NCBI GenBank assembly: GCA_965206275.1
Contig: OZ242203.1
Location: 761,894 to 825,893 of the forward strand
Reading direction: 5' to 3'
Source of the DNA: Dehalococcoidia bacterium
Lineage (GTDB): Bacteria > Chloroflexota > Dehalococcoidia > UBA6926
DNA: 64,000 bases
Shown: positions 1 through 64,000 of the stretch, one piece after another
Layout of the letters: each line of letters opens with the position of its first letter
How positions within the stretch are numbered: position 1 is the first letter of the stretch
Notes under the pieces: model-generated
Database searches by the model: none
Told to the model about the DNA's origin: nothing
What the model saw: the letters and a program-made list of their open reading frames with translations, nothing else
Translations under genes and position numbers: made by a program

Positions 1-107
1 ACCCAACACCCTGCCCGCGTCAGCATTCTGGATATGGGGGTGGGGACTGACCGCACGGTCAGGCTCCCTCCAATAACTTGGCAGAACAACACCGGAAGGA
101 GTTTTTG

Positions 108-1574
108 ATGGCAGACTCGACGAGCAACGGGGTGCTGGGAACGTTTTCCTCGCCGGGCGAGGTGATAGCCTACATCGCCGCCAACGACATTAAGATGGTC
201 GACCTGCGGTTTACGGATCTGCTCGGGACAACGCAGCACTTCACAATCCCCGCAGCCCTTTTGGACGAAACCATGTTCAGGAATGGCACGGGCTTTGACG
301 GCTCAAGCATTCGTGGGTTCCAGACAATCGACGAGTCCGACATGCTCGTGGTGCCGGATCCCGCCGGCGCGTACGTGGATCCGCTCTTGCAGGTCTCAAC
401 CCTGGCCGTGATCTGCGATATCCGCGACCCCGTGACGGGACAGCCCTACTCGCGTGACCCGCGCTACGTGGCGCGCAAGGCGGAAGAGTACCTGAAGAGT
501 ACCGGCATCGCGGACACCAGCTTCTGGGGCCCGGAGGCGGAGTTCTTCATCTTCGACAGTGCCCGCTACGACTACCAGCAGAACGAGGGCTACTTCTTCA
601 TCGACTCCAACGAGGGCATCTGGAACTCCGGCATGGAGAGCTTCCTGGATAGCCCGAACCTGGCGCACCGCCCCCGCAACAAGGGCGGCTACTTCCCGCT
701 CCCGCCCGTCGATACCCAGCAGGATTTGCGGTCTGAAATCATCCTCTCGATGATGGACGCTGGCCTGAACATCGACAAGCACCACCATGAGGTGGCCACC
801 GCGGGACAGGGCGAAATCGGCCTCCATTACGGACCGCTGGTGGGCGAATGCGACGCCATCCAGATTTACAAGTACATCGTCAAGGAGAAGTCCCGGCAGA
901 TGGGCAAGACCGCCACGTTCATGCCCAAGCCCATCTTTGGCGACAACGGCACCGGAATGCACACGCACCAGTCTCTCTGGAAGGACGGAGCCACCATCTT
1001 CTACGATGCCAACGGCTACGCCCAGACCAGTGAGGAGATGCGCTACTACATCGGCGGGCTGCTCAAGCACGCCGCCTCCATCCTGGCCTTTGCCGCGCCG
1101 ACGACGAACTCGTACCGCCGCTTGGTGCCCGGCTATGAGGCGCCCGTGAACCTCGTCTACTCGCAGCGGAATCGCAGTGCCGCAGTACGGATTCCGATGT
1201 ATGAGATGGACACGCCCGCCGCCAAGCGCATTGAGTTCCGTTGCCCGGACCCACTGGCGAACTCCTACCTGGCATTCTCCGCGATGCTGATGGCGGGACT
1301 GGACGGCATCCAGAACAAGATTGATCCGGGCCCGTCCGTCGACCACGACATCTACGAGATGGAGGGTGAAGAGGCCGCGGCGCTGCCCAACGTCCCCGGT
1401 AGCCTGGCTGAAGCGTTGAACGCCCTTGAGGCGGACAACGAGTACCTGCTCAAGGGCGGCGTGTTCACCCCTGACCTCATTGAGGGCTGGATCTCCTATA
1501 AGCGGGAGAACGAGGTGGATCCGATGCGCCTCCGCCCGCACCCCTACGAGTACTTCCTGTACTACGACGGCTAA
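108..1574 (+). CDS. glnA: Glutamine synthetase, type I (488 aa). The ATG at 108 is preferred over the ORF-track start at 78.
   Basis: ORF 78-1574 translates to canonical GS-I regions (beta-grasp N-terminus, central catalytic/ATP-binding region, adenylylation-region-like C-terminus). AAGGAG lies 6 nt upstream of the ATG at 108. Confidence 0.9.
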   Translation: MADSTSNGVLGTFSSPGEVIAYIAANDIKMVDLRFTDLLGTTQHFTIPAALLDETMFRNGTGFDGSSIRGFQTIDESDMLVVPDPAGAYVDPLLQVSTLAVICDIRDPVTGQPYSRDPRYVARKAEEYLKSTGIADTSFWGPEAEFFIFDSARYDYQQNEGYFFIDSNEGIWNSGMESFLDSPNLAHRPRNKGGYFPLPPVDTQQDLRSEIILSMMDAGLNIDKHHHEVATAGQGEIGLHYGPLVGECDAIQIYKYIVKEKSRQMGKTATFMPKPIFGDNGTGMHTHQSLWKDGATIFYDANGYAQTSEEMRYYIGGLLKHAASILAFAAPTTNSYRRLVPGYEAPVNLVYSQRNRSAAVRIPMYEMDTPAAKRIEFRCPDPLANSYLAFSAMLMAGLDGIQNKIDPGPSVDHDIYEMEGEEAAALPNVPGSLAEALNALEADNEYLLKGGVFTPDLIEGWISYKRENEVDPMRLRPHPYEYFLYYDG

Positions 1575-1713
1575 ACGGCGACATCCCAGGCACAGCGGTG
1601 CGTCTGCGAGATTCTTCGGCTGGTAAGCAGCCGGGACTCGCAGGCGCTCGCCGCCCCTCAGGGCAGTACCGCTAGCGACCAGAAGCGGCCAACCGGGAAG
1701 CCACGGGAAAACG

Positions 1714-3063
1714 GTGGGAACAGTGGCAATACAGGCTGACGAATCGGCAAGGGAATTCGTGCTCCGAACCGTCAAGGAGCGCAACGTCAAGTTCATCCGG
1801 CTATGGTTCTCGGACATCCTCGGGAACCTCAAGGGATTCTCATTGAGTCCCGCCCAGCTTGAGGTCGCGCTTGAGCACGGCATCGGTTTCGACGGCGCAT
1901 CCATTGAGGGATTCGCCCGCGTTGACGAATCGGACATGGTCGCCGTGCCGGACCCCTCCACCTTCGCCATCCTTCCCTGGCGTCCGGAGCATCCCGGCGT
2001 TGCCCGCATCTTCGCGGACATCTACACGCCGGAGGGCGAGCCGTTCGATGGTGACCCGCGCTACGTCCTCCGCCGCAACCTGCAGCGCGCGCAGGAACTC
2101 GGCTACACCTTCTACGTGGGGCCGGAGCTCGAGTACTACTACTTCCAAGCGCCGGACGACCCGACGCCGCTGGACAACGGCGGCTACTTCGACCAGATGC
2201 CGTTGGATGTGGCGTCAGACCTGCGCCGGGAAACCATCTTGACGCTGGAGGAGATGGGAATCGAGGCGGAATACAGCCATCACGAGGTCGCCCCCGGACA
2301 GGATGAGATTGTCCTCCGATACACGGACGCGCTTACAATGGCAGACAACTGCATGACCTACCGTCTTGTCGTGCGCGAGATTGCGCGGCAGCATGGCGTC
2401 CACGCCACGTTCATGCCGAAACCCATTACCACTGAGAATGGCAGCGGCATGCACACGCACCAGTCGCTCTTCAGGGGTGAGGCCAACGCCTTCTATTCCC
2501 CGGACGACCCAAACAACCTGTCCCCGATTGCCCTGAATTTTATCGCGGGGCTGCTTGAACACGCGCCGGCGTTCACGGCCATCACGAACCAGTGGATCAA
2601 TTCCTACAAGCGCCTTGTGCCGGGCTATGAAGCCCCGGTGTATCTGACGTGGGCGCATCGCAACCGTTCAGACCTCATCCGCATCCCGCGCGTGCCGCCC
2701 GGCAATCCGGAAGCTGCGCGTCTCGAATACCGGGCGCCTGATCCCGCCTGCAACCCGTACCTCGCCTTCTCCGTCATGCTCGCCGCCGGCCTTGACGGCA
2801 TCGAGCGCAATCTACAGCCGCCGGAGCCGTTGAACGAGAACGCCTTTGGCATGTCCGAAGAGCAGCGAGCCGAACTGGGCATCGGCGAACTGCCGAGGAG
2901 CCTCCATGAGGCCATCCTGCTAACGGAGCAGAGCGACCTTGTGCGGGGTGCGCTTGGTGACCATATATTTGACAGCTTCATCCGCAATAAGCGGATTGAG
3001 TGGAATTCCTTCCGCGCGCATGTGACCGACTTTGAGATTGACCGCTACCTGCAAACCCTATAA
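1714..3063 (+). CDS. Second glutamine synthetase family protein (449 aa, GSI-alpha/GlnA2-like paralog). It starts at GTG 1714 or GTG 1723.
   Basis: Full-length GS homology, clearly paralogous to the upstream glnA. It has a non-ATG start with GGGAAA/GGTGGGAA purine tracts upstream. Confidence 0.8.
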   Translation: MGTVAIQADESAREFVLRTVKERNVKFIRLWFSDILGNLKGFSLSPAQLEVALEHGIGFDGASIEGFARVDESDMVAVPDPSTFAILPWRPEHPGVARIFADIYTPEGEPFDGDPRYVLRRNLQRAQELGYTFYVGPELEYYYFQAPDDPTPLDNGGYFDQMPLDVASDLRRETILTLEEMGIEAEYSHHEVAPGQDEIVLRYTDALTMADNCMTYRLVVREIARQHGVHATFMPKPITTENGSGMHTHQSLFRGEANAFYSPDDPNNLSPIALNFIAGLLEHAPAFTAITNQWINSYKRLVPGYEAPVYLTWAHRNRSDLIRIPRVPPGNPEAARLEYRAPDPACNPYLAFSVMLAAGLDGIERNLQPPEPLNENAFGMSEEQRAELGIGELPRSLHEAILLTEQSDLVRGALGDHIFDSFIRNKRIEWNSFRAHVTDFEIDRYLQTL

Positions 3064-3108
3064 ACAACATCGCTCACCCCGTGAGTTTCAAGGGGGTTTT
3101 GTGTACAA

Positions 3109-6100
3109 TTGGCTATGGCCAATATAGAAGCACGTCGGTTGCGGCGTCCTGACGCGCCGCCACTGTACGATCCTATCCACGAAAAGGATGCTTGCGGAAC
3201 CGGCTTTATCGCACAGGTTTCCGGCGTCCCGTCGCATGACATCGTCAGGCAGGCAATCACTGCCGTCGTCAATCTCACGCACCGCGGCGCAGTGTCCGCG
3301 GACGCCCGAACGGGCGATGGCGCGGGCATCCTGACACAACTCCCCCGCAAGCTGCTCCTCCGCGAGTTGGCTGCACAGGGCATCTCAGACGTCTCCGGTG
3401 ATGACCTCGCCGTCGGCATGATCTTCTTCACACCCGCCGATCCTGAGGGCGGAAAACACGCCGTAAAGACCATCGAGAAAGAAACCGAGCGGCGTGGCCT
3501 TCGCTTCCTCGCATGGCGCGACGTGCCGAACGACCCGTCCGTGCTCGGCGAGCAGGCGCTGGCGACGCTCCCTGACATCCGCCAAGCGATCATCGCTTGT
3601 CCGCCTGACATGGACAAGGATGCCTTTGAGCGCGCGCTGTACTTGGTACGACGAGCCGTCGAGGCAGAGATGACTGGACGGGGTGACGACGAGTTCTACA
3701 TCCCGTCCTTTTCGTCACGGACGGTCGTGTACAAGGGTCTGCTCGTCGCGACGCAGTTGTCGGGCTTCTACAAGGACCTGGATGATCCGGATTTTGAGTC
3801 GGCGCTCGCCGTCTTCCACCAGCGCTATTCCACCAACACGTTCCCCAACTGGCAGCTCTCTCAGCCGTTCCGCTTCCTGGCCCACAACGGCGAGATCAAC
3901 ACGCTGCAGGGCAACCGCAACTGGTTGCGGGCACGTGAGGCCAACCTAAGCTCCGAGGTGTGGTCGAAGGACGATCTGCGCACGATAACCCCGGTGACAA
4001 ACCAGTCGGTCTCCGACTCCGCCTCGCTGGATCACGCATTTGAACTCCTGCAGGTGTCCGGTCGAAGCATCCTGCACTCAATGATGATGCTCACGCCGGA
4101 GGCGTGGGAAAACATGCCGCACATGGACGAGGACTTGCGCGGATTCTATCGATACCACGCGTCCCTCACCGAGCCGTGGGACGGCCCCGCCGCGCTGGCG
4201 TGGTCGGACGGCGAAACTGTCGGCGCGTCGCTGGACCGGAACGGCCTCCGTCCTGCCCGCTACATCATCACGGATGACGGCCTCGTGGTCATGGGATCAG
4301 AGGTCGGCGTCCTGCCGCATATCTCTACTGACCGCATCATCGAAAAGGGGCGGCTTGGCCCCGGGCACATGATCGCCGTTGACACGCGCAGCGGGCGCGT
4401 CATGAAGAACGGCGAGATCAAGAGCGAAATTGCCGTGCAGCAGCCCTATCGTGAGTGGGCGGAGCAGCAGTACATCCAGTTGAACGTGCCCATCCACGCC
4501 ATGCAGAACGGCGCGGGGCATCACATTGAACCTGAGATGGAGTTGATGCGTCGCCAAAAGGCCTTCGGCATGACGGCGGAAGAGCTGCTCATCATCATCA
4601 AGCCCATGGTGCAGGAGGGCAAGGACGCCACGTATTCGATGGGCGACGACACGCCGTTGGCAGTCTTCTCCCGGATGCAGCCCTCTCTGTTCAACTACTT
4701 CAAGCAGCGCTTCGCGCAGGTGACCAACCCGGCAATCGACCCCATCCGCGAGGCCATCGTCATGTCCGCCGAGACCTATCTCGGGCCCCGCGACAGCATG
4801 CTGCGTGAGCGAGAAGAGGCGGCGCACCTGCTCGCCATCCCCGGCCCCGTCATTCGCGACCACGAACTGGACGCCATACGCAGTGTCGACTCACCACATC
4901 TGTCGTCCGTCACACTGCCGGTAGTCTTCGCCGCTGAGGACGGACCGGACGCGCTGGAGCAGGCACTCGACGATCTCTGTGAGCAAGCAGTCTCCGCAGT
5001 GGACGAGGGTCACTCAATCATCATCCTGTCAGATAGGGCCGTCGACGAGCGACACGCCCCCATCCCGATGATGCTGGCCCTCGGGGCAGTCCATCACGAC
5101 CTCATCCGACGCGGCAAGCGCATGAAGGCGAGCCTTGTGTGCGACACCGGCGAGGCGCGAGAAGTACACCACTTCGCGGCGCTCATCGGCTACGGCGCGA
5201 GCGCCGTCAATCCCTACCTCATCTGGGAGAGCCTGCGTGAACTCTTCGAGCGCGGGGAGTTCAGTGAGGAAGAAGACGAAGACTATACGATCGCCAAGTA
5301 CCAGGCGTCGGCCAACAAGGGCGTGCTGAAGATCATGTCCAAGATCGGCATATCTACTGTCACGTCCTACCACGGCGCGCAGATTTTCGAGGCTATCGGC
5401 CTGAGCGACGACATCGTTCAGAAGTGCTTTGCGGGTACGCCGTCGCAGGTGGGCGGCTTGGGATTCCGCGAGCTCGCAACGGACGTCCTCGCACGGCATG
5501 ATCGCGCCTTCAACTCTGAACTCACGCCGAAGTCTAAACTCGAAGACCACGGATTCATCCGCTATCGCAAGAGCGGAGAGTTCCACGCCAACAACCCCGT
5601 CGTTGTGCGCACGCTCCACAAGGCCGTTCGCTCTGGCGACTACGAGGACTATGTTCCCTACCGCGACGCCCTGAACAATCGGCCGGTCTCCTCGCTGCGG
5701 GACACGCTCACCTTCAACAAGACGCGTGAGCCGATTTCCATCGACGAGGTGGAGCCGATAGAAGAAATCTGGAAGCACTTCACCACGGGCGCAATGTCGC
5801 TCGGCGCGTTGAGCGCGCGCGCCCACGAGACACTGGCGATGGCTATGAATCACATCGGCGGTGCGGCTGACACGGGCGAAGGCGGCGAGGATCCACGGCG
5901 GTTCCGTGGCCTGACGCGCGGCTACAACGCCAATTCCAAGATCAAGCAGATTGCCTCAGGCCGATTCGGCGTCACGCCGGAATATCTCGCCATGGCCGAA
6001 GAAATCGAAATCAAGATGGCGCAGGGCTCCAAGCCCGGCGAGGGCGGACAGTTGCCCGGCCACAAGGTCATTGAATACATCGCATACCTCCGGCACACGC

Positions 6101-7692
6101 AGCCCGGCATCACGCTGATCTCGCCGCCGCCCCACCATGACATCTACTCCATTGAGGACCTGGCGCAGCTCATCTATGACCTCAAGACGGTCAATCCCCG
6201 AGCCAAGGTCAGCGTCAAGCTGGTGGCGGAAGCAGGCGTCGGCACTATTGCAGCCGGCGTCGCCAAGGGCTACGCGGACAAGGTCCAGATCTCCGGCCAT
6301 GAGGGCGGCACGGGCGCAAGTCCGCTGTCATCCATCAAGAACGCCGGCACGCCGTGGGAGCTTGGTCTCACAGAAGCGCAGCAAGTCCTGGTGATGAATG
6401 ACCTGCGCGGCCGCGTCAAGCTGCGCACGGACGGTGGTATCCGCACGGGGCGTGATGTCGTCATCGCAACGATGCTCGGCGCGGACGAAGTCGGCTTTGG
6501 CACCGTTGCCTTGCTCGCATTGGGCTGCGAAATGGCGCGCCAGTGTCATCTGAACAGCTGCCCCGTCGGGGTGGCCACGCAGCGAGACGATCTGATCGCC
6601 AAGTTCAACGGCTCCGTTGAGAATGTCGTAAATTACTTCACCTTCGTCGCAACGGAGGTCCGCGAAATCCTGGCTAGCATCGGCGTACGGTCCTTGAATG
6701 ACATCATCGGCCATCCGGAGTTCCTGAAGCTGCGCCCCGACATTGAGGAGTTTGAGCGCGCCAGGTTCGTGGACGCGCTCAAGCTAATCGCCCCCGCCGA
6801 CCCCACGTTCCAACGCCCGGTCAGCAATGAGCAGGACCGCAACGACAGGCCGAACGACGAGAAGCTCGACGACCGTATCCTGTCGGAGATCACGGGCGCT
6901 ATCGAGAGTAGAACTCCCGTCAAACTGTCCTACGACATCAGGAACGCCCAGCGCACGGTTGGTGCGCGCATCTCCGGAGCCATCGCGCATCGCTACGGCG
7001 TGAAGGGGCTGCCTCCCGGCACCATAGACCTCTCATTCACCGGTTCCGCTGGGCAGAGCTTTGGCGCATTCCTCAATGAGGGCGTGCGGATGACGCTCAC
7101 AGGCGAGGCGAATGACTATGTTGGCAAGGGAATGGCGGGCGGCGAACTCGTCATCAGGCCTCCTGCCGATGCAACCTTCGAGTCGCACAAGAACTCCATC
7201 ATCGGCAACACCTGTATCTACGGCGGCACAGGCGGCTACTTCTATGTTGCCGGACGAGCCGGAGAGCGGTTCGCCGTCCGCAACAGCGGCACGCAGGCCG
7301 TCGTGGAGGGAGTCGGGGATCACGGCTGCGAGTACATGACCAGCGGCATCGTGGTCGTCCTCGGAACCGTGGGACGCAACTTCGGCGCGGGCATGTCCGG
7401 CGGCGCGGCGTTCGTCCTGGACGAGACAGGCGATTTCCCGTCGCTCTACAACCAGGAACTGCTGGTTCTGGACAGGCTTGAAGACGATGACGACGAGCGG
7501 CACGTGCTGGAGCTCATTGAACGCCATGCAGAGACCACGGGCAGCAAGCGCTCCGCTGAAATCCTCGCCGATTGGCCCAGATACCGCGCAATGTTCTGGA
7601 AGGCGTTGCCGGCCCAGTTGCGGGACAAGAATCTCTCGCTCGCCGAGGTACTCAAGAAGGTTGAGGGAGCCGCGCTCGTAACCGCGCGGTAA
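3109..7692 (+). CDS. gltB: Glutamate synthase large subunit (1527 aa). It contains the Ntn amidotransferase, central, FMN/Fe-S and C-terminal GXGXG domains, and no gltD small-subunit gene follows it.
   Basis: The N-terminal ACGTGF motif carries the Cys nucleophile. The protein has the length and domain order of a ferredoxin-type or stand-alone GOGAT large subunit. The frame opens at TTG 3109, with an ATG at 3115. Confidence 0.9.
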   Translation: MAMANIEARRLRRPDAPPLYDPIHEKDACGTGFIAQVSGVPSHDIVRQAITAVVNLTHRGAVSADARTGDGAGILTQLPRKLLLRELAAQGISDVSGDDLAVGMIFFTPADPEGGKHAVKTIEKETERRGLRFLAWRDVPNDPSVLGEQALATLPDIRQAIIACPPDMDKDAFERALYLVRRAVEAEMTGRGDDEFYIPSFSSRTVVYKGLLVATQLSGFYKDLDDPDFESALAVFHQRYSTNTFPNWQLSQPFRFLAHNGEINTLQGNRNWLRAREANLSSEVWSKDDLRTITPVTNQSVSDSASLDHAFELLQVSGRSILHSMMMLTPEAWENMPHMDEDLRGFYRYHASLTEPWDGPAALAWSDGETVGASLDRNGLRPARYIITDDGLVVMGSEVGVLPHISTDRIIEKGRLGPGHMIAVDTRSGRVMKNGEIKSEIAVQQPYREWAEQQYIQLNVPIHAMQNGAGHHIEPEMELMRRQKAFGMTAEELLIIIKPMVQEGKDATYSMGDDTPLAVFSRMQPSLFNYFKQRFAQVTNPAIDPIREAIVMSAETYLGPRDSMLREREEAAHLLAIPGPVIRDHELDAIRSVDSPHLSSVTLPVVFAAEDGPDALEQALDDLCEQAVSAVDEGHSIIILSDRAVDERHAPIPMMLALGAVHHDLIRRGKRMKASLVCDTGEAREVHHFAALIGYGASAVNPYLIWESLRELFERGEFSEEEDEDYTIAKYQASANKGVLKIMSKIGISTVTSYHGAQIFEAIGLSDDIVQKCFAGTPSQVGGLGFRELATDVLARHDRAFNSELTPKSKLEDHGFIRYRKSGEFHANNPVVVRTLHKAVRSGDYEDYVPYRDALNNRPVSSLRDTLTFNKTREPISIDEVEPIEEIWKHFTTGAMSLGALSARAHETLAMAMNHIGGAADTGEGGEDPRRFRGLTRGYNANSKIKQIASGRFGVTPEYLAMAEEIEIKMAQGSKPGEGGQLPGHKVIEYIAYLRHTQPGITLISPPPHHDIYSIEDLAQLIYDLKTVNPRAKVSVKLVAEAGVGTIAAGVAKGYADKVQISGHEGGTGASPLSSIKNAGTPWELGLTEAQQVLVMNDLRGRVKLRTDGGIRTGRDVVIATMLGADEVGFGTVALLALGCEMARQCHLNSCPVGVATQRDDLIAKFNGSVENVVNYFTFVATEVREILASIGVRSLNDIIGHPEFLKLRPDIEEFERARFVDALKLIAPADPTFQRPVSNEQDRNDRPNDEKLDDRILSEITGAIESRTPVKLSYDIRNAQRTVGARISGAIAHRYGVKGLPPGTIDLSFTGSAGQSFGAFLNEGVRMTLTGEANDYVGKGMAGGELVIRPPADATFESHKNSIIGNTCIYGGTGGYFYVAGRAGERFAVRNSGTQAVVEGVGDHGCEYMTSGIVVVLGTVGRNFGAGMSGGAAFVLDETGDFPSLYNQELLVLDRLEDDDDERHVLELIERHAETTGSKRSAEILADWPRYRAMFWKALPAQLRDKNLSLAEVLKKVEGAALVTAR

Positions 7693-7879
7693 GGAGAAAG
7701 AGTCGCCACACCGGCTTGCCATTTGAGGCCTTTCTTGCTGGTGGCGACGGCAAATTCGGGGGATCGTACCTCTTTCCCGATTACGTGATAGACTACCCCA
7801 TCCGGCGTTAGCCGATGATTCTTGGCCGCGATGCGCTCGAGGGGGGATAGAGCCTCGCCGCCACACAAAGGAGATTCGT

Positions 7880-8608
7880 ATGAAGGCTGTCATTTTGGCA
7901 GCGGGACATGGCTCCCGCTTTGGCCAATACGGTGTCCGCCATAAGGCGCTCCTGCCTGTCAACGGGCAGACCGTGATCGACCACACACTGGACGGGATTC
8001 AACAGGCCGGTATAACGGACATCTGCATCGTCATCGGCCATGAGGGCCAGGCGCTGCAGGACGTTCTTGGCGACGGTTCAACACGCGGCGCCGATATCAC
8101 CTATGTCATGAACACCGAGCACCATCGGGGAAACGCCGTTTCCGTCCTTACTGCGAAAGATGAGGTCGGCACAGACCCGTTCATCCTCTCCATGGCCGAT
8201 CACATGCCTTCCTCAGACATCATTATTGGGCTCGTTGATGGGGCAAAGGAGAACGGGTGGGACCTGAATGCGCTCGCCGTGGATTTCGACCCTGACGACC
8301 GCGATGTCGAGGAAGGAACACGCGTCAGTGTGGATCATCACGGCCACATCGTGGCGATCGGCAAGAACCTGCCGAACTGGAACGGCATTGATTGCGGCGT
8401 CTTCCGGTTCACGCCCGCCATCTTTGAGGCCATAGAAGCCAAACTCGTGGAGGACAGTTCCCACGATGAGTTGAGCCAGGCCGTGACGCGTATGATCCTC
8501 TCCGGCAACGATCTCCATGCGCACGACGTTGACGGCGCGTTCTGGTTCGACGTTGACACGTGGGAAGACCTGAAGCTGGCGCGCGAGGCGCTCGGGTACG
8601 TCACGTAG
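7880..8608 (+). CDS. Sugar-phosphate nucleotidyltransferase resembling inositol-1-phosphate cytidylyltransferase (IPCT).
   Basis: It has the MKAVILAAGxGxRFG NTP-transferase N-terminus. Block-by-block it matches my recollection of the Archaeoglobus IPCT domain (ILSMADH, GAFWFDVDTWEDL). AAGGAGA lies 7 nt upstream of the ATG. Confidence 0.6.
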   Translation: MKAVILAAGHGSRFGQYGVRHKALLPVNGQTVIDHTLDGIQQAGITDICIVIGHEGQALQDVLGDGSTRGADITYVMNTEHHRGNAVSVLTAKDEVGTDPFILSMADHMPSSDIIIGLVDGAKENGWDLNALAVDFDPDDRDVEEGTRVSVDHHGHIVAIGKNLPNWNGIDCGVFRFTPAIFEAIEAKLVEDSSHDELSQAVTRMILSGNDLHAHDVDGAFWFDVDTWEDLKLAREALGYVT

Positions 8609-8617
8609 CGCCGACGC

Positions 8618-9241
8618 ATGCACGAAGGCTTCGTCTCCCGGTATCTGAACCGACGCTTCTCGCGCCCCATCGCGCGGGCGCTCGCCCATACCCCCGTCAC
8701 GCCAAACCAGGTCTCGCTCGTCGCGTTCCTGATGGCCGCCGGCGCGGCGGTGCTGTTCTACTACGACCTCAACATCTGGGCGGGTGTTCTCGTCCAGGCG
8801 TCATCCATCGTGGACGGCGTTGATGGCGATCTGGCACGCGCCAAGGACATGGCCAGCCGCTTCGGCGGGTTCTTCGATGCCCTGCTGGATCGATATGCGG
8901 ATGTACTAATCCTGGCCGGACTGGGCTACTGGTCCCATGCATTCGAACCGGGCGTGTCCATCCCCGTGGTCTCGACGGCTGCTCTTGCAGCAATTGTTGG
9001 CTCGCTGATGATCAGCTACAGCCGCGCCCGCGCAGAAGCAACGTTTGGCCAGCCCTTTGAGGGCCTGCCCGGCGCGCTCGCGTCACGCGACCTGCGCCTA
9101 TTCGTGATCATGATCGGCGCAATCATCGGCCAAGGGGTAGCAACACTGGCCGTCATCGCCGTCCTCACCAACCTGGTCGTCATCTGGCGCCTCGGCGTCG
9201 CCCGCTGGGGCAACGTAGGCTCGGGCGATGGCAACCACTAA
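8618..9241 (+). CDS. CDP-alcohol phosphatidyltransferase family membrane protein resembling di-myo-inositol-phosphate-phosphate synthase (DIPPS).
   Basis: It carries the DG(x)2AR(x)8G(x)3D(x)3D signature (DGVDGDLARAKDMASRFGGFFDALLDRYAD) and several transmembrane segments. The N-terminal amphipathic segment (SRYLNRRFSRPIA...PNQVSL) resembles the DIPPS domain of bifunctional IPCT/DIPPS. Confidence 0.6.
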   Translation: MHEGFVSRYLNRRFSRPIARALAHTPVTPNQVSLVAFLMAAGAAVLFYYDLNIWAGVLVQASSIVDGVDGDLARAKDMASRFGGFFDALLDRYADVLILAGLGYWSHAFEPGVSIPVVSTAALAAIVGSLMISYSRARAEATFGQPFEGLPGALASRDLRLFVIMIGAIIGQGVATLAVIAVLTNLVVIWRLGVARWGNVGSGDGNH

Positions 9242-9311
9242 CTTACGGGCAGCCCAATCAAGTACAATATCCGTGCGTTCCGCACATTGAGGGAATCGGG
9301 GGAAGGGCGAT

Positions 9312-10226
9312 ATGGACTACCAGAATCTGCTCTATGAGAAGCAGCGCAACGGCGTGCTCATCACGCTCAACCGCCCCGAGGTAATGAACGCCATCTCCGA
9401 CGAACTGGACATCGAGCTTCACCACGCCCTCGATGCCGCCGATGCCGATCCCGAGGTGCGCGCCATCGTGCTCACCGGCGCGGGGCAGGCCTTCTCTGCC
9501 GGATTCGATATCGCAGGCGGCGGAGCCGACTACGAATGGCCCTACGGCCTCCCCAAGGGCTCCAACGTCGCCTCGGAGATCGACCGCTGGCGCACACGCT
9601 TCTGGAAGAAGGAGCACGGCCGTATCGCCCGCGTCATTGATGAGATCGACACGCCGATCATCGCCGTCGTCAGCGGCTGGTGCATGGGCGGCGGCTCCTG
9701 GTACGCGCTGACCTCACACATCACCATCGCGGCGGAAGACGCCGTCTTTGGGCAGGTCGAGGTCCGCATGATTTCGGACGACAACTACATCTGGATTCAC
9801 CACGCCGGCTACAAGAACGGCCTGCGCTACGCCCTCACCGGCGACCACATCGACGCCCAGGAAGCGCTGCGAATCGGCATCGTCAACAAGGTCGTCCCAA
9901 CAAAGGACGACGCGCTTGAAGAGGCTTTTCAACTGACAGAGCGTTTGGCTCTTGTCAGCCCGGAGACCGTCAAGATTAACCTTGCCGTCGCCATGCGCGG
10001 CATTGAGATGCAGGGCATCCACAACGTCATGCGGCTCAACTCCGAGCTTGCCGCGGCCGTCATCGTCTCCAAGCGCGAGGATTTCACTGCCCCGCTCGAG
10101 GAGGCGCGTAAGGAAGGCGGTCTCCGCGCATTCATTCGCAAGCGTGATGAGCCGTTCCAACCGGAGCCGTTCGGACCACGCTCCGCCAAAGCGCGTGAAG
10201 AACGTGAGCGCGAAAAAGGCTCATGA
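9312..10226 (+). CDS. Enoyl-CoA hydratase/isomerase (crotonase) family protein with a charged C-terminal tail.
   Basis: Crotonase-fold homology. GGGGGAAGGG lies upstream of the ATG. It is a paralog of the gene at 25868-26764. Confidence 0.8.
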   Translation: MDYQNLLYEKQRNGVLITLNRPEVMNAISDELDIELHHALDAADADPEVRAIVLTGAGQAFSAGFDIAGGGADYEWPYGLPKGSNVASEIDRWRTRFWKKEHGRIARVIDEIDTPIIAVVSGWCMGGGSWYALTSHITIAAEDAVFGQVEVRMISDDNYIWIHHAGYKNGLRYALTGDHIDAQEALRIGIVNKVVPTKDDALEEAFQLTERLALVSPETVKINLAVAMRGIEMQGIHNVMRLNSELAAAVIVSKREDFTAPLEEARKEGGLRAFIRKRDEPFQPEPFGPRSAKAREEREREKGS

Positions 10227-10813
10227 TCTGCGCTAGAAGGAGCGGCGGGCGGTGAATCTCCTGCATCTCGCCGCCACGCCGGAAACCGGCCCCGATCAAG
10301 CCGTGCTTGAGCGCGCGCCTCTGGCCCCTCTCAGTTGCACCCGAACCCTTCTGCGGTTACGGGCATCCTCTCTCTTATCAACCCCCGCTACGGAACAATC
10401 CGAACACTCACATCGCCCTGCCCCGGTCGTTCTCAGCCTTGAAGTCGACAGTCAGACCTCGACAGACGCTCCACCCGCTGTCACTCCTGCCTGTGTCAGG
10501 ACTATAGTCGCCCTCGCCTCGCTTGCGCGCAGGCGAAGAAATGGCCATGTCCCCCCCACCACATCGGAGTGCTGTGCCACGTCGCAGACGGCACGTTTGC
10601 AATTCAACGTGGAGAAGGTATGCGCACACCACGCCGCATCCACTCCTGAACAACTCACGCCATCTCACGAGACGGCGGTGCATGGACCGACCGTCATCCG
10701 CCATTCCCACAGACGCAGCCGTCCGAGATTACGGTCTGCGTGCCGACTGCCCCGACTACCCGACGCTCCAATTGACGTTGAAAATCCTTTCTTCGTTCAA
10801 TTGGAGGTAACTC

Positions 10814-11857
10814 ATTTCCCGATTACTCATCGGACTCATTGGAGTCCTGACACTACTGTCGGCAGCCGCCTGTCAGGCGGATTCTGATTCTCCGTCCACC
10901 ACTGACCCGACAGCGACAGAGACCGATACCAACGGCGAGCTTGTCGTCTATTCAGGCCGCAGTGAGAGCCTTGTCGCGCCGCTCATCGAGCAGTTCGCAG
11001 AGGCGAGCGGTATCGATGTCAGCGTCAAATACGGCAGCACGTCGGAGATAGCCGCCACCATCCTTGAGGAGGGCACGAACTCGCCCGCGGACATCTTCTT
11101 CGCCCAAGACCCGGGAGGGCTTGCCGCAGTGGAGTCCATGTTCGCAACACTGCCAAGCAACGTGCTGGATCGCGTTCCCGCCAACTTTCGCTCGCCGGAT
11201 GGCAAGTGGGTAGGACTATCGGGACGCGCGCGCGTCATCGTCTACAACACGGATCGGGTTTCGCCGGGCGACCTGCCGAGCGACCTGCGTGGATTCACAG
11301 ACCCGGAGTGGGAGGGCCGCATCGGTTGGCCGCCCACCAACGGCTCATTCCAGGCGATGGTGACTGCAATGCGTGTCGTCTGGGGCGAGGACGAGACCCG
11401 TGCCTGGCTTGAGGGAATCCAGGCGAACAATCCACAGATCTACCCCAAGAACACGCCTACGGTCGCGGCAGCCGGCGCGGGGGAAATCGACGTCGGATTC
11501 GTCAACCACTACTACCTGTACCGCTTCCTTGCCGAAGAGGGTGAGACGTTCGCTGCCCGCAACGCGCACCTCACAGGCGGCGGACCCGGCGCGATGGTCC
11601 TCGTCGCCGGAGCAGGCGTCCTTGACGGCGCGGACAACATCGACAACGCGATTCGATTCATCGAGTTCCTGTTGTCCACCGAAGCTCAGCAGTACTTCGC
11701 TGACGAGACATACGAATATCCCGTCGTGGAGGGTATAAGAGTCAATCCACTGCTCACCCCTCTCTCGGAAATCAACGCGCCGCAGATCGACATGGCTGAC
11801 CTCGGAGACCTCGAGGGCACAGTCGACCTTCTCCGTGATACGGGAATCCTTCCGTAA
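10814..11857 (+). CDS. ABC transporter substrate-binding lipoprotein of the Fe(3+)/FbpA-like family 1. The start is probably a non-canonical ATT at 10814.
   Basis: The reading frame is continuous from 10811 through ORF 11129-11857. It has a lipoprotein signal (LLIGLIGVLTLLSAAAC) and GGAGG lies 6 nt before the ATT at 10814. No ATG, GTG or TTG follows the upstream stop in this frame. The mature domain resembles FbpA/AfuA. Confidence 0.65.
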   Translation: MSRLLIGLIGVLTLLSAAACQADSDSPSTTDPTATETDTNGELVVYSGRSESLVAPLIEQFAEASGIDVSVKYGSTSEIAATILEEGTNSPADIFFAQDPGGLAAVESMFATLPSNVLDRVPANFRSPDGKWVGLSGRARVIVYNTDRVSPGDLPSDLRGFTDPEWEGRIGWPPTNGSFQAMVTAMRVVWGEDETRAWLEGIQANNPQIYPKNTPTVAAAGAGEIDVGFVNHYYLYRFLAEEGETFAARNAHLTGGGPGAMVLVAGAGVLDGADNIDNAIRFIEFLLSTEAQQYFADETYEYPVVEGIRVNPLLTPLSEINAPQIDMADLGDLEGTVDLLRDTGILP

Positions 11858-13488
11858 TGAGCGGCACGGCAGCCACAGTTCGCAGGATCAGGGCGATCCG
11901 GCGTCAACGACGCTGGCCGCCGTTCACGCTCAGTCTCACCACGTCCATCATCGGCTTCGCGCTCCTCTTACCCATCATCTACCTGTTCATCCGAACGCTC
12001 GACGCAGGTCTGGATTCGCTTGCAGACCTTCTGCTCAGGCCAAGAACGGCGGCAATCATCGTGCGCAGCATGGCGCTGGTCATCATTGTCTCCGGCGGAT
12101 CAGCAGTGCTCGCATTGGCCCTGGGCTGGCTCATCGAGCGCACGGATCTGCCGTTCAGACGCTTGTGGAGCATCGTGACGGTCCTCCCACTCGTCATACC
12201 CAGCTACATCATGGCCTTCCTGTTCATCTCCGTCTTTGCCCCGCGCGGCATGGTGCAGCGAATCTTCGCGGAACCGTTCGGCATACAGGAGATACCCTCG
12301 TTCTACGGCCTGCCCGGCGCGGCCATCGTCCTGATCCTCGTGTCGTACCCGTACACACTGCTAACCGTTCGGGCGGCTTTGAGGGGATCGGGACGCGCGC
12401 TGGAAGAAGCCTCCCGAACACTGGGCAAAGGCCCGTGGGAGACGTTCATGCGCGTGACCTTGCCGCAGATGCGGCCCGCGCTGGCCTCCGGCAGCTTGCT
12501 GGTCGCTCTCTACACGATCAGCGACTTCGGCGCCGTGTCCCTGATGCGCTATGAGACGTTCACGTGGGCGATTTATCTCCAGTACACAAGCTACGTTGAC
12601 CGCACCGCTGCCGCTGCGCTCTCCCTCGTCCTCGTGGGACTCGCCGTCATCCTGTTCCTGACGGAAACCACGGCGCACGGAGACCGCCCCTTGGAAGAGA
12701 CACACCAGGCGGAGATGGGCGGAGCAGACTCGCCGTCCGTCCCGCTCGGCCCGTGGAAGTATCCGGCGCTGGGACTGTGCTCACTCGTTGGCGTCTTTGC
12801 CCTGCTCGTCCCAATGGCCGTGCTTTTGTTCTGGCTGGTTCGCGGTATCGGCGCAGGACAAGAGCTGAGCGTGGTGTGGGGACCGGCGATCAATTCAGCG
12901 CTGGTATCCTCGTTGGCGGCGGTCGCCGCGGTCTTTGTTGCCCTGCCCGTCGTGGTTCTCGCCGTGCGATTTCCCGGCCGTTTCAGTGTGCTCATCGACC
13001 GCGTCAGCCACGTCGGATTTGCGTTGCCCGGCATCGTCATCGCCCTCGCGCTCGTCTTTTTCGGTTCAAGGCTCGCCCCGGCGCTCTACCAGACACACGC
13101 CATGCTGGTGATCGCGTACGTGATCCTCTTCCTACCAATTGCGATGGGGCCGGTGCGGACGTCACTGCTGCAGGTCAATCCTCGCTTGGAGGAAGCGGGA
13201 CGAACGCTCGGCCATCGCCCCCTCACCGTTTTCCGTACAATTACAGTGCCGTTGTTGCGCCCCGGCATCCTGGCCGGAGGCGCGCTCGTATTCCTCACAG
13301 CGATGAAGGAGCTTCCTGCAACCTTGCTCTTGAGCCCGCTTGATTTCAGCAGTCTGGGAACGACAATCTGGGCCGCGAGCTCAGAGGCGTTCTTCGCCCA
13401 AGCCGCCCTGCCCGCCCTGCTGCTCATCGCGATTTCCGCAATCCCAATGATCTTCCTCATCGGCCGCGGCAGGAGCCAACAGGCATGA
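11857..13488 (+). CDS. ABC transporter permease with two tandem transmembrane domains (FbpB-like).
   Basis: The 543-aa protein has two tandem permease halves. Its start overlaps the substrate-binding-protein stop (TAATG). Confidence 0.85.
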   Translation: MSGTAATVRRIRAIRRQRRWPPFTLSLTTSIIGFALLLPIIYLFIRTLDAGLDSLADLLLRPRTAAIIVRSMALVIIVSGGSAVLALALGWLIERTDLPFRRLWSIVTVLPLVIPSYIMAFLFISVFAPRGMVQRIFAEPFGIQEIPSFYGLPGAAIVLILVSYPYTLLTVRAALRGSGRALEEASRTLGKGPWETFMRVTLPQMRPALASGSLLVALYTISDFGAVSLMRYETFTWAIYLQYTSYVDRTAAAALSLVLVGLAVILFLTETTAHGDRPLEETHQAEMGGADSPSVPLGPWKYPALGLCSLVGVFALLVPMAVLLFWLVRGIGAGQELSVVWGPAINSALVSSLAAVAAVFVALPVVVLAVRFPGRFSVLIDRVSHVGFALPGIVIALALVFFGSRLAPALYQTHAMLVIAYVILFLPIAMGPVRTSLLQVNPRLEEAGRTLGHRPLTVFRTITVPLLRPGILAGGALVFLTAMKELPATLLLSPLDFSSLGTTIWAASSEAFFAQAALPALLLIAISAIPMIFLIGRGRSQQA

Positions 13489-14573
13489 CAAGCACCGAAC
13501 ACCCATCTCGCGTCATGCTCCGCTGCGTTGGCATGACGAAACAATATTTCCCCTCCCGCGCAGGAGCCCACGACGTTTCCCTTGAAGTCACGGAGGGGCA
13601 GATCCTCGCGCTCGTCGGACCAAGCGGCTGCGGCAAGACCACGCTGCTGCGCGTCATCGCAGGTTTGGAAAGCCCTGATGAGGGAACGATCGAGGTCGAC
13701 GGCAGGACGGTCACAGGGCACGGGGTCTTCGTACAGCCGGAATTCCGCAGCGTCGGTTTCGTGTTTCAGGACTATGCCCTCTTCCCGCACATGACGGTGG
13801 AATCCAACATCGCCTACGGCCTGCCGGGCAACGCCCCCAATCGCGAGCAGCGCGTTAATGAGTTGCTCGATCTCGTCAATCTTTCGGACCGTCGAAACAG
13901 GCGGCCCCACGAACTCTCCGGCGGCGAGCGGCAGAGGGTGGCTCTCGCCCGCGCGCTCGCGCCATCACCCAAGATTCTCCTGATGGACGAGCCGTTCTCG
14001 AACCTCGACCCCAACCTGAGCGCCCGCCTGCAGCTGGAGGTGCGTGAAATCCTGCATGAGGCAGGTATAACAGTCGTGTTCGTCACGCACGATCAGGAAG
14101 CGGCGCTGTCCATGGGTGATGTCATCGCCGTCATGGATCGGGGGCGCATCCAGCAGGTCGGCGCGCCGGACCTGGCATTCCACAGCCCCGTCAACCGTTT
14201 CGTCGCCGCGTTCCTTGGAGAGGCTGACTTCATTCCGGCGGAGCCGACGGCGGTTGAATCACGAGTGTTGACGGAGCTCGGGGAGGCTGAGGTGAGCAGC
14301 GCGTTGACGCTTGATGGCGAAACCGCCATGGACTTGATGGTAAGGCCGGAAGATCTGTCCATCAGTGCGGATGACATCGGAAACGGTCGCGTTATTGGAC
14401 GAATCTTCAGCGGCGCATTCTACGCCTACAACGTGGAGTTGGACTCCGGGGTTGTATGCCGCGCCATGGCCTCTCACGCAACCGCTATTGATGTTGGCGC
14501 ACGCGTAACTCTCCGCATCGACGCAGGCCACCCCCTGCCCATCTTCCCCCGGGAGCCTGCCCGTTCCCCCTGA
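13485..14573 (+). CDS. ABC transporter ATP-binding protein (FbpC/PotA-like, with a C-terminal TOBE-like extension).
   Basis: Walker A GPSGCGKTT, signature LSGGERQRVALAR and Walker B LLMDEP are present. The ATG overlaps the permease stop (ATGA). Confidence 0.9.
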   Translation: MTSTEHPSRVMLRCVGMTKQYFPSRAGAHDVSLEVTEGQILALVGPSGCGKTTLLRVIAGLESPDEGTIEVDGRTVTGHGVFVQPEFRSVGFVFQDYALFPHMTVESNIAYGLPGNAPNREQRVNELLDLVNLSDRRNRRPHELSGGERQRVALARALAPSPKILLMDEPFSNLDPNLSARLQLEVREILHEAGITVVFVTHDQEAALSMGDVIAVMDRGRIQQVGAPDLAFHSPVNRFVAAFLGEADFIPAEPTAVESRVLTELGEAEVSSALTLDGETAMDLMVRPEDLSISADDIGNGRVIGRIFSGAFYAYNVELDSGVVCRAMASHATAIDVGARVTLRIDAGHPLPIFPREPARSP

Positions 14574-14587
14574 GTGCCCATACTCCG

Positions 14588-14617
14588 TTCGCCCTGAGCT
14601 TGTCGAAGGGCGAGCTC
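14588..14617. repeat. REP-like hairpin element with the core TGAGCTTGTCGAA.
   Basis: The sequence gttcGCCCtgagcttgtcgaaGGGCgagc recurs with variation at 35590-35620 and 54953-54986. Confidence 0.5.
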
Positions 14618-14653
14618 ATCCCAACCTAACTTGCCTCACACAATGGCGGCTAC

Positions 14654-14659
14654 TATAAT
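14654..14659 (+). promoter_or_regulatory. Candidate sigma-70 -10 box (TATAAT) upstream of the first FmdB gene.
   Basis: A perfect TATAAT sits 24 nt upstream of the ATG at 14683. Confidence 0.3.
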
Positions 14660-14682
14660 CCGCTACACGGAGGCACACGGAA

Positions 14683-14913
14683 ATGCCCATCTTTGAATAC
14701 GGCTGCAAGACCTGCGGACACGGCTTTGACAAGTTCGTTCGCGGCTACAACACGCCCGTCGACGTGACCTGCCCTACCTGCGACAGCGAAGAGGTTGAGC
14801 GCAAGATGTCCGCCGTCGGCGTCACGGGTGTCTGGCAGAGCAACGCTCCCCAATTCGAGATGCCCAAGCCCCAGCGCGTACACCCGGACGACCCGTTCCG
14901 CTGCATCGCCTAA
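14683..14913 (+). CDS. FmdB family zinc-ribbon protein (76 aa).
   Basis: It has the MPIFEYxCxxCGxxF...CPxC architecture typical of FmdB putative regulatory proteins. Confidence 0.75.
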   Translation: MPIFEYGCKTCGHGFDKFVRGYNTPVDVTCPTCDSEEVERKMSAVGVTGVWQSNAPQFEMPKPQRVHPDDPFRCIA

Positions 14914-14937
14914 GTTAAGCCTCGGCGGGCTTGAGCA

Positions 14938-15168
14938 ATGCCCCTCTTTGAATACGAATGCCACACATGTGATGGTCGTTTTGAGAAACTGATCCGTAGC
15001 ATCAACGCAGAACCGGGCGAGGTTGAATGCCCCGGCTGCGGCTCCAAGGACACCCAGAGGGTCATCTCACAGTTCGGCGTCACCAGCAGCAGCTCGGATC
15101 TCGGCTTTGGATTCCCCGGCATGGCCGGTGGTGGCAGTCCCGCGGGCCACGTCCACGGCCCCGGTTGA
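14938..15168 (+). CDS. FmdB family zinc-ribbon protein (76 aa), a tandem paralog with a Gly-rich tail.
   Basis: MPLFEYECHTC...CPGC. It is a paralog of 14683-14913. Confidence 0.75.
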   Translation: MPLFEYECHTCDGRFEKLIRSINAEPGEVECPGCGSKDTQRVISQFGVTSSSSDLGFGFPGMAGGGSPAGHVHGPG

Positions 15169-15213
15169 ACCACTTGAAGCGGCTAAGTGCTTAACGCCCC
15201 GTGCGGGCGTGTC

Positions 15214-16038
15214 CTAGTAGTCCCCCGGCGTCCACAGATGCGTGGATGTTGCTGGGCGGCGAGTCATCAGTTCACGAATGGCGGCGTGGGTCGTCGGCCC
15301 CGCCGCGATAACGCCGTCAATCAGCGTGTCCCTCTGATTGAACTGCATGGGACGCCCACCCAGGTCCGTCACCACGCCGCCCGCCGCCTCTACAAGCAGC
15401 GCTCCGGCGGCAACGTCCCATTCATTCTTCGGCTCCAGGCTGATAACCGCATCCGCTTTGCCTGCTGCAACGAGCGCCATCTTGTACGCGATGGAGCCAA
15501 TTGTTCGCACCTTGAATGATGCGCCACGAAAACGATGCCACGAACCCCATCGAACCTCGCTCCGCGACGCAAGAATCGTCACGTCTGAGGACAGTTCTTC
15601 ATGGTCGGTCACACGCGTACCGTCACTGTTGAGCGTGGCCGTGCCGCCACGTTCTGCGAGATACGTCTCTTCCGCCCACGGGTTCAGGATTCCCGCGGCA
15701 GCGATCTCCCCGTCCACGGATAGCCCGACGGACACGCACCACTCGGCTTGTCCCGCAAGGAAGCCCCGCGTACCGTCGATGGGATCGACAACCCACACGC
15801 GCTCCATGCCAATGCGATGGCCATCATCATGGGTTTCCTCTGACAACCACCCCTCTCCGGGACGAACGAGCGCTTTATGCAAGAGTTCATCGAGAGCGTG
15901 GTCGGCCTCCGTCACCGGGCCGTCCCAGCCCTTGTGCTGCACATACACCGAAGATGGCGAGAACGTGCTGGCAAGCTCGGCAGACTCCTCCAGCGCGGCC
16001 GCAATCCGACCTACATCTGTGTCTCCGTCGCTGGTCAT
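15214..16038 (-). CDS. Inositol monophosphatase family protein (IMPase/SuhB-like).
   Basis: It has the WVVDPIDGTRGF metal-binding motif and the IMPase fold. It lies 28 bp downstream of the VWA gene on the same strand. Confidence 0.8.
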   Translation of the reverse strand: MTSDGDTDVGRIAAALEESAELASTFSPSSVYVQHKGWDGPVTEADHALDELLHKALVRPGEGWLSEETHDDGHRIGMERVWVVDPIDGTRGFLAGQAEWCVSVGLSVDGEIAAAGILNPWAEETYLAERGGTATLNSDGTRVTDHEELSSDVTILASRSEVRWGSWHRFRGASFKVRTIGSIAYKMALVAAGKADAVISLEPKNEWDVAAGALLVEAAGGVVTDLGGRPMQFNQRDTLIDGVIAAGPTTHAAIRELMTRRPATSTHLWTPGDY

Positions 16039-16066
16039 GCCGTACTACGTGAAGTGATAATGGGCA

Positions 16067-18370
16067 TCAGGACGCGATGGCGCTGCGCTTGTTGTTCAGG
16101 TAATCGACAAGCACGTATTGCCCCAGCTTGTCCGGCTGCGTAAAGAATGCCCGCCCCCGGTTGAGCCGCGTCATCTGCCGCACGAAATTAACCAGGTAGT
16201 ACGCCATCTCCAGCATGAACACGTTGATGGTGATGCCCTCCTGCGTGCAGCGCTTGACCTCGCGCAGCGTCATATCGATGGTGCGCTGGCTGGGCGGATA
16301 CGTGAAATAGGGCGTCCCTCCCTCAAGGTGCGCCGTTGGCTCGCCGTCCGTGACCATGATCACCTGCCGCGTGCTGGAGCGGTGCTTGTTGAGCAGCTGG
16401 CGTGAGATCATCAGCGCGTGCTGCATATTCGTGCCGGGTGAATAACCGCCCCACGTCGCCTTGATCAACTCATCGCCCTTGAGCTCCCATGCGTAGTCGG
16501 CAAACCCGACCACGTACAGGTTGTCGCGTGGGAACTGCATCTTGATGAGCGTGTGGAGGGCCAGCGCCATACGCTTGGCGGCGTCAAAGCTCCCGCTGAT
16601 GGCCATTGACCGGCTCTGATCCAGCAGAATCACCGTGCTCGCCTGCGTCAGCGCCTCGTCGCGATAAACCTCGAAATCGTCAGGGGCGATGGTAAGCGGC
16701 GTCCCGGGGCCGCTCCGCATGACGGCATTCTTCACCGTCCGCGACATGTGGACGTCAAAGTGGTCCCCGAATTCATAGATCTTCGTGGACTCCTCATCCT
16801 TCTCGCCGAAGAGGCCGTTCTTGCGCATCTCATGCGCCCCAATACCGGCGCTCCGCAGCCGGTTAAAGATGTCCTTGAGGGCCTTTTCGCCGATCTTGCG
16901 GATGCCCCGGGGCGTCAACTCCAGCTTGTCGCCGTTCTTGCGGATGTAGCCCGCCTTCTCAAGCTGCTCTTGCAGCTGCCGCAGCCAATCAAGATCACGC
17001 GCGGCATCCTCACCAATGAGGTTCTCTACCTGCTCTCTGTCGATTTCATCGATGTCGCCCCGGCGCTCGGCGGCCCGCAACTGCGCCTCAAGATCATCGA
17101 TCTGCTGAAGCTGATCCATCAGTCGCATGGCTTCTTGCAACGACAGCGACTCATCACCGGCGAACGGATAGTTCTGCCGCATCTCCTGCATGGGCATCAG
17201 CGATTCCATGAGCGATGAGAGTTCGGCCATCTCCTGCATGAGTTCAGGGTCGTTGAGTGCCGCCTCCATCGTCTCCTGCAGCTGTTGGCGCATTTCCTCA
17301 GGCAGGCTGTCCATCAACGACTGGAATTGCGACATCTGCTCCATCAGCCGATCCAGCAGTTCGTCGATATCGCGGGGTGGGTTGTCGCCAAACATCTGGC
17401 CCCACTTATCTATGAACTCATCGAACTTGGGATCATTCCCCTGGGCGTAGTCGCGCAGCATGTCGTTCAGGTCGCGCATCATCTGCCTGTTTGCTTCCAT
17501 CTGCTCAGGCGTGATGTTCTGCATCTGCTGCATCATGTTCTGCATGTAGGACTGCGCGGCCTGCTGGCGGAGCGAATCCAGCAGTTCCTGGAACTTCTCC
17601 CGCGCATCTTCGTCCATGAAGTCGTAGTCGCTGAGTTCCTTGATTGCTCCACCTGGATCATTGGGCAGCGAGTCCATGAAGTCCATCTTGCGCTGCGCCA
17701 TATTCTCCAGCGCCTGCGCCGTCATGCGGTCCATGCCCTGCCCGCGCTGTGAGCGCTGCCCCGCGCCTTGCTGTTGCTGATCGCCCTGCTGGCCGCCGGA
17801 CTGCTGGCCGTCTTGCTGACCGGACTCGGAACCGTCCTCGTTGTCCTGCCCCTGCCGGCCGCCGCTGTTCAACTCACGCTCAAGCTGCTCCAAGAATCGT
17901 TGAAGCTCTTCCTCCGCCGCCTGCCGACCTGAGCCGGGCTGCATGTTGTCCGAGTCCTGCTGAGAGGATTGGCCATCCTGCGATTCCGACGGCGCGTTAC
18001 CGCCGTCCTGCTCGGCATCAGGCGCGTCCCGCATCGCATCCTGCGCGTCCTGCATCCGCTGTTCGAGGGTGTCCCGCTCGAGGTCGCGGATCTCCTGAAG
18101 CTTCTCGCGGATTCCATCCAGTACGGAGTTCAGGTCATAACGATCCATGTAGTCCTGACGTTGTTGGCGGAGACGTTCTGTCATCTGGCGAATGCCGTCG
18201 ATATTCCGCCCGTCCTGCATGTCGTAGCCGCGCATCATCATGCGGCGCAGGGCGCGGCGTATATCCCCGTGGGAAGCGAGGTCGTCCGAGATGGCCTCCA
18301 TCAGGTCCTCCGGCGCTGCGCCGAAAGGCTCCTGCGTGTTATCCCACCGGCCGTATCGAAAAATCGGCAT
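16067..18370 (-). CDS. VWA (von Willebrand factor A) domain protein with a roughly 450-aa Q/E/D/M-rich low-complexity middle region.
   Basis: The C-terminal VWA domain contains the MIDAS-like D-x-S-x-S motif (DQSRSM). The ATG at 18370 (MPIFRYGRW) is preferred, with GAGGG upstream. The ORF track extends the frame to 18427. Confidence 0.75.
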   Translation of the reverse strand: MPIFRYGRWDNTQEPFGAAPEDLMEAISDDLASHGDIRRALRRMMMRGYDMQDGRNIDGIRQMTERLRQQRQDYMDRYDLNSVLDGIREKLQEIRDLERDTLEQRMQDAQDAMRDAPDAEQDGGNAPSESQDGQSSQQDSDNMQPGSGRQAAEEELQRFLEQLERELNSGGRQGQDNEDGSESGQQDGQQSGGQQGDQQQQGAGQRSQRGQGMDRMTAQALENMAQRKMDFMDSLPNDPGGAIKELSDYDFMDEDAREKFQELLDSLRQQAAQSYMQNMMQQMQNITPEQMEANRQMMRDLNDMLRDYAQGNDPKFDEFIDKWGQMFGDNPPRDIDELLDRLMEQMSQFQSLMDSLPEEMRQQLQETMEAALNDPELMQEMAELSSLMESLMPMQEMRQNYPFAGDESLSLQEAMRLMDQLQQIDDLEAQLRAAERRGDIDEIDREQVENLIGEDAARDLDWLRQLQEQLEKAGYIRKNGDKLELTPRGIRKIGEKALKDIFNRLRSAGIGAHEMRKNGLFGEKDEESTKIYEFGDHFDVHMSRTVKNAVMRSGPGTPLTIAPDDFEVYRDEALTQASTVILLDQSRSMAISGSFDAAKRMALALHTLIKMQFPRDNLYVVGFADYAWELKGDELIKATWGGYSPGTNMQHALMISRQLLNKHRSSTRQVIMVTDGEPTAHLEGGTPYFTYPPSQRTIDMTLREVKRCTQEGITINVFMLEMAYYLVNFVRQMTRLNRGRAFFTQPDKLGQYVLVDYLNNKRSAIAS

Positions 18371-18525
18371 CGGAGTCACCCTCACCAGAACGGGCTTTCG
18401 AAGCGCCGTCGTTCCCCTTTTCCCCATCGCTCAGCTTTCGGCCAATCATACCTTGCCAGCTATCCCCCCGCCAAACGCCCCCGCTCTACCCCACTCGCCC
18501 ACAAATGCGCTACAATCGTCTCTGT

Positions 18526-18643
18526 CCCGGTGACTCTGGCGAAGCGGACCCACCCGTTCCCATCCCGAACACGGAAGTGAAACGTTTCAGCGCCGACGAT
18601 ACTGGAGGGGCAGCCCTCTGTGGAAAATAGGTCGTTGCCGGGG
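18526..18643 (+). rRNA. rrf: 5S ribosomal RNA, unlinked to any 23S gene.
   Basis: It matches the 5S consensus (CCCGTTCCCATCCCGAACACGGAAGTGAAAC...GCGCCGA-GATACTGG). Helix I closes between 18526-18534 and 18634-18642. A TACAAT element sits about 10 nt upstream and a T-rich tract follows the gene. Confidence 0.85.
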
Positions 18644-18668
18644 CTTTTTCTTTGCCCATAATTCTGTA

Positions 18669-19496
18669 ATGACTAACCAACCCGAGAACCCACAGACACC
18701 GGCGGGCGCATTCCGCCCCGGTGACCTCGTCCTGCTCACCGACCGCAAGCGCCGCAAGTACCTCGTCACGCTCAGAGAGGGCGGCGAGTTCCACTCTCAC
18801 GCAGGCATCATCCTTCATGACGACATGATCGGCCGGCCGGAGGGCACCGAATTCAGAACCTCCCAACGTGGCGGTGTCTACCTCGCGCTGCGGCCCACAC
18901 TCGGCGACTACATCCTGACGATGAAACGCGGCGCGACACCCATCTACCCAAAGGACATCGGCGCGATTCTCACCTATGCGGACATTCGCCCCGGCGCGCG
19001 GGTCGTTGAGGCGGGCATCGGCTCGGGCGCGCTGACCATAGCCCTGCTGCAGGCCGTTGGCGACTCCGGCCACGTCTATTCCTACGAGACCCGTGAAGAT
19101 TTCGCCAAGCTGGCGCAGAGCAACGTCTCCGACTTTCTCCCCGATGACTCAGCCGGTCGGCTCACCGTCCACGTCTCTGACATCTACGCGGACGGCATCA
19201 AGGAGTCAGATGTGGATCGAGTTGTGTTGGACTTGCCTGAGCCGTCGCGCGTCATTTCCCATGCGCGGAACGCGATGCGGCCGGGCGGAATCTTTTTGGC
19301 CTTTGTTCCAACCACCTTGCAGCTGCACCGGCTCTGGCAAGACCTGGACGCCGACCCCGTATTCGATCTGATCGAACAGTTTGAGATCGCCCTCCGTGCT
19401 TGGGACGCCGGCCCAAACACGCTACGCCCCGCGCACCGCATGGTCGCCCACACTGGCTTCATCACGACAGCCCGCCGCTTGGCGAACCCCGCCTAG
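18669..19496 (+). CDS. trmI: tRNA (adenine58-N1)-methyltransferase (TrmI/Gcd14 family).
   Basis: It has the TrmI N-terminal beta-domain and a class I MTase motif (VVEAGIGSGALT). Its ATG lies only 25 nt after the 5S 3' end. Confidence 0.8.
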   Translation: MTNQPENPQTPAGAFRPGDLVLLTDRKRRKYLVTLREGGEFHSHAGIILHDDMIGRPEGTEFRTSQRGGVYLALRPTLGDYILTMKRGATPIYPKDIGAILTYADIRPGARVVEAGIGSGALTIALLQAVGDSGHVYSYETREDFAKLAQSNVSDFLPDDSAGRLTVHVSDIYADGIKESDVDRVVLDLPEPSRVISHARNAMRPGGIFLAFVPTTLQLHRLWQDLDADPVFDLIEQFEIALRAWDAGPNTLRPAHRMVAHTGFITTARRLANPA

Positions 19497-20710
19497 AACA
19501 GCCGCCTCTGGCTCTCGTCCTGCAGCCGCTCAATCGCGCGGCCAAGCCGCCGCAGCCCTTCATTAATGTTGTCGATCGACGCCTCGCTGAACGCGAACCG
19601 CATGTAGCGCATGGGCGGCTCATCCTCCACAAAGAACCGGTGCCCCGGCGCGAACGATACCCGCTCCTCCCGCGCCAGTTCCCACAGCCGTGAAACATCC
19701 ACGCCTTCAGTCGCCTCAAGCCAGAAGAAGAAGCCTCCTGCCGGATTGGTCCACCGCGCCATCGGCCCAAGATTCTCCCTAGCCGCAAGGCTGAACGCCA
19801 CACGCTTGCGTCGATACACCTCACGCACCCGATTGATATGCGGATCAAGCTCGTCGTTGGCAAGAAATCGCGCCAGCATTCGGGAGAGCGTCACGCTCGT
19901 CCCCATGTCCGTGCGGTTCGCTGCCGCGTGCTGAACGGCAGGCGGCGAACCAGTGAGCCAACCGATTCTCAGACCGGGACCGATCACCTTGCTGAACGTG
20001 CCCACCTGCACCGTCTGATCCGGCGCAAGAGACAACAACGACGGCGTATCAATACCATCGATACCCACCTCGGCATACGCTGCGTCCTCAACAACCAGGC
20101 AGCCGGCATTCGCCGCAAGTTCCACGAGCCGCCTCCGCAGCATCGTCGGCATCTGCACGCCGGTCGGGTTCTGGTAGTCGGGCGTGAGATAGATCAGCTT
20201 GGGGCGGTCGCCCGCCGCGTGTAGGTCTGAAAGAGTCTGCTCAAGCTCATCGATATCCAGCCCATTTGGGCCGGACGAAACGGGCACGAGCCGCGCGCCA
20301 TGCGCCCGGAACGTCCACAGCGAGCCGGTGAACGCGGGATTCTCCGTAATCACAACATCGCCGGGGTCGATGAACGTGGCACAGACGATATCCAACGCCT
20401 GAGATGCGCCCGTCGTGATGACAACATCCTCCGGCGGCGTCTCGACTCCATGCAGCCTCGTCGTTCGTTCCGCAATTTGTTCTCGCAGAACAATATCGCC
20501 CATCGAGGACCCGTATTGCAGAGACGCAATTCCCTCCTCCGCAATCACCGCCCGCGCCGCCTCATTCAGCTGCTCCAATGGCAGCGTCTCGGGATCGGGC
20601 ACACCCGCGCCAAACCCGATCGTTCCCTCCGGCGCGGGCGCGACACTGCTCCACGGGTGCTGCAGGCCGCCCCGTCGCGACAGCAAACCGTTGAACGTTT
20701 CCTGATCCAA
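19493..20710 (-). CDS. PLP-dependent aminotransferase (class I/II fold).
   Basis: Homology over the aminotransferase fold, including a lysine in the motif SFSKVIGPGLRIG. It overlaps trmI convergently by 4 nt. Confidence 0.8.
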   Translation of the reverse strand: MDQETFNGLLSRRGGLQHPWSSVAPAPEGTIGFGAGVPDPETLPLEQLNEAARAVIAEEGIASLQYGSSMGDIVLREQIAERTTRLHGVETPPEDVVITTGASQALDIVCATFIDPGDVVITENPAFTGSLWTFRAHGARLVPVSSGPNGLDIDELEQTLSDLHAAGDRPKLIYLTPDYQNPTGVQMPTMLRRRLVELAANAGCLVVEDAAYAEVGIDGIDTPSLLSLAPDQTVQVGTFSKVIGPGLRIGWLTGSPPAVQHAAANRTDMGTSVTLSRMLARFLANDELDPHINRVREVYRRKRVAFSLAARENLGPMARWTNPAGGFFFWLEATEGVDVSRLWELAREERVSFAPGHRFFVEDEPPMRYMRFAFSEASIDNINEGLRRLGRAIERLQDESQRRLF

Positions 20711-20784
20711 CTCGATGCGCCTCCCGTGCGCCTAACCTCAAGACTGGTCTCTATCCATGATGTAGGTCAATGAATACACGGGCA

Positions 20785-20790
20785 ACCACC
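20785..20790 (+). promoter_or_regulatory. Candidate -35 box (TTGACA) of the tRNA-Gly promoter.
   Basis: A TTGACA followed 17-19 nt later by a CATACA/TACATA-like element lies about 40 nt upstream of the tRNA. Confidence 0.3.
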
Positions 20791-20847
20791 GCACCTTGAC
20801 ATTGGGAAGTCGTAAGCGCATACATAGTCCTACGCCATACCCGGCGA

Positions 20848-20921
20848 GCGGGCGTAACTCAGTGGTAGAGTGTCTGCTTCCCAAGCAGAATGTCGTGGGT
20901 TCGATCCCCATCGCCCGCTCC
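20848..20921 (+). tRNA. tRNA-Gly (anticodon CCC).
   Basis: Cloverleaf: acceptor GCGGGCG/CGCCCGC, anticodon stem TCTGC/GCAGA, loop TTCCCAA, T-loop TTCGATC, with CCA encoded. Confidence 0.9.
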
Positions 20922-20952
20922 ACAATTACCTACCCGTTACACTGGATAGACC

Positions 20953-22284
20953 ATGTTTGAGGCACTCACCGAACGACTCACCGGCGTCTTCAACAGACTC
21001 TCCGGCCGTGGCCGCATCACCGAGGCAGACGTTGAAGAGGCTCTGCGCGAGGTCCGCCGTGCCCTCCTCGAGGCCGACGTCAATCTCCGCGTCGTGCGCG
21101 AACTCCAGCAGAGCATCCGCGACCGCGCCGTCGGCGAAGAGGTCCTTCAGTCCGTCACGCCCGTCCAGCAGATCATCAAGATCGTGCAGGAAGAGCTGAC
21201 GGACGTTCTCGGCAAGGAGAATCGCGGCCTCGATGCGGGCGATAACCGCCCCGCCACCATCCTCCTCGTCGGTCTGCAGGGCTCCGGCAAGACGACAACC
21301 GCCGCCAAGCTCGCCTCCAACCTCGCGCAGCAAGGGCAAGCCGTTTCGCTCGGTGCGGGCGATGTACGCCGCCCCGCCGCCATTGAGCAACTGACCGCAC
21401 TCGGCAACCAAATCAATATTCCAGTCCATGCCGAGCCCGGAAACTCCAACGCAGTTGCCGTCGCCAAATCGTCTCTGGCCGCGGCTCGCGACGCCAACGC
21501 CCACTGGCACATCTTCGACACCGGCGGTCGACTGCAGGTCGACGATGAACTCATGAAAGAACTGGCGGACGTGCGCAAGGCGCTCAACCCTGCCGAAGTG
21601 TTGCTCGTCGTCGACGCCATGACCGGCCAGGACGCCGTGAACGCCGCCGAGGAGTTTCATCGGCAGGTGCCTCTCACCGGCCTCGTGCTCACCAAGATGG
21701 ACGGTGATGCGCGCGGCGGCGCGGCCCTCTCCATCACGTCCGTCACCGGCCTCCCTGTCATGTTCATCGGCGTCGGCGAGCGCATGGACGCGCTGGAACC
21801 CTTCTACCCGGACAGGCTCGCGGGCCGCATCCTCGGCATGGGCGATGTCGTCACGCTCGTTGAGAAGGCGCAGCAGACTATCGACGAGGAAAAGGCCCAG
21901 GAGATGGAGCGCAAGCTGCGCACCGCCACCTTCGATCTCAACGATTTCCTGGAGCAGATGAACCAGCTGCGCAACATGGGCGGCATGGCGAATCTGGTCG
22001 ACATGATCCCCGGCTTTTCCCAGATGAAAGGCAAGCTGCCAACGGACGCGTTCGACGAGAAACAGATCAAGCGCGTCGAGGCCATCGTGCTGTCCATGAC
22101 GCCGGAGGAGCGGCAGAGGCCGGACATCATCGGCGGCAGCCGCAGAAAGCGCATCGCGCGGGGCAGTGGCACACAGCCTGCCGATGTCAACCGCCTGCTC
22201 AATCAGTTCGGGGAAATGCGCAAGATGATGCGCCAGCTATCGTCCGGCAAGAAGATCCGCGGCCTGCCCTTCAAGCTTGGCTAG
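20953..22284 (+). CDS. ffh: Signal recognition particle protein Ffh.
   Basis: It has the N-domain, the G-domain (GLQGSGKTT, DTAGR) and the Met-rich M-domain. Confidence 0.95.
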   Translation: MFEALTERLTGVFNRLSGRGRITEADVEEALREVRRALLEADVNLRVVRELQQSIRDRAVGEEVLQSVTPVQQIIKIVQEELTDVLGKENRGLDAGDNRPATILLVGLQGSGKTTTAAKLASNLAQQGQAVSLGAGDVRRPAAIEQLTALGNQINIPVHAEPGNSNAVAVAKSSLAAARDANAHWHIFDTGGRLQVDDELMKELADVRKALNPAEVLLVVDAMTGQDAVNAAEEFHRQVPLTGLVLTKMDGDARGGAALSITSVTGLPVMFIGVGERMDALEPFYPDRLAGRILGMGDVVTLVEKAQQTIDEEKAQEMERKLRTATFDLNDFLEQMNQLRNMGGMANLVDMIPGFSQMKGKLPTDAFDEKQIKRVEAIVLSMTPEERQRPDIIGGSRRKRIARGSGTQPADVNRLLNQFGEMRKMMRQLSSGKKIRGLPFKLG

Positions 22285-22585
22285 ACCCCTGCGCCCGCAG
22301 GCCCTCGCGTAGCCGCGCCACCAGCAGCTTCAAGGACTCCAACAGCGCGCTGGCCTCGTCAGGCGGGATCTCGAACGGCTTGCGATTCGTCTCCGGAAAC
22401 ACCATCCAGAAATAGAACCCCTCCCACGCCCGATCCGCGGCTAAATCGTTCCGCGCCCGCATGATCGTCTCCAGGTACTTCCCCTGAAACCGCTGCCGCA
22501 CGTGCTCCAGCAAATCGGCATCCCCCGCCAACGAAGGCGCCCCCTCAAACGCGCTTAGCCACTCTTCCGCCGCAGGAATAGTCAT
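22271..22585 (-). CDS. Hypothetical protein (104 aa).
   Basis: An ORF with host-like high GC. It starts 22 nt downstream of the PD-(D/E)xK-like gene and its 3' end overlaps ffh convergently. I recognise no family. Confidence 0.4.
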   Translation of the reverse strand: MTIPAAEEWLSAFEGAPSLAGDADLLEHVRQRFQGKYLETIMRARNDLAADRAWEGFYFWMVFPETNRKPFEIPPDEASALLESLKLLVARLREGLRAQGSSQA

Positions 22586-22607
22586 TCAATTACCACGCCA
22601 AAAGCCC

Positions 22608-23663
22608 TCACCGGTACGTCGGCCCGTTAGGATCAATAATCTCGGCGATTCGTTCAAGTTCAGCCACGATGGCGTTGAGAGTGGCTTCTCGGTCTGCGCC
22701 AGACAGCAACGGAATCGCCACACAGTGAGTCATCCAGTTATGCCATTCTGTTCTTGATTCAACCAGAGTGCCCAATTTGTCCAGTACCGTATCACGACTA
22801 ACAGGTTGATCTGCACTAGTTGGTTGAATGGTCAGCCAGAGTGGAGGATTAGGCATTCGCTTCGCTGCCTCGTCGACTATGCCAAGCCAGACATATGCGC
22901 CAGACAGTACCATGAAACGCCCGTAAAAGCTCCCGAGGTATGACCCCACGTTCTGCGAACCTGGTTCTGCCCACCCTAACTGTTGCAGCCGTTCCCCAGC
23001 TTCCTGTATAAGCGTTACCAGATTCTCATCACGGCGGGGATCTCCGCCTTCCCGCGCGGCTTCGGCGAGGCCCTGCAGTTGGCTAATTTCGAACGCTGTT
23101 TGGGAGTCTCCTGCTCCCTCCGCCAGCACCTCTAACAGACGCTCCCAGCTCATGAGCATAAGACGTCGTGGTGTGCCTGTAGGGGTGGCGGCAATGAGGC
23201 CATCGTGCTCCGTGCGCTTGTCGAGTGTGTGACCCGCCTCGCTCAACCGCTGTACAAGTTCGTCCCACAGCCAGTTCTCACCAAGGCGCTGCTCTGGGGC
23301 GACAAAAAGCAGGGTGGTTGGGCGGTCATTCGAAAGGGCTTCCCAATATGTGACCGGTTGGTGGTAGGTCAGTGACGCCCAGAACTTGGCTTCAATAAAG
23401 GCCATGACACGGTCGTCAGTATCCTTCAGCGCCATGTCCGGATACGAGTAGGACGATGAGAGGTAATACTGCGTGTCGACGGAGTGGATGGGGATCGGAG
23501 TGCCGTCTGCATCACGCAAGAATCCAGACAGCGCGGCTCTCGCCGATTCGGAGCGGTTGAGAACAAAGCCGAGGGCACTCGTCATCACGTCCTCCATGCC
23601 CTGCGTGTGATAACGAGCAACATGGCCGAGCAGGCTGTACCCATCATTATCGGTGGCGGTCAT
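22608..23663 (-). CDS. Hypothetical protein (352 aa) whose N-terminal region carries a PD-(D/E)xK nuclease-like motif.
   Basis: The ATG at 23663 is preceded by GGAGGG. The motif is ...YPDMALKDTDDRVMAFIEAKFW..., which has the PD...(hydrophobic)4-E-x-K pattern. The C-terminal ~230 aa are unrecognised. GC is lower than in neighbouring genes. Confidence 0.55.
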   Translation of the reverse strand: MTATDNDGYSLLGHVARYHTQGMEDVMTSALGFVLNRSESARAALSGFLRDADGTPIPIHSVDTQYYLSSSYSYPDMALKDTDDRVMAFIEAKFWASLTYHQPVTYWEALSNDRPTTLLFVAPEQRLGENWLWDELVQRLSEAGHTLDKRTEHDGLIAATPTGTPRRLMLMSWERLLEVLAEGAGDSQTAFEISQLQGLAEAAREGGDPRRDENLVTLIQEAGERLQQLGWAEPGSQNVGSYLGSFYGRFMVLSGAYVWLGIVDEAAKRMPNPPLWLTIQPTSADQPVSRDTVLDKLGTLVESRTEWHNWMTHCVAIPLLSGADREATLNAIVAELERIAEIIDPNGPTYR

Positions 23664-23688
23664 GTTCCCTCCGTGACCTAGTCGCGAA

Positions 23689-24417
23689 TCATGCGTCTGA
23701 TGGTACAGCAGACACCTCAGTAACGATCCCATAGTGGTCAGACAGCTTCGCGCCATCATGAATGTTGCTGATTGCTTCCACGGATTCGCACGCCAGACCC
23801 CCGCTCAGCGCAATATGGTCGATGTTCCGGCGTCCCTCGAACGTGACATCAGCCGTCACAATTTCCAGATTCGGCGAGAAGGCGTCCTTGAGCGCCTCCC
23901 TGAGATGGACGGGAGCCCGAGCACCCTGCCCAATCACCTGGTTGAAATCTCCCAAGATGATGAGCGGCACATCGGTCTGCTTGGCAAGAACCTCAGTCAA
24001 AGCAGTCAGATATTGCTCGTGGTCCTCCCACCGCTCCTTGCGTTCCGCCCCACGTCTCTTCTCGGCGCGCGACCCGAACCACGGAATACAGATTCCCATC
24101 ACCATGACGTCGCCGATGGATGTCTGAGTAACGCCCGAAATGAACCGCCCCGGCGTCAGCGATTCATCCCCAAGGTCGTCAACGTCACGCCAAGGCTGCC
24201 GCGACCACAGCATCACCTTGCGACGATTCCCCTTATCGCCATAGCCATAGTCGGCCTGCGCCGTGACTGTATAGCCGCCTCGTGATAGCAACCGTTCGTC
24301 AGCCTCAGTCAGGCAAACAATTTCAGGTGCAAGCGAATCAATGCGGTGAAGAATCTCCGGAGTTCGCGCAGATCGCGGCGTCGCCCACTGAACATTCCAG
24401 TTAACGACGCGAATCAT
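23689..24417 (-). CDS. Endonuclease/exonuclease/phosphatase (EEP) family protein (242 aa).
   Basis: The MIRVVNWNVQ N-terminus and the ...LGDFNQ..., ...IDHI... and ...SDHY... blocks are typical of the EEP fold. The ATG at 24417 is preferred over the GTG at 24435. The gene lies 25 nt upstream of the next gene. Confidence 0.75.
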   Translation of the reverse strand: MIRVVNWNVQWATPRSARTPEILHRIDSLAPEIVCLTEADERLLSRGGYTVTAQADYGYGDKGNRRKVMLWSRQPWRDVDDLGDESLTPGRFISGVTQTSIGDVMVMGICIPWFGSRAEKRRGAERKERWEDHEQYLTALTEVLAKQTDVPLIILGDFNQVIGQGARAPVHLREALKDAFSPNLEIVTADVTFEGRRNIDHIALSGGLACESVEAISNIHDGAKLSDHYGIVTEVSAVPSDA

Positions 24418-24468
24418 GCGTGAATCGTAGACCACGCAATCATGCGGAGCAAAAGGAGAGCCGCCCTG

Positions 24469-24500
24469 CCCCCGCGTGACCTGGGCAGGTCACGCGGGGG
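24469..24500 (-). terminator. Intrinsic terminator-like hairpin with a 14-bp GC-rich stem, downstream of the 122-aa gene.
   Basis: The stem is CCCCCGCGTGACCT and AGGTCACGCGGGGG with a loop gggc. On the minus strand it is followed by ...CTCCTTTTGCT. Confidence 0.5.
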
Positions 24501-24508
24501 CAACCAAC

Positions 24509-24877
24509 TCAGTTCAACTCAAGGCCAGTGAGCGTATAGACCTCGGGGGTCGGAGGCTCCAGCCACGCCGGCATCACCTCATCCTCCCAGGGAATGAAGT
24601 CCATCTCGTCGGACTCATCCACGATGGAGTCACTGGGCGCAGGACGCTCGGAATTTCGGCGCACATTGTGAACGGTAGGCGGAACGCTCGCGATCCCCGT
24701 ATCAACAAAAAGTGTCTGTGCAGACACGTCCGTTGGGCGCGCCAGACTCTCCTCTGCCTCGTGATCAAACGGCTTGGCCGTTGGGCGATCGGGCTCGCTG
24801 GTGGAGCCCGCCGGTACATTGACGATGGGGTGTGCTCCCTGGGAAAGAACCGCCCCGATGTGAAGGCTCCTCAACAT
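24509..24877 (-). CDS. Hypothetical protein (122 aa) with an acidic C-terminus.
   Basis: AAGGAGGG lies 4 nt upstream of the ATG at 24877. The gene has its own terminator hairpin. I recognise no family. Confidence 0.5.
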   Translation of the reverse strand: MLRSLHIGAVLSQGAHPIVNVPAGSTSEPDRPTAKPFDHEAEESLARPTDVSAQTLFVDTGIASVPPTVHNVRRNSERPAPSDSIVDESDEMDFIPWEDEVMPAWLEPPTPEVYTLTGLELN

Positions 24878-25061
24878 GTCGCCCTCCTTCGCAGGCCGGG
24901 CAACTCTGCCGTCCCTTTCGGGTCCCCGACCCGCTGTACACGGACGGTATACTCCTCAAATTGTAACGTGTCAACTGTTTGATCCCGGCAAGGAGGCATA
25001 TGCGGCAAAGTACGCCTTCTGAGCCGCGAAACCCAATGCCGAAGAATTGTCTTTTGATTAG

Positions 25062-25093
25062 AATGTGACTATGGTCATGACCATAGTCACATT
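25062..25093. promoter_or_regulatory. Perfect 32-bp palindrome, likely the operator of the Phd/VapC module.
   Basis: AATGTGACTATGGTCA and TGACCATAGTCACATT are exact reverse complements. The palindrome lies within the promoter region about 30 nt upstream of the antitoxin gene. Confidence 0.6.
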
Positions 25094-25125
25094 AACTGCT
25101 AGACTGGCTCTCACGAGGTGTAGAA

Positions 25126-25395
25126 ATGGCAAACCCGACAGATAACCCACGCACCATCAAGGCGTCCGAATTCAAGGCGACATGCCTCAAGCTAATGGAC
25201 GAGGTAGCTGAGACGGGCGAGGAAATCATCATCACCAAGAACGGCAAACCCGTCGCCAAGCTCACCCCAACGGAGAATCGTCCACGCCGGACGTGGTTTG
25301 GCGCCGACCGGGACAAGCTCATCTTCATGGGCGACGTCATATCTCCAATCGACGTCGAGTGGGACGCCGAACAAGGCCGAATCGGCGGCGAGTGA
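25126..25395 (+). CDS. Type II antitoxin, Phd/YefM family (89 aa).
   Basis: It has the Phd/YefM N-terminal fold (TIKASEFKATCLKLMDEV...GEEIIITKNGKPVAKL). GAGGTG lies upstream of the ATG. Confidence 0.8.
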   Translation: MANPTDNPRTIKASEFKATCLKLMDEVAETGEEIIITKNGKPVAKLTPTENRPRRTWFGADRDKLIFMGDVISPIDVEWDAEQGRIGGE

Positions 25396-25796
25396 TGCTG
25401 CTACTCGATACTCATGTCCTCCTGTGGCACCGCTTTGGAGACAATCAACTTGGAATCGCAACCCGAAAGGCACTGGACGCCGCGTGGGTGTCACGCGAAG
25501 TAGCAGTGTCAGCGATGACTTTCTGGGAAATCTCCCTACTACGAAACAGGAATCGTCTGGACTATGTCGGAGACGCTTTAGCTTGGCGCGCCCAGTTGCT
25601 ATATGACGGATTAACCGAGATTCCCGTCGATGGAGAGATCGGCATCCACGCCAACTTGCTCTCAAACTTCCATGCGGACCCCGCAGATCGCATCATCGTC
25701 GCCACCGCCCTTGAAGGTCGTCACTACCTCGTGACGGCGGACGAGAGCATCCTCCAATGGGACAGCGTTCTGCCCCGAGTGGATGCTCGGGAATAA
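25395..25796 (+). CDS. vapC: Type II toxin VapC (PIN domain, 133 aa).
   Basis: The MLLLDTHVLLW N-terminus carries the PIN acidic residue, and a later ...VATALE... block is present. The ATG overlaps the antitoxin stop by 1 nt (TGATG). Confidence 0.85.
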   Translation: MLLLDTHVLLWHRFGDNQLGIATRKALDAAWVSREVAVSAMTFWEISLLRNRNRLDYVGDALAWRAQLLYDGLTEIPVDGEIGIHANLLSNFHADPADRIIVATALEGRHYLVTADESILQWDSVLPRVDARE

Positions 25797-25812
25797 GCAC
25801 CAGAGTAAACAA

Positions 25813-25844
25813 GTGCCCCCTCCGCTCGTGAGCGGAGGGGGCAC
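25813..25844. terminator. Bidirectional terminator hairpin between the convergent vapC and enoyl-CoA hydratase genes.
   Basis: The 14-bp stem GTGCCCCCTCCGCT/AGCGGAGGGGGCAC has loop cgtg and is followed by TTTCTGTCTT. Confidence 0.55.
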
Positions 25845-25867
25845 TTTCTGTCTTGGTCGATAAGAGG

Positions 25868-26764
25868 TTAGTCCCGCGCCGCAGCAGACCTCGGCCCGAA
25901 CGGCTCTGGCTGGAAGGGGCCGTCCCGTTCCTGCAGGTACGCCCTCAGGCCGCCCTCTTTACCGGCGTCCTCCATCTTGCGCTTAAAGTCTTCGCGCTGG
26001 GACGTGTGCGCCAGTGCGGACAGCTCCGCGTTCAGGTTCCACGCATTGTGGAATCCCATCATGTTCAGGCCCTGCGTCGCGACGGCCAAATTGATCTTCA
26101 CCGTCTCCGGGCTGACCAGCGCGATGCGCTCGCCGATGTACGTGCACTCCTCCATCAGGTCCTCGTGCGGCACAACCTTGTTGACCAGCCCGATCCGCAG
26201 CGCCTCCTGCGCGTCGATGTGGTCGCCTGTCAGACCGTAGCGCAGCGCGTGCTTGTAGCCCGCCAGCAGCGTCCAGATGAAGTTCGTGTTGGAGATATGA
26301 CGAATTTCCGGCTGACCGAACACCGCGTTCTCGGACGCAATCGTGATATGGGTCGTCAGCGCGTACCACGAGCCCCACGCCAGAGCCCAGCCGTTGATCG
26401 CGCCGATGATCGGCGTCGTCAGCTCCCACATGTGCATCAGGCGGCGGATGCCCGTCCTGTCCTGCGTGCGCCACTGATCGAGGAACGATGCGACGGACTG
26501 ACCTTCCTGCAGACCATACGGCCACACGGTATCGGAGTTTCCGCCACCCGCGCCAAGCGCGAGGTCCGCGCCCGCGCTGAACGCCCTGCCAGCGCCCGTC
26601 AGGATGATGTATCGAATGTCCGGGTCCTGCTCCGCCTCGTCGAACGCGGCATGCACGTCGCCGCGCAAGCCCTGGTTGAATGCGTTCATCTGCGCGGGGC
26701 GATTCAGCGTGATAACAACGCCCTTGCCCTGCCGCTCATACAGCACATTCTCGTACTCAGCCAT
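25868..26764 (-). CDS. Enoyl-CoA hydratase/isomerase family protein, a paralog of 9312-10226.
   Basis: The ATG at 26764 (MAEYENVLYERQGKGVVITLNRP) is preceded by AGGAGGAA 7 nt upstream. It shares with the paralog the C-terminal tail ...KEGGLRAY...PFQPEPFGPRSA. Confidence 0.8.
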   Translation of the reverse strand: MAEYENVLYERQGKGVVITLNRPAQMNAFNQGLRGDVHAAFDEAEQDPDIRYIILTGAGRAFSAGADLALGAGGGNSDTVWPYGLQEGQSVASFLDQWRTQDRTGIRRLMHMWELTTPIIGAINGWALAWGSWYALTTHITIASENAVFGQPEIRHISNTNFIWTLLAGYKHALRYGLTGDHIDAQEALRIGLVNKVVPHEDLMEECTYIGERIALVSPETVKINLAVATQGLNMMGFHNAWNLNAELSALAHTSQREDFKRKMEDAGKEGGLRAYLQERDGPFQPEPFGPRSAAARD

Positions 26765-26937
26765 GTAGTGATTCCTCCTAACCCCCGCCACCGTGGGCGG
26801 CATCAGAACTGATTGTTTGACAAGCTTACCATTGCCATACAGATGTGCTACACTTCGGAACAGGAGTTCCACGAACGCACGTTCGCTCGGCCCCAAACAA
26901 CGTGGAACACAGACGGCAGAACGGGAGGAATGGTATT

Positions 26938-28035
26938 ATGACAACAGCAATCAAAGCCCCAAAGAGCGCGGAAAAAATGGTGACCGAGAAGGAAAAGGCA
27001 CTCGAACAGGCGCTGACGCTGATCGAGCGCAGCTTCGGTAAGGGATCCCTCATGCGATTCGGCGATTCCGCCGGACGCTTTGACGTGGATGTCATACCCA
27101 CCGGTTCTCTGTCACTTGACCTCGCGCTTGGCATCGGCGGCATTCCGCGCGGACGCATCACGGAGATCTACGGCGCGGAATCGTCCGGCAAGTCCACGCT
27201 GGCGCAGCACATCATCGCCGGCGCGCAGAAGCAGGGTGGCACGGTGGCGTATATCGACGCCGAGCACGCAATGGACCCCACGTACGCCGCCGCCTGCGGC
27301 ATCAACGTGGATGACCTGCTGATCTCCCAGCCGGACAACGCAGAGCAGGCGTTGGACATCACAGAGGCGTTGGTGAGGAGCGCCGCAGTGGATGCCATCG
27401 TCATCGACAGCGTAGCAGCGCTGGTACCGAAGGCTGAGATTGACGGGAACATGGGAGACATGCACGTAGGCCTCCAGGCCCGCCTCATGTCCCAGGCCCT
27501 GCGGAAATTGACCGGAACCACCCATCGTTCGAAGACGGCGGTAATCTTTATCAACCAGATCCGTGAGAAGGTCGGTGTCCTCTTTGGCAGCCCCGAGGTC
27601 ACTCCCGGCGGACGCGCGTTGAAATTCTATTCGTCGATTCGAATTGATTTGAGACGTATGGAAACCATCAAGCAGGGGACGGAGAGCGTGGGTCTTCACC
27701 TGCGCGCGCGTGTGGTCAAGAACAAGATGGCCCCGCCTTTCCGCGTCGCCGAGTTTGACATCATGTTTGGACATGGCATCAGCCGCGAGGCCGATCTCAT
27801 CGACCTCGGCACCCAGGCCGGTTTCCTCAAGAAGACGGGAGCCTTTTACTCGTACGGAGACGTTCGCCTCGGACAGGGACGCGAGAACGCCAAATCGTTC
27901 CTCCAGTCCAATGAGGAAATCGCCACTGCCCTTGAACAGGACATTCGCGGCAGTCAGGCCTCCCGGAACGGCAAAGCTAACGAGTTCATGCCGGCGACCG
28001 TCGACGACACGGACGATACGGAGGAAGTCACCTGA
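26938..28035 (+). CDS. recA: Recombinase RecA.
   Basis: Walker [10 protein letters not shown] and the L1/L2 loops are present. The ATG at 26938 ([10 protein letters not shown]) is preceded by GGGAGGAA. Confidence 0.95.
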
Positions 28036-28212
28036 CTCTATATTCGAACTTAATTCTGGACACAAGGGGCTGCGGGATAACCGCGCCCCTTTTTCTTTGT
28101 CTTTTGATAGCTAATTCACGCATTGGCGGCGCCGCTCGGCGCCGTCTTTTGTTCGCACAAACACACCACAACAGGCGGACGTCGTGCCGCCATGAATCCG
28201 GGGAGAATCACC

Positions 28213-29748
28213 ATGACTATCAATCCCATCCTGTTCGTTTTTCTTATGCTCCTGCTCAGCGCCGTCGGCACCGCGGGTGGCTTCGTCCTGCAGCGCATCA
28301 TCACCTCAGGAAATCTCCGCGGCGCCTCCCTTGAGGTTCAGCGCCGCATCGAGGAGAGTGAGACCGAGAGCAAGGAAATCCTCCTCCGCGCTCAGCAGGA
28401 GGCTATCCGCGTTCGCGATGAGTCCGAAAAGGAAGTGCGCGAGCAGCGCAGTGAAGTCCAGCGCGTAGAGCGACGCCTCCAGCGAAAGGAGGAGCAGGTC
28501 GACCGCCGTCTCGACAATTTCGAGAAGCGGGAACGCCAACTCAACGAGAAAGAGACTGAAATCGACGAGGTTCGCTCGCAGGTAGACGAACTGCACGCCG
28601 AACATCTGCGGGAACTCGAACGGGTCTCTCAGCTCACCATGGACGAGGGACGTGAACTGCTTCTTAGCCAATTGGAGAGCGAAATCGAAATCGAGTCCTC
28701 ACGCCGCGTGCGTGAGATGGAAGAGGCCGTGCTGGAGGAATCCACGGAGCGCGCCTACAAGATCATGGCGCAGTCCATGCAGCGCTACGCCAATGAAGTC
28801 GTCTCAGAGCTGACCACCAGCGTCGTCTCCTTGCCCAATGACGAAATGAAGGGGCGGCTAATCGGCCGTGAGGGTCGCAACATCCGCGCCCTTGAAAACG
28901 CCACCGGCGTCAACCTCATCGTCGATGACACGCCTGAGGTCGTCACGCTGTCGGCCTTTGATCCCGTGCGCCGTGAGGTGGCCCGCATGGCCGTCTCCCG
29001 CCTCGTGCAGGATGGGCGAATCCAGCCCGCCCGCATTGAGGAACTCGTCGTCAAAGCCCAGGAAGAGATGGAAGACATAATCAAGAAGGCGGGTGAAGAG
29101 GCCTGCTACGACGCCCGCGTCCAGGGCCTGCATCCCGACCTCATCAAGACCCTGGGCCGCTTGAAGTTCCGCTACAGCTACGGCCAGAACGTTCTCCAGC
29201 ACAGTATCGAGACGGCGCACCTTGCCGCATCGCTCGCGTCTGAACTGCGCGCCAACGTGGATATTTGCCGACGCGCCGGTTTCCTCCATGACATCGGCAA
29301 GGCACTCTCCCATGAGGTTGAAGGCCCGCACGCCGCCGTCGGCGCGGACCTCCTTGAGCGCTACAAGATCAACCAGCGCGTCGTGCGCGCCGTCGGTGAC
29401 CACCATGGTGAAGAGGGTTGGAAGAGCGTCGACGCATTTGTCGTGGCCGCCGCGGATGCCATCAGCGGCGCGCGGCCCGGCGCGCGGCGGGAGAGCGCCC
29501 AGCAGTACATCAAGCGGCTTGAAACCCTTGAGCAGATCGCGATGGGATTCGGCGGCGTGGACAAGGCCTATGCCATCCAGGCAGGGCGTGAAGTCCGCGT
29601 GATGGTCCAGCCGGACAGCGTGGATGATGTCGCCGCCATGCGCATGGCCCGTGACATGACCAAGAAGATCCAGGACTCCATGGAATACCCCGGCCAGATC
29701 AAGGTCATGGTGATCCGCGAGACCCGCGCCGTAGAATACGCGCGCTAG
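28213..29748 (+). CDS. rny: Ribonuclease Y.
   Basis: It has an N-terminal transmembrane helix, a coiled coil, a KH domain and an HD domain (HSIETAH...FLHDIGK). The ATG at 28213 is preceded by GGGGAGAA. Confidence 0.9.
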   Translation: MTINPILFVFLMLLLSAVGTAGGFVLQRIITSGNLRGASLEVQRRIEESETESKEILLRAQQEAIRVRDESEKEVREQRSEVQRVERRLQRKEEQVDRRLDNFEKRERQLNEKETEIDEVRSQVDELHAEHLRELERVSQLTMDEGRELLLSQLESEIEIESSRRVREMEEAVLEESTERAYKIMAQSMQRYANEVVSELTTSVVSLPNDEMKGRLIGREGRNIRALENATGVNLIVDDTPEVVTLSAFDPVRREVARMAVSRLVQDGRIQPARIEELVVKAQEEMEDIIKKAGEEACYDARVQGLHPDLIKTLGRLKFRYSYGQNVLQHSIETAHLAASLASELRANVDICRRAGFLHDIGKALSHEVEGPHAAVGADLLERYKINQRVVRAVGDHHGEEGWKSVDAFVVAAADAISGARPGARRESAQQYIKRLETLEQIAMGFGGVDKAYAIQAGREVRVMVQPDSVDDVAAMRMARDMTKKIQDSMEYPGQIKVMVIRETRAVEYAR

Positions 29749-29765
29749 ATGCCCACCGACAAACC

Positions 29766-30539
29766 ATGCGCATCCTGATGATCGGCGATCTCGTCGGGCA
29801 GCCCGGGCGGCAGGCAGTGCGAAAATACCTGCCCGATTTGCGGCGTGAACACGACATCGACCTTGTTGTCGCCAACGGCGAGAACTCCGCCGCAGGCTTC
29901 GGCATCACACCCAAGGTGGCCAAAGAACTCTTCGACGCCGGCGTGGACGTCATCTCCTCCGGCAATCACATCTGGGACAACAGGGACATGATGCCCCACA
30001 TGAACGACGAGACCCCCGTCCTGCGGCCCCTCAACTATCCGAAGGCCGCCCCCGGACGCGGCGCGGTCATGGCCAATGGCGCGCTCGTCGTCAGCTTGCA
30101 GGGGCGCACGTTCATGCCCGTCCAAATCGACGACCCGTTCATGGCGATGGACAACTTGCTCACGAACCTCACCGAGCAGCCTCGTGCCATCGTCGTCGAC
30201 TTTCACGCTGAAGCTACGTCCGAAAAGGGAGCGCTCGCGTGGTACGTGGACGGGCGCGTTGCTGGGGTCGTTGGTACACACACCCACGTCGCCACCGCGG
30301 ACGCCCGCGTCCTGCCCAAGGGGACGGCATTCGTCACCGACCTTGGCATGTGCGGGGCAATCGACTCCATCATCGGCAGTGACCCTGGCCCCGTGCTGGA
30401 GCGATTCCTCACCGGCGTCCCCGTCCGCCTCAACGTCGGAAACGGCCCCAGCCGGTTCAACTCCGTCCTCATTGAAACAGACGATACTACCGGTCTTGCC
30501 ACATCCATCCGGCGCGTGGACTGCGCTGACACCGAATGA
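29766..30539 (+). CDS. ymdB: YmdB-family metallophosphoesterase (TIGR00282; 2',3'-cyclic-nucleotide phosphodiesterase-like).
   Basis: It has the MRILMIGDLVG...ANGENSAAGFGIT N-terminus. The recA-rny-ymdB gene order is conserved, as in Bacillus. Confidence 0.85.
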   Translation: MRILMIGDLVGQPGRQAVRKYLPDLRREHDIDLVVANGENSAAGFGITPKVAKELFDAGVDVISSGNHIWDNRDMMPHMNDETPVLRPLNYPKAAPGRGAVMANGALVVSLQGRTFMPVQIDDPFMAMDNLLTNLTEQPRAIVVDFHAEATSEKGALAWYVDGRVAGVVGTHTHVATADARVLPKGTAFVTDLGMCGAIDSIIGSDPGPVLERFLTGVPVRLNVGNGPSRFNSVLIETDDTTGLATSIRRVDCADTE

Positions 30540-31369
30540 GCTCCGACCTCCACACCCACTCGACAATCTCAGACGGCCTCCTGTCGCCCGCGGAGCTTGT
30601 ACACCAGGCCGCCGCCGCAGGCGTCACGTATCTCGCGATCACTGACCATGACTCCACGGACGGGCTTGCCGAAGCACGGGAGGCGGCAGATCAACACCCC
30701 GGCCTGACACTCATCCCCGGCATTGAGATCTCCACAGACGTGCCGGAGGGGGAAGCGCACATCCTCGGCTATCTGCTTGACACCGAGAATGAGGAATTGC
30801 AAGCAACGCTCGCCTCGTTCCGTGACGACCGTGTAGGCCGCGCCATGCGCATGGTCGAGAACCTCGGAAACCTCGGCGTGCCCGTGTCATGGGAGCGCGT
30901 TGTGGAGATTGCGGGCGATGGAGCAATCGGCCGGCCTCATATCGCCCAGGCGCTCATGGAGGCGGGACACGTTCCCAGCATCCGCGAGGCTTTTGACCGT
31001 TACATCAGCAACGACGGCCCCGCGTACGCAGGCCGCCGCAAGATGCTCCCGGAAGAGGCCTTTCGCTTGGTGCGCCAGTACGGCGGCATCCCGGCCCTCG
31101 CCCATCCGAACGAGACGCCGCAATTGGAGTCCCTGCTCGCGGGATGGGTCGAGGCGGGCCTTGCGGGCATGGAGGTCTACTACGGTCTCTATCCTGACGA
31201 CCTGCGCGCCCACCTCAAGTCACTCGCCGATGAACACGGCCTGCTCGCCCTTGGTGGCAGTGACTACCATGGCCCGGGCCGAGCCGCGGAATGTCCTCTC
31301 GGCGGCTCCAACACCCCCTTGGAAGCAGGCGAGAGCCTTCTCGCCCTCCACGCCACAGTGTCTGGTTAA
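30536..31369 (+). CDS. PHP-domain phosphoesterase (TrpH/YciV-like).
   Basis: HTHSTISDG...ITDHD PHP motifs are present. The gene overlaps the ymdB stop by 4 nt. Confidence 0.8.
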   Translation: MSSDLHTHSTISDGLLSPAELVHQAAAAGVTYLAITDHDSTDGLAEAREAADQHPGLTLIPGIEISTDVPEGEAHILGYLLDTENEELQATLASFRDDRVGRAMRMVENLGNLGVPVSWERVVEIAGDGAIGRPHIAQALMEAGHVPSIREAFDRYISNDGPAYAGRRKMLPEEAFRLVRQYGGIPALAHPNETPQLESLLAGWVEAGLAGMEVYYGLYPDDLRAHLKSLADEHGLLALGGSDYHGPGRAAECPLGGSNTPLEAGESLLALHATVSG

Positions 31370-31376
31370 GAAATCC

Positions 31377-32507
31377 TCACCCGCCCAGCAAGACCGCAGC
31401 CCAGCCGACAACGGCGGCGACTGTGATCGCGAAGGCGGACTGCTTCACAACAAGCGTGCCCGCGAACCGTACCCCGAGTTCCCGCCCAATCGTGATTGCA
31501 GTGACCAGGCATGGCAGCACCGTTCCGGCGAGGAATGTTGCCACCAGCAGCTGGGTCGCGCTCAACGAAGCGACGGTGCCGGCCTCGGCCAGGAGCAATA
31601 TACCGTCCTTGCGCACACCGGCGAGCACGGTCGGCAAAGCCGCGTCCGCCGGCAGTGCGAACACAGCCATCGCCGGTGCCAACAGGGGCCCCGCTGCATC
31701 GAGCGCGCCTGACCAGTCGAGGAGAGAGGCGACCATCGCGATCGCGAAGAAGATCGGGACCGCCGTGCGGAAGAACGCCCAAACCATCGCTCGCGCCTCC
31801 GCCCCGACTGCCGCGAGGGAAGGCCACGTAAGGGCGGCGCGCTGTTCCATGAGGAGTGCGTTGAGCCTTGATCGCGCGTCAGGGCGACTGATAAGGCGCG
31901 TGTAGACGAGCGTCGCCGCGACGAGCAGTGCCAGGTACGGCACAACAAGACTGCTCCTGTCGGCGGCGGCAAAGACCGCGAGCGTCGCGCCGAGTTGGTA
32001 CGAGCAGGCAGACCCGAAGGCGATCGCGCCGACGGTCGTCGGCCGGGTGCAAGAAGCGCAGGAGCGTGTCGCGACGATCGCCGGGACGTTACAGCCGAAG
32101 CCCATCAGCACTTGTGTCACGTCGCGCCCTTGAAGGCCGACCCGCCGCAACAGCGGGTGAAGCGCCGTCCCGATGCCATCGGCGAGGCCGCTCACCTTGT
32201 AGGCGCTGATAAGCGCGGAGTAGACCAGCACAGTGGGAACCGCCCACACGAACAGCAGCGGCCCCATCGTGAGCAGTCCGTAGTCACCGGAGAGCACGGC
32301 CCTTAGCGGTCCCGGCCAGCCCGCTATCCTCTCGGCAAGCGGTGTCGTGATCGCCACGACAGGCGGATCAAGCCAGGCAGCCACCTGGTTCGCGCCGAGC
32401 ACGGCGAGCACAGCCGGCAAGACCAGCAAGATGACCGCGCTTGCGGGGCCTGCAACCGCGTGGTCGAGGAGTCCGTGCTGTGGCGTGTTCTGCCATCCCG
32501 CCCGCAA
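31377..32507 (-). CDS. FeoB-like gate-domain membrane protein (nucleoside-recognition domain) lacking the GTPase domain. The start is uncertain; a TTG near 32507 is suggested.
   Basis: It has the GFGCNVPAIVATRS gate motif and multiple transmembrane segments. The ORF-track start (32684) overlaps the upstream FAD-oxidoreductase gene, so an internal non-ATG start is more likely. Confidence 0.55.
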   Translation of the reverse strand: MRAGWQNTPQHGLLDHAVAGPASAVILLVLPAVLAVLGANQVAAWLDPPVVAITTPLAERIAGWPGPLRAVLSGDYGLLTMGPLLFVWAVPTVLVYSALISAYKVSGLADGIGTALHPLLRRVGLQGRDVTQVLMGFGCNVPAIVATRSCASCTRPTTVGAIAFGSACSYQLGATLAVFAAADRSSLVVPYLALLVAATLVYTRLISRPDARSRLNALLMEQRAALTWPSLAAVGAEARAMVWAFFRTAVPIFFAIAMVASLLDWSGALDAAGPLLAPAMAVFALPADAALPTVLAGVRKDGILLLAEAGTVASLSATQLLVATFLAGTVLPCLVTAITIGRELGVRFAGTLVVKQSAFAITVAAVVGWAAVLLGG

Positions 32508-32562
32508 CGGCGGTCGTTCAAGGCTGACCGGAGCGGGCGCGATTACGTCGATGTCATGTCGG

Positions 32563-33726
32563 TCAGCACGCACAGGATTCCACGCAGCAAGAAAGGTCGT
32601 CCAGGTACATCCCCGCCGTGCGGCGGGCCTCAACGGCTTCCGTGGTGTCCATTCCAAGACGCTGCGCGATAGCGTCTGCAACAACCGCGAAGCGCTGCCG
32701 GAACTTGTAGATGAAGCAGAAGTTCACGCCCCGGTGCTGAACAATCGGGCCGGAGAGGAACAGGTCGGGCACGAGCGTGGACTCGTCGGCCTCTTCCGTG
32801 ACGATGGGTTTGCCGTCCTCATCGTACTCAATCATGCCGTCGAGGTAGCTGAGAGACCCCTTGAAGCCGGTGGCGAGAATCGGTTGCGTCTCGCTCTCCC
32901 ACTCGCGGCCGTCCGAGGCCTGGACGACCCAACTGTCACCGTCCTCCCGTACCGACGTGATGTCGACACTGTCAAGGAGGGTCACGGAGCCCGTGGAGTC
33001 GGCCCATTCCAGGCGTTCACGCGAATATGGAGAGAGCGAGATGCTCGGATCCGGGTCTTCTCTCTTCCATGTCGCGTATCGCGCCAACACCGTCACGTCC
33101 TTCTCCAGCTGCACCAGCGAGATGGTCGCGTCTGCGGCGCTCTCGTAGCCGCCAATCACCGTGAAACGATCACCCTCCAGTTCCTGCCATGTGCCGACGT
33201 CGGAAGAGTGGCGGCAGAATTCTGCGCCCGGGATCGAATTGCGATTCGGGTACTGGAACTCCCCGGCCGCCCAGATGAGATGTCGCGCCCGCACCGGCCG
33301 GTCGCTAGTCGTGAGTGTGAACGTTCCGTTGTCCTCGACCGTGACGGAGCTGACATCGATGCCGGGCTTCACCTGGAGCTCGTAGTGATTGGCGACGTTG
33401 TCGAGGTACTTCGCGTAAGCGACTCCGCTGGGATGTTCGCGGTCGAGCGTGTACGCAGGCGACGTGTTGGGGACAATCGCGTTGAGATCGAGCAACCCAA
33501 ACGCGTTCGCAGTGAACGACGGCGTGATGAAGCGCATCTCTTGCGGCCACCGCCGGAACGAAGCGCCCACCTCGTAGCGATCCAGGATGATGACGTCGTC
33601 GACGCCAAACTCCTTGAGGGCCACCGCGCATCCCAGCCCGGCCGCCCCCGCGCCCACGATCGCGACTTCATGCACCTGCGACCCTTCCACCTTATCGCGC
33701 CATCGTCCCTGGTTCCGTTTGCTCAT
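32563..33726 (-). CDS. FAD-dependent oxidoreductase (NAD(P)/FAD-binding, flavin-monooxygenase-like).
   Basis: An N-terminal GAGAAG dinucleotide-binding motif is present. GAGAGGAA lies 7 nt upstream of the ATG at 33726. Confidence 0.75.
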   Translation of the reverse strand: MSKRNQGRWRDKVEGSQVHEVAIVGAGAAGLGCAVALKEFGVDDVIILDRYEVGASFRRWPQEMRFITPSFTANAFGLLDLNAIVPNTSPAYTLDREHPSGVAYAKYLDNVANHYELQVKPGIDVSSVTVEDNGTFTLTTSDRPVRARHLIWAAGEFQYPNRNSIPGAEFCRHSSDVGTWQELEGDRFTVIGGYESAADATISLVQLEKDVTVLARYATWKREDPDPSISLSPYSRERLEWADSTGSVTLLDSVDITSVREDGDSWVVQASDGREWESETQPILATGFKGSLSYLDGMIEYDEDGKPIVTEEADESTLVPDLFLSGPIVQHRGVNFCFIYKFRQRFAVVADAIAQRLGMDTTEAVEARRTAGMYLDDLSCCVESCAC

Positions 33727-33972
33727 GTGTCGTTCCTCTCAACGTGTTGCGTGTCAAAGTATTGCTCGCGATCCTCAACGTCGCAAAGCCAAATATAATC
33801 CCATGTGCCCCCAATCACGTCAATCCAAAATGAGACTGTCGCGAAGGTTTGTCCAGAATTGATACGGGCGGGAATCCGGCAGTCTCAATCCCGATGCGCC
33901 ACTCCCCCGATAGTGCTAGAGTCCGAATAACCGTTAGCTCTGATTCTCTTAACACACTGGAAGGAGCCTACG

Positions 33973-35430
33973 ATGAGAGCGATGCAGTGGTTGATGACCC
34001 GCCAGCGTGTCCCCGCCATCCTCGCCGCAACTGGCATCGTAACCCTGTTGCTCATGCTCCTCCGGCCCGCCGTCGCGCATGCGCAAGGTGTTGAACAGGA
34101 AACCGCTTTCGTCTTCAACACCCTCTCATTCCTCATCTGGGGCGCGCTCGTCATGTGGATGTGCGCCGGCTTCACCATGCTGGAAACCGGATCCGTTCGG
34201 ACCAAGAACGCCGCCATGATCTGCATGAAGAACATCGGCCTCTATTCCATCGCCGGACTTGCCTACTACATCATTGGCTACAACCTCATGTACGTGGACG
34301 TTGGCCGAGATCTGAACATCCTCGGCCTCAACGTGGGCGATCTCATCGGCACGTTTACCCTCACCTACAGTTCGTCCGCAGCGGAAATGGCGCTGCTTGA
34401 AGCTGAAGCAGGGGCCTCGGCGGCGGGTGTCCTGGAAGAATCCACCTATTCCTCGATGTCCGACTGGTTCTTCCAGATGGTCTTCGTCGCCACCACCGCC
34501 TCCATCGTCTCCGGCGCCCTCGCTGAGAGAGTCAAGATGTGGTCGTTCTTCATATTCACCCTGTGCCTCACGGCATTCATCTACCCGACAATCGGCGCGT
34601 GGACGTGGGGCGAAGGCTGGCTGAACCAACTCGGCTTCACCGACTTTGCCGGCTCCACCATCGTCCACAGCACTGGCGGCTGGGCTGCGTTGGCCGGTCT
34701 GATTGTCGTCGGGCCACGATTGGGCAAGTTCCGCCGCGATGGCACTGCGCGTCCCACCCCGCCCTCCAACATCATCTCCGTCACGTTGGGAGTCTTTATC
34801 CTCTGGTTCGGCTGGTTGGGATTCAACGGCGGATCGCAGCTCGCCCTCGGCAGTGCCGTCGACGCCGTCTGGATTAGCATCGTGCTGGTGAACACCAACC
34901 TGTCCGCAGCATCCGGCGTGCTGGTCGCCCTCTTTACGTCCCGATACATCCTGGGGCGCACGGATTTGTTCGCCGTCCTCAACGGCGCGATAGCTGGCCT
35001 TGTCTCCATCACCGCCGCCCCCAACTTCGTCGACCACTATTGGGCAATCATCATTGGCGCAGTCGGAGGACTTATCTGCACGGTCGGCCTGCGACTCCTT
35101 GAACGCATCAAGGTCGATGATGTCGTCGGCGCAGTCCCCGCCCACCTCTTTGCGGGCATCTGGGGCACGCTCGCGGCGGCCATCACGGTTGGCGCGCAAC
35201 TCCACGTCCAACTGCTGGGCGTCGTCGTCATCGGCGTTACTGTCTTCGGCATTGCCTGGCTCGTCTGGAAGGCGCTGGACATGACGCTGAGCGCCAGGGT
35301 GTCACGCCAAGTCGAAGAGCTCGGTCAGGACGCCGGCGAACTCCGCATGGAGTCATACCCCGAATTCGTCCTCATGCCCGAACCTGACTACGACGATGAC
35401 CTGGACCCCGAGATGCCAGCGACAAGCTAG
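33973..35430 (+). CDS. amt: Ammonium transporter (Amt family) with a signal peptide. No glnK gene is adjacent.
   Basis: It has the Amt transmembrane core (GFTMLETGSVRTKN..., DFAGSTIVH). GGAAGGAG lies upstream of the ATG. Confidence 0.9.
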   Translation: MRAMQWLMTRQRVPAILAATGIVTLLLMLLRPAVAHAQGVEQETAFVFNTLSFLIWGALVMWMCAGFTMLETGSVRTKNAAMICMKNIGLYSIAGLAYYIIGYNLMYVDVGRDLNILGLNVGDLIGTFTLTYSSSAAEMALLEAEAGASAAGVLEESTYSSMSDWFFQMVFVATTASIVSGALAERVKMWSFFIFTLCLTAFIYPTIGAWTWGEGWLNQLGFTDFAGSTIVHSTGGWAALAGLIVVGPRLGKFRRDGTARPTPPSNIISVTLGVFILWFGWLGFNGGSQLALGSAVDAVWISIVLVNTNLSAASGVLVALFTSRYILGRTDLFAVLNGAIAGLVSITAAPNFVDHYWAIIIGAVGGLICTVGLRLLERIKVDDVVGAVPAHLFAGIWGTLAAAITVGAQLHVQLLGVVVIGVTVFGIAWLVWKALDMTLSARVSRQVEELGQDAGELRMESYPEFVLMPEPDYDDDLDPEMPATS

Positions 35431-35450
35431 GGCGCTTGGTATCGGACTTA

Positions 35451-35658
35451 CTGTCATTCCGAGCGCAGCCGAGGAATCTAAAGCCGCGCCCTGTCAATCC
35501 ACCCCAATCCCCCGCGCAGGCGGGGACTGTCCCCACCGTCATTCCCGCGAAAGCGGGAATCCAGTGCGGCGCGCAGCGCCGCCTCCCCCGCTCACCCTGA
35601 GCCTGTCGAAGGGTTGAGCGTCCCCCTGTCATTCCGAGCGCAGTCGAGGAATCTAAAG
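35451..35658. repeat. Cluster of four REP-like elements filling the intergenic space between amt and the low-GC islet.
   Basis: Two copies of CTGTCATTCCGAGCGCAG(C/T)CGAGGAATCTAAAG lie at 35451-35483 and 35626-35658. A GAAA-tetraloop hairpin CGTCATTCCCGCgaaaGCGGGAATCC lies at 35537-35562. A TGAGCCTGTCGAA hairpin lies at 35590-35620. Confidence 0.6.
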
Positions 35659-35665
35659 ACCTGCC

Positions 35666-36433
35666 TTAGACATCGACGCAGGTAAAGTGTGGGTTTCGCC
35701 CCCTGCCCCAGCACGAATCCATGAAGGAATTGACACGCTCATACAAGAGAGTGGGGACCTCTTCGTTGGCAGAATTCGGGATGACAAAGAATACGCGTGG
35801 AGGTAACCGGTTGAATCGAAGAGCGACAATCTCACCACTTGGCCCAACAAGGTTTAACTCTCGTCGCAAATTGACAGCATGACGGTGTATTTGTTCTTCA
35901 TGAGTGCCGTCTCTATTGAAGTGCTGATAAATTACCAGTGACTTGCCCATTTCCCACAGTCTGGCTGCTTCGCCATGAGTAGCGTGCTCAACGTCAGGGG
36001 TATCCGCCAAGCCATTATCCGGATCGAGAAAGACTAAATCGCGGTCCCCCACCTCATGCATTGCCCGAGTGAACCAGCCGTCCCTAGCCAAAGGGGCATT
36101 GACCGAATCGCGGTAATACATTGTGCCATCCGACAACGCCCCTGAGTTTTGCATCGCCATAACCGATCTCTGGCCGTCATTGATGAGATTCTGCAAAATC
36201 CCATACAGCTCAGGGTCGCACTGTATCAAGCGTTGCTCGTGTTGACTTGGAATTTCGAGATAATTGAACGGTTGCCCTAGTTCAGGCAACGCTGCGTTTG
36301 TCTCAACGTAATACCAAATAACCCCTAGCCGCAGTTGCCATCCACCATCCGAGTCCCCACATAGCCACCTAAGCAACCCATATTTCCCAAAATCACCAAC
36401 ATCTCCGACGAATCGATCTTGCATCCGTGCCAA
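35666..36433 (-). CDS. Hypothetical cytoplasmic protein (255 aa) of low GC.
   Basis: The ORF is about 50% GC against about 65% in its surroundings. The N-terminus reads FVGDVGDFGKYGLLRWL. Later ...VFLDPDNGL... and ...LVIYQH... blocks weakly resemble the RlmJ-like methyltransferase fold, with the catalytic (D/N)PPY motif degenerate. Family is unassigned. Confidence 0.5.
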   Translation of the reverse strand: MARMQDRFVGDVGDFGKYGLLRWLCGDSDGGWQLRLGVIWYYVETNAALPELGQPFNYLEIPSQHEQRLIQCDPELYGILQNLINDGQRSVMAMQNSGALSDGTMYYRDSVNAPLARDGWFTRAMHEVGDRDLVFLDPDNGLADTPDVEHATHGEAARLWEMGKSLVIYQHFNRDGTHEEQIHRHAVNLRRELNLVGPSGEIVALRFNRLPPRVFFVIPNSANEEVPTLLYERVNSFMDSCWGRGRNPHFTCVDV

Positions 36434-36545
36434 CCTCCCAGCCTGGAATAACAGTGATCGCTAACCTACCACAGGCCAGCCATTTTCGCGGGCATTAACC
36501 CCGAGGCGCCCGCGGAGTTGATATCCCCACCGCTCCCCCCCCAAA

Positions 36546-36586
36546 ACCACCTCTGCCGCCCTCTTGATCAAGAGGACGGCAGAGGT
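36546..36586 (-). terminator. Intrinsic terminator hairpin downstream of the membrane-protein gene.
   Basis: The 9-bp stem CCTCTGCCG ... CGGCAGAGG encloses a nested palindrome (CCTCTTGATCAAGAGG). On the minus strand it is followed by GGTTTTGGGGGG. Confidence 0.5.
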
Positions 36587-36625
36587 TTCTAGTCCGTATT
36601 AGCCCGTGTGGACTGACGGGGAAGT

Positions 36626-37369
36626 CTAGTCTGCCGGGGAAAGCTCGCTGCGGCCCTGGTACATTCCGAAGCCGATGATGAACAGCGCTATCGAGCCCAC
36701 CATTAGGGTCACGTTGTTGATGACCAGTAGCATCTCTAGATCCAAATCAGTGAGGTGCATGCCCGCGTTGACGACTACGAAGGTCACAACTCCCACCAGC
36801 ATCAGCGCATAGCCGGCAATCTTGTAGATGTTCATCTCCTTGATGCACATCACCAGGCCAAGACCCAGGAGGAATGAGGCAAACGGCAAGATGAATAGGG
36901 ACGCCAGAAACGCCCCAACCATGTCCGCGTATCCTCCTATTGCCAGTAACTCAAACTGCGCCATCCCTTCAGGGCCCAGGGTGTCCTCGCCACGCTGCAG
37001 GAGATGGAGCAGGAGGTGTCGCTCGGCGTGTCCAAGGATGACCAAAGCCCACTCAACCACGGTCAGAATAATGCCGAAGCAGAGAATAGGACGGGCTAGG
37101 GCGCCTTCACCCTCAGATAAGGTGTAAAGCCGAATCACTGCCCCAATCATCAGAAGCATGCCGATAATCGAAACTGTTGAAGACACGTGACCAATGTTTG
37201 GATAGTCTGCCAGTACAGCGACAGTACCCACGTAGTCCGCTGGGTCCGTGTACTCAATGAGGAATCCACCCGGAAGGAAAAATGGCGCAACAAACGAAAG
37301 GACTATTCCGACCATAAACGCCAAGCCTGCTGCCTTGGTCTTCCGCGCAGCTCGCTCCTCGTTACTCAT
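36626..37369 (-). CDS. Hypothetical polytopic membrane protein (247 aa, about 6-7 transmembrane segments) of low GC.
   Basis: The ORF is about 50-52% GC, has a hydrophobic periodicity consistent with 6-7 helices, and has its own terminator. I recognise no family. Confidence 0.55.
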   Translation of the reverse strand: MSNEERAARKTKAAGLAFMVGIVLSFVAPFFLPGGFLIEYTDPADYVGTVAVLADYPNIGHVSSTVSIIGMLLMIGAVIRLYTLSEGEGALARPILCFGIILTVVEWALVILGHAERHLLLHLLQRGEDTLGPEGMAQFELLAIGGYADMVGAFLASLFILPFASFLLGLGLVMCIKEMNIYKIAGYALMLVGVVTFVVVNAGMHLTDLDLEMLLVINNVTLMVGSIALFIIGFGMYQGRSELSPAD

Positions 37370-37471
37370 GGGGCCTCCCCTCTGAGCTACTCCAATGGCA
37401 CAACGCTGACGCCATTAACCTAGACTTAAACTGTCCATTTATCAATGGGCAATTGTATCTCGCCAAAGGTT

Positions 37472-38875
37472 TCAGGCGGGCGGCAGCTTTGTCCCCGGCA
37501 CGGAGCGCATCGCCCGGTAAACAACCTCCGGCGCGGCCGGATGCACGTAGATTCCCTGCGAATACACGTCCGTCGTCAGGCCAATCCGCATCCCGTTTGC
37601 GATGTCCTGGATCAACGTTGCCGCGTCCGACCCCATGATGTGCGCGCCGAGAATCTCTCTGGTCTCCGCGTGCGCGATGATCTTCACGAAGCCCGTCAAA
37701 TCCCCGATGGCCACGCCGTGCGCCGTCCACGCGTACTCATACGTCCCCAGCACGTACGGCACACCCTCCTTGCGCGCCTGCTGTTCCGTCATGCCCACCG
37801 CGCCAACCTGCGGCGAGGCGAACACCGCATGCGGCATCGCGTGGTAGTTCACGGCCTCCTTTTGCCCGCGCTTGAACATGTTGTGGTCGGCGTACCACCA
37901 CTCCCAGTTCGCGTTGTGCTTCAGCTGGTATCGCCCCACCACGTCGCCCAGCGCCCAGATGCCCGGCACGTTCGTCTCCAGGTACTCGTCCACGATCACC
38001 AGCCCCCGCGCGTTCGTCTCAACGCCCGTCTTGTCCAGGTCGAGCCGATCCGAGTTCGGACGACGACCCGTCGCGAGCAGCAGCGTATCGCCCGTGATGG
38101 TCTCGTCGCCGCTCGGAGTCATGATTTCCAGCGAGATTTCGCCGTTGTTATGCGCCACGCTGCGCGTCTCCGCATCCAGAATCACGCGGTGCTTGCGCCG
38201 GAACAAATCCGTGAAACGCCGTGACACGTCCTCATCCTCGATGGGCAAAAGCGTTGGCCCGCGCTGAACAATCGTCACGTCCGTCCCAAGCGCCCCGTAG
38301 AAATGGGCAAGCTCGATGCCCACAAATCCGCCGCCCACGACGATGAGCTTCTCCGGCTGCTTGTCGTACCGCAGCGCCTCATCGGACGTCAGGTACGGCA
38401 CATCCTCGATGCCCGGGATGGGCGGCACAACGGGGCGGCTGCCCGCAGCAACCATGATCATCGGCGCGGTGATCCGCTCGCCGTTGACCTCCATCACTTT
38501 ATGGTCGACAAACCGTCCCTCACCCTTGTACAAAGTCACCTTGTCATTGCGTATGTACCGCGACTCAATGATGTTGGCGGCGTCATCCGCCTCGGAAACG
38601 ACACGGCTGACGATCTTATCCCAGTCAATGGCATCGACGTGGGCGATGATGCCGAAATCGGCCGCCTTGTCGATGATCTCCATCACGTCGGCGGAATGAA
38701 TGAGCTGCTTGGAGGGGATGCAGCCCCAATTGACGCATGTCCCGCCGAACGGCCCGCTCTCCACAATGGCGGCTGTCAGGCCCTCCGCCGCGGCGGAATC
38801 CGCGATGCTCACACCGGACCCCGTCCCAATCACGATCACGTCAAACTCACGCGCGCCGTTGCTCGTTGTTGTCAT
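37472..38875 (-). CDS. Dihydrolipoyl dehydrogenase-family pyridine nucleotide-disulfide oxidoreductase (class I).
   Basis: It has the GGTCVNWGCIPSK redox-active disulfide motif, FAD/NAD Rossmann motifs and a C-terminal dimerisation domain. GAGGAGAAGG lies upstream of the ATG at 38875. Confidence 0.8.
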   Translation of the reverse strand: MTTTSNGAREFDVIVIGTGSGVSIADSAAAEGLTAAIVESGPFGGTCVNWGCIPSKQLIHSADVMEIIDKAADFGIIAHVDAIDWDKIVSRVVSEADDAANIIESRYIRNDKVTLYKGEGRFVDHKVMEVNGERITAPMIMVAAGSRPVVPPIPGIEDVPYLTSDEALRYDKQPEKLIVVGGGFVGIELAHFYGALGTDVTIVQRGPTLLPIEDEDVSRRFTDLFRRKHRVILDAETRSVAHNNGEISLEIMTPSGDETITGDTLLLATGRRPNSDRLDLDKTGVETNARGLVIVDEYLETNVPGIWALGDVVGRYQLKHNANWEWWYADHNMFKRGQKEAVNYHAMPHAVFASPQVGAVGMTEQQARKEGVPYVLGTYEYAWTAHGVAIGDLTGFVKIIAHAETREILGAHIMGSDAATLIQDIANGMRIGLTTDVYSQGIYVHPAAPEVVYRAMRSVPGTKLPPA

Positions 38876-38948
38876 GATTCCTTCTCCTCGTTGCACGATC
38901 CTTCATTCTCTACGGTACAGAGTCGGCTTGGCCGCGACTTGGAGGGGA

Positions 38949-40385
38949 TCAGTTCGTATGCGTCTCGGCGAGGTAATCCAGCAGACCGATACCGATGTCC
39001 GCCGCCCAAACGATCAACTGTGGGTCGACGAAATCCAGGGTGTCCCGCGGCGAGTTGATACGGGACGTATCATTCGCGGTCACGATAACGGCCAGCACGC
39101 CAACATTCTGGAATGGCCGGTGATCACTATTGGATAACCCCCTGGTCAATGCCTCGGAAATCTCAATGCCTGTTTGCTCCGCCACCCGTATTGCTGCAGT
39201 CTCCAAGTCCGGGGCGCCCTGCACTTCAATCCTGTTTCCGGATCCGGGTGAGTCATAGTTGATCATCGCGATGATCTCTTCCCGTTCCTGCTCTGTCAGT
39301 TGCTCAACATAGTGCCTGCTGCCGAGCAGTCCAACCTCTTCCGACCCAAACAGCAGCAACCGAACGGTGAATGGATAGTCGGTGTCGATGATGTGGTTAG
39401 CGATGGCCATGAGCGCCGTCAGGCCCGAACCGTTGTCATTCGCGCCCTCAGTGAAATGGACGGTGTCATAATGCGCCCCCAGGATGACAACACCCTGACT
39501 GTCCGGCCCGCCCGGTTTATCGGCAATCAGGTTGCGCGATGGTTGATAGATATTCCTGACGCCCACAGTCACTTCCAGCCCGCCGCTCTCGATCGCTTCC
39601 TGCAGCGCAAGTCCATTCCCGCGACTGATACCGACTGCTGGTATGGCAGGCACTGTGTCCGGATTTACCATTCGCCCTCGATACAGAGCGTTCTCGGTAT
39701 TGAAGACGATGGCTCCAACGGCGCCTGCTTCCTCAACCCGCTCCACCTTCTCCTGGAATGTGATGAGACCCCGTTCAATTAGAGCAACCTTGCCGTCGAG
39801 CCACTGATCCCCAATGTCCTCAGGCAGCGCCAACCCAACAAAGACCAGCTCACCGGTGCCTTCTCCCACAAAAGAATGTGTGATTGGCAGCGACTGGAGG
39901 GTCTGCACGCTGGGCAGTTCCACGGATGCAACCACCGAGGATATTACGTTCGCCAACCGCTCGAATTCCTGGAATTCGGTGACGTAGCCAATTTCTGTGA
40001 GCACACAGTTCAACTCTTCACCCGCCGCGTATTCCTCATCCGTCGCGCTTTCCCGGGGACTGAATTCCTGCGTCAGTTCAAACAGGAAACGCCATGCCTC
40101 GTCGATGGCTATGGGGGGCGGTAGATCGATATCAGGAGCACTAAGGACACACGACGGCTCAGGTATCGCAGTCGGCGTGGCTGTCGGCGGCGGGGGAGTT
40201 GCCGTTGCCGTTGCTATGGGCGTTGCAGTTGGAACCAGCTCGATGACCGGTGGCGACGCCGGAGGAACCGGCGATCCCGTCGATTCCGGTGTAAAGTCAT
40301 CGCACGCCGCCCCAATCAACGCAACCGCGAGAATCCCCGCCAGCCAAAGCCATGCCATGCCCGTGCGTCGAGGGCTGGATATCAT
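38949..40385 (-). CDS. M28-family aminopeptidase lipoprotein with a PA domain and a Pro/Thr/Ala-rich linker.
   Basis: It has a lipoprotein signal (ILAVALIGAAC), a PT-rich linker and the M28 metal-binding region (...LLLFGSEEVGLLGSRHY...). The start is the ATG at 40385 or at 40358. Confidence 0.8.
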   Translation of the reverse strand: MISSPRRTGMAWLWLAGILAVALIGAACDDFTPESTGSPVPPASPPVIELVPTATPIATATATPPPPTATPTAIPEPSCVLSAPDIDLPPPIAIDEAWRFLFELTQEFSPRESATDEEYAAGEELNCVLTEIGYVTEFQEFERLANVISSVVASVELPSVQTLQSLPITHSFVGEGTGELVFVGLALPEDIGDQWLDGKVALIERGLITFQEKVERVEEAGAVGAIVFNTENALYRGRMVNPDTVPAIPAVGISRGNGLALQEAIESGGLEVTVGVRNIYQPSRNLIADKPGGPDSQGVVILGAHYDTVHFTEGANDNGSGLTALMAIANHIIDTDYPFTVRLLLFGSEEVGLLGSRHYVEQLTEQEREEIIAMINYDSPGSGNRIEVQGAPDLETAAIRVAEQTGIEISEALTRGLSNSDHRPFQNVGVLAVIVTANDTSRINSPRDTLDFVDPQLIVWAADIGIGLLDYLAETHTN

Positions 40386-40400
40386 TGCCGAATTAACACC

Positions 40401-40425
40401 ACGCCCCGACCTAAACGATCGGGGC
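40401..40425 (-). terminator. Hairpin terminator downstream of the copA/YHS operon.
   Basis: The 8-bp stem CGCCCCGA / TCGGGGCG has loop cctaaacga. It lies between the YHS-gene stop and the M28-peptidase start. Confidence 0.4.
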
Positions 40426-40475
40426 GCTTTGCGGAAGAGTTTCAGGATAGTGCCCGAGAACAACGTGTTCTTCCC

Positions 40476-40682
40476 TTACATGTCCATGCTCTTCTCACCG
40501 CTCAGATACGCCTCCGGCTCCTTGGAAAACGCGACGCGGCACCCCGGCCCGCAGAAGTAATACGTCGTCCCCTCGTACTCATAAGAGCCTCCGGGCGGCT
40601 TGCTCGGGCTGACCATCATGTGGCAGACCGGGTCCTCCGCCGGCTCCTCCTTCTTCATAAACCCCAGAAACTTGCTGACCAT
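40476..40682 (-). CDS. YHS (TRASH) domain metal-binding protein (68 aa).
   Basis: It has CHMMV...YYFCGPGC cysteine spacing. It lies downstream of copA on the same strand, and a GGGGAG tract precedes the ATG at 40682. Confidence 0.7.
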
Positions 40683-40841
40683 CTTCTCTCGCTCCCCTGC
40701 CCGCCGGGCGTGCCAATATCCCGCCACATTCACGAGCTTAATCATCTTAACGCACGGCTGAGGTGGAAGGATGCAGACTTTCGATTCTTCGTTGCGCCCG
40801 GAATGAGGAGAGCCTGTGCGGGACTGACGAACGGATTCGTC

Positions 40842-43337
40842 CTACCTCGCCCTAAACCCCTTCAGCCGCAGCGAGTTCAACACGACACTCACGCTGGACA
40901 TGGCCATCGCCGCCGCCGCCATCATCGGATTCAGGAACCCGTGCTCGCCCAGCGCGAACTGCAGGCCCGTCGGCACGCCGTCGCCGAAAATCGGATACAG
41001 TGCGCCCGCCGCAATCGGAATAAGCGTCACGTTATAGATGAACGCCCAGAACAGGTTCTGCCAGATGGTGAGCACGGTGCGGCGAGAGAGTTGAATCGCC
41101 GTCGGAATTCCATTCGGATCGCCGCTTACCAGCGTCACGTCCGAGGCCTCCATCGCAACGTCCGCCCCCGTGCCGATGGCGATGCCAACGTCCGCCTGCG
41201 CCAGTGCGGGCGCGTCATTGATGCCGTCACCTACCATCGCGACGCGGCCCTCTCCGGTTTGCAGCCCTGCCACGGCCTCTGCCTTCTGAGCCGGCAGCAC
41301 CTCCGCCCGCGCCTCCTCGATGCCGACCTGCCGTGCGATGGCCTCCGCCGTCGCCTTGTTATCCCCCGTCAGCATCACAGTGCTGACACCCAGCGCATGG
41401 AGCCTTTCAACGGCCCGCGTCGCCGATGGCTTCACTGGGTCCTGGATGGCCAACACCCCGATGCATTCGCCGTCCACTGCAACGAACATCAGCGTCTTGC
41501 CCTGCTCGGCCAACGAGTCCGCGCCTTCACGCAGTTCGCTTGGGATGTCCGCGCTGCGCTCGCCAAGCAGGCGCGCGCTGCCGACAATAACGGCGCGTCC
41601 ATCGACGTTGGCCGTGACGCCCGCGCCAGGCAGCGCCTCGAAGTCCGTGACCGCCATGTCCTGCCCCGTCGCCCTGCCCGCACGGGACAGCACCGCCTCC
41701 GCCAACGGATGCTCCGAGTTCGCCTCAACCGCCGCGGCAACTGCTAGAATTTCGGACTCAGCGGCAGTGTCACGTTTAAAAATATCTGTTACTGCGGGAC
41801 GGCCCTGCGTAATGGTCCCTGTCTTATCCAGCGCGACGGTGCGGATCTTGCTGGCAAGCTCAAGCGCCTGCGCGTTGCGAATGAGAACACCATTCTCAGC
41901 GCCCTTGCCCGTGCCGACCATGATGGCCGTCGGCGTGGCCAGTCCCAACGCGCACGGGCAGGCGATAATCAGCACAGCCACCATGTTCAGCGTGGCCAGC
42001 GTGAAGGCCGGGTCGGGCCCCAGGGTGATCCAGAAGACGAACGTGATGATGGAAACGGCAACGACCGTCGGCACGAAGTAAGACGAAATCAGATCTGCAA
42101 GCCGCTGTACCGGCGCCTTTGAACCCTGCGCCTCCTCCACAAGCCGGACGATCTGTGAGAGCGCCGTGTCCTTGCCAACCCGCGTCGCCCGCAGCCGGAA
42201 CGCGCCCGTCCCGTTCACCGTCGCGCCGTAGACCTCGTCGCCCTCGCGCTTATCAACGGGGATGCTCTCTCCCGTCAACATCGATTCGTCGATCGTGGAC
42301 GCCCCTTCGGTGACAACCCCGTCAACCGGCAGCCGCTCTCCCGGACGTACTGCGACGATGTCATCGGGCAGCACACTCTCCACGGGCAGCATCACCTCCG
42401 CGCCGTCACGCATGACGCGCGCCGATTTCGGTTGCAGGCCTAACAGGGAGGCGATGGCGTCCGATGCCCGGCCCCGCGCGCGCGCCTCCATCCATCGTCC
42501 CATGAGAATGAGCGCGATGATGATAATCGCCGTGTCGTAATAGACGGCCGCCTCGCCGCCCGCCGACTCAAAGAATCCTGGCGCGAACGTCGCCGCCACG
42601 CTGTAGAGATACGCCGCCGTCGTTCCAAGAGAAATGAGCGTGTTCATATTGGATGTGCGCTGTTTGAGCGCCGACCACGCGCTCGCGTAGAAGAGCGACC
42701 CCGCCCAGAACTGGATCGGCGTCGCGATAGCGAACATGATCAGATGCGCGAACTGATCGGGCACGGCGCTGAGCATTCCGAGCAGCATGACGAACGCGCC
42801 GCTGGACAAGGCAACAAGGAATCGCATGCGGAGCGCCCGCTCCTCCTCCTCTTTGGCGACGACGCGGGCGTCTTCCTTCTCCTCGATCGCGGCAACCCGC
42901 AGCCCTGCCTCCACCACCGCGCCGCGCAAGTCGCTGGCGTCCACGGCGGCGCTGTAGTGCTCGATCGTCAGAGCAGTGGAGTCCTCCTCATCCGGCGTCA
43001 CCCATCGCACGCCGCGCAGGTTCATCAAGGCTGTCACGGCGCGGTCACGGTCGCTGTCCCCGCCCTCTTCGGGCTCGATGAACAGCCGTTGTGTCTCCGT
43101 CCGCGCGCCATAGCCCGCGTCCTTGACTGCGGAGGCGAGCACATCAAACGAAAGCCCTTCGGGGACCTCGACGACTGCCCGCTCACTTGCCAGGTTCACG
43201 CGCGCCTCTGACACGCCGGGCACGTCCGTCAGCGCATGCTCCACGTGCATCACGCACGCCGCGCACGTCATCCCGGACACGCTGATAGAAACGGTCTCAA
43301 GGTCTGAGAACCTGTCCTCAGATTCAGTAGTGGTCAT
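40842..43337 (-). CDS. copA: Copper-translocating P-type ATPase (P1B-type) with an N-terminal HMA domain.
   Basis: It has GMTCAAC (HMA), the CPC transmembrane motif, DKTGT and GDGINDAP. The ATG at 43337 ([10 protein letters not shown]) is preferred; the ORF track extends the frame to 43424. Confidence 0.9.
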
Positions 43338-43357
43338 GTGGATAGTGTACGCCCCCT

Positions 43358-43390
43358 CTGTCATTCTGAGCGCAGCGAAGAATCTAGGGG
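43358..43390. repeat. REP-like element (CTGTCATTCTGAGCGCAGCGAAGAATCTAGGGG) in the copA upstream region.
   Basis: It is a variant of the repeat at 35451-35483 and 35626-35658. Confidence 0.5.
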
Positions 43391-43464
43391 CTCGATTTCG
43401 TAAGCCATTCGTCATCCCCCTCATCTTGTGATTGGGGGTACTATGGATAGCGCGATGCCTCTGC

Positions 43465-43538
43465 TGGGGAATCGTCTAACGGTAGGACGACAGACTCTGG
43501 ATCTGTTAGTCGTGGTTCGAATCCACGTTCCCCAGCCA
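43465..43538 (+). tRNA. tRNA-Gln (anticodon CTG).
   Basis: Acceptor TGGGGAA/TTCCCCA, D-stem GTCT/GGAC, anticodon stem ACAGA/TCTGT with loop CTCTGGA, T-stem CGTGG/CCACG with loop TTCGAAT, discriminator G, and CCA encoded. Confidence 0.85.
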
Positions 43539-43552
43539 AAACCAACGACCTC

Positions 43553-44197
43553 TTACGGAATCTCAGTAGCCAGCGTCTCCCAGCCCGGTGCCAGTGTCGG
43601 AATTCCCCATTCGGTCGGCGGTATCCACGTCCGCCAGCGGTCATCGATAGCAGGATGATCGCCACTCTGTATCCATTCGATCGCCCGCTCCGCCTCCGCC
43701 CGCGCCGCATCGGCATCCTGACGAGTCATGCTGCCATAAGCGACCGCCTCTTCGACCTCATCCTCATCCTTCCACTGAGGCTCACTGAGATCAGGTGGAA
43801 ACACAACGTCAAGGTGCAAGTCCGTCGTATCGAGTCCAATCACGGTTCGTCTGAAGGGCGCCTCCAGGTTCACATACCACCACAGCACGTCCCCATCCCC
43901 AAGGAAGACCAACACGGAATGCGCCGCGCCCTCCAGGAAAACGCGCACCATTCCATTTCCATACCAAACGTCGTCACGCAGTTCCCAGTCACCGTGCGGC
44001 AGTCGAACGTCATTGCCTTCAAGATCGACGGGGCGTTTCCAGACAGTCCCCGGCGGCGTACAAGCCGCAATCAAATCACCGCGATCCTCAATAACCACGA
44101 ACGCCCACGCTGTGAACACCCGCCCATGCCAGATATTCCGCCCCGTAATGTACTCCCCCGGCCGCCAGAGATCCGGGGTGGGGTGGAGCTCATTCAT
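43553..44197 (-). CDS. Hypothetical protein (214 aa), possibly DUF402/NTP-hydrolase-like.
   Basis: An ORF of intermediate GC. The family call is weak and from memory only. Confidence 0.4.
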   Translation of the reverse strand: MNELHPTPDLWRPGEYITGRNIWHGRVFTAWAFVVIEDRGDLIAACTPPGTVWKRPVDLEGNDVRLPHGDWELRDDVWYGNGMVRVFLEGAAHSVLVFLGDGDVLWWYVNLEAPFRRTVIGLDTTDLHLDVVFPPDLSEPQWKDEDEVEEAVAYGSMTRQDADAARAEAERAIEWIQSGDHPAIDDRWRTWIPPTEWGIPTLAPGWETLATEIP

Positions 44198-44208
44198 ACA
44201 GCAGGAAA

Positions 44209-45036
44209 TTAGGAACTTGGGTGAGTTTGCTCAGTTGACTGAGCACGATAGTCATGTCTCCGGATTGTCTCTATGACTTCATTGAGGAAATCAGTGAGCA
44301 CGCCAATCTGCGTGTCGTCCAAGTCTCGATCTGTATCGAACCGAAGATTTTCCCCGGTTCCAGCGATTTCAAAGAGGCTTGTTTTTCGTGCATTTTCCCT
44401 AAGCTCGTCAATCGCATCATCTGATACTCCGCCTTTTTGGCGAGCAGAATCGAGGGCTGTGTATATTCTTTGATCGTAGGCGCTAGGTGGGAAACCATAA
44501 CAGACCACAACGGGTCCATTACTGGATAGCACGTTTAACGAAAATCCACTGACACCCCATTTGACGTGCATTCCTTTCTTTGCGCCAAGTGCCAGCACTT
44601 GCTTATATACCCCGGCGCCATTCTCAGTTAGGGACGCCATAAAATCATCTTCGGTCGTCTTGCTTTGCCGCCTCTTATAGATCACGAGGGCATCCCGATC
44701 CTCAGTTTCAAGGACAGCATCTTGTTCGTTGCGATCGGGTGTCGCATCCTTACCCGGCATTACACTCAAGATAGCTTCAGCTTGCTCAGGTTCTATCTTG
44801 AAGAATTCCCGAGAAGGGTTTATGCGATAGGGTTCAAATGCTCTGTGCAATGCGCTTTCGATGTTCTGCGCATCCCTACCTTCAATTTCACGGGCTACAA
44901 AACATTCAAAGGGGAGTGGCAGTCCAGTACCATAGAGTTCCGCCATCCGGATCTGTACGTCATTTCTGTCGGTCATTCCGATTTTGACGAACCCGGGCAT
45001 AGCCGGGTTCGTCAGGACATAGACAATGTTCGGCAT
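44209..45036 (-). CDS. T5orf172 (GIY-YIG-like, MUG113) domain protein of low GC.
   Basis: The N-terminus IVYVLTNPAMPGFVKIGMTDRNDVQIRMAEL...PFECF...SREFFKI matches the T5orf172 signature. The ORF is about 50% GC. Confidence 0.8.
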   Translation of the reverse strand: MPNIVYVLTNPAMPGFVKIGMTDRNDVQIRMAELYGTGLPLPFECFVAREIEGRDAQNIESALHRAFEPYRINPSREFFKIEPEQAEAILSVMPGKDATPDRNEQDAVLETEDRDALVIYKRRQSKTTEDDFMASLTENGAGVYKQVLALGAKKGMHVKWGVSGFSLNVLSSNGPVVVCYGFPPSAYDQRIYTALDSARQKGGVSDDAIDELRENARKTSLFEIAGTGENLRFDTDRDLDDTQIGVLTDFLNEVIETIRRHDYRAQSTEQTHPSS

Positions 45037-45052
45037 TCTGTGCCCTATCCCC

Positions 45053-46237
45053 CTACCTCGGCAACCCCAGCCCTCGCGTAGCCACGATATTCCGCTGAAT
45101 CTCCTTCGTCCCGTGTCCGAACGTCCGGCCCGTGCTCATCAGCGCGTTCACCCCGATGAACCCGTCCATCGGCGCCCACTCTGCCCCATACGGCATCACG
45201 AGCGCCGCGTCGCCGATAATGCGCGTGAATCCGCGCCACAGCTCCTGCACCAGCTCGCCGGACAGCACCCGCGAAATCGACGCAATCCGTGACACGTCCT
45301 CGCCCTGCCTGCTGTCCCACGCGCCCTTCCAGCAGATCGCCCGGAACATGCCGAGCTTCACACGCAGGTCCGCAAGAAGTTGACGATTAATCGGATCGTC
45401 AAGCGGCGTGCCGCCGTCAACGCGATACGTCCGCGCAAAGTCCACGAACCGCTCCCACTCGCGTAGCAGCGAAGCGGGCGAACCAACCTCCACGCGCTCC
45501 GCGGTCAGCGACGCCGCCATCACGTACCACCCGCGATTCTCCTCACCGAGCATATAGCGCGAGGGCACCCGCACGTCCTCGAAGAACTCCTCGCTCCAGC
45601 GACGTCGACCCGCCATGTCATGGATCGGACGGATCGTGATGCCGGGAGAATCCAGCGGCACAAAGAAGATTGAGAGGCCTCGATGCTTGGGCGCGTCCGT
45701 GTCCGTCCGAACCAGCATCCGTATCCACGTCGAATGATGCGCCGTTGACGTCCACATCTTCTGGCCGTTGATCACATAGTCATCGCCGTCACGCACCGCC
45801 CGCGTCGTCACACCCGCCAGGTCGGAGCCGTTGCCGGGCTCCGAGAGTCCGAGCGCGATGGGCATATCCGCCGTCGCGATCTTCGGCAGCCATTCCTCTT
45901 TCTGCCACGGCGTCCCGTGCAGGATCACGGCGTCCCCGCCGAACGCCCCGCTCGCCGGCGCGCCTCGATACGCCATCTCCTCGCGGTACGTCAGCATCCG
46001 TGTGAATCCGGCGTCCTGCCCGCCGTGCTCCGTCGGCCAGTGCATCGTGTACCAACCCTTGTCCACGAGCTTCTTGGCGAATTGATGCGCCGCCTCCAGC
46101 GCCTCCGGATCATCCAGGTGCCACGACGCGTTGGACACGTCGTTCATGTGGTAGCGGGTATCATCCCAATTTGCCTGCACAAAATCACGAATCTCATCAC
46201 GAAACGCGAGGTCCTCAACCGACTGCTGGAAGTCCAT
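45053..46237 (-). CDS. Acyl-CoA dehydrogenase family protein.
   Basis: ACAD fold blocks are present (...GSDLAGVTT..., ...INGQKMWTS..., C-terminal ...RGLGLPR). It is a paralog of 47379-48590. Confidence 0.85.
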   Translation of the reverse strand: MDFQQSVEDLAFRDEIRDFVQANWDDTRYHMNDVSNASWHLDDPEALEAAHQFAKKLVDKGWYTMHWPTEHGGQDAGFTRMLTYREEMAYRGAPASGAFGGDAVILHGTPWQKEEWLPKIATADMPIALGLSEPGNGSDLAGVTTRAVRDGDDYVINGQKMWTSTAHHSTWIRMLVRTDTDAPKHRGLSIFFVPLDSPGITIRPIHDMAGRRRWSEEFFEDVRVPSRYMLGEENRGWYVMAASLTAERVEVGSPASLLREWERFVDFARTYRVDGGTPLDDPINRQLLADLRVKLGMFRAICWKGAWDSRQGEDVSRIASISRVLSGELVQELWRGFTRIIGDAALVMPYGAEWAPMDGFIGVNALMSTGRTFGHGTKEIQRNIVATRGLGLPR

Positions 46238-46386
46238 GACGCCTCCCTTTCCCCATCATTCGGGCATCCGACGCCTCAGTGTAGCCGATTCGACGGCCCA
46301 ATTGAGACTCAAAAACACTAGCCAGCCGTAGGTGACAGCGCCCTACAATTTCAACATTGAGCGACTCACCGAAGGAATGGATAACA

Positions 46387-47313
46387 ATGACACAATCCGA
46401 AATCGACGCGTGGCGCGAGCGAATCATCGCTCACGACCGTGAGGCGGCGACGATACGAAGCGGCCACACCCCCGGCCATCACCACGCGCACGACGACCAT
46501 GACGAAGGCCATGAGCATGATGAACGTGGAGGCGCTCACGGGCATGGGCCTGGCCACGTTCACGGAGGCCACGGCGGATTCTCCTACACAAACCGACCCC
46601 GTGACATCCATCGCACGGATGACCCGACCGTCAATGCCCTTTTTGACCTGATCGGCTCGGACACAACCGTCCTCGATGTCGGCGGCGGCGCCGGCCGATT
46701 CGCCCTCCCGCTTGCCACCCGTGCCAGACACGTCACCGTCGTCGAACCGTCCACGGAGGCCGTCGGGATGCTGCAGGAGCGCGCCGCCGAAGCCGGGCTC
46801 TCCAACATCACTGTCATAAGCGAACGATGGGAAGATGCGGACGTCGAGGCGGCTGACTTGGTGCTCTGTTCTCTGGTGCTGCACCACGTGCCGGAGGGCG
46901 CAACGTTCATCACAAAGATGCAGGAGAGCGCCGCAGACCGCGTCGCCATTCTCGAGATGATGGAGGCGCCAAGCGCCCTTGAGGTCCCCTTCTATGAGCG
47001 CGTTTACGGCACTGTTCCTACCGCCATGCCCGGCGTGCCTGAGCTCTTGAACCTCCTCTGGGCGATGGACATCCACCCTGATATCACGATGCTTCCGCCG
47101 GAGACGCCTGTCATGGGGCGCGACCGTGACGAGATCACGGCTCAGCTTCGCCGCCGGCTCGACGTGGAGGGAAACACCCCGGCAGATTCCCGCCTCCTCG
47201 CCGCCCTCGATGAGCTCCTTGAAGAAACCCCGCACGGCTACACCGTCTCCGGCATCGCCCCCCGCCGCGCCGCCATCATCACCTGGCGAACGACTGTTAG
47301 AGGCCCGAACTAG
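46387..47313 (+). CDS. Class I SAM-dependent methyltransferase with a roughly 45-aa His-rich N-terminal region.
   Basis: Motif I is VLDVGGGAGRFA. The N-terminal tail reads HTPGHHHAHDDHDEGHEHDERGGAHGHGPGHVHGGHGG. The ATG at 46387 has GAAGGAATGG upstream; a TTG at 46357 is an alternative start. Confidence 0.75.
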   Translation: MTQSEIDAWRERIIAHDREAATIRSGHTPGHHHAHDDHDEGHEHDERGGAHGHGPGHVHGGHGGFSYTNRPRDIHRTDDPTVNALFDLIGSDTTVLDVGGGAGRFALPLATRARHVTVVEPSTEAVGMLQERAAEAGLSNITVISERWEDADVEAADLVLCSLVLHHVPEGATFITKMQESAADRVAILEMMEAPSALEVPFYERVYGTVPTAMPGVPELLNLLWAMDIHPDITMLPPETPVMGRDRDEITAQLRRRLDVEGNTPADSRLLAALDELLEETPHGYTVSGIAPRRAAIITWRTTVRGPN

Positions 47314-47378
47314 CCCAAAAAGTCGTGAGGGGCGGCCAAATGGCCGCCCCTCACATTTTTCTCGAAACCGATTGAAGC

Positions 47379-48590
47379 CTACCGAGGCAGCCCCAATCCT
47401 CTCTGCGCGATCAGATTCCGCTGGATCTCCGTCGTGCCGCCGCCAAGGCCGCTCCCATGCATCGCGCCGTAGCGGAAGCCCGGGTAGCCGCCCATCGGAG
47501 CGCGCGACTCGCCAAGGCCGAGCCGGCCGTACTCCTGCAGGATGCTCGCCATCAATTGCGGCCACTTCTTGCCGAGGTTGTCGCCCCACGCCTTGCCCAT
47601 GGAGCCTTCCTTCACGGGCAGCTCGCCGCGAGACTGCATGAACGCGACGCGGTAGGACAGCATCCGACGCGTCTCAAGCTCGATCTTCAGATCGGCCACC
47701 TTGTGGCGGATGAGCGGGTCGTTCAGCACCGGATCGCCATTGAATCGGGTATCTCGCACGACCGTGAGGAATCGATCAAGCTCGCCGAGGTACTTGGCTG
47801 CGGTCTCAATGCCCGAACGCTCAAAGGAGAGCGTCGTCATCGCGGCGTACCACCCGCGGTTCTCCTCGCCGATGAGGTTCCGAACAGGAACCCGCACGTT
47901 ATCAAAGAACACCTCGCTCCAGCGGCGCGTGCCCGTCATATCGAACAGCGGTCGCAGGGTGACGCCGGGGACCACCTCGCCCTCATCGCGCAGCTGCATC
48001 AGGACGTAGCTGATGCCGCGGTGCTTCGGCGCGTCCGGGTCTGTGCGAACCAGCACGTGGTACCACTCGCCGTAGTGCGCGCCGGACGTCCAGATCTTCT
48101 GGCCGTTGATTATGTAATCGTCGCCGTCGCGGACTGCCCGCGTCTGCAGGCTTGCCAGGTCGGAGCCCGCGTTCGGCTCGGAGAACCCCTGCGCGAAATC
48201 GATGTCCGCGTTGGCCATCTTCGGCAGAAACTCTTCCTTCTGCCACTCCGTGCCATGAATCATCAGCACGGGCGCGACGAGCCCGCCGCCGAACGATGCC
48301 GGAGCGCCCTCATAGGCCATCCCCTCGCGATAGGCAAGCTGCGTGGTGATGGCGGCGGCGCGGCCGCCGTACTCCTCCGGCCAGTGCATCGTCCACCAGC
48401 CCTTGTCCACCAGCTTCTTTGAGAAATCTCGCTGCGCTTTCAGAGCCTCATCATCCGCGTGATACGGAGACAGCAGGCCCATGTCATCCCAGCCGCGCGG
48501 GTCGGCGACCTTCTCGCTCCACTCGGTTCGCGTAAATGCGCGCGCCTCATCCTGCAGAGCCTGGTCGTCCGCGTTCAATCGAAAGTCCAT
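47379..48590 (-). CDS. Acyl-CoA dehydrogenase family protein, a paralog of 45053-46237.
   Basis: ACAD fold. Its domain order and C-terminus parallel 45053-46237. Confidence 0.85.
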   Translation of the reverse strand: MDFRLNADDQALQDEARAFTRTEWSEKVADPRGWDDMGLLSPYHADDEALKAQRDFSKKLVDKGWWTMHWPEEYGGRAAAITTQLAYREGMAYEGAPASFGGGLVAPVLMIHGTEWQKEEFLPKMANADIDFAQGFSEPNAGSDLASLQTRAVRDGDDYIINGQKIWTSGAHYGEWYHVLVRTDPDAPKHRGISYVLMQLRDEGEVVPGVTLRPLFDMTGTRRWSEVFFDNVRVPVRNLIGEENRGWYAAMTTLSFERSGIETAAKYLGELDRFLTVVRDTRFNGDPVLNDPLIRHKVADLKIELETRRMLSYRVAFMQSRGELPVKEGSMGKAWGDNLGKKWPQLMASILQEYGRLGLGESRAPMGGYPGFRYGAMHGSGLGGGTTEIQRNLIAQRGLGLPR

Positions 48591-48696
48591 CGCGTCCTCC
48601 CCTCCCGTGACTCTCCTGAGTCGTTGTCAGTCACTAGTGACGTGATTGGCTTGTTTGATGCGTCATTATGGCGCGTTATGACCCGCGCGACAATGC

Positions 48697-49485
48697 CTAA
48701 TTCGCTTCCGTTTCAGTTATTGTCACGCTGATGAGGCCTGTGCCCGGATTCGGGTCTGATTGCGGGTCCCTGATACGGATCGACCGCACCACGTCCATTC
48801 CCTCCGTCACGCGGCCAAACACCGCGTGCGCGTCATCCAGCCATGGTGTCGGTCCGAACGTGATGAAGAACTGCGCGCCTCCCGTATTCGGCTGTCCAAC
48901 GTTGGCCATGGACAAAATGCCCGGCCCGTCGTGGCGAAGGGTTGGATCAAACTCGTCAGGGATGGTGTACCCGGGTCCACGCCTCCCCGTCCCGGACGGA
49001 TCACCCCCCTGCGCCATGAAATCAGGAATCACGCGGTGGAACGTCGTGTTGTCGTAGTACCCCTCACGCGCCAGGAACACAAAGTTGTTGACGGTAATCG
49101 GCGTCTTGTCGGCGGTCAGTTCGATGACGAAGCTCCCGACCTCCGTCTCAAACGTCGCCGAATAGCACTTCGCCGGATCGATCTGCATCTCGGGCGGCGC
49201 GGTCCATTGATTCAGCTTTTCAGTCACGGTAAGGGGCTCCTCTCTCTCTACGGGCGTAGCGGCCACTGGAGTCGGGCATTCCGAATCCATAGCCGAATCG
49301 GTCGTGTCACCTGATGCGGGAATCGGTGTCGCTGTTGGAATAGGCGTGAACGTGGGAGGTGGTGGCACCGGCGTCGGCGTGTCTTCCGCAACCTCGCACG
49401 CAATGGCCCCAAGCACAAGGCCAATCGCCAGAACAGATATGGCAATCAGAAATAGCCGCTGAACATCGGGGCGGAAATGCATCAC
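48697..49485 (-). CDS. Cyclophilin-type peptidyl-prolyl cis-trans isomerase lipoprotein with a Pro/Thr-rich linker.
   Basis: The cyclophilin core is present (FHRVIPDFMAQGGDP..., ...LSMANVGQPNTGGAQFFITF...), together with a signal peptide and lipobox LGAIAC. Confidence 0.85.
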   Translation of the reverse strand: MMHFRPDVQRLFLIAISVLAIGLVLGAIACEVAEDTPTPVPPPPTFTPIPTATPIPASGDTTDSAMDSECPTPVAATPVEREEPLTVTEKLNQWTAPPEMQIDPAKCYSATFETEVGSFVIELTADKTPITVNNFVFLAREGYYDNTTFHRVIPDFMAQGGDPSGTGRRGPGYTIPDEFDPTLRHDGPGILSMANVGQPNTGGAQFFITFGPTPWLDDAHAVFGRVTEGMDVVRSIRIRDPQSDPNPGTGLISVTITETEAN

Positions 49486-49589
49486 ACCTTCAGCATAACT
49501 GTCGCTGAATTAGCCCCGCAACACGGCTCTTCGCTGTATCATTTTCTTTTACACGGCGCGCCGCCTGAACGGGAGGAGGGGCAGCACGC

Positions 49590-49628
49590 ATGGCGCGAAT
49601 GCGCTCTTGGGACGCCCTGAGCGTCTGA
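49590..49628 (+). other. Candidate 12-codon upstream ORF (MARMRSWDALSV), translationally coupled to the peptidase gene.
   Basis: GGGAGGAGGGG lies 8 nt before the ATG at 49590. Its TGA stop overlaps the peptidase ATG (TGATG) at 49626-49630. Confidence 0.3.
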
Positions 49629-50662
49629 TGGACGAGAACCGGACCATCACGTCCGTTCCGGGCGTCCGTCTCGCGCACATCACGGACAGGGACGCCGTGA
49701 CGGGCACGACCGTCCTCCTCTTTCCCGACTACGGCGCGATTGGTGGCGTCGAGGTTCGCGGCGCGGCTCCCGGCACTCGTGAGACCGATCTCCTCCGCCC
49801 CGGCACCCTTGTCGAGCGCGTCCATTCCATCTTCCTCACCGGCGGCAGCGCCTTTGGCATGAACGTCGCAGAGGGCATCATGCGCCACCTTGAGGTGGAG
49901 GGCATCGGTTTCCGGACACCCGGCGGCGTCGTCCCTATCGTCCCCGGCGCGGTGATCTATGACCTTGGCATCGGCAACACGGATCGACGAGTCACCCGTG
50001 ATTTCGGACTCGACGGCGCCCGTGAGGCCTCGGATGCCCCAGCCGAATCCGGCAGCGTCGGCGCCGGTACAGGCGCAACGGTCGCCAAGGCCCTTGGATC
50101 GGATCACGCCCTCAAGGGAGGCGTCGGCACTGCCGTCACGGATCTGGCGAGCGGCCACAAGATAGGCGCGGTCATGGTCGTCAACGCCTTTGGCGACATC
50201 GTCGATCCCGATACCGGCACACTCATCGCCGGCCCGCGCAATGACAACGCGGACGGCCCGCCCTTCCTCAGCACCCGCGACATCCTGCGCAGCAACCAGA
50301 GACGTGGCCCCGGCGGCCGGTTCGGCCAGCAGCCAACAAACACCACTATCGGCGTCGTCGCGACCGACGCGCCCCTGAACGTCGCACAGGCAAACCGACT
50401 CGCCATGATGGCCCACAGCGGCATCGCCCGCGCCATCGTGCCGTCATACGGCATGGGCGACGGCGATACCCTCTTCCTCGTCTCCACCGCCCCGCCGGAC
50501 ACGCCAACGGTTGACACCTTTGGCCTCACGCCCATCGGCGCGGCAGCAGCGGAAGTGGTTGAACGCGCTATCGTCGACGCAATCCGGTCCGCCACCGGCA
50601 TCGCCGGCATCCCGTCCGCCGCGGAACATATCTCTGGAATGAATGGACGCATGCGGCAATGA
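49628..50662 (+). CDS. P1-family peptidase (DmpA/L-aminopeptidase D-Ala-esterase/amidase-like, S58).
   Basis: Homology to the DmpA/OAT fold, including a GGSAFGM-type Gly-rich region. The start is the ATG at 49628 or the TTG at 49607. Confidence 0.65.
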   Translation: MDENRTITSVPGVRLAHITDRDAVTGTTVLLFPDYGAIGGVEVRGAAPGTRETDLLRPGTLVERVHSIFLTGGSAFGMNVAEGIMRHLEVEGIGFRTPGGVVPIVPGAVIYDLGIGNTDRRVTRDFGLDGAREASDAPAESGSVGAGTGATVAKALGSDHALKGGVGTAVTDLASGHKIGAVMVVNAFGDIVDPDTGTLIAGPRNDNADGPPFLSTRDILRSNQRRGPGGRFGQQPTNTTIGVVATDAPLNVAQANRLAMMAHSGIARAIVPSYGMGDGDTLFLVSTAPPDTPTVDTFGLTPIGAAAAEVVERAIVDAIRSATGIAGIPSAAEHISGMNGRMRQ

Positions 50663-51555
50663 CGACACTCCGTGGCGACAGGGTCGGCATTCTCGGCGCG
50701 GGAGCCGTTGGCACCGCGCTAGCCGTCGGCCTCTCGGAGGCAGGCTACAACGTCACCGCCATCACCAGCCGGAACACGGACCGTGCCAGGATGCTCTCCG
50801 GTCTCGTCGGCGGCGCCATCCACACCCGCCACGCCGGACTCCTCGTTGACGTCGCGGACATCGTTTTCCTCACAGTGCCGGATGACGTGATCGGCTCCGT
50901 TGCGGAAAGCGTCCCGTGGCGTAGTGGCATGGCCGCCGTCCACTGCTCCGGCGGAACGCCCGTCAGCGTGCTGGAGTGCGCCAGCGAATATGGGGCGGTG
51001 ATTGGCGGATTCCATCCCCTCTACACTTTTCCCCCTAGTGCGACGAAACCCGTAACGCTCGAAAACGTCACCTTCGCCATCGAGAGCCAGGACCCCGCTC
51101 TCCACCATGAATTGCGCGACATGGCGCATGCCCTCCACGGCCACGCCATCGACATCAATGAGAAGACGCGCGCCCTCTATCACATCTCCGGCGTGCTTGC
51201 CTCCAACTATTTGGTCGCGATTATTGCCGAAGCTGCTGGCCTTTGGGCGCAATTCGGGTACAATCAGTCGCAAGCCTTGCAGGCGCTGTTGCCGCTGGTT
51301 CGTGGAACGGTGGGGAATATCGAACGCGATGGAGCGGCCGCCGCGCTGACAGGTCCGATAGTCCGGGGAGACCTCGGCACCGTGCAGGCGCACCTGGAGC
51401 AGTTGCGGGCAACCTTGCCGAGCGTAGTACCCTTATACGCGGCGCTCGCGCAAGCGACGGCAAAGTTTGCCGTTGATGCGCAACGGCTCGATGGGACGAG
51501 AGGAGCGGAGATTCTCGCCCTGGTGGGGCGCGAGTCATCAGAGACGACAGGATAG
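50659..51555 (+). CDS. Rossmann-fold NAD(P)-binding protein with a DUF2520-like C-terminus; a putative ketopantoate reductase (PanG-like).
   Basis: GILGAGAVG Rossmann motif. It sits immediately upstream of panD-panB and overlaps the upstream gene by 4 nt. The DUF2520/PanG assignment is from memory. Confidence 0.55.
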   Translation: MTTLRGDRVGILGAGAVGTALAVGLSEAGYNVTAITSRNTDRARMLSGLVGGAIHTRHAGLLVDVADIVFLTVPDDVIGSVAESVPWRSGMAAVHCSGGTPVSVLECASEYGAVIGGFHPLYTFPPSATKPVTLENVTFAIESQDPALHHELRDMAHALHGHAIDINEKTRALYHISGVLASNYLVAIIAEAAGLWAQFGYNQSQALQALLPLVRGTVGNIERDGAAAALTGPIVRGDLGTVQAHLEQLRATLPSVVPLYAALAQATAKFAVDAQRLDGTRGAEILALVGRESSETTG

Positions 51556-51563
51556 ACGAACCG

Positions 51564-51947
51564 ATGATGCGCACAATGCTGGCCGGGAAGATTCACCGTG
51601 CCACCGTGACCGAGGCAAACGTCGATTACGAGGGCTCGATAACAATCGACCCTGATCTGCTGGAGGCCGCCGGCATCCTGCCCTATGAGCTCGTGCAAGT
51701 GCTCGACATCACGAATGGCGCGCGGCTCGAAACATACGCCATCGAGGGCGAGCGCGGCTCCGGACAGGTCTGCGTCAACGGCGCGGCCGGCTTGCTCGTT
51801 CGCGAGCGTGACCTGATTATCGTCCTCCATTTCATGCACATGTCGGAGGAGGATGCCTGCCGCGTCAGCCCACGCATCGTGCGTGTCGATGCCCGCAACC
51901 GTATCGTCCAGCGGACTAATCGCATCGAGGCCCGCAGCTACTACTAG
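51564..51947 (+). CDS. panD: Aspartate 1-decarboxylase (pyruvoyl-dependent).
   Basis: MMRTMLAGKIHRATVTEANVDYEGSITID contains the Gly-Ser self-cleavage site. Confidence 0.9.
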   Translation: MMRTMLAGKIHRATVTEANVDYEGSITIDPDLLEAAGILPYELVQVLDITNGARLETYAIEGERGSGQVCVNGAAGLLVRERDLIIVLHFMHMSEEDACRVSPRIVRVDARNRIVQRTNRIEARSYY

Positions 51948-51977
51948 AGCGCGTCTCGCCGTCGCGACGGCAAGGGA

Positions 51978-52811
51978 ATGATGTCCGTGCGCACAACCAT
52001 CAAGACGATTCAGGAATTCAAAGACCGGGGCGAACGCTTTCCGGTTCTGACCGCCTATGACTATTACACCGCGTGCGCCATTGATGAGTCTGGTGTTCCG
52101 GCCATTCTCGTCGGCGATAGCCTTGGCAACGTCGTGCTCGGGTACGACTCCACCGTCTCCGTCACGATGGACGACATGATCCACCACACCGCCGCCGTGG
52201 CCCGAGGAACGAAAAGGGCCCTCGTCATTGCCGATATGCCCTTCATGTCCTACCAGACCAGTCCGCAGGATGCCCTGCGCAACGCCGCGCGATTCCTCCA
52301 GGAGGCCGGCGCGCAGAGCGTCAAACTCGAGGGCGGCGAAGTCATGGCGGAGACAATCAGGGCGCTCGTCGACCGCGGCATCCCCGTCATGGGTCATATA
52401 GGATTCACGCCTCAATCCGAGTTCCAGATCGGACGTCGTTTCCAGGGACGCCGAAACGTTGAAGACGCGCGCAAGATGATCCGTGATGCCGAGGCCCTAC
52501 AGGCCGCCGGCGCCTACTCAATCGTGCTGGAGCTCGTGCCGGAACAGCTCTCCCAGATCATCACCGAGCGGCTCAGCATCCCCACAATTGGCATCGGCTC
52601 CGGCCCCCACTGCGATGCCCAGGTGCAGGTCGTAAGCGACATGCTCGGCATCGTCTCAGACCACGTCGGGCGGCACGTCAAGCGCTACGCGGACCTGAGC
52701 GACACCATCCGCGCCGCCGTCAGTGAATACGCTCAGGAAGTCCGCGACGGCACATTCCCCACCAGCGAGCACACCCGCCCCCTCTCAGAAGACATCCTCA
52801 AAGACCTCTAA
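51978..52811 (+). CDS. panB: 3-methyl-2-oxobutanoate hydroxymethyltransferase.
   Basis: PanB TIM-barrel homology (...LTAYDY..., ...VGDSLGNVVLGYDST..., ...KLEGG...). Confidence 0.9.
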   Translation: MMSVRTTIKTIQEFKDRGERFPVLTAYDYYTACAIDESGVPAILVGDSLGNVVLGYDSTVSVTMDDMIHHTAAVARGTKRALVIADMPFMSYQTSPQDALRNAARFLQEAGAQSVKLEGGEVMAETIRALVDRGIPVMGHIGFTPQSEFQIGRRFQGRRNVEDARKMIRDAEALQAAGAYSIVLELVPEQLSQIITERLSIPTIGIGSGPHCDAQVQVVSDMLGIVSDHVGRHVKRYADLSDTIRAAVSEYAQEVRDGTFPTSEHTRPLSEDILKDL

Positions 52812-52854
52812 ACCCCACCCGTCATTCCCTCCCCCCTCCCCCAACGTCAGTAAA

Positions 52855-53349
52855 ATGAAGAGCATGGAACTGCCTCGCCCAATCCTGACCCTCCTCCTAA
52901 TCTCCGCCATAGCCCTCGCCGCCCTCCTCGCCTCAGCCTGCGAAGAACGCGAACCGCAAGACCTTTCCTTCAGCATGAGCATCGAGGGCGGAGAACTGGT
53001 CGGCGACGAATCAACCCTGACGGTCAATCAGCACGATACTGTCACGATCGATTGGACAAGCGACCTGCCGCTTCTGGTTCATCTGCACGGCTACAACATC
53101 GAGGCACAGATGGAGCCGGGAGAAACGGCGCAGATGAGTTTCGTGGCCGATGCGACGGGGCGCTATGACATCTTTATCCACGCCGCAGAGGGCGTCCTAA
53201 CGGCAGGCTCCGGCATGGATAACATGAGCGGCATGGACTCGTCATCCGATTCCGAATCAGTGGATCACACCGAACACTCCATGACCGAGATGGCGGTGGG
53301 GCCGGGTGTCAGGGAACGCAAAATCGCCACTCTCGAAGTCAGGCCGTAA
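52855..53349 (+). CDS. Secreted lipoprotein (about 165 aa) with a Met/His/Asp/Ser-rich C-terminal region; a possible metal (copper)-binding cupredoxin-like protein.
   Basis: The ATG at 52855 (MKSMELPRPILTLLLISAIALAALLASAC) gives a lipobox. The C-terminal tract is MDNMSGMDSSSDSESVDHTEHSMTEM. The ORF track (52723) starts the frame before the panB stop. Confidence 0.55.
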   Translation: MKSMELPRPILTLLLISAIALAALLASACEEREPQDLSFSMSIEGGELVGDESTLTVNQHDTVTIDWTSDLPLLVHLHGYNIEAQMEPGETAQMSFVADATGRYDIFIHAAEGVLTAGSGMDNMSGMDSSSDSESVDHTEHSMTEMAVGPGVRERKIATLEVRP

Positions 53350-53364
53350 AATAAGCGGGCCGCA

Positions 53365-54900
53365 ATGAAGAGGCTCGCCGTAACTATCGTCCCGCTTGCA
53401 ACCGCGCTGGCGACTTTCGCATGGCTTATCCCCGGAGTCGCGTTTGCTCACGGCTTTGGCGAGAAATATGACCTACCCCTGCCCTTGTCTCTCTATGTGA
53501 CCGGCGCGGGTCTTGCCGTCGCCCTCTCATTCGTAATCGTCGCCGTCTTCGTGCGCCGAACACCAAGCGCAACCGACTACCCCCGCTTCAACCTCCTACG
53601 CCTCTGGCCTGTCCGCGTGTTGGCAACCACGCCTGTCATTCAGACGCTGCGCGTCCTCAGCGTCCTCCTGCTCCTGCTCGTTCTCCTGACCGGCGCGTTG
53701 GGCGTCAACCGTTCGACTACAAACATCGCACCCGTTCTGGTGTGGGTGTACTGGTGGGTCGGCATCGCGTTCGCGTCCGCGCTCATCGGAAACGTCTGGG
53801 GCTTGGTAAACCCAGTCCGCACTCTGTACGAATGGATGGACGCACTGGCGCAGCGCGTCATCCCCGGCGGCCTCAGCTTTGGGCAGGACGACTCCGCATA
53901 CCCGCCGCATTGGGCTGCATGGCCCGCCGTCATCGTCTTTGCACTCTTCGCATGGTTTGAGATCGCTTATGAGGGCTCAGCGGAGCCGCTCTCACTCGCC
54001 ATCGCCATCATCGGCTACTGCATGATCACGTGGTGGGGCATGGCAATCTTCGGAGCCGACTCGTGGATGCGCAACGCGGACGTTTTCTCTCTCATCTTTG
54101 GCATCCTTGCCCGATTCGCCCCAACAGAACTCCGCGTCGTCTCCGAATCGGGCGAGACCGTCTCCATTGACGATGTCGAGGCTTTCCGTGCCGCCCCGCC
54201 TGAACGACGAGAGTTCGGCCTCCGCCCTCCCGGCGCAGGACTGCTCAATGCGGCTGCAACGTCAACCTCCTACATGATTCTCGTCGTCGTCCTTCTCTCC
54301 ACCGTCACGTTCGACGGCCTACAGGACACCCCGCCCTGGGCGCGACTCGTCCACTCGGCGTTCGTCAACTCACCGGGCTGGACGTCCACCGCCGTCACGC
54401 TGGTGAACACGGCAGGCCTTGTCGCGTTCGCCGGGATATTCGTCGCCGCCTACCTCCTCTTCTGCGCCGTCATGGCCCGCTCAGGCGAGGAGCCTGAAAC
54501 GCGGAATACGCTGGCCGCTGCCCGCGTCTTTGCCCTCTCCCTTGTCCCCATCGCTTTCGCATACCATCTCGCCCACTTCGTCTCCTACCTGCTCATTCAG
54601 GGACAGGTCGTAATCCCCCATGCCTCCGACCCGTTCGGATTCGGATGGAATCTCTTCGGCACATCCGACTACGAGGTCAACATCGGCATCGTCAACGCGC
54701 AGTTCGTCTGGATACTGGCCATCGCCGCCATCGTCATCGGCCATGTCATTGCCGTCTTCCTCGCCCACGCCACGGCGCTGCGACACTTTGGCGCGCACGA
54801 CGTCGCTTTGAGAAGCCAGCGCGCTATGCTCATCCTGATGGTCGGCTACACGATGGTCAGCCTCTGGATCCTCGCCCAGCCAATCACCGAATATGTTTGA
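53365..54900 (+). CDS. Polytopic membrane protein (511 aa, at least 10 transmembrane segments) whose predicted mature N-terminus begins with His.
   Basis: The signal peptide ...PGVAFA|HGFGEKYDLPLPL predicts a mature N-terminal His. The protein has many hydrophobic helices. I recognise no family. Confidence 0.6.
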   Translation: MKRLAVTIVPLATALATFAWLIPGVAFAHGFGEKYDLPLPLSLYVTGAGLAVALSFVIVAVFVRRTPSATDYPRFNLLRLWPVRVLATTPVIQTLRVLSVLLLLLVLLTGALGVNRSTTNIAPVLVWVYWWVGIAFASALIGNVWGLVNPVRTLYEWMDALAQRVIPGGLSFGQDDSAYPPHWAAWPAVIVFALFAWFEIAYEGSAEPLSLAIAIIGYCMITWWGMAIFGADSWMRNADVFSLIFGILARFAPTELRVVSESGETVSIDDVEAFRAAPPERREFGLRPPGAGLLNAAATSTSYMILVVVLLSTVTFDGLQDTPPWARLVHSAFVNSPGWTSTAVTLVNTAGLVAFAGIFVAAYLLFCAVMARSGEEPETRNTLAAARVFALSLVPIAFAYHLAHFVSYLLIQGQVVIPHASDPFGFGWNLFGTSDYEVNIGIVNAQFVWILAIAAIVIGHVIAVFLAHATALRHFGAHDVALRSQRAMLILMVGYTMVSLWILAQPITEYV

Positions 54901-54952
54901 CGGCGCGTCCCATCCTGCTACGCTTTCGATTATCCGGCGCGGTGAGCCACAG

Positions 54953-54986
54953 CCCGTTCGTGGTGAGCTTGTCGAACCATGAACGG
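54953..54986. repeat. REP-like hairpin element with the core TGAGCTTGTCGAA.
   Basis: CCGTTCgtggTGAGCTTGTCGAAccatGAACGG is a variant of 14588-14617 and 35590-35620. Confidence 0.45.
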
Positions 54987-55021
54987 CCTTGAACCGCGTA
55001 TCGAGGGATAGAGGGGAGACA

Positions 55022-57400
55022 ATGACGACGACAGACAATGGAGCGTCCCCGTCCGTCTTGGGCGGAATCCGCGTGCTTGATCTCTCAGGCCTCGCCGGGC
55101 AGTACGCCGGACGCCTGCTTGCAGACCTGGGCGCGGAGGTCATCAAGATCGAGCCGCCGGGCGGCGACCCCGTCCGCTCCATGCCGCCATTCGCAGGTGA
55201 CGAACCTGGCCTCGACCGCAGCCTCCGCTGGCTCGCCTACAACTCCAACAAGTCCAGCGTCGTCATCGACATTGAAACGGACAGCGGCTGCCAACAACTG
55301 CTCGACATGGCACGGTCCGCCGATGTCCTGCTGGACAGTTTCGAGCCCGGCTATCTTGCAGGCATCGGACTGTCTGATGAAGCCCTCAGAGAGGCCAACC
55401 CCCGCCTGATCACCGTCTCCGTCACCCCGTTCGGCGAGTCCGGCCCCTACAGCGACTACCTCGCTTCAGACCTCCATGCCATTGCCATGAGCGGCCTGAC
55501 CACGATACAGGGCGACGACGAGCAGCCCCCCGCTACCGCCCCTCTCGACCAGGCATATATCCTGGCCAACACCCACGCCGCGCACGGCGTCTTCTACGCC
55601 CTCATGGCCCGCCGCAAGACAGGCCGCGGCCAGCACGTTGAGGTGTCCATGCAGGAGGTGCTGGCCAACATCTTCTACCAGATCATCCGATACTCGGCCA
55701 CGTCGGAAATCGGTGAACGCATCGGCGCAACCGGCAATCTCGCCCCATACAACATCTATCGGTGCAAGGACGGTTGGGTAAGCCTCGCCGTCCTCCTCGC
55801 CCCGCAGGCAAAGGTCTTCTTCGACTGGATGGGCGAACCCGCACTCCAAAACGACTTTTTCTATCCCCTCATCAACCGGCAGGGCGAGAACATGCTGTTC
55901 ATCGATACTTTCGCCCGCCCCTTCATCGAGCAGTTCACGGTGGCCGAGTTCGTGGAAGAGGCGCAGAGTCGACGCCTCCCCGCCGCTCCCGTTAACCGCC
56001 CCGGCGACTTTGCCGACAACCCGCAGTTCGCGGAGCGCGGCTACTTCCAGACCGTCGAACATCCGGAGATCGGCGAGTATCCCCTCCCCGGTGCGCCCTT
56101 CCGTATGTCGGAAACCCCCATCCCACAGCCCAACCGTGCCCCTCTCCTCGATGAACACGCCGGTAAGATCGAGGAACGGCAACCTGCTCCCGCCGGCGCG
56201 TCCGACAACGGCGCAACGCCCGTCCTCCCCTTGGAGGGCGTCCGGGTCCTCGACTTCACACGCATCTGGGCAGGGCCGTACTGCACGCGCCAGCTTGCCG
56301 ACTACGGCGCGGAGGTCATCAAGATCGAGTCGTCCCTTTTCGATAGGGACAATCGCATGGGCACCATGCCCTTCGTCGCCGACCTCAACCGTAACAAGCA
56401 CGGCATCACTCTTGATCTGCACCACGATGAGGCGAAGGACGTTGCCAAGCGCATCGCCGCCGTATCTGACCTCGTCATAGACAACTTCGCGCTCGGCGTC
56501 ATCGACCGCTTCGGCCTCGGCTACGAGGACATGCGCAAGGTCAACCCGGACATCATCCAGATCAGCATGCCCGGCTGGGGCAGCGTCGGCCCCCTCAGGG
56601 ATCACGTTGCCTTCGGATTCAGCCTCGTCTCCGTCTCCGGCCTCAGCTACACGTGGGGACACCCCGAGTCGGAGCCGAACGCCCGCTGTAAGTTCGATTA
56701 CCCGGACTTTCTCATCGCCAGCCTCACCGCGCTCGCCGCCCTTGCCGCCATCTACCACAAGGCGGAGACCGGACGCGGCCAGTACATCGAGATGGCGCAG
56801 GTCGAGGCCATTGGCAACACGATGGCCATGCCCTTCATGGACTACAAGCTCAACGGTCGCCCCGGCGAGCCTGTCGGCAACCGCCACCCCCTCCACGCCC
56901 CGCACGGCGTCTACCCCGCCAAGGGCGACGATGAATGGTGCGCCATTGCCTGCAGGACGGATCAGGAATGGGAAGCGCTCGTTGAGGCCATAGGCAGCCC
57001 CGCGTGGGCGCTGATCCCGGACTACGCGACGCAGGAAGGCCGAAAGGCCAACGAGGACGCCCTGAACACAGACCTGTCCGAGTGGACGCGAACGCTAACC
57101 CCGCGCCAGGTCATGCACCTGCTCCAGCGCCACGGCGTCCCCGCCACCGCCGTCCACAATGGCGAGGGCCTCTTCTGGGATCCCCACCTGCGTGATCGCG
57201 GCTACATCCACACCATTGACCACCCGGATTGGGGAGTCCTTGAGCAGCCCGGAGTCACCGTGCGACTCTCGGAAACCCCCGGCGGCTCGCGGATGCCCTC
57301 CGCCGCCCTCGGCCAGCACAATGACTACGTCCTCCGCGACATCCTCAACCTCTCCGACGAAGAGGTCAAAGCACTGCAGGACGTGGGAGCATTGACGTAG
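55022..57400 (+). CDS. CoA-transferase family III (CaiB/BaiF) protein consisting of two tandem transferase units in one 793-aa chain.
   Basis: Two repeats of ...GIRVLDLS...GAEVIKIE...D... occur at residues about 10-400 and about 405-790 (LEGVRVLDFTRIWAGPYCTRQLADYGAEVIKIES). GAGGGGAGA lies upstream of the ATG at 55022. Confidence 0.8.
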   Translation: MTTTDNGASPSVLGGIRVLDLSGLAGQYAGRLLADLGAEVIKIEPPGGDPVRSMPPFAGDEPGLDRSLRWLAYNSNKSSVVIDIETDSGCQQLLDMARSADVLLDSFEPGYLAGIGLSDEALREANPRLITVSVTPFGESGPYSDYLASDLHAIAMSGLTTIQGDDEQPPATAPLDQAYILANTHAAHGVFYALMARRKTGRGQHVEVSMQEVLANIFYQIIRYSATSEIGERIGATGNLAPYNIYRCKDGWVSLAVLLAPQAKVFFDWMGEPALQNDFFYPLINRQGENMLFIDTFARPFIEQFTVAEFVEEAQSRRLPAAPVNRPGDFADNPQFAERGYFQTVEHPEIGEYPLPGAPFRMSETPIPQPNRAPLLDEHAGKIEERQPAPAGASDNGATPVLPLEGVRVLDFTRIWAGPYCTRQLADYGAEVIKIESSLFDRDNRMGTMPFVADLNRNKHGITLDLHHDEAKDVAKRIAAVSDLVIDNFALGVIDRFGLGYEDMRKVNPDIIQISMPGWGSVGPLRDHVAFGFSLVSVSGLSYTWGHPESEPNARCKFDYPDFLIASLTALAALAAIYHKAETGRGQYIEMAQVEAIGNTMAMPFMDYKLNGRPGEPVGNRHPLHAPHGVYPAKGDDEWCAIACRTDQEWEALVEAIGSPAWALIPDYATQEGRKANEDALNTDLSEWTRTLTPRQVMHLLQRHGVPATAVHNGEGLFWDPHLRDRGYIHTIDHPDWGVLEQPGVTVRLSETPGGSRMPSAALGQHNDYVLRDILNLSDEEVKALQDVGALT

Positions 57401-57450
57401 GGCAAGGCAGCAACCACATCACGGAATCGACAGAACAGGGAGGAACGAAC

Positions 57451-59865
57451 ATGACATCTGGGAATGCGAACGGCGCCGGCGCCCTCGATGGCGTGCGCGT
57501 GCTTGATCTCGGCGGGCTGCCGTCCATGTACGCCTCCAAGCTTCTCGCCGATTTCGGCGCGGACGTCATCCTCATTGAGGGCCCGAACGGCGACCCAAGC
57601 CGCCACATGCCGCCCTACGCCGCCGGAGAGCCTGGCCCGGAGCGCAGTCTCGTCTTTCACTCCTTCCACGCCAACAAGCGCAGCGCCGTCGCCGACATCA
57701 CGACGGACGAGGGCCGCGCCGCTATTCGCCGCCTCGCCCGATCCGTCGATGTTGTCCTGGAAACCAACACCCCCGGTTACATGGCCGAAATCGGCCTCGA
57801 TTTCGAGAGCCTGCGCGCCGACAACCCCGGCTTGATTCTGTGTTCCGTCACTCCCTACGGCCAGACCGGCCCATATGCCTCCTACAAGGGCACTGACCTC
57901 CACGCCGAGGCCATGGGCGGCCTCATGCTCTTGCAGGGCGACCCCGACCGCCAGCCGGTCATGTCACCCTCTTTCCTCGGCTATTCCGTCGGCGGCACCC
58001 ATGCGGCCATCGGCATCATGAACGCCCTTTTCGCGCGGGAGCATTCCGGCCGCGGCCAGCGTGTGGACGTCTCAATGACGGAGGCGATAGCGAACATCCT
58101 GTTCATCGTGGCGCAATTCGGCTACAACAGCACCGTTGCTGACCGCCCCGGCACCGGCGGCGGCGGCGGGACCGGTGTCTTTGAGTGCTCCGACGGCTGG
58201 ATTGGCTTCTCTCCTATTCAACCCAACCAGTTCATGACGTTCGCGAAATGGACGGGCAATGAAATCATCTCCGACGAGATGTTTCGTGAACTCACCGTCC
58301 GACAGGAGAACAAGGACTTCATCAACGAGATAGCAGTGGAGTTCTTCCTTACCAAGACCGTCGCGGAGGCCGTGGAAGAGGCGCAGGCACAACGTATCCC
58401 CGCCGCGCCCGTCAGCTCTCCGGCCGACCTCGCCCAGAACCCTCACCTGCTCTTCCGCGACTACTTCCAGGACGTCACGCATCCGGTTCTCGGCGACTAC
58501 AAGCTCCCCGGTCCTGCGGGCCGACTTAGCGAAACACCGTGGTCCTTGCGCCGCCCAGCGCCAACGCTCGGACAGCACACGGACGAGGTGCTTGCAGAGG
58601 CCGACAACGCCGCGCCGTCGACACCGGCAGCTCCAGTCATGGCCAACCCCGGCAACGGACGCATGCCGATGGAGGGCGTCCGCATCACGGACCTGACCCG
58701 CATCTGGGTCGGCCCATACGGCACTCGCCAGCTGGCGGACTTTGGCGCGGACGTGATCAAGATCGAGTCCTCGCTATTCGACCCCGCGTCGCGCATCACC
58801 GGCATCCTGCCCATGCACCCGGAGCTCAACCGCAACAAGATGAGCATCACCGTCGACCTCCACTTCGAGGAGGGGCAGGACATCGTCCGCAAGCTGGCGG
58901 CGACAAGCGATGCCGTCGTTGAGAACTACGCCGCAGGCGCGCTCTCCCGCTGGGGTCTGGACTACGAGGGCATCCGCGCCGTCAAGCCCGACATCGTCTA
59001 CATGAGCATGCCCGGCTGGGGCAGCACAGGCCCGTTCGCGTCCCATGTGCTCTTTGGCTTGCAGGCGCAGACGGCCTCCGGCGTCACGTATCTCTGGGGG
59101 CATCCGGAATCGCCCCCGTCCATGCGCTGTGGCGTCTACTACGCCGACTTCTTCGTCGGTGGCCTCTCTGGCTACATGCTGCAGACCGCTCTCTATCACA
59201 AGCTCAAGACCGGCCAGGGTCAGCGCATCGAGGTTTCTCAGGTGGAGGCGCAGGCGAATGCGCTCGGCGTGCCCCTGCTGGACTACGTGATCAACGGTTT
59301 CAACCAGGAGCCGACGGGCAACCGCCGCGAATACGCCGCCCCGCACGACGCCTATCCGTGTCTCGGAGATGATCGCTGGTGCGTCATTGCCTGCCACACG
59401 GAGGAGGAATGGCAGGGCCTCGTGCGCGGCATGACCCCGTTCAACGAGGAAGACCCACCTGAGTGGACGCAGGACCCGCGTTTCGCAACGCTTGAGGCGC
59501 GCCTCGCAAACCGTGAGGCCCTCGATGAGTTCGTTTCAGAGTGGACGAGGAGCCTGACCCCCCGGCAGGTCATGGCGACGCTGCAGAAGCACGGCGTTCC
59601 CGCCGCCGCCGCGCAAACCACGGAGGACGTGTACTATGACCCCGCCATGAACGCGCGCGGCTACGTCGTCAACGTGCCGCACGTGGAACCACAGTGGGGC
59701 AACATCGGACACGCCTCATACGGCGCGAAGCTCGAGGACACCCCCGGCGCAATCCGCATGGGCGCCCCCGCCCTCGGCCAGCACAACGACTACGTCATGC
59801 GCGAACTGCTCGGCCTCTCCGAAGCTGACATCCGCGAACTCATCGAAGCAGGAGTCCTCGTCTAA
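57451..59865 (+). CDS. Second tandem-unit CoA-transferase family III protein (804 aa), paralogous to 55022-57400.
   Basis: It has the same double-unit architecture (GVRVLDLGGLPS...GADVILIEGP, then MEGVRITDLTRIWVGPYGTRQLADFGADVIKIES). GGAGGAA lies upstream of the ATG. Confidence 0.8.
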   Translation: MTSGNANGAGALDGVRVLDLGGLPSMYASKLLADFGADVILIEGPNGDPSRHMPPYAAGEPGPERSLVFHSFHANKRSAVADITTDEGRAAIRRLARSVDVVLETNTPGYMAEIGLDFESLRADNPGLILCSVTPYGQTGPYASYKGTDLHAEAMGGLMLLQGDPDRQPVMSPSFLGYSVGGTHAAIGIMNALFAREHSGRGQRVDVSMTEAIANILFIVAQFGYNSTVADRPGTGGGGGTGVFECSDGWIGFSPIQPNQFMTFAKWTGNEIISDEMFRELTVRQENKDFINEIAVEFFLTKTVAEAVEEAQAQRIPAAPVSSPADLAQNPHLLFRDYFQDVTHPVLGDYKLPGPAGRLSETPWSLRRPAPTLGQHTDEVLAEADNAAPSTPAAPVMANPGNGRMPMEGVRITDLTRIWVGPYGTRQLADFGADVIKIESSLFDPASRITGILPMHPELNRNKMSITVDLHFEEGQDIVRKLAATSDAVVENYAAGALSRWGLDYEGIRAVKPDIVYMSMPGWGSTGPFASHVLFGLQAQTASGVTYLWGHPESPPSMRCGVYYADFFVGGLSGYMLQTALYHKLKTGQGQRIEVSQVEAQANALGVPLLDYVINGFNQEPTGNRREYAAPHDAYPCLGDDRWCVIACHTEEEWQGLVRGMTPFNEEDPPEWTQDPRFATLEARLANREALDEFVSEWTRSLTPRQVMATLQKHGVPAAAAQTTEDVYYDPAMNARGYVVNVPHVEPQWGNIGHASYGAKLEDTPGAIRMGAPALGQHNDYVMRELLGLSEADIRELIEAGVLV

Positions 59866-59871
59866 ACACCC

Positions 59872-61734
59872 CTACATGAACTCCTCTAGGCGCTGGATAT
59901 TCCGCGGGTTATCAACCTCGTTGCCCTTCTGTATCCCCGCGTAGTACGCAAACAACTGCACCGGCAGCGCCGTCACCAGCGGCAGCAGCGCCTGCGGCGT
60001 GTCTGCCGGAATGAAGATGGGGTGGTCCACGATCGGCGCGAGTTCCTCGTCGCCCTCCGTGAGAATAGCCGCCACCACGCCCCCGTTGTCCTTCACCAGC
60101 CTGACCGCAAGCGCCATGCGCCCGTACTCGGGGCCCTGAGGTGCGATGGCAAATGCAGGTGTCTCGTCTCCGTTGACGAGGGCGATAGGCCCGTGAATAA
60201 TCTCCGACCCCGGATAGACCTGTGCGTGGATGTACCCAAGTTGTATGAGTTTCCACGCCCCCTCCGCCGCTATCGGGTACAGGCGTCCGTGTGCCAGGAA
60301 AAGCGCGTCACGACGCGTTGAATAGCGCGTGGCCAGCGCCGACGGCAGGGACGGGTCCTCAAGGATGCGATTCGCGTATCCCGATAGCTTGCTGAGTTCG
60401 TTCAACCGGCCGGGCACGGACTCCGCGCTGTCATTTCCTCGAACCTCGGCGAGGTGCATCGCTATCAGGTAGAACGTGAGCACTGACGATGTGAACGTTT
60501 TTGTGGACGCCATCCCCACCTCGCGTCCACAGCGCAGCGGCACCACCGCGTCTGCCAACATCGCCCCCGTCGATTCCTGGTCATTCGTCACCATAATCGT
60601 CGGGCAGCCCAGTTCGCTGGCCCGCGTCATGGCTCCCAGCGTATCCAGCGTTTCTCCGGATGCCGTCACCCCGATGAAAAGCGTGTTGGGGCCAAGCTCA
60701 AAGTCACCAAAGACAATCTCTGAGCCAACGTCGACCTGGCACGGCAAGTCCGTCATTTCTTCGATATACAGCCGGCCGGCGTCCGCAGCGTGGAGAGACG
60801 AGCTTGACCCTGTGAGCACCACCCGCTCAACGCCTACTAGCGCGTCGCGGATTGAGTCGAGTTCCTCCATCCGGAGAGAGACCGTGTCGAAATCCACGCG
60901 GCCGCGTAGCGTATCCGTCCACGCCTCCGGTTGCTCGGTAATCTCCTTGATCATGAACGTCATGTGGCCGCCGCGCGCCGCCGCCATCGGGTCGTCCGAC
61001 GGCGAAATGGAGCGCTTGGTGATGGGAACCCCGGCCATCAGCGTCTTGAAGTCCACGCCCTGCGGCGTCACGATCGCCATCTCTCCGGCGGCAAGGAACG
61101 CGATCCTGTCCGATACGCTTGTCAGCGGCCCCGCCTCGCTCGCCACGAAGGCCTCATTGTGCCCCCATCCCACAACAAGCGGGCTTGCGTAGCCGCTGCG
61201 CGCGGCCACGATGGTCTGCGGCTCCTCCGCCCGCGCCGCAACAACGGCCAGCGTTCCCTGCGTCCGCGCCATAGCCGCCCGGACGGCAACCTCAAGGCTC
61301 GCGTCCGCGCCCGCCATGAGTAATTCCTCTTCAATCAGGTGAGGAATAACCTCCGCGTCAGTGGTCGAGAGAAAGCGATGGCCGCGCCCACGCAGTTCCA
61401 GTTTGAGTTCAACGTGATTCTCCACGATGCCGTTCGTAACGACGGCAAGCAGGCCATGACAATCGAGGTGCGGCTGCGCGTTCTCGGTGGTCACCGCCCC
61501 GTGTGTCCGCCACCGCGTGTGTCCCAGACCCATAGGCCCAAGCGGCGGCTCTTCGGACAGCGCGCCCTCCAGCACGTCGAATCGTCCGACGGTCTTGACG
61601 GAATTGAAATAGCCGTCCGGGTCGCGCACGGCAACACCGGCGCTGTCGTAGCGCTGGTCTCTCACCTCTGAAAGGGCCTGCAAGAGGACCGGCACGGCCT
61701 CTCGAACACCGACGTAGCCAACGATGGCGCCCAT
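59872..61734 (-). CDS. Glutamine--fructose-6-phosphate aminotransferase homolog (GlmS-like, 620 aa) whose N-terminal Cys nucleophile is replaced. The N-terminus reads MGAIVGY instead of MCGIVG.
   Basis: It aligns along its full length with GlmS: the glutaminase domain (GHTRW.THG, HPH, NGIVENH) and two SIS domains. The start is unambiguous, with GAGGGA 6 nt upstream and an in-frame TGA 4 codons upstream, and no Cys codon is present at the N-terminus. Confidence 0.8.
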   Translation of the reverse strand: MGAIVGYVGVREAVPVLLQALSEVRDQRYDSAGVAVRDPDGYFNSVKTVGRFDVLEGALSEEPPLGPMGLGHTRWRTHGAVTTENAQPHLDCHGLLAVVTNGIVENHVELKLELRGRGHRFLSTTDAEVIPHLIEEELLMAGADASLEVAVRAAMARTQGTLAVVAARAEEPQTIVAARSGYASPLVVGWGHNEAFVASEAGPLTSVSDRIAFLAAGEMAIVTPQGVDFKTLMAGVPITKRSISPSDDPMAAARGGHMTFMIKEITEQPEAWTDTLRGRVDFDTVSLRMEELDSIRDALVGVERVVLTGSSSSLHAADAGRLYIEEMTDLPCQVDVGSEIVFGDFELGPNTLFIGVTASGETLDTLGAMTRASELGCPTIMVTNDQESTGAMLADAVVPLRCGREVGMASTKTFTSSVLTFYLIAMHLAEVRGNDSAESVPGRLNELSKLSGYANRILEDPSLPSALATRYSTRRDALFLAHGRLYPIAAEGAWKLIQLGYIHAQVYPGSEIIHGPIALVNGDETPAFAIAPQGPEYGRMALAVRLVKDNGGVVAAILTEGDEELAPIVDHPIFIPADTPQALLPLVTALPVQLFAYYAGIQKGNEVDNPRNIQRLEEFM

Positions 61735-61743
61735 AGACGTCCC

Positions 61744-62436
61744 TCACCGCTCCGCGCGTTCTTCAGCGTGTTGTGTGTCTCGCGCAGTGCTCTCATAGTA
61801 GCCGCGCATGTGCTCAGGCAACAGGCCCGCAATGGCATGCATAATCTCGTTCGTTGCGCGTTCAAACCGGTCGTCAACTTTGGATTCCGCTAGCTCAGAG
61901 AAATCCAACAACTTGCCGATGCGCGCCGTGAAGCGTGGCCTGCGAACAACAAACGTGGGGTTGTGCCCTAGTCCGGCAAGGCCCTCAATGCCAACCGGTA
62001 GCACCGGCGCGCCCGTCGTCAGCGCAAGGAAGCCCGTCCCAGGCCGGGCCTGCCCCACCCGCCCGTCCCGGCTCCGCGTCCCCTCCGGGAACATCCCGAT
62101 TGCGCCACCGCCGCGCAGGTGCTCCCGCGCGATTCTCAGCGCTTCACGATCAAGCCTGTCCCGCGTTATCGGAATCAACCCCCACGTCCGCACCAGCCAC
62201 CGCGTTAGTGCATTCCCCTCAGTCACAAGTTCCCGCTTGGCAAGAAACCGCACTTGCCACGGCATGATCACGCCGATCAGCGCCGGATCCATGTTGTGTG
62301 TGTGATTCACAGCCACAATTACAGGCCCCGTTGACGGCGCATTCTCGCGTCCATGTACCGTCAGTCGCGACCCTAGTCGAAACGCCCCTGCCGCGCTGGA
62401 GTGCAGCGCCTTTGACATCAGTGACTGTTTTTCCAT
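61744..62436 (-). CDS. plsC: 1-acyl-sn-glycerol-3-phosphate acyltransferase family protein.
   Basis: HxxxxD-type motif (VNHTHNMD) and FPEGTRS block. The start is the ATG at 62436 or the GTG at 62439. Confidence 0.8.
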   Translation of the reverse strand: MEKQSLMSKALHSSAAGAFRLGSRLTVHGRENAPSTGPVIVAVNHTHNMDPALIGVIMPWQVRFLAKRELVTEGNALTRWLVRTWGLIPITRDRLDREALRIAREHLRGGGAIGMFPEGTRSRDGRVGQARPGTGFLALTTGAPVLPVGIEGLAGLGHNPTFVVRRPRFTARIGKLLDFSELAESKVDDRFERATNEIMHAIAGLLPEHMRGYYESTARDTQHAEERAER

Positions 62437-62509
62437 CACGCCACTATAGTAGACGCTGTGCGTCTGTCCCTTTCCCTTTGACGGGGAAGGCTAGGTGGGG
62501 GTGAACGAA

Positions 62510-63745
62510 ATGACGTCTGCAAACGATAGCGCCGTGCTGAACGGCATCGACCGTGATGAGGTCGTGCAGCTCATGAAAGACCTGCAGAGCTATCGCAGCT
62601 TCTCCGGCAACGAGACGGAGGTCATGCGATTCCTTGCAGGCTGGTTTGATGAGCGTGGCCTCTCAACCGAACTCATTGACGTATCCGATGAGCCCGGCCG
62701 CCCTGATCTGGTCGTCCGCATCCCCGGCAGCGCTAGCGGCTCGTCGCTCATGCTCAACGGCCACTTGGACATCGACCCTGTTCCGCTCAACTATCCCGGC
62801 GATCCGTGGGACTGCCACGAAGACGGCGACATTCTCACTGGCCACGGCCTCGGCAACATGAAAGCTGGCGTGGCATCAGCCGCCGCCGCAACTGTCGCCG
62901 TCCACCGCTCCGGCGCTCAACTCCGTGGCGACCTGCTCTTCACCGGCGTCGTTGGTGAGTTGCAGGGCGGAGTCGGTGCCTCCGACCTCGTCCAGCGAGG
63001 CATCGGCTGCGACTACACAATCATCTGCGAGCCGTCGTTCCTCGATGTCCGCACCATGCACTCCGGCGCGTGCCAGTTCGTCATCACGGTCACCGGCTCG
63101 TCCGCGTGGATCGGGATGCTCCACCGCGCCGAATACGTCAATGCCGTCCGCGTCATGTCGGATGTCGTCAGCGCACTGGATGATGTCGAGTTCTCAGCGC
63201 AGCCGCACCACGCCACGCCCGGTCTGCCCCGCATGGTCGTCGGCGCGATCAACGGCGGCGTCGGAACTGATTTCCTGAAGTGGCGCGCCTCCTACGTAGC
63301 CGACTACTGCGCCATCATCATTGAAGTGCGCGGCGTGCCGGGACAGGACTGGGAGCAGACGCAGGCCGACATCGACAACGTGCTTGAGGGTGTTCGCGCC
63401 GCCAACCCGGACGCCACCATTGAAATCTCGCCGCCACCCGCCACGTACACGGACGATTGGCGCAGCATGAAAGTCCCCGGGCACGGCATCGATACACCAA
63501 TCGACCACATGCTGCCCCAAACAGTCGCGCGCCGACATACGGAGGTCACCGGAAGCGCGCCGGAGCGCGTCGGCCCTCAGGACCCCGGCTCCTATGCGTG
63601 GACGGACGCGGGATGGTTCGAACGAGGCGGCACAGTTCCCATTGTCTACGGCCCAACCTCCAACACGGAACGCATTACGCGCATCGAGAACGTGCTCACG
63701 GTCGCCCGCGTCCTCGCGCTCTCCGCGCTGGACATCTGCGGGTGA
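62510..63745 (+). CDS. M20-family metallopeptidase (ArgE/DapE/acetylornithine deacetylase-like).
   Basis: M20 fold blocks (...LNGHLDIDPV..., ...GHGLGNMKAG...). A GGTGGGGGTGA tract lies 7 nt upstream of the ATG at 62510; a GTG at 62495 is an alternative start. Confidence 0.8.
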   Translation: MTSANDSAVLNGIDRDEVVQLMKDLQSYRSFSGNETEVMRFLAGWFDERGLSTELIDVSDEPGRPDLVVRIPGSASGSSLMLNGHLDIDPVPLNYPGDPWDCHEDGDILTGHGLGNMKAGVASAAAATVAVHRSGAQLRGDLLFTGVVGELQGGVGASDLVQRGIGCDYTIICEPSFLDVRTMHSGACQFVITVTGSSAWIGMLHRAEYVNAVRVMSDVVSALDDVEFSAQPHHATPGLPRMVVGAINGGVGTDFLKWRASYVADYCAIIIEVRGVPGQDWEQTQADIDNVLEGVRAANPDATIEISPPPATYTDDWRSMKVPGHGIDTPIDHMLPQTVARRHTEVTGSAPERVGPQDPGSYAWTDAGWFERGGTVPIVYGPTSNTERITRIENVLTVARVLALSALDICG

Positions 63746-63794
63746 CCTGTCCCCGTGTTTGACACGCGCCCGCTAGAATAGTTAACGAATTCAC

Positions 63795-64000
63795 ATGCCG
63801 GACAACATTCTGATAGCGGTCGCGTGGCCGTATGCAAACGGAGATCTCCATCTCGGGCACATCGCCGGTGCGTATCTGCCCGCGGACATCTTTGCCCGTT
63901 TCCACCGCATGAGGGGCAATAACGTCCTCATGGTCTCCGGCTCAGACGCGCACGGCACCCCCATCACCCTCCGCGCCGAGGCGGAAGGTCGTACGCCGCT
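63795..64000 (+). CDS. metG: Methionine--tRNA ligase, 5' fragment (it continues beyond the window).
   Basis: The N-terminus carries the HIGH motif ([25 protein letters not shown]). Confidence 0.85.

Follow-up and report, generated by a model that had tools for sequence, protein, structure and literature searches.

The closest described counterpart of the locus reported here is the bifunctional IPCT/DIPPS enzyme of Archaeoglobus fulgidus, which belongs to the pathway to di-myo-inositol phosphate (DIP), a compound whose measurements so far all come from organisms that grow above about 55 °C (PMC8397731). Homologues of IPCT/DIPPS are also known from non-thermophilic deep-sea Thaumarchaeota (PMC7265257, PMC8397731, PMC10773090), with transcripts found at about 2 °C. 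The architecture of CDP-alcohol phosphotransferases depends on the acceptor: enzymes with soluble acceptors have six TM helices only, whereas lipid-acceptor enzymes bear three or four additional C-terminal helices (PMC4634129). In phosphatidylinositol-phosphate synthase (PIPS), the Pro of an R-P-E-R stretch packs against one acyl chain of CDP-DAG, and the second Arg of this stretch binds the phosphate of the inositol phosphate (Clarke 2015, PMC4634129). A further cluster, of an NTP-transferase, a CDP-alcohol phosphatidyltransferase and a HAD protein in Bacteroides vulgatus/Prevotella, has had a Kennedy-type route proposed for it, not confirmed (PMC9246714).

We analysed a 64-kb window, that is, the whole stretch of 64,000 nt, from a Dehalococcoidia bacterium. 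An earlier note, made from the letters alone, had named a nucleotidyltransferase gene at 7880-8608 and a CDP-alcohol phosphatidyltransferase gene at 8618-9241, and both open reading frames lie at exactly these coordinates, on the same strand, with a gap of 9 nt between the stop of the first and the start of the second. Their GC3 values (0.74 and 0.78, respectively) are similar to those of real neighbour genes. The features of the locus are as follows.

7713..7730, plus strand: terminator-like hairpin with a T-rich tail, just past the gltB stop (7692); weak, from a consensus scan
7868..7873, plus strand: Shine-Dalgarno sequence AAGGAG, 6 nt 5' of the start codon (ATG) of the IPCT-like gene; seen in the sequence itself
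7880..8608, plus strand: IPCT-like cytidylyltransferase, 242 aa, soluble NTP_transferase fold; from Pfam, NCBIfam and PDB matches
8618..9241, plus strand: DIPPS-like CDP-alcohol phosphotransferase, 207 aa, juxtamembrane helix plus six TM; from PF01066, signature, NCBIfam, PDB and AF2
15214..16038, minus strand: IMPase-family phosphatase, candidate DIPP phosphatase; PF00459, 160 bits

The hairpin weakly suggests that the pair is transcribed apart from gltB; in the consensus scan, the count of terminator-like matches in the region was not above the shuffled expectation, and no sigma-70-like site came out of the promoter scan of the region 5' of the pair. The two genes probably form a translationally coupled module. 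A functional tie to the flanking gltB, enoyl-CoA hydratase and Fe(III)-type ABC transporter genes was considered and rejected, since that synteny is limited to about 10 closest relatives.

The first protein is an IPCT-like nucleotidyltransferase. Pfam assigns it to NTP_transferase/NTP_transf_3 (PF00483/PF12804; E values of 2e-16 to 3e-18), with PF00483 covering residues 2-234, and its N-terminus, MKAVILAAGHGSRFG, contains the LAAGxGxR loop. In NCBIfam it scores highest on NF041135, the bifunctional IPCT/DIPPS family, over the N-terminal half of that model (positions 1-217; 128 bits, with the next family at 98), and the best PDB matches are A. fulgidus IPCT (2xme, 70 bits, aligned over residues 1-238) and 4mnd (68 bits), both full length, followed by a next match of 46 bits. 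The motifs quoted in the earlier note are present and align to the Archaeoglobus protein, MKAVILAAG to MKAVILAAG and GAFWFDVDTWEDL to GELWMDVDTKEDV.

The second protein falls into CDP-OH_P_transf (PF01066; E of 8e-12, 46 bits, cut-off 22). The class I CDP-alcohol phosphotransferase signature, D1xxD2G1xxAR...G2xxxD3xxxD4 on TM2/TM3, is complete (D66xxD69G70xxA73R74...G83xxxD87xxxD91), with D66, D69, G70, A73, R74, G83, D87 and D91 each kept in at least 157 of 162 relatives, and the remaining quoted motifs likewise align to Archaeoglobus, SRYLNRRFSRP to SRKINRKISTR and DGVDGDLARA...GGFFDALLDRYAD to DGCDGEIARA...GGYVDSILDRFVD. Among NCBIfam models, the C-terminal half of NF041135 scores highest (138 bits), ahead of AIPS (119) and PIPS (99). 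The cut-off of NF041135 (580) is not reached; it is set for the whole fused Thermococcales protein and is out of reach for half a protein, and even fused homologues from outside the Thermococcales stay at about 300-314 bits on this model. By sequence, the PDB matches are AF2299 (99 bits), AfIPCT/DIPPS (93 bits) and PIPS (about 60 bits). Each protein thus best matches its respective half of NF041135 and finds its best structural templates in Archaeoglobus, which bears out the proposal that the two genes are the closest database match to the two halves of IPCT/DIPPS.

Because an SY-x-R-ARAEA stretch resembles PIPS, and because AIPS and PIPS score 119 and 99 bits, the protein could be an ordinary phosphatidylinositol-phosphate or archaetidylinositol-phosphate synthase acting on CDP-diacylglycerol, next to a nucleotidyltransferase unrelated in function. 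Both scores, however, fall below the cut-offs of the lipid-synthase models (170 for PIPS, NF045883; 180 for AIPS, NF040950) as well as below the DIPPS score, and the residues of the donor groove differ. The polar residues N11, R12, S15, R157, D158 and R160 are kept in 157-161 of 162 DIPPS-like sequences, including those of AfDIPPS, Thermococcus and Thermotoga, whereas the PIPS counterparts at these sites are F, A, T and R-P-E-R. In particular, Asp158, present in 161 of 162 family members, occupies the place of the TM5 Pro of MtPIPS (P153), the residue that stacks on the acyl chain, and the groove carries a polar NRxxS. The acceptor side is shared: R157/R160 align with MtPIPS R152/R155 and S133 with S132, while MtPIPS R195, the second Arg of PIPS, on TM6, is not alignable to the DIPPS-like protein. 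These comparisons support the assignment of the membrane enzyme to the DIPPS type rather than to the phosphatidyl- or archaetidyl-inositol-phosphate synthase type, and NRxxS with R-D-x-R, against F/A/T with R-P-E-R, offers a simple separator of DIPPS-type from lipid-type inositol-phosphate transferases.

The genomic context also speaks against two genes unrelated in function. In 75 of the 80 related loci, with a DIPPS identity of 45-94%, the IPCT-like gene immediately precedes on the same strand, 700-780 nt upstream, and since this gene order recurs so often, the adjacency pointed out earlier is far beyond chance. Fusion points the same way. Among the 150 nearest 50%-cluster representatives there were 78 of at least 400 aa, 68 of them with an N-terminal domain to which the IPCT-like protein of the window is homologous over its full length, at 27-49% identity. 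The other 72, including one from Thermotoga sp., are shorter than 400 aa and hence hold no full-length fusion; the division between two genes that the earlier note described is thus no special arrangement. With the separate lipid-type paralogue of related genomes described below, a lipid synthase acting on CDP-diacylglycerol appears very improbable, and the better match to a lipid-headgroup synthase that the earlier note had named as fatal to its reading did not emerge for the DIPPS-like protein.

Fused and split forms are interspersed in an NJ tree of 163 sequences (100 bootstraps), in which the Archaeoglobus/Thermococcus clade has a support of 100, the window clade 41 and the deep nodes 0-20; in this tree, with its near-0 deep bootstraps, the characterised Archaeoglobus/Thermococcus clade does not come out as sister to that of the window. 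The matches to a search started from an AfDIPPS fragment were nearly all short stand-alone proteins, with few named references. The window and its relatives belong to a large IPCT/DIPPS-type family of split genes in moderate-temperature marine Chloroflexota, with sponge and coral symbionts and open-ocean lineages among the relatives. It was confirmed in at least 456 species-representative genomes, and 1,558 50%-identity clusters match at an E of 1e-10 or better.

The AF2 model of the DIPPS-like protein (pLDDT 89.7) places helices at residues 5-22, 29-48, 52-75, 81-109, 115-143, 157-170 and 173-197, with the C-terminus at residue 207; the predicted protein thus has a juxtamembrane helix and six TM, and ends without additional C-terminal helices, as in the enzymes with soluble acceptors. 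Foldseek gave TM-scores of 0.86 to AF2299, 0.83 to 4mnd, 0.73-0.80 to PIPS and 0.55-0.63 to CEPT1/CHPT1. This architecture bears on a second lipid hypothesis, Kennedy-type inositol lipid synthesis, in which phosphoinositol would be moved from CDP-inositol to diacylglycerol, ceramide or a Chloroflexi-specific lipid. A triad of the Bacteroides kind stands beside MIPS (myo-inositol-1-phosphate synthase) in inositol-sphingolipid makers (Heaver et al. 2022, PMC9246714), and the same triad, with a HAD-IB phosphatase adjoining the pair, recurs in 12 sister-clade loci of the family studied here. Several observations weigh on the other side: (i) the model has six TM only, against the three or four extra helices of enzymes for lipid acceptors (PMC4634129), and CEPT1/CHPT1 are poor structural matches; (ii) the R-x-x-R phosphate site of enzymes with inositol-phosphate acceptors is kept; (iii) an adjacent phosphatase implies a phosphorylated product, whereas direct transfer to DAG gives none; (iv) relatives already own a lipid-type paralogue beside MIPS and a GT4 glycosyltransferase; and (v) the B. 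vulgatus enzyme seems to be larger, judging from its BLAST E of 0 against about 1e-150 for partners of about 250 aa. We consider such lipid synthesis unlikely.

The paralogue just mentioned was found in two related Dehalococcoidia genomes, in a MIPS-GT4 cluster separate from the pair; scored on the same models, the MIPS-adjacent protein of a relative reverses the pattern seen here (AIPS 156, PIPS 138 and DIPPS 52 bits), and the lipid role is thus already filled in these two genomes. The earlier note had named the lack of a MIPS gene in the genome as a second possible refutation. Searches with phmmer and tblastn, using yeast, bacterial and Dehalococcoidia queries, found no MIPS within the 64-kb window, and MIPS does not stand beside the pair in most Dehalococcoidia loci either; none was found on the 4,795-bp contig of L083. 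It does share a chromosome with the pair in L023/L084 (3,233,344 bp) and in L058, both of them Dehalococcoidia of greater distance, and it directly adjoins the pair in four Bathyarchaeia loci (L044, L051, L071 and L074) and one of Anaerolineae (L053), an arrangement that ties the family to inositol-1-phosphate.

The same observations bear on whether the product might be a different polyol-phosphodiester solute, such as glycero-phospho-inositol, diglycerol phosphate or an analogue, formed through another alcohol phosphate (e.g., glycerol phosphate) or another acceptor. AfDIPPS accepts CDP-glycerol too, and Archaeoglobus accumulates diglycerol phosphate. In AF2299, which is the nearest structure and has no product assigned to it, the corresponding donor pocket holds CDP-glycerol (PMC4634129), and the lack of a MIPS gene beside the pair in the window and most Dehalococcoidia loci would fit such a solute. 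Against it, the nucleotidyltransferase resembles characterised IPCT distinctly more than any other nucleotidyltransferase of solved structure (70 against 46 bits), and five loci of the same family have MIPS directly beside the pair. On balance, a solute of this kind seems improbable.

In full, the earlier reading held that the DIP pathway marks the organism as a (hyper)thermophile and that the IMPase-family gene at 15214-16038 supplies the pathway phosphatase. It could draw on cultured organisms, in which DIP is known from thermophiles (PMC8397731), and on the presence of that gene 6.6 kb away. Composition contradicts the first part: over 13,940 residues, the IVYWREL fraction is 0.397, which predicts about 37 °C, with a CvP of 4.2 and an (E+K)/(Q+H) of 1.56; the nearest relatives are Dehalococcoidia MAGs from sponge, coral and Tara open-ocean seawater, and most related loci likewise predict 20-50 °C, a noisy estimate. 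Judged by composition and relatives, the host is a moderate-temperature marine (SAR202-like) member of the Dehalococcoidia, Chloroflexota, and for this reason the pair is no sign of a heat-adapted organism; thermophily should not be deduced from it, whether by annotation pipelines or by readers. As for the phosphatase, the IMPase-family open reading frame is real, and its protein scores best, among NCBIfam models, on HisN (120 bits) and CysQ (116 bits), both under their cut-offs, and 88 bits on the archaeal FBPase/IMPase type (cut-off 264). The gene lies on the opposite strand, at 6.6-10 kb from the pair across close relatives, and its synteny with the pair is confined to these relatives (identity of 72% or more), so that its link to the pathway is weak. 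Taken as a whole, a heat-adapted host using this phosphatase is hardly credible.

We consider it reasonably probable that the locus is a split IPCT/DIPPS module in a mesophile, which would make CDP-inositol and then DIP or a close analogue. From the homology, architecture, signature residues, conserved pairing and fusion in relatives, we infer its substrates, product and physiological role as follows: (i) the protein encoded at 7880-8608 would activate L-myo-inositol-1-phosphate with CTP to give CDP-inositol; (ii) the protein encoded at 8618-9241 would bind CDP-inositol in a polar donor pocket formed by N11, R12, S15 and D158, hold a second inositol-1-phosphate at the R157-x-x-R160 phosphate site, and, by means of a metal-binding Asp triad and the catalytic D91, join them into di-myo-inositol-phosphate-phosphate; and (iii) a phosphatase, for which the IMPase-family gene is a candidate only, would free anionic DIP or a close inositol phosphodiester analogue. 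The probable role of the product is that of an osmolyte or a stabiliser of proteins, not heat protection. Counting against this reading are the membrane protein, which in sequence and structure is as close to AF2299 as to AfDIPPS, the position of the window clade in the NJ tree, the score below the NF041135 cut-off, the lack of a MIPS gene in the 64 kb, the weak link to a phosphatase and the measurement of DIP so far in organisms of above about 55 °C only. It is possible, if rather unlikely, that the module, which is widespread in mesophilic marine and host-associated Dehalococcoidia, makes an undescribed phosphoinositol compound instead of classical DIP, either a new solute or phosphoinositol on a lineage-specific alcohol; it would do so by CDP-inositol chemistry, which has so far been assayed only in thermophiles.

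Set beside the known systems, the split module shares with A. fulgidus IPCT/DIPPS (AF0263; 4mnd, IPCT domain 2xme) and with NF041135 full-length homology of both domains, the CDP-alcohol signature, the JM1 plus six TM fold (TM-score 0.83, about 33% identity between the AF2 model of the membrane half and 4mnd), the NRxxS, PN and R-D-x-R motifs and the same order of activities. It differs in having two genes instead of one polypeptide and a mesophilic bacterial host, in its position outside the characterised clade of the NJ tree (deep nodes 0-20), and in staying below the NF041135 cut-off. The stand-alone homologue of Thermotoga sp. (P0268, 205 aa) shares the split architecture, the size and the order of scores (127, 106 and 63 bits on DIPPS, AIPS and PIPS, respectively); its host is a thermophile, however, and in the NJ tree it is weakly related to the window clade. 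AF2299 (4o6m/4o6n/4q7c) is the best match to the membrane protein in sequence (99 bits) and in structure (TM-score 0.86) and lines its donor pocket with identical polar residues, but its polypeptide also includes an extramembrane N-terminal domain, whereas here a full-length IPCT-like protein is encoded separately. Homologues of about 340 aa, sized like AF2299 (e.g., P0407), align to the IPCT/DIPPS model at positions 99-418 only and thus have an N-terminally truncated IPCT domain.

With PIP synthase (PgsA1; 6h53, 5d92, 6wm5) and AIP synthase, the membrane protein shares the fold, the acceptor site for inositol-1-phosphate (S133, R157-x-x-R160) and 27-30% identity; the difference lies in the donor groove, hydrophobic and lipid-binding in the synthases (Pro, F/A/T) and bearing Asp158 and N/R/S here. 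The Bacteroides vulgatus/Prevotella cluster (PMC9246714), compared by its description, draws on the same families (NTP-transferase, CDP-alcohol phosphatidyltransferase and HAD) and likewise supposes CDP-inositol as an intermediate, with HAD adjacent in sister Dehalococcoidia clades as well; there, a lipid was proposed and MIPS is a neighbour, while the pair in the window has a soluble-acceptor architecture and neither a HAD nor a MIPS neighbour. Finally, the deep-sea Thaumarchaeota share the predicted pathway in cold or moderate marine microbes, a precedent against reading it as a thermophile marker. Their genes are fused, archaeal and read as a pressure adaptation, whereas those described here are split, bacterial and found in relatives that include shallow host-associated forms. 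If the product is DIP, it would be a general marine osmolyte or stabiliser, not a heat marker, and the suggestion made for deep-sea Thaumarchaeota would extend to abundant bacteria.

The two adjoining genes that an earlier note had read as the halves of IPCT/DIPPS, the enzyme by which hyperthermophiles make di-myo-inositol phosphate (DIP), were found at the coordinates it had claimed, on the same strand with 9 nt between them, together with the IMPase-family gene proposed as the pathway phosphatase:

7880-8608, + strand, IPCT-like ORF of 242 aa (Pfam NTP_transferase/NTP_transf_3)
8618-9241, + strand, DIPPS-like ORF of 207 aa (Pfam CDP-OH_P_transf)
15214-16038, - strand, IMPase-family ORF (Pfam match, a real gene)

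By inspection of the sequence, a ribosome-binding site (AAGGAG) lies 6 nt 5' of the first ATG of the pair, and the third-position GC of the two ORFs (0.74 and 0.78) is in line with that of neighboring bona fide genes in this bacterial window, which has ~62% GC and carries recA, ffh, glnA, gltB, and amt. The nitrogen-assimilation genes glnA, gltB, and amt occupy 1714-7692 and 33973-35430; the pair is always 3' of gltB in the ~10 closest relatives, and in close relatives a GlnR-like regulator and an additional glnA are found just upstream (locus L081, 665-4444).

Assignment of the pair to the IPCT/DIPPS family is well supported, and the resemblance noted earlier held. The top NCBIfam match of both proteins is a single model, the bifunctional IPCT/DIPPS equivalog NF041135, to which the IPCT-like protein aligns at positions 1-217 (128 bits) and the DIPPS-like protein at positions 227-413 (138 bits); the curated cut-off of this Thermococcales model is out of reach for any non-Thermococcales sequence, with fused relatives reaching only ~300-314 bits. 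Against solved structures, the IPCT-like protein matches Archaeoglobus fulgidus IPCT over its whole length (2xme, 70 bits; 4mnd, 68 bits), the next nucleotidyltransferase scoring 46 bits, while the DIPPS-like protein best matches AF2299 (99 bits), followed by the membrane domain of A. fulgidus IPCT/DIPPS (93 bits), with phosphatidylinositol-phosphate (PIP) synthases well below at only ~60 bits. Its AlphaFold model (pLDDT 89.7) comprises a juxtamembrane helix and six transmembrane helices, with no further helices, and Foldseek returned the same ranking: AF2299 (TM-score 0.86, rmsd 2.0) and 4mnd (0.83), then PIP synthases (0.73-0.80), with PgsA and the lipid-acceptor CEPT1/CHPT1 far lower (0.5-0.63). 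AF2299 is as close a relative of the DIPPS-like protein as A. fulgidus DIPPS (AfDIPPS), yet it has no assigned product.

The matches to PIP and archaetidylinositol-phosphate (AIP) synthases raise the possibility that the DIPPS-like protein is an ordinary lipid synthase of either kind, which the following makes very improbable. According to Clarke et al. 2015 (PMC4634129), a six-helix transmembrane architecture is typical of CDP-alcohol phosphotransferases that act on soluble acceptors; an inositol-phosphate acceptor is bound by a Ser together with an R-x-x-R motif; and the donor site of PIP synthases is a hydrophobic groove marked by a conserved Pro (P153 in MtPIPS), whereas that of AfDIPPS and AF2299 is a pocket both small and polar. 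The DIPPS-like protein has S133 and R157-D158-L159-R160, an Asp where PIP synthases have Pro, and N11, R12, and S15 in the juxtamembrane helix. Among 162 DIPPS-like sequences, those of AfDIPPS, AF2299, Thermococcus, and Thermotoga included, 157-161 keep each residue of this signature (N11/R12/S15 and R157-D158-x-R160); the corresponding residues of PIP synthases are F, A, T, and R-P-E-R. NCBIfam scores follow suit (DIPPS 138, AIPS 119, and PIPS 99 bits), a stand-alone Thermotoga homologue showing a like pattern (127, 106, and 63 bits). A paralogue provides the control. The Dehalococcoidia chromosome represented by L023 carries an IPCT/DIPPS-like pair and, elsewhere (L084, 6001-8968), a myo-inositol-1-phosphate synthase (MIPS) gene. 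The neighbors of the latter encode a GT4 glycosyltransferase and another CDP-alcohol phosphotransferase, for which the order of scores is inverted (AIPS 156, PIPS 138, and DIPPS 52 bits). The same MIPS-GT4-lipid-type arrangement occurs in L058 (15500-18743), and these clusters suggest synthesis of phosphatidylinositol or glycosylated phosphatidylinositol, separate from the pair. Two paralogous types thus coexist, and the window gene is of the DIPPS type; a better match to a lipid-headgroup synthase, which the earlier note had named as grounds for rejecting its reading, was not observed.

The pairing of the two genes is functional, not accidental. At least 456 species-representative genomes encode a relative, and of the 80 best loci (45-94% DIPPS-like identity), 75 have an IPCT-like gene in the same orientation at a distance of 700-780 nt upstream; in two of the other five the DIPPS-like gene is too near the contig end to show one. 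When 1.84 billion cluster representatives were searched exhaustively, 1,558 proteins reached E <= 1e-10; among the best 150, 78 are at least 400 aa long and carry the matching region in the C-terminal half, and in 68 of these 78 the N-terminal domain is homologous, along its entire length, to the window IPCT-like protein (27-49% identity). The window pair is therefore the split form of an often-fused protein. The split itself, which the earlier note had singled out, is real but ordinary, since a neighbor-joining tree of DIPPS-like relatives, whose deep nodes are poorly supported, intermixes fused and split forms, and a stand-alone DIPPS-type copy is present in Thermotoga sp. Seven cluster representatives of 330-350 aa (P0369, P0407, P0415, P0441, P0503, P0505, and P0510) have an AF2299-like architecture, an N-terminally truncated IPCT-like domain followed by the DIPPS-like membrane domain (NF041135 positions 99-418). 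In two Tara Oceans Dehalococcoidia MAGs (L022, 4521-7495, and L020), the DIPPS-like gene is accompanied by a HAD phosphatase with no adjoining IPCT-like gene; in L022, an upstream gene on the opposite strand encodes an MFS transporter.

We consider it probable that (i) the soluble IPCT-like enzyme would form CDP-inositol from CTP and inositol-1-phosphate; (ii) the membrane DIPPS-like enzyme would transfer phosphoinositol onto another inositol-1-phosphate; and (iii) a phosphatase would release DIP or a close analogue, which a marine mesophile may use as an anionic compatible solute. No MIPS gene was found within the 64-kb window; a link of the family to inositol phosphate comes from other members, as MIPS stands directly beside the pair in four Bathyarchaeia loci, in the order MIPS-IPCT-DIPPS, and in one Anaerolineae locus. 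The IMPase-family gene is only weakly linked to the pathway: it reaches no subfamily cut-off (HisN 120, CysQ 116, and archaeal FBPase/IMPase 88 bits) and accompanies the pair, at variable distance, only in relatives at >=72% identity, a pattern expected from common descent alone. A better indication that the product is phosphorylated is a HAD-IB phosphatase gene (MtnX-like; TIGR01489, 84 bits), a candidate product phosphatase, which is absent from the window but directly adjoins the pair in 12 sister-clade loci (among them L011, L013, L014, L015, L018-L022, L058, and L072), on either its upstream or its downstream side. Some other polyol phosphodiester, such as glycero-phospho-inositol, is an unlikely product, although AF2299 leaves room for it. 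Equally doubtful is Kennedy-type inositol lipid synthesis by the pair, a route that has been proposed, without confirmation, for Bacteroides vulgatus and Prevotella (PMC9246714); the signature residues and the low similarity to CEPT1/CHPT1 favor a soluble acceptor, as in the DIP-type route.

Several other features of the window were recorded. A lone 5S rRNA gene (18526-18643, + strand; Rfam RF00001, 89 bits) is flanked by genes for a VWA-domain protein and a TrmI-type tRNA methyltransferase, and the rRNA genes appear unlinked, as no 16S or 23S gene occurs anywhere in the 64 kb. Two adjoining ~800-aa proteins (54989-57400 and 57451-59865, + strand) have two family III CoA-transferase domains each; with two acyl-CoA dehydrogenases (45053-46237 and 47379-48590) and two enoyl-CoA hydratases (9312-10226 and 25868-26896), they point to a paralogue-rich acyl-CoA metabolism like that described for SAR202. 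A conserved ORF with no family match (10252-10887) precedes an ABC transporter solute-binding protein ORF (11129-11857, + strand; 242 aa, GTG start), whose counterparts measure 239 aa in the related locus L083 and, in the close relative L081, 357 aa; the difference could reflect either a truncated N-terminus or another choice of start in gene calling.

The inference of a (hyper)thermophilic host is contradicted by composition and by the habitats of relatives, and we give almost no credence to the pair as a thermophile marker. Three measures computed over 13,940 residues, from window proteins with good support, all take mesophile values: an IVYWREL fraction of 0.397, for which the Zeldovich relation predicts ~37°C, a charged-minus-polar bias of 4.2, and an (E+K)/(Q+H) ratio of 1.56; related loci mostly fall at 20-50°C by the same rough and noisy estimator. 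The closest relatives (86-94% identity) are uncultured Dehalococcoidia MAGs, including, as judged by isolate-name prefixes, those of sponges (SB0661_bin_39 and APA_bin_32) and a coral (Plut_88869), as well as a Tara-sample relative (scaffold TARA_SAMEA6039926); more distant ones come from open-ocean (Tara) metagenomes and, by CB21/CB27 isolate names, the Canada Basin. Among the papers searched, none was found that reports IPCT/DIPPS homologues in SAR202 or Dehalococcoidia, and the pair has some value as evidence of a wide distribution of IPCT/DIPPS-type chemistry among marine mesophilic Chloroflexota. Such homologues have already been reported in non-thermophilic deep-sea Thaumarchaeota, with transcripts at ~2°C (PMC7265257, PMC8397731, and PMC10773090).

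Follow-up and report, generated by a model that had tools for sequence, protein, structure and literature searches.

Does the GC-poor interval between the ffh and enoyl-CoA hydratase (ECH) genes of this Dehalococcoidia bacterium encode a nuclease system with a role in defence? A sequence-only reading of the window, by which we mean the whole 64,000-nt stretch of contig OZ242203.1 that was analysed, had proposed a defence-like module of four co-oriented minus-strand genes lying beside a toxin-antitoxin (TA) pair. All four open reading frames are present (Table 1), and the gaps of 25 and 22 nt described between genes were both found, as was the GGAGGG ribosome-binding site of the nuclease gene, here called nuc. 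The nuclease itself has 351 residues and not 352; its ATG is at 23663, and reading from 23666 adds a spurious N. The 122-aa gene had been credited with its own terminator, and a hairpin does exist there, but the terminator scan detected only a weak T-tail. Likewise, ffh is a neighbour of the islet as described, but the tRNA gene mentioned with it (tRNA-Gly) lies beyond ffh and does not adjoin the islet.

Table 1. Features of the interval between the ffh and ECH genes, in window coordinates.
Feature	Coordinates	Strand	Description
p104	22271..22585	-	104 aa, conserved; no family
nuc	22608..23663	-	351 aa; N-terminal domain of PD-(D/E)xK type (predicted), C-terminal alpha/beta domain
Shine-Dalgarno-like GGAGGG	23667..23672	-	3 nt 5' of nuc ATG; read from the sequence
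EEP-B deletion scar ATGATTCGCG	23683..23692	-	from alignment to relative L001
EEP-A	23689..24417	-	242 aa; endonuclease/exonuclease/phosphatase (EEP) fold, exonuclease III-like; PF03372
Inverted repeat (hairpin)	24467..24502	no strand	17 bp, perfect; between EEP-A and p122
p122	24509..24877	-	122 aa, acidic, pI 4.3; no family match
Palindrome AATGTGACTATGGTCA/TGACCATAGTCACATT	25062..25093	no strand	32 bp, perfect; 33 nt 5' of phd
Phd/YefM-family antitoxin	25126..25395	+	89 aa; PF02604, E=3.3e-10; TIGR01552
PIN-domain (VapC-type) toxin	25392..25796	+	134 aa; PF01850, E=2.3e-11
Bidirectional terminator-like hairpin	25811..25846	no strand	16-bp stem; between the convergent PIN and ECH genes; terminator scan

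The islet is indeed lower in GC than its surroundings, but the difference is smaller than the 52-57% against about 65% that had been estimated by eye. The GC fraction of the region is 0.580 compared with a window mean of 0.618, which is about 2 sd lower and ranks 17th lowest among 605 windows of 3.5 kb; nuc (0.567) and the EEP gene (0.575) lie below the flanking genes (0.63-0.64). Two other stretches are equally low in GC, and one of them holds an ordinary amt gene. The anomaly is strong at third codon positions (0.60-0.64 versus 0.82-0.83), and the low GC3 of the module genes persists in 14 of 14 orthologous loci. The atypical composition associated with a defence island or an acquired islet is present.

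The 104-aa and 122-aa genes, which had been counted as components of the block, are both confined to the ffh locus. p104 is convergent with ffh, shares 14 nt with its 3' end, and has a normal GC of 0.635; it is 75-95% identical across loci, follows the ffh tree (rho 0.74), and remains beside ffh in L004 and L007 despite intervening genes. It is a locus-resident gene that goes with ffh and not with the islet. p122 was found in 13 loci, every one of them at ffh, and its dN/dS of 0.06-0.22 is consistent with genuine coding; family searches with p122 gave no match. The adjacent type II TA pair had been recognised correctly: the two proteins match the Pfam domains listed in Table 1, their genes overlap by 4 nt, and the palindrome 5' of the genes, which is perfect (16+16), is likely the TA operator. 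The pair shares all of these properties with the known Phd/YefM-VapC type and is an ordinary TA pair. It occurs in most but not all orthologous loci, with MazE-PIN in its place in L004, and we detected no sign of Phd/VapC acting with the nuclease module.

The nuc gene encodes an uncharacterised protein of two domains, the N-terminal of which is predicted to be a PD-(D/E)xK endonuclease with its catalytic residues intact. The PD...ExK core noticed at the outset proved to be conserved: in 39 diverse homologs (28-78% identity) the E, PD, ExK, and QxxxY elements, represented by E24, D76, E91, K93, Q102, and Y106 in protein numbering, are invariant or nearly so, with E24, D76, and E91 invariant and K93 kept in at least 90%. 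The protein carries the full PD-(D/E)xK signature (an acidic residue in helix 1, with (P)D and (D/E)xK on consecutive core strands), its N-terminal domain has the alpha-beta-beta-beta-alpha-beta restriction-endonuclease-like core, and the AF2 prediction is of high confidence (pLDDT 88.8). Structural matching of the C-terminal alpha/beta domain (about residues 185-351) gave nothing informative. Nine of the 39 members matched PDDEXK_4 (PF14281) over the catalytic core, all below threshold (best E=1.4e-4); the relatives P0069 and P0245 scored 19-20 bits against a cutoff of 22.3, and the nuc of the window had no match, which places it outside that family as currently delimited. One member of the 39 showed a sub-threshold match to Mrr_cat (E=0.0075). 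The nuc family is hugely diverse, comprising 3,126 clusters at 50% identity that carry no annotation, and it is patchy and multi-copy, with several copies per genome. It is concentrated in Chloroflexota, including, judging by record names, MAGs from sponge metagenomes; plasmids lack it, and viral contigs hardly ever carry it.

The assignment of the 242-aa protein, EEP-A, to the EEP superfamily is well founded. PF03372 was matched above its gathering score (48.3 bits versus a cutoff of 24.5, E=1.4e-12) over profile positions 2-225 of 225, all catalytic motifs (WN, CLTE, GDFNQ, IDH, and SDH) are intact, and the catalytic and metal-binding residues N8, E38, D157, N159, D200, D227, and H228 do not vary among 32 homologs, nor in the locus set. 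The predicted fold is closest to those of exonuclease III and the AP endonucleases. EEP-A falls far below the NCBIfam xth equivalog cutoffs (26.3 versus 99.05 bits for TIGR00633 and 20.3 versus 182.55 bits for TIGR00195), and its xth alignment spans only the N-terminal 159 residues. A search of PDB sequences with EEP-A returned no match; its homologs number 1,187 matches, some of which stand alone.

A second EEP gene, EEP-B, is a normal part of the module, and catalytic residues are kept in both EEP families. The alignment of the window to L001 breaks at 23683 (L001 2169) and restarts at 23653 (L001 3072). The scar sequence corresponds to the first 10 nt of the relatives' EEP-B gene and runs into an in-frame stop (M-I-R-D-stop), and EEP-B was not found elsewhere in the window. 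EEP-B was lost from this genome by a deletion of about 0.9 kb that left the 10-nt scar. The module here is a reduced version consisting of EEP-A plus nuc, an arrangement that is natural at other loci as well.

The islet had been regarded as a variable, probably old or decayed insertion; however, the order ECH - Phd/PIN - p122 - EEP-A - EEP-B - nuc - p104 - ffh is shared, as a syntenic block, by about 14 species-level genomes. Synteny of this stability is also compatible with a lineage-specific housekeeping role. Variable presence, an integrase, and insertion at a tRNA gene, by which an island might be recognised, were not found at the window locus, tRNA-Gly being on the opposite side of ffh. 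The idea of an accessory-island location is borne out to the extent that the ECH-ffh interval is an accessory-gene hotspot in some relatives, since extra accessory genes occupy the slot in L004 and L007 (Mrr with an Mrr_cat domain, MazE-PIN, and repeat proteins in L004), but it does not agree with the fixed order in the 14 or so species. At the centre of these results stands a chromosomal nuclease module that, in this lineage, occupies one fixed position between the ffh and ECH genes.

Identity at the orthologous locus is 90-98% for ffh, 97-99% for ECH, and 74-88% for EEP-A, but only 45-55% for nuc. Nucleotide-level homology to L062 vanishes exactly across nuc, and nuc dS is saturated compared with a flanking dS of 0.33-0.45, while every ORF is intact and nuc dN/dS is 0.15-0.36. 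Distances between nuc alleles showed no correlation with those of ffh (rho 0.08), compared with 0.56 for EEP-B and the 0.74 of p104. The low identity together with divergence uncorrelated with the genome tree indicates allele swapping, and the saturated dS implies allele replacement; the sequence comparisons thus indicate that nuc alleles have probably been exchanged between otherwise near-identical loci. Alleles of nuc and EEP-B did not covary (rho -0.07), which argues against an allele-specific complex. Irrespective of function, the locus gives a clean example from nature of cassette-like allele replacement in more than a dozen uncultured Dehalococcoidia species, and the pattern lends itself to studies of how balancing or frequency-dependent selection acts on streamlined, host-associated genomes.

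This turnover bears on the possibility that the genes form a lineage-specific DNA repair or metabolism module, in which an ExoIII-like AP endonuclease/exonuclease and a structure- or lesion-specific PD-(D/E)xK nuclease would perform a housekeeping function near recA. Conserved placement between ffh and ECH/recA across about 14 species with small genomes (about 1.9-2.5 Mb), the scarcity of nuc on plasmids and viral contigs, and the housekeeping genes that neighbour it at other loci are what one might see in such a module, yet nuc is far less conserved than ffh (>90%), diverges independently of the genome tree with a dS that implies allele replacement, and belongs to a patchy, multi-copy family of thousands of clusters. 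The ExoIII/AP-endonuclease-like structure of EEP-A and its weak xth matches also speak for a repair module. Against it, those matches reach 26 bits where the equivalog cutoff is 99, loss of EEP-B has been tolerated in this genome, and GC3 is low at all loci. We consider a repair role unlikely.

The exchange of alleles independently of the genome tree might instead reflect a selfish or addictive nuclease, either a free-standing homing-endonuclease-like gene or a partner-restrained toxin, that persists and swaps alleles by cutting loci which are empty or hold a different allele. Homing would be expected to produce presence/absence polymorphism, whereas we observed allelic divergence at an always-occupied site; the sharp recombination boundaries flanking nuc, between conserved arms, speak for such an element. 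Many loci have a solitary nuc copy flanked by unrelated housekeeping genes, several copies occurring per genome, with IS elements or an integrase near some, TA modules adjoining, and an XRE-type HTH gene immediately 5' of nuc in some loci. However, nuc has no conserved small companion gene for an antitoxin or immunity protein (p122 is limited to the ffh locus), inteins, introns, and target-site duplications were not observed, and nuc is not carried on plasmids and hardly on viral contigs. A selfish element is, in our judgement, less probable again than a repair module.

The pairing of an EEP gene with a PD-(D/E)xK gene proved to be a conserved association. Among 78 species-representative loci with nuc, EEP-A and/or EEP-B adjoins nuc in the same orientation in about half (approximately 39/78, made up of about 14 ffh-locus and about 25 other loci); the adjacent pairs have gaps of less than 100 nt and occur at different chromosomal sites and in at least three gene orders. 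Single-ORF fusions of nuc to EEP-B were found in at least seven genomes (L020, L021, L045, L048, L054, L057, L061, and L088), and a nuc::EEP fusion (P0252) was confirmed by Pfam. Because about 38 of the 78 loci have nuc alone and EEP-A homologs also occur alone, the partnership is facultative. Gene order and fusions suggest a functional coupling of nuc with EEP-A, EEP-B, or both, these being EEP enzymes that resemble exonuclease III. Unrelated accessory nuclease genes could have piled up in one permissive, low-expression slot, as the solitary occurrence of nuc and EEP-A in many genomes, the diverse accessory genes gathered in L004 and L007, and the absence of nuc/EEP-B covariation would allow, but close co-oriented adjacency at varied sites and gene orders and the fusions in independent genomes make this the most improbable of the alternatives.

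No known defence or restriction system was matched by the four proteins among PADLOC, DefenseFinder-type, NCBIfam, and PHROG models, as the sequence-only reading had anticipated, and a search of PADLOC-DB v2 with six window proteins and the 39 nuc homologs gave no hits at E<=1. The 19-29 kb part of the window and the annotated orthologous loci are free of DNA methyltransferase genes; the one methyltransferase nearby is the TrmI/GCD14 tRNA methyltransferase beyond ffh. A type II restriction-modification system was rejected, as the linked cognate methyltransferase gene is missing. Defence genes are not enriched among the neighbours: the ffh locus has TA pairs only, plus Mrr in L004, and at 62 loci away from ffh the 124 nearest neighbours belong for the most part to metabolism or housekeeping (ABC-F, PolX, TPP enzymes, and deacetylases), with only generic ATPase/helicase similarities in PADLOC. 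Integrase, transposase, or GmrSD genes lie near distant nuc members, and TA modules adjoin the nuclease module.

Given the lack of a linked methyltransferase and the swapping of nuc alleles independently of the genome tree, restriction-like, methylase-independent defence would be the most likely role. A nuc plus EEP nuclease module acting in restriction-like defence against foreign DNA is the best explanation overall, with a probability of roughly 0.45; the defence role taken by itself is a best guess at somewhat less than even odds. The nuc protein would recognise and cut a DNA target, with specificity residing in its fast-changing surfaces and C-terminal domain, and the EEP partner or partners, as 3'-5' exonucleases or AP-type nucleases, would broaden the break beyond repair and thereby destroy the target. 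More tentatively, nuc and EEP may represent an undescribed methyltransferase-independent immune system in which a hypervariable, cassette-swapped nuc selects the target and ExoIII-like partners finish the destruction of the DNA. If the defence reading is true, an immune module would be built from a PD-(D/E)xK nuclease and an ExoIII-like EEP enzyme with intact catalytic residues, a pairing missing from defence catalogues, and over 3,000 sequence clusters, forming a family that now has no annotation, would acquire a function.

The closest known systems are the stand-alone, methyltransferase-independent PD-(D/E)xK restriction nucleases (Type IV Mrr, McrC-type, and Shedu/SduA). Like them, nuc has no linked methyltransferase and is chromosomal, often solitary, and subject to rapid sequence turnover, and an Mrr_cat gene sits in the same ECH-ffh slot in L004. 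Unlike those of the Mrr/Shedu class, the nuclease domain of nuc is N-terminal with the alpha/beta domain after it, and about half of the nuc loci show the facultative ExoIII-like EEP partnership or fusion; no modified-DNA reader domain (SRA, EVE/YTH, DUF262/GmrSD_N, and similar) of the kind joined to the nuclease in Type IV enzymes was recognised in nuc. Apart from the single Mrr_cat match mentioned above, Mrr_cat, DUF4263 (Shedu), and all PADLOC models failed to match nuc, and PDDEXK_4 alone among sequence families resembles it at all, every match being below the curated cutoff. PDDEXK_4 is itself a PD-(D/E)xK family catalogued without an assigned function (Steczkiewicz et al. 2012, PMC3424549). 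EEP-A differs from the exonuclease III/AP endonuclease enzymes (Xth, ExoA, and NApe) in its genomic linkage or fusion to a PD-(D/E)xK nuclease, a feature that canonical xth lacks. The sole precedent from the literature search for EEP and restriction-fold nuclease domains within one phage-defence protein is ArmC, a very large YprA-type DExH helicase whose EEP domain is predicted to be inactive. In contrast, the nuc and EEP proteins, which have no PADLOC match, are small, contain no helicase or ATPase, and have kept the EEP catalytic residues.

The sequence-only reading had placed four co-oriented minus-strand genes between ffh and the enoyl-CoA hydratase gene (ECH), and all four ORFs were present: those of a 122-aa protein (p122), a 242-aa EEP-fold protein (EEP-A), an uncharacterised nuclease (nuc) and a 104-aa protein (p104), with gaps of 25 nt between EEP-A and nuc and 22 nt between nuc and p104, as measured before. 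The nuclease ORF and its GGAGGG ribosome-binding site held up, but the protein is 351 aa long rather than 352 aa; the closest homolog likewise begins MT..DND, in agreement with the assigned ATG. The adjoining type II toxin-antitoxin (TA) pair, Phd and VapC (PIN), and its perfect 32-bp palindrome were found as described, whereas the location near a tRNA gene and ffh was correct only for the ffh flank, the tRNA gene lying beyond ffh and not beside the islet. A 17-bp hairpin is located after p122, and the strong hairpin between the PIN and ECH genes is likely a bidirectional terminator.

Features of the ECH-ffh interval and its surroundings (window positions)
Feature	Position	Strand	Remark
tRNA-Gly(CCC)	20848-20922		far side of ffh
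ffh	20953-22284	plus	ORF
p104	22271-22585	minus	ORF; convergent with ffh, 14-nt overlap with ffh 3' end
nuc	22608-23663	minus	351 aa, ATG at 23663
GGAGGG	23667-23672	minus	three bases ahead of nuc ATG
EEP-B remnant	23678-23692	minus	five codons, ATG ATT CGC GAC TAG (M-I-R-D-stop)
EEP-A	23689-24417	minus	242 aa counted from ATG used by homologs
p122	24509-24877	minus	ORF
Perfect 16+16 palindrome	25062-25093		ahead of TA pair
Phd antitoxin	25126-25395		divergent from four-ORF block
PIN toxin	25392-25796		divergent from block; 4-nt overlap with Phd gene
Hairpin	25811-25846		16-bp GC-rich stem, strong; T-rich tails on both strands; between convergent PIN and ECH genes
ECH	25868-26896	minus	ORF

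The PD-(D/E)xK core proposed for the nuclease was borne out in 39 homologs (28-78% identity), in which E24, D76 (in the PD motif), E91, Q102 and Y106 are invariant and K93 is near-invariant, the pattern of a predicted PD-(D/E)xK signature followed by QxxxY. The AF2 model of nuc (pLDDT 88.8) has two domains, and computation shows what is predicted to be a catalytically intact restriction-fold domain; the C-terminal alpha/beta domain gave only weak, heterogeneous structural matches. We rejected the idea that the C-terminal half is a decayed duplicate of the N-terminal nuclease domain, as hhalign showed no similarity. Sub-threshold matches to Pfam PDDEXK_4, itself listed as a family of unknown function, were seen in 9 of the 39 homologs. 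Searches of nuc against Pfam, NCBIfam, PADLOC and PHROGs gave no match, nor did those of its homologs against PADLOC, PHROGs and NCBIfam; the nuc profile matched no PDB sequence, and Foldseek returned nothing significant from the PDB. An exhaustive profile search recovered 3,126 clusters at 50% identity (E<=1e-3), with 1,351 at E<=1e-30, and the family is large and without any annotation. In L091 (3209-8098), the gene of a distant homolog (30% identity) directly follows a pair of GyrB-like and GyrA-like (type IIA topoisomerase) genes, and IS605 OrfB is encoded close by.

Membership of EEP-A in the EEP family was confirmed by a match to PF03372 that covers the whole profile (48.3 bits, cutoff 24.5), and its catalytic motifs are all kept and invariant in 32 homologs. 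The protein falls below the curated xth equivalog cutoffs and matched no PDB sequence. The relatives carry a second gene, EEP-B, of a very divergent EEP family that retains WN, LQE, GDLN and SDH; its sole PDB sequence matches were three non-significant ones to HORMA proteins (E 0.05-0.07). Close paralogy of the two was rejected, since hhalign aligned the GDxN motif region only. By computation, both appear to be catalytically intact ExoIII-like enzymes. In the structural ranking of EEP-A, the ExoIII/AP type was followed by TDP2, LINE-1 endonucleases and Nocturnin, and sphingomyelinases and inositol phosphatases stood lower still; this low rank of lipid/inositol phosphatases, together with the ExoIII-like fold and the fusion to the nuclease, makes a host-directed (sponge) effector role for the EEP proteins unlikely. 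EEP-A homologs also occur alone (1,187 hits). One such gene (L085, 3153-10717) lies amid YaaC, a GmrSD_N-domain gene (Type IV restriction-type), a second EEP fragment, DUF7662 and PIN genes, a context that looks like a possible defence island for EEP-A alone.

EEP-B has been deleted from the window genome. The nucleotide alignment with the closest relative (L001) covers EEP-A, breaks off at 23683, where the initial 10 nt of EEP-B (ATGATTCGCG) are still present, and restarts a short way into nuc, at 23653; the window copy lacks about 0.9 kb containing EEP-B. The five-codon remnant begins with an ATG that overlaps the stop codon of EEP-A in just the way seen in relatives, arguing that the deletion was clean, and a search for EEP-B elsewhere in the window found none. 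The window thus holds a reduced version of the module formed by nuc and its EEP partners. This loss need not inactivate the module, because nuc-EEP-A pairs lacking EEP-B occur naturally at other loci.

A scan for nuc loci with one genome per species yielded 315; from these, 78 distinct loci were retrieved and searched for homologs of the window genes. The resulting neighbourhood table shows recurring adjacency and fusions, and the proposed pairing of an EEP gene with the nuclease is real. Approximately 14 of the 78 loci are orthologous to the window and read ECH - PIN/Phd - p122 - EEP-A - EEP-B - nuc - p104 - ffh, while in about 25 others, at unrelated chromosomal sites, an EEP gene lies directly downstream of nuc in the order nuc-EEP-A, nuc-EEP-B, nuc-EEP-A-EEP-B or nuc-EEP-A-[nuc::EEP-B]. 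Fusions of nuc and EEP-B in a single ORF (nuc::EEP-B, ~660-710 aa) are seen in L020, L021, L045, L048, L054, L057, L061 and L088, and in an independent database protein of 659 aa (P0252), residues 1-346 match the nuc profile and residues 392-649 match PF03372. The partnership is facultative, with nuc lacking an EEP partner in about 38 of the 78 loci. The double architecture nuc1 - EEP-A - nuc2::EEP-B recurs (L054, L057, L061, L048, L088), and two nuc paralogs, each beside one EEP type, hint at a possible 1:1 pairing. In L088 (2841-10819) this arrangement, with a 668-aa fusion, adjoins a pair of 325-aa DDE_Tnp_1 transposase genes, suggesting that the module may occasionally be mobilised by IS elements.

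At the ffh locus, the genes have diverged to very different extents. Amino-acid identity over the orthologous loci is 97-99% for ECH, 90-98% for ffh, 75-95% for p104, 74-88% for EEP-A and 67-88% for EEP-B; nuc is 45-55% identical to the window copy, 78% being reached only with L001. In L062, ffh, p104 and EEP-A are 98%, 95% and 85% identical to those of the window, and DNA homology is lost from 23685 to 22700 apart from 108 nt that cover the catalytic core. For nuc, dS has reached saturation (1.9-2.0 or undefined) in pairs with flanking dS of 0.33-0.45. Its dN/dS is 0.15-0.36 and every ORF and catalytic residue is intact, contrary to the suggestion of a decayed islet. In Mantel tests, nuc distances were uncorrelated with those of ffh (rho 0.08, p=0.29) or EEP-B (rho -0.07), whereas EEP-B (rho 0.56) and p104 (rho 0.74) track ffh. 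This pattern indicates that nuc is a swapped cassette, whose alleles are replaced by recombination while old functional ones are kept. The block itself is not a recent insertion, and the idea of a variable insertion at ffh does not agree with the gene order shared by the ~14 orthologous loci. A metagenome scan for empty ffh loci anchored on p104 gave one locus, whose sequence is truncated 321 bp upstream.

The drop in GC content that had been put at 52-57% against 65% is real, but its bulk size was overstated: the islet span has a GC of 0.580 (nuc 0.567, EEP-A 0.575, PIN 0.560) against a window mean of 0.618, with ffh, ECH and p104 at 0.63-0.64. It ranks 17th lowest among 605 sliding 3.5-kb windows, and two further stretches are as low, one holding an ordinary ammonium transporter gene. 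Minus-strand ORFs of 255 and 247 aa (35666-36433 and 36626-37369) without a Pfam match lie beside an ammonium transporter gene in a lower-GC stretch at 33-37 kb (GC ~0.575-0.59). The contrast in GC3 is large (nuc 0.60 and EEP-A 0.64, compared with 0.83 for ffh and 0.82 for ECH), and low GC3 of the module genes was seen in 14 of 14 orthologous loci examined. From this contrast we conclude that the anomaly is a real property of the module genes, p104 excluded. Their low GC3 caused GC3-weighted calling to miss them, and ORFs were taken with a length-greedy caller.

Both p104 and p122 had been placed in one block with the nuclease pair, but they were found at the ffh locus only and are residents of that locus, not components of the module. 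In L004 and L007, p104 is still beside ffh though RCC1-repeat and other genes intervene. The protein has a strikingly conserved core (DRAWEGFYFWMVFPETNRKPFEIPP) without a family, and in every case its gene converges on ffh and overlaps the ffh 3' end. p122, encoded upstream of EEP-A, has a pI of 4.3, looks largely low-complexity and belongs to no family, and its dN/dS between relatives (0.06-0.22) indicates purifying selection; a role as nuclease inhibitor or DNA mimic is pure speculation. As a TA module Phd/VapC is ordinary; most orthologous loci have it, with MazE-PIN instead in L004. In L004 (451-10179) and L007, the ECH-ffh slot spans ~10 kb and forms a hotspot of accessory genes, among them some for eukaryote-like repeat proteins; it carries in addition a Mrr_cat restriction-type gene, the MazE-PIN pair, an LRR/fn3 protein, an RCC1/WD40-repeat protein and another small PIN-like pair. 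Several nuc-EEP-A loci have a co-directional XRE-family HTH gene of ~105 aa just upstream of nuc (L058 7463-7831, L060 7443-7832, L049 2629-3018; degraded in L052, L054 and L067), and a distant clade has an HTH_3/HTH_37 gene that shares 8 nt with the start of nuc (L089 6682-7008). These genes are reminiscent of restriction-system controller (C) proteins or HigA-type antitoxins.

A coupled nuclease module that evolves fast is solidly supported by computation; the gene neighbourhoods give weak evidence of a defence role. We counted in favour of defence the cassette-like evolution of nuc, the persistently atypical GC3, the lack of a linked methyltransferase gene, the adjoining TA modules, the Mrr-type gene in the same slot of L004, the GmrSD, integrase or transposase genes near distant members, the XRE-type gene directly upstream in some loci, and the many relatives that are MAGs with record names pointing to sponge metagenomes, a habitat in which defence genes are reported to be enriched (PMC8163846). 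Counted against it were the lack of a match to known defence models and the 124 nearest neighbours in 62 non-ffh loci, which are mostly metabolic or housekeeping genes and whose PADLOC matches reflect generic similarity to ABC-ATPases and helicases. The absence of nuc from plasmids, and its essential absence from viral contigs, fits a cellular gene and is silent on function. Weighing these points together, we give restriction-like defence a tentative probability of about 0.4-0.45. A lineage-specific DNA repair function is unlikely, and a selfish or addictive nuclease somewhat more so; mere co-location of nuc and EEP genes, which computation shows to be linked or fused, is improbable. Under restriction-like defence, nuc would recognise a DNA target by its variable surfaces and its C-terminal domain and cut it first. 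The EEP enzymes, working as 3'-5' exonucleases or end-processing nucleases, would then enlarge the lesion, and self-DNA would be spared by target specificity, not by methylation.

Both folds are already known, as are nuclease defence genes without a methyltransferase as a kind; the nuc family, its pairing or fusion with apparently active EEP enzymes, and its cassette behaviour in a fixed slot are in neither the catalogues nor the literature searched. The earlier impression that the pair matches no recognised defence system agrees with the PADLOC, NCBIfam and PHROG searches. Literature searches found no described defence system combining EEP and PD-(D/E)xK proteins, the sole and nearest precedent being ArmC of ARMADA, a very large helicase that carries Vsr domains and an EEP domain predicted to be inactive; unlike ArmC, the EEP enzymes of the module retain their predicted catalytic motifs.

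Follow-up and report, generated by a model that had tools for sequence, protein, structure and literature searches.

A lineage-fixed chromosomal site with exchanged alleles of a single gene of an uncharacterised RlmJ-like fold family in a Dehalococcoidia bacterium

The window, meaning the whole stretch of DNA analysed here (64,000 nucleotides of contig OZ242203.1 from a Dehalococcoidia bacterium), contains a locus with the gene order CopA - YHS - M28 peptidase - Pyr_redox - B - A - amt, in which A and B denote two genes of low GC content. The features of the locus considered below, in window coordinates, are:

35431-35665, strand not assigned: REP-type hairpin repeat cluster, located where gene A and amt converge
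35451-35490 and 35626-35665: two 40-nt REP units, 90% alike
35508-35531 and ~35566-35583: GC-rich hairpins in the REP cluster
35538-35561: hairpin GTCATTCCCGCGAAAGCGGGAATC in the REP cluster
35666-36424, minus strand: gene A, 252 aa, soluble; member of an uncharacterised family whose class I methyltransferase fold resembles that of RlmJ
35667-36365, minus strand: segment exchanged between alleles; body of gene A, starting near codon 20 and ending with the last sense codon
36434-36439, minus strand: Shine-Dalgarno sequence GGGAGG, 9 nt upstream of the gene A ATG at 36424, as read from the sequence
36546-36586, minus strand: terminator-like hairpin between the end of B and the start of A, with a 17-bp stem and a GAUC loop, then UGGUUUUGGGG
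36626-37369, minus strand: gene B, 247 aa, polytopic membrane protein with six long helices and one short helix

Both open reading frames reported in an initial annotation of this DNA are present on the minus strand, although the start of gene A has been moved. The open reading frame begins at a TTG codon at 36433 (255 aa); because the family N-terminus is MQDR(Y/F) and the Shine-Dalgarno sequence precedes the ATG at 36424, gene A is placed at 35666-36424, and the 252-aa form of its product matches database entry P0001. Protein A has no hydrophobic segments and protein B has six to seven, in agreement with the earlier description of a cytoplasmic protein beside a membrane protein with 6-7 transmembrane segments. 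The low-GC patch proposed at the same time is real, with a GC profile that is not flat and drops to 0.50-0.57 over 35550-37500; the value of 50-52% GC given for both genes holds for A (50.7%) but is slightly low for B (54.7%). Among the 45 genes of the window (mean GC 61.5%, sd 3.6), A is second-lowest and B third-lowest. The atypical composition is also evident at third codon positions, with a GC3 of 0.53 for A (~0.27 below its neighbours) and 0.66 for B, versus 0.79-0.82 for the flanking core genes (61-65% GC), and A-family genes show a GC3 below that of their neighbours in 57 of 77 loci. A sigma-70 promoter scan of the region found no promoter, and no tRNA was found beside the low-GC patch.

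Genes B and A are encoded on the same strand and separated by a 201-bp spacer containing the hairpin at 36546-36586, for which RNA folding (106-nt spacer) gives -53.7 kcal/mol (z = -4.5), a stability reached by 0 of 200 shuffles. The strong hairpin followed by a T-run that had been described at this position is confirmed by this value, by the stem and by a short U tract; the element is absent from the list produced by a simple consensus terminator scanner. The hairpin and the ~200 bp between A and B would make their co-transcription unlikely. The REP-like hairpin cluster had likewise been recognised correctly, after the 3' end of gene A, and is made up of two 'GTCATTCCGAGCGCAG(C/T)CGAGGAATC' units, one 'ATTCCCGCGAAAGCGGGAAT' unit and GC-rich hairpins. 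Units of the cluster were found nowhere else in the window (0 chance matches expected); the REP unit of the A-amt spacer recurs between A and amt in the related loci L001, L085 and L086, and other Dehalococcoidia loci frequently have the second unit in their intergenic DNA. An Rfam scan of 33500-39000 returned as its sole match a sub-threshold CRISPR-repeat-like hit on a REP hairpin, judged to be a chance match.

Comparison with related genomes does not support the proposal that the patch is a 1.8-kb insertion. An A-family gene is present at the site in all seven related loci, and amt directly adjoining the Pyr_redox gene, the configuration of an empty site, was seen in no related genome examined. 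In blastn comparisons of the window with L001, L085, L084 and L086, the window and its sister L001 are collinear at ~86% nucleotide identity from amt to the Pyr_redox gene, with the REP cluster, B and the spacer between A and B included, and 35667-36365, the body of the A open reading frame, is the sole stretch of 31001-38854 without nucleotide similarity to L001. Flanking proteins are 87-96% identical to those of the relatives and protein B is 82-87% identical to its counterparts in close relatives, whereas protein A reaches only 40-42% in the same genomes (L001 and L085). Three allele classes of A, 37-47% identical, are found on the near-identical backbones of the window, L001 and L085, and L084 carries two A alleles with a duplicated amt 3' fragment between them; the breakpoints of exchange fall in the conserved 5' 60 nt of A and at the stop codon beside the REP cluster. 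Within this lineage the site is always occupied, and the body of the A open reading frame has been exchanged between deeply divergent alleles.

An explanation in which the low GC is not foreign, arising instead from amino-acid composition or relaxed selection in an ordinary, vertically inherited region, is barely credible for the patch, and is refuted for A by the deficit at third codon positions (0.53 vs ~0.80) together with a gene body lacking nucleotide homology to the sister genome's gene at the same site. For B, where hydrophobic residues partly explain the low GC (GC2 0.37) and the gene is collinear with its relatives, a compositional or relaxed-selection cause is plausible.

The profile libraries of Pfam, NCBIfam, PADLOC and PHROGs contain no match for B and none for A (Pfam and NCBIfam at E ≤ 1), bearing out the earlier statement that neither protein could be assigned to a family. 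Homologues of B number 14, all close, in a set of 5.8 billion proteins, and the B family comprises 168 representative clusters in a set of 1.84 billion; a fold search with B retrieved generic helical bundles only. In its size (~240 aa) and 6-7 transmembrane helices B resembles the DUF6796/DUF4386-like polytopic membrane proteins, and one distant relative of B gives a sub-threshold match to DUF6796 (E 0.017), but the window's B and nine other relatives have no Pfam match. B is a lineage-specific protein with 6-7 transmembrane segments and part of the stable backbone of a Chloroflexota (Dehalococcoidia-type) locus; the patch comprises two unrelated genes, and interest attaches to a single gene rather than to a two-gene islet.

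The initial annotation had favoured the opposite, with A and B forming one horizontally acquired module of abortive-infection or toxin/immunity type, composed of a soluble sensor or enzyme and a membrane effector or immunity protein. The two genes are adjacent, on the same strand and both low in GC, and in all six loci with B (the window, L001, L002, L003, L085 and L086) an A-family gene follows it, so a local functional link between A and B is conceivable. The pair does occur together within this narrow lineage but is not conserved beyond it: a B-profile search of 113 A-containing loci found B in five, all close relatives, and not in the other 108, and L005 and L084 carry A without B inside the lineage itself. 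B is moreover backbone-like in its sequence identity and collinearity while A is swapped independently of it, which argues against a co-acquired partner, as do the strong hairpin and 200-bp spacer between the genes and a 72-79-aa open reading frame that separates B from A in L002 and L003. A defence-system search against PADLOC-DB v2 matched neither protein at E ≤ 1, and such a module is very unlikely. A small Cys-rich open reading frame upstream of A (L084, L002, L003) was considered as a partner and rejected, being absent from the window and present in four loci only.

Searches of PDB sequences with protein A, by phmmer with the single sequence and by hmmsearch with a profile, gave chance matches only; tblastn found no A-family relatives in 50,697 phage genomes, and the viral structure library BFVD yielded no match at E ≤ 0.001. 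With a profile of a distant branch, the A family extends to at least 2,650 proteins of bacteria and archaea, and it has at least 504 species-level genome matches, archaea included, distributed patchily across phyla. Several thousand proteins from many bacterial and archaeal phyla are without an entry in Pfam, NCBIfam, PADLOC or PHROGs, yet have a confidently recognisable fold, and literature searches on RlmJ-like defence genes and on PurA/dCTP-deaminase or McrBC/Macro associations turned up no account of the family. The family consensus reads MQDRYxGDxGDxxK...W...R...R..W...DPDNG...Y, with invariant positions (numbered as in the 255-aa open reading frame) at D11, G13, D14, K17, G19-L-L-R22, W40, R89, R117, W120, D137-P-D139(-N-G) and Y169, and is rich in invariant Arg and Asp. 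The motifs picked out in the initial annotation, VFLDPDNGL and LVIYQH among them, are found in the protein and coincide with the best-conserved parts of the family; the active-site motif is unusual, and DPDNG is invariant in 50 close and 11 distant members.

The closest fold to protein A, of the class I methyltransferase type, is that of RlmJ, the 23S rRNA m6A2030 methyltransferase (Pfam PF04378; PDB 6qe5, 4blu series and 2oo3). An RlmJ-like fold with a degenerate (D/N)PPY motif had been suspected from the outset; the fold likeness and the DPDN(G) motif stand, but no sequence-level match to RlmJ was obtained by Pfam, NCBIfam, PDB single-sequence or profile search, and an hhalign comparison of the A-family profile with E. 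coli RlmJ was not significant, motif IV being the sole aligned stretch. Motif IV of RlmJ is DPP(Y/F), with catalytic D164, and its motif X tail provides catalytic Y4, H6 and K18, the last positioned by D15 (PMC3814359). The Asp-Pro of motif IV is shared (D137-P138 in A), but the motif in A is DPDNG, not DPPY; D15 and K18 would correspond to the invariant D14 and K17, which have equal spacing, whereas for Y4 and H6 the invariant tail MQDR(Y/F)xGD offers an aromatic residue (F/Y8) and no His equivalent. Among the SAM contacts of RlmJ (H42 in motif I, E118/L119 in motif II, D143-G144-F145 in motif III, S100 and H19), H42 could be replaced in A by invariant W40 and H19 by Y18, to judge from the sequence; A has no conserved acid after beta-2 in place of the motif-II Glu that contacts the SAM ribose, and no conserved counterpart of the motif-III Asp-Gly-Phe. 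The model of A contains only one beta-alpha unit between the helical insert and beta-4, and one such unit (motif III) appears to be missing relative to RlmJ. By motif order, A would retain counterparts of the RlmJ catalytic Asp and Lys and of the Lys-positioning Asp (D137, K17 and D14). The two also differ in genomic behaviour, RlmJ being a housekeeping rRNA methylase and the A family genomically mobile and polymorphic.

Across 83 genome loci A is usually solitary, its closest neighbours being mostly ordinary housekeeping genes; all-against-all clustering of open reading frames in these loci found no universal partner gene, and the 39 immediate neighbours on the same strand, when scanned with Pfam, proved to be heterogeneous housekeeping genes apart from a few cassettes. 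One of these, Macro - A - VWA with or without an ADP-ribosylglycohydrolase, is present in L094, L102, L112, L116 and L117, three of which adjoin McrBC, with L112 also adjoining type I HsdR; another, PurA-like - DCD-like - A (- P-loop kinase), occurs in 10 loci of Dehalococcoidia and Alphaproteobacteria. GmrSD lies near A in L107, and A is further found between portal and large terminase on prophage-like contigs, between two GIY-YIG genes on an Ensifer conjugative plasmid, as cargo of a Tn916-like ICE, and in a Fic/HipA/MutH/MazG island. The conflict and mobile-element flavour first sensed at the window locus is upheld for protein A in these plasmid, ICE, prophage-like and McrBC contexts elsewhere. 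One Dehalococcoidia clade has the order tpiA - A - miaA; in it A shows the same level of conservation as the two flanking genes (66-95%) and does not differ from them in composition. It behaves there as a stable housekeeping gene, so that an RNA-modification enzyme fits better in this clade than defence.

DarT-DarG and ART-toxin/ARH-immunity systems pair a toxin that ADP-ribosylates its target with an antidote, either a macrodomain or an ADP-ribosylglycohydrolase. In a 240-aa branch of the A family, the gene is tightly linked in defence islands (gaps of 0-30 bp, or stops that overlap) to a Macro gene and in many cases also to one for an ADP-ribosylglycohydrolase, a similar logic of modifying and de-modifying enzymes; the likeness is one of gene neighbourhood only, as A lacks the ART fold and neither Macro nor ARH genes adjoin A in the window. 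A is also like phage morons, orphan methyltransferases and polymorphic single-gene defence loci in its solitary state, its atypical GC, its terminase-portal position, its carriage on plasmids and an ICE and its deeply divergent alleles at one chromosomal site; it differs in having no PADLOC or PHROG family and in its core-like stable inheritance in some Dehalococcoidia.

On balance, we lean towards A being an enzyme that modifies nucleic acids or nucleotides, encoded by a single, horizontally exchanged gene, probably with a role in conflict and acting without B. Such a gene would be a self-contained module spread horizontally across bacteria and archaea; its product may act on a target that contains adenine (nucleic acid, or else a compound derived from a nucleotide or NAD), modifying it through methyl transfer or derived chemistry, and would act alone at the window locus. 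Diversifying selection could maintain its alleles, as a phage-defence or counter-defence function would predict. Weighing against this are the absence of a PADLOC model for A and of relatives in the phage records and BFVD, the prevalence of housekeeping neighbours, active-site equivalences that rest on motif order, and the core-like stability of A in the tpiA - A - miaA clade. That clade, in which A is conserved like its neighbours and adjoins the tRNA-modification gene miaA, would suit a housekeeping RNA-modification enzyme, a functional analogue of RlmJ methylating an rRNA or tRNA adenine, whose unusual composition and divergence would stem from weak constraint or occasional orthologous replacement, as would the RlmJ fold with its putative catalytic Asp and Lys equivalents, the occupation of the site in every relative and the usual solitary placement among housekeeping genes. 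This is nevertheless unlikely in view of three divergent allele classes in 87-96% identical backbones with cassette-like breakpoints, the presence of the family on plasmids, ICE and prophages, its recurrent linkage to Macro/ARH/McrBC and PurA-like/DCD-like genes, its patchy distribution across phyla, the replacement of DPPY and the lack of conservation of the motif-II acid.

Less likely again is an identity as orphan DNA (adenine) methyltransferase, left over from a restriction-modification system or carried by mobile elements as an anti-restriction methylase, with specificity altered by the allele swap. The fold, the D-P of motif IV and the motif X Lys resemble those of m6A DNA methyltransferases, the terminase-portal position in which A is found is typical of phage orphan methylases, restriction systems are among its neighbours, and a fixed locus with diverse alleles is reminiscent of specificity switching. 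Protein A, at ~250 aa with a small helical insert, is however without a target-recognition domain, matches neither N6_N4_Mtase, MethyltransfD12 nor other Pfam methyltransferase models, and has in DPDNG a motif without an aromatic residue, the motif II/III cofactor contacts not being conserved; no cognate nuclease adjoins the window's A. McrBC and GmrSD target modified DNA, and are therefore a poor fit with a partner methylase.

Beyond the favoured reading of A as a conflict-related enzyme acting alone, a wider one is possible though doubtful: the RlmJ fold may have given rise, in the A family, to a new class of enzymes, with canonical SAM-dependent adenine methylation lost and an NAD/ADP-ribose-derived or nucleotide substrate, forming the centre of two or more undescribed conflict systems (Macro - A - VWA - ADP-ribosylglycohydrolase beside McrBC, and PurA-like - dCTP-deaminase-like - A - kinase) and as a stand-alone allele-swapping immunity gene in sponge-/marine-associated Chloroflexota. 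The combination of allele exchange at a fixed site with linkage to ADP-ribose-processing and type IV restriction genes and to PurA-like and dCTP-deaminase-like genes makes A a tractable candidate in the search for new chemistry on nucleotides or nucleic acids in conflicts that involve phages and their hosts or mobile elements; should it turn out to methylate RNA, A would be unusual among enzymes that modify ribosomes or tRNA in being polymorphic and exchanged horizontally. Members of the A family also occur as fusions to Hypoth_Ymh, HD and IMPase/CysQ-like domains.

The two-ORF low-GC patch described in the initial annotation was recovered, with both ORFs atypical in composition and small corrections to strand and to the start of gene A, which encodes a soluble protein of an uncharacterised family; gene B encodes a polytopic membrane protein.

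Features of the locus (window positions)
35431-35665, REP-type hairpin cluster in the 235 bp that separate A from amt, whose 3' ends face each other
35666-36424, minus strand, gene A, 252 aa, start ATG 36424, identical to database protein P0001; GC 50.7%, GC3 0.53
36546-36586, hairpin between B and A, 17-bp stem followed by UGGUUUU
36626-37369, minus strand, gene B, 247 aa; GC 54.7%, GC3 0.66
Five flanking core genes (CopA, the dihydrolipoyl dehydrogenase-family gene Pyr_redox, amt, flavoprotein, Gate), GC 61-67%, GC3 0.78-0.82

The listed TTG start of A at 36433 was reassigned to ATG 36424 because MQDR(Y/F) forms the N-terminus of all A relatives in the alignment and GGGAGG lies 9 nt upstream of this ATG; residue numbers below follow the 255-aa ORF. 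Hydropathy analysis identified no hydrophobic segments in A and 6-7 in B, the AF2 model of which has six long helices and one short helix. The window GC profile is not flat, dipping across 35550-37500, with A second-lowest and B third-lowest in GC among 45 window genes; the 50-52% given earlier for both ORFs holds for A and is slightly low for B, where hydrophobic composition (GC2 0.37) is part of the cause of a moderately low GC. The REP-repeat cluster noted beside the patch is present as dense hairpins, occurring at this one site within the window, and the strong hairpin with a T-run between B and A was likewise borne out, being much stabler than shuffled controls (z = -4.5). One REP hairpin, 35508-35531 (TCCCCCGCGCAGGCGGGGACTGTC), matched Rfam CRISPR-DR28 below threshold (23.5 bits, gathering score 35, E 0.81); as a single copy without an array, it was taken as a chance match rather than a CRISPR repeat.

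Synteny was compared across seven related contigs, metagenomic or from MAGs (L001, L002, L003, L005, L084, L085 and L086), which share the order CopA - YHS - (M28 peptidase) - (Pyr_redox) - (B) - A - (amt) - ... PHP - YmdB - RNase Y - RecA. B is absent from L005 and L084. CopA, Pyr_redox, amt and the flavoprotein are 87-96% identical to the window at the protein level in the closest relatives, and B is 82-87% identical in L001 and L085, the same two contigs in which A falls to 40-42%. Nucleotide collinearity with L001 (~86%) extends across 31001-35666 and 36366-38854, with only 35667-36365, the body of A from approximately codon 20 to the stop, unalignable. The shared backbone includes the REP repeats, B, and the hairpin-bearing spacer between A and B; the 1.8-kb insertion originally proposed is contradicted, since an A-family gene occupies the site in 7/7 contigs and an empty site, with amt directly followed by Pyr_redox, was found in 0/7.

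Allele replacement is instead restricted to the A ORF body: three distinct A classes, 37-47% identical, sit in the near-identical backbones of the window, L001 and L085.

Allele classes of A
Window, L084a and L086, 67-73% identical to each other
L001, L002 and L003
L085 and L084b, with L005 a more distant relative of both (53-55%)
L004, close match to no class

In L084 (7001-9214), two divergent alleles, 73% and 40% identical to that of the window, form a tandem, and behind each lies a convergent amt 3' end, of which the first is a 150-codon fragment; this arrangement is a recombination scar of allele exchange with amt as the anchor.

Several smaller features accompany the locus. A small conserved ORF (72-79 aa; CxCGCGG...HDR motif; no Pfam match) lies 5 bp upstream of A in L084 (6756-6995), L003 (7041-7280) and L002 (7061-7279), and ~1.4 kb upstream in L004 (~6323-6541); it is not present in the window. 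Inverted copies of a ATTCCCGCGAAAGCGGGAAT hairpin, an element often present between genes at other Dehalococcoidia loci, flank the small-ORF and A unit in L002 and L003 (6923-6942, plus; 8113-8132, minus), and may be coincidental or mark recombination hot spots. The M28/PA-domain peptidase gene (38949-40463, minus; GC3 0.65) is a second polymorphic gene of the locus, missing in L001 and L085 and 48-72% identical in other relatives with ~90% identical neighbours. Just past CopA, a T5orf172/MUG113 (GIY-YIG-related) domain gene (44209-45036, minus), with the lowest GC of the window (48.9%, GC3 0.48), adjoins a DUF402 gene (43553-44197, minus) and tRNA-Gln (43465-43538, plus); the T5orf172 - DUF402 - CopA order is kept in L001, and the region may represent a small insertion at the tRNA, mobile or accessory in nature.

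Homologues of B number only 14 at ≥53% identity among 5.8 billion proteins, and an exhaustive profile search yielded 168 representative clusters. When the 113 fetched loci were all searched with a B profile, only five close relatives contained B. The proposal of A and B as a conserved defence or toxin/immunity module therefore fails the co-occurrence check set out in the initial annotation and is very improbable; A is independent of B, a membrane protein belonging to the lineage backbone, and the two-gene reading is for the most part incorrect.

The A family returned 708 matches from a single-sequence search and 2,650 proteins with a profile built from distant members; it occurs in at least 504 species-level genomes from taxa including Dehalococcoidia, Acidimicrobiia, Alphaproteobacteria, Planctomycetota, Omnitrophota, Bacillota, Methanomicrobiales and Hydrothermarchaeales; names, where given, are 'hypothetical protein' only, and almost none carries a precomputed Pfam domain. 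The protein adopts an RlmJ-like class I methyltransferase fold, with D11, G13, D14, K17, G19-L-L-R22, W40, R89, R117, W120, D137-P138-D139 and Y169 invariant in the alignment and N140-G141 nearly so. By motif order, the motif X Asp-x-x-Lys (D15/K18) and the Asp-Pro opening motif IV (D164-P165) of RlmJ (PMC3814359) have putative counterparts that are invariant, and the inserted helical subdomain is present, whereas motif IV PPY is replaced by P-D-N-G, the motif-II position whose acid binds the SAM ribose in RlmJ (PMC3814359) has no conserved acid, and motif III is seemingly missing, since the model has one beta-alpha unit against two in RlmJ. As no sequence method used connected it to RlmJ, the family is treated as a separate family of this fold and not as a PF04378 member.

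A is usually solitary, with 32/83 loci lacking a same-strand neighbour within 120 bp and the closest same-strand neighbours (n = 39) forming a random mix of housekeeping genes. Two cassettes and a set of apparent fusions, to an inositol-monophosphatase (IMPase)/CysQ-like phosphatase, Hypoth_Ymh (PF09509) and an HD phosphohydrolase domain, were also identified.

Cassettes and apparent fusions (fetched loci; P0361, a database protein)
PurA-like - DCD-like - A: L021, L025, L028, L036, L055, L061, L062, L075, L079; L014, rearranged
Macro - A - VWA: L094 3454-9457; L112 3019-8457; L116 4988-8307; L117 3156-5427; L102 25-5342
Fusions: L008 8001-9602; L016 2692-4026; P0361

The former combines an adenylosuccinate-synthetase-like protein (PF00709), a dCTP-deaminase-like protein (PF22769) with a hydrophobic or coiled-coil C-terminal extension, and A, after which a P-loop nucleotide-kinase-like protein is often encoded; it occurs at 10 loci drawn from Dehalococcoidia as well as Alphaproteobacteria, identity of the partner proteins is just 36-51%, and against the PADLOC defence-system families its proteins gave nothing beyond weak generic matches (E ≥ 2.6e-4). 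The latter joins a Macro-domain protein (336-364 aa), A and a VWA-like protein (217 aa), with or without an ADP-ribosylglycohydrolase, directly downstream of McrB-McrC in 3/5 loci and beside type I HsdR once, and has the look of an as yet undescribed accessory to type IV restriction loci. Patchily distributed, the family is also present on mobile elements and in defence contexts: flanked by the portal and large terminase genes in one set of prophage-like contigs, the classic moron position; in the cargo region of a Tn916-like ICE; on a conjugative plasmid of Ensifer, in the order GIY-YIG - A - GIY-YIG; in a Fic/HipA/MutH/MazG island; and near GmrSD. The portal/terminase contigs derive from IMG/VR at ~60% GC, and the A homologue lies on the opposite strand (L091 1141-4912, likewise L090, L092, L093, L095 and L097).

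On balance, A is somewhat favoured to be a stand-alone enzyme that would modify an adenine-containing substrate. This could be a nucleic acid; alternatively, a nucleotide or a compound derived from NAD is suggested by the Macro, ARH, HD, IMPase, PurA-like and DCD-like proteins or domains linked to A. Conflict with mobile elements, phages included, would maintain its allelic diversity. More tentatively, A may be a non-methylating enzyme of the RlmJ fold around which hitherto undescribed conflict systems are built; literature searches found no description of the A family, Macro - A - VWA or PurA-like - DCD - A, and the family belongs to a known fold class and is not demonstrably a new kind of system. 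A housekeeping role for A in RNA methylation, by analogy with RlmJ, is unlikely, and one as an orphan DNA methylase distinctly improbable. The housekeeping role is favoured by one Dehalococcoidia clade, where A lies stably between tpiA and miaA with 66-95% conservation and a composition like these genes, pointing the opposite way from the mobile and defence links of the family and its usual low GC3, which is below that of neighbouring genes in 57/77 loci.
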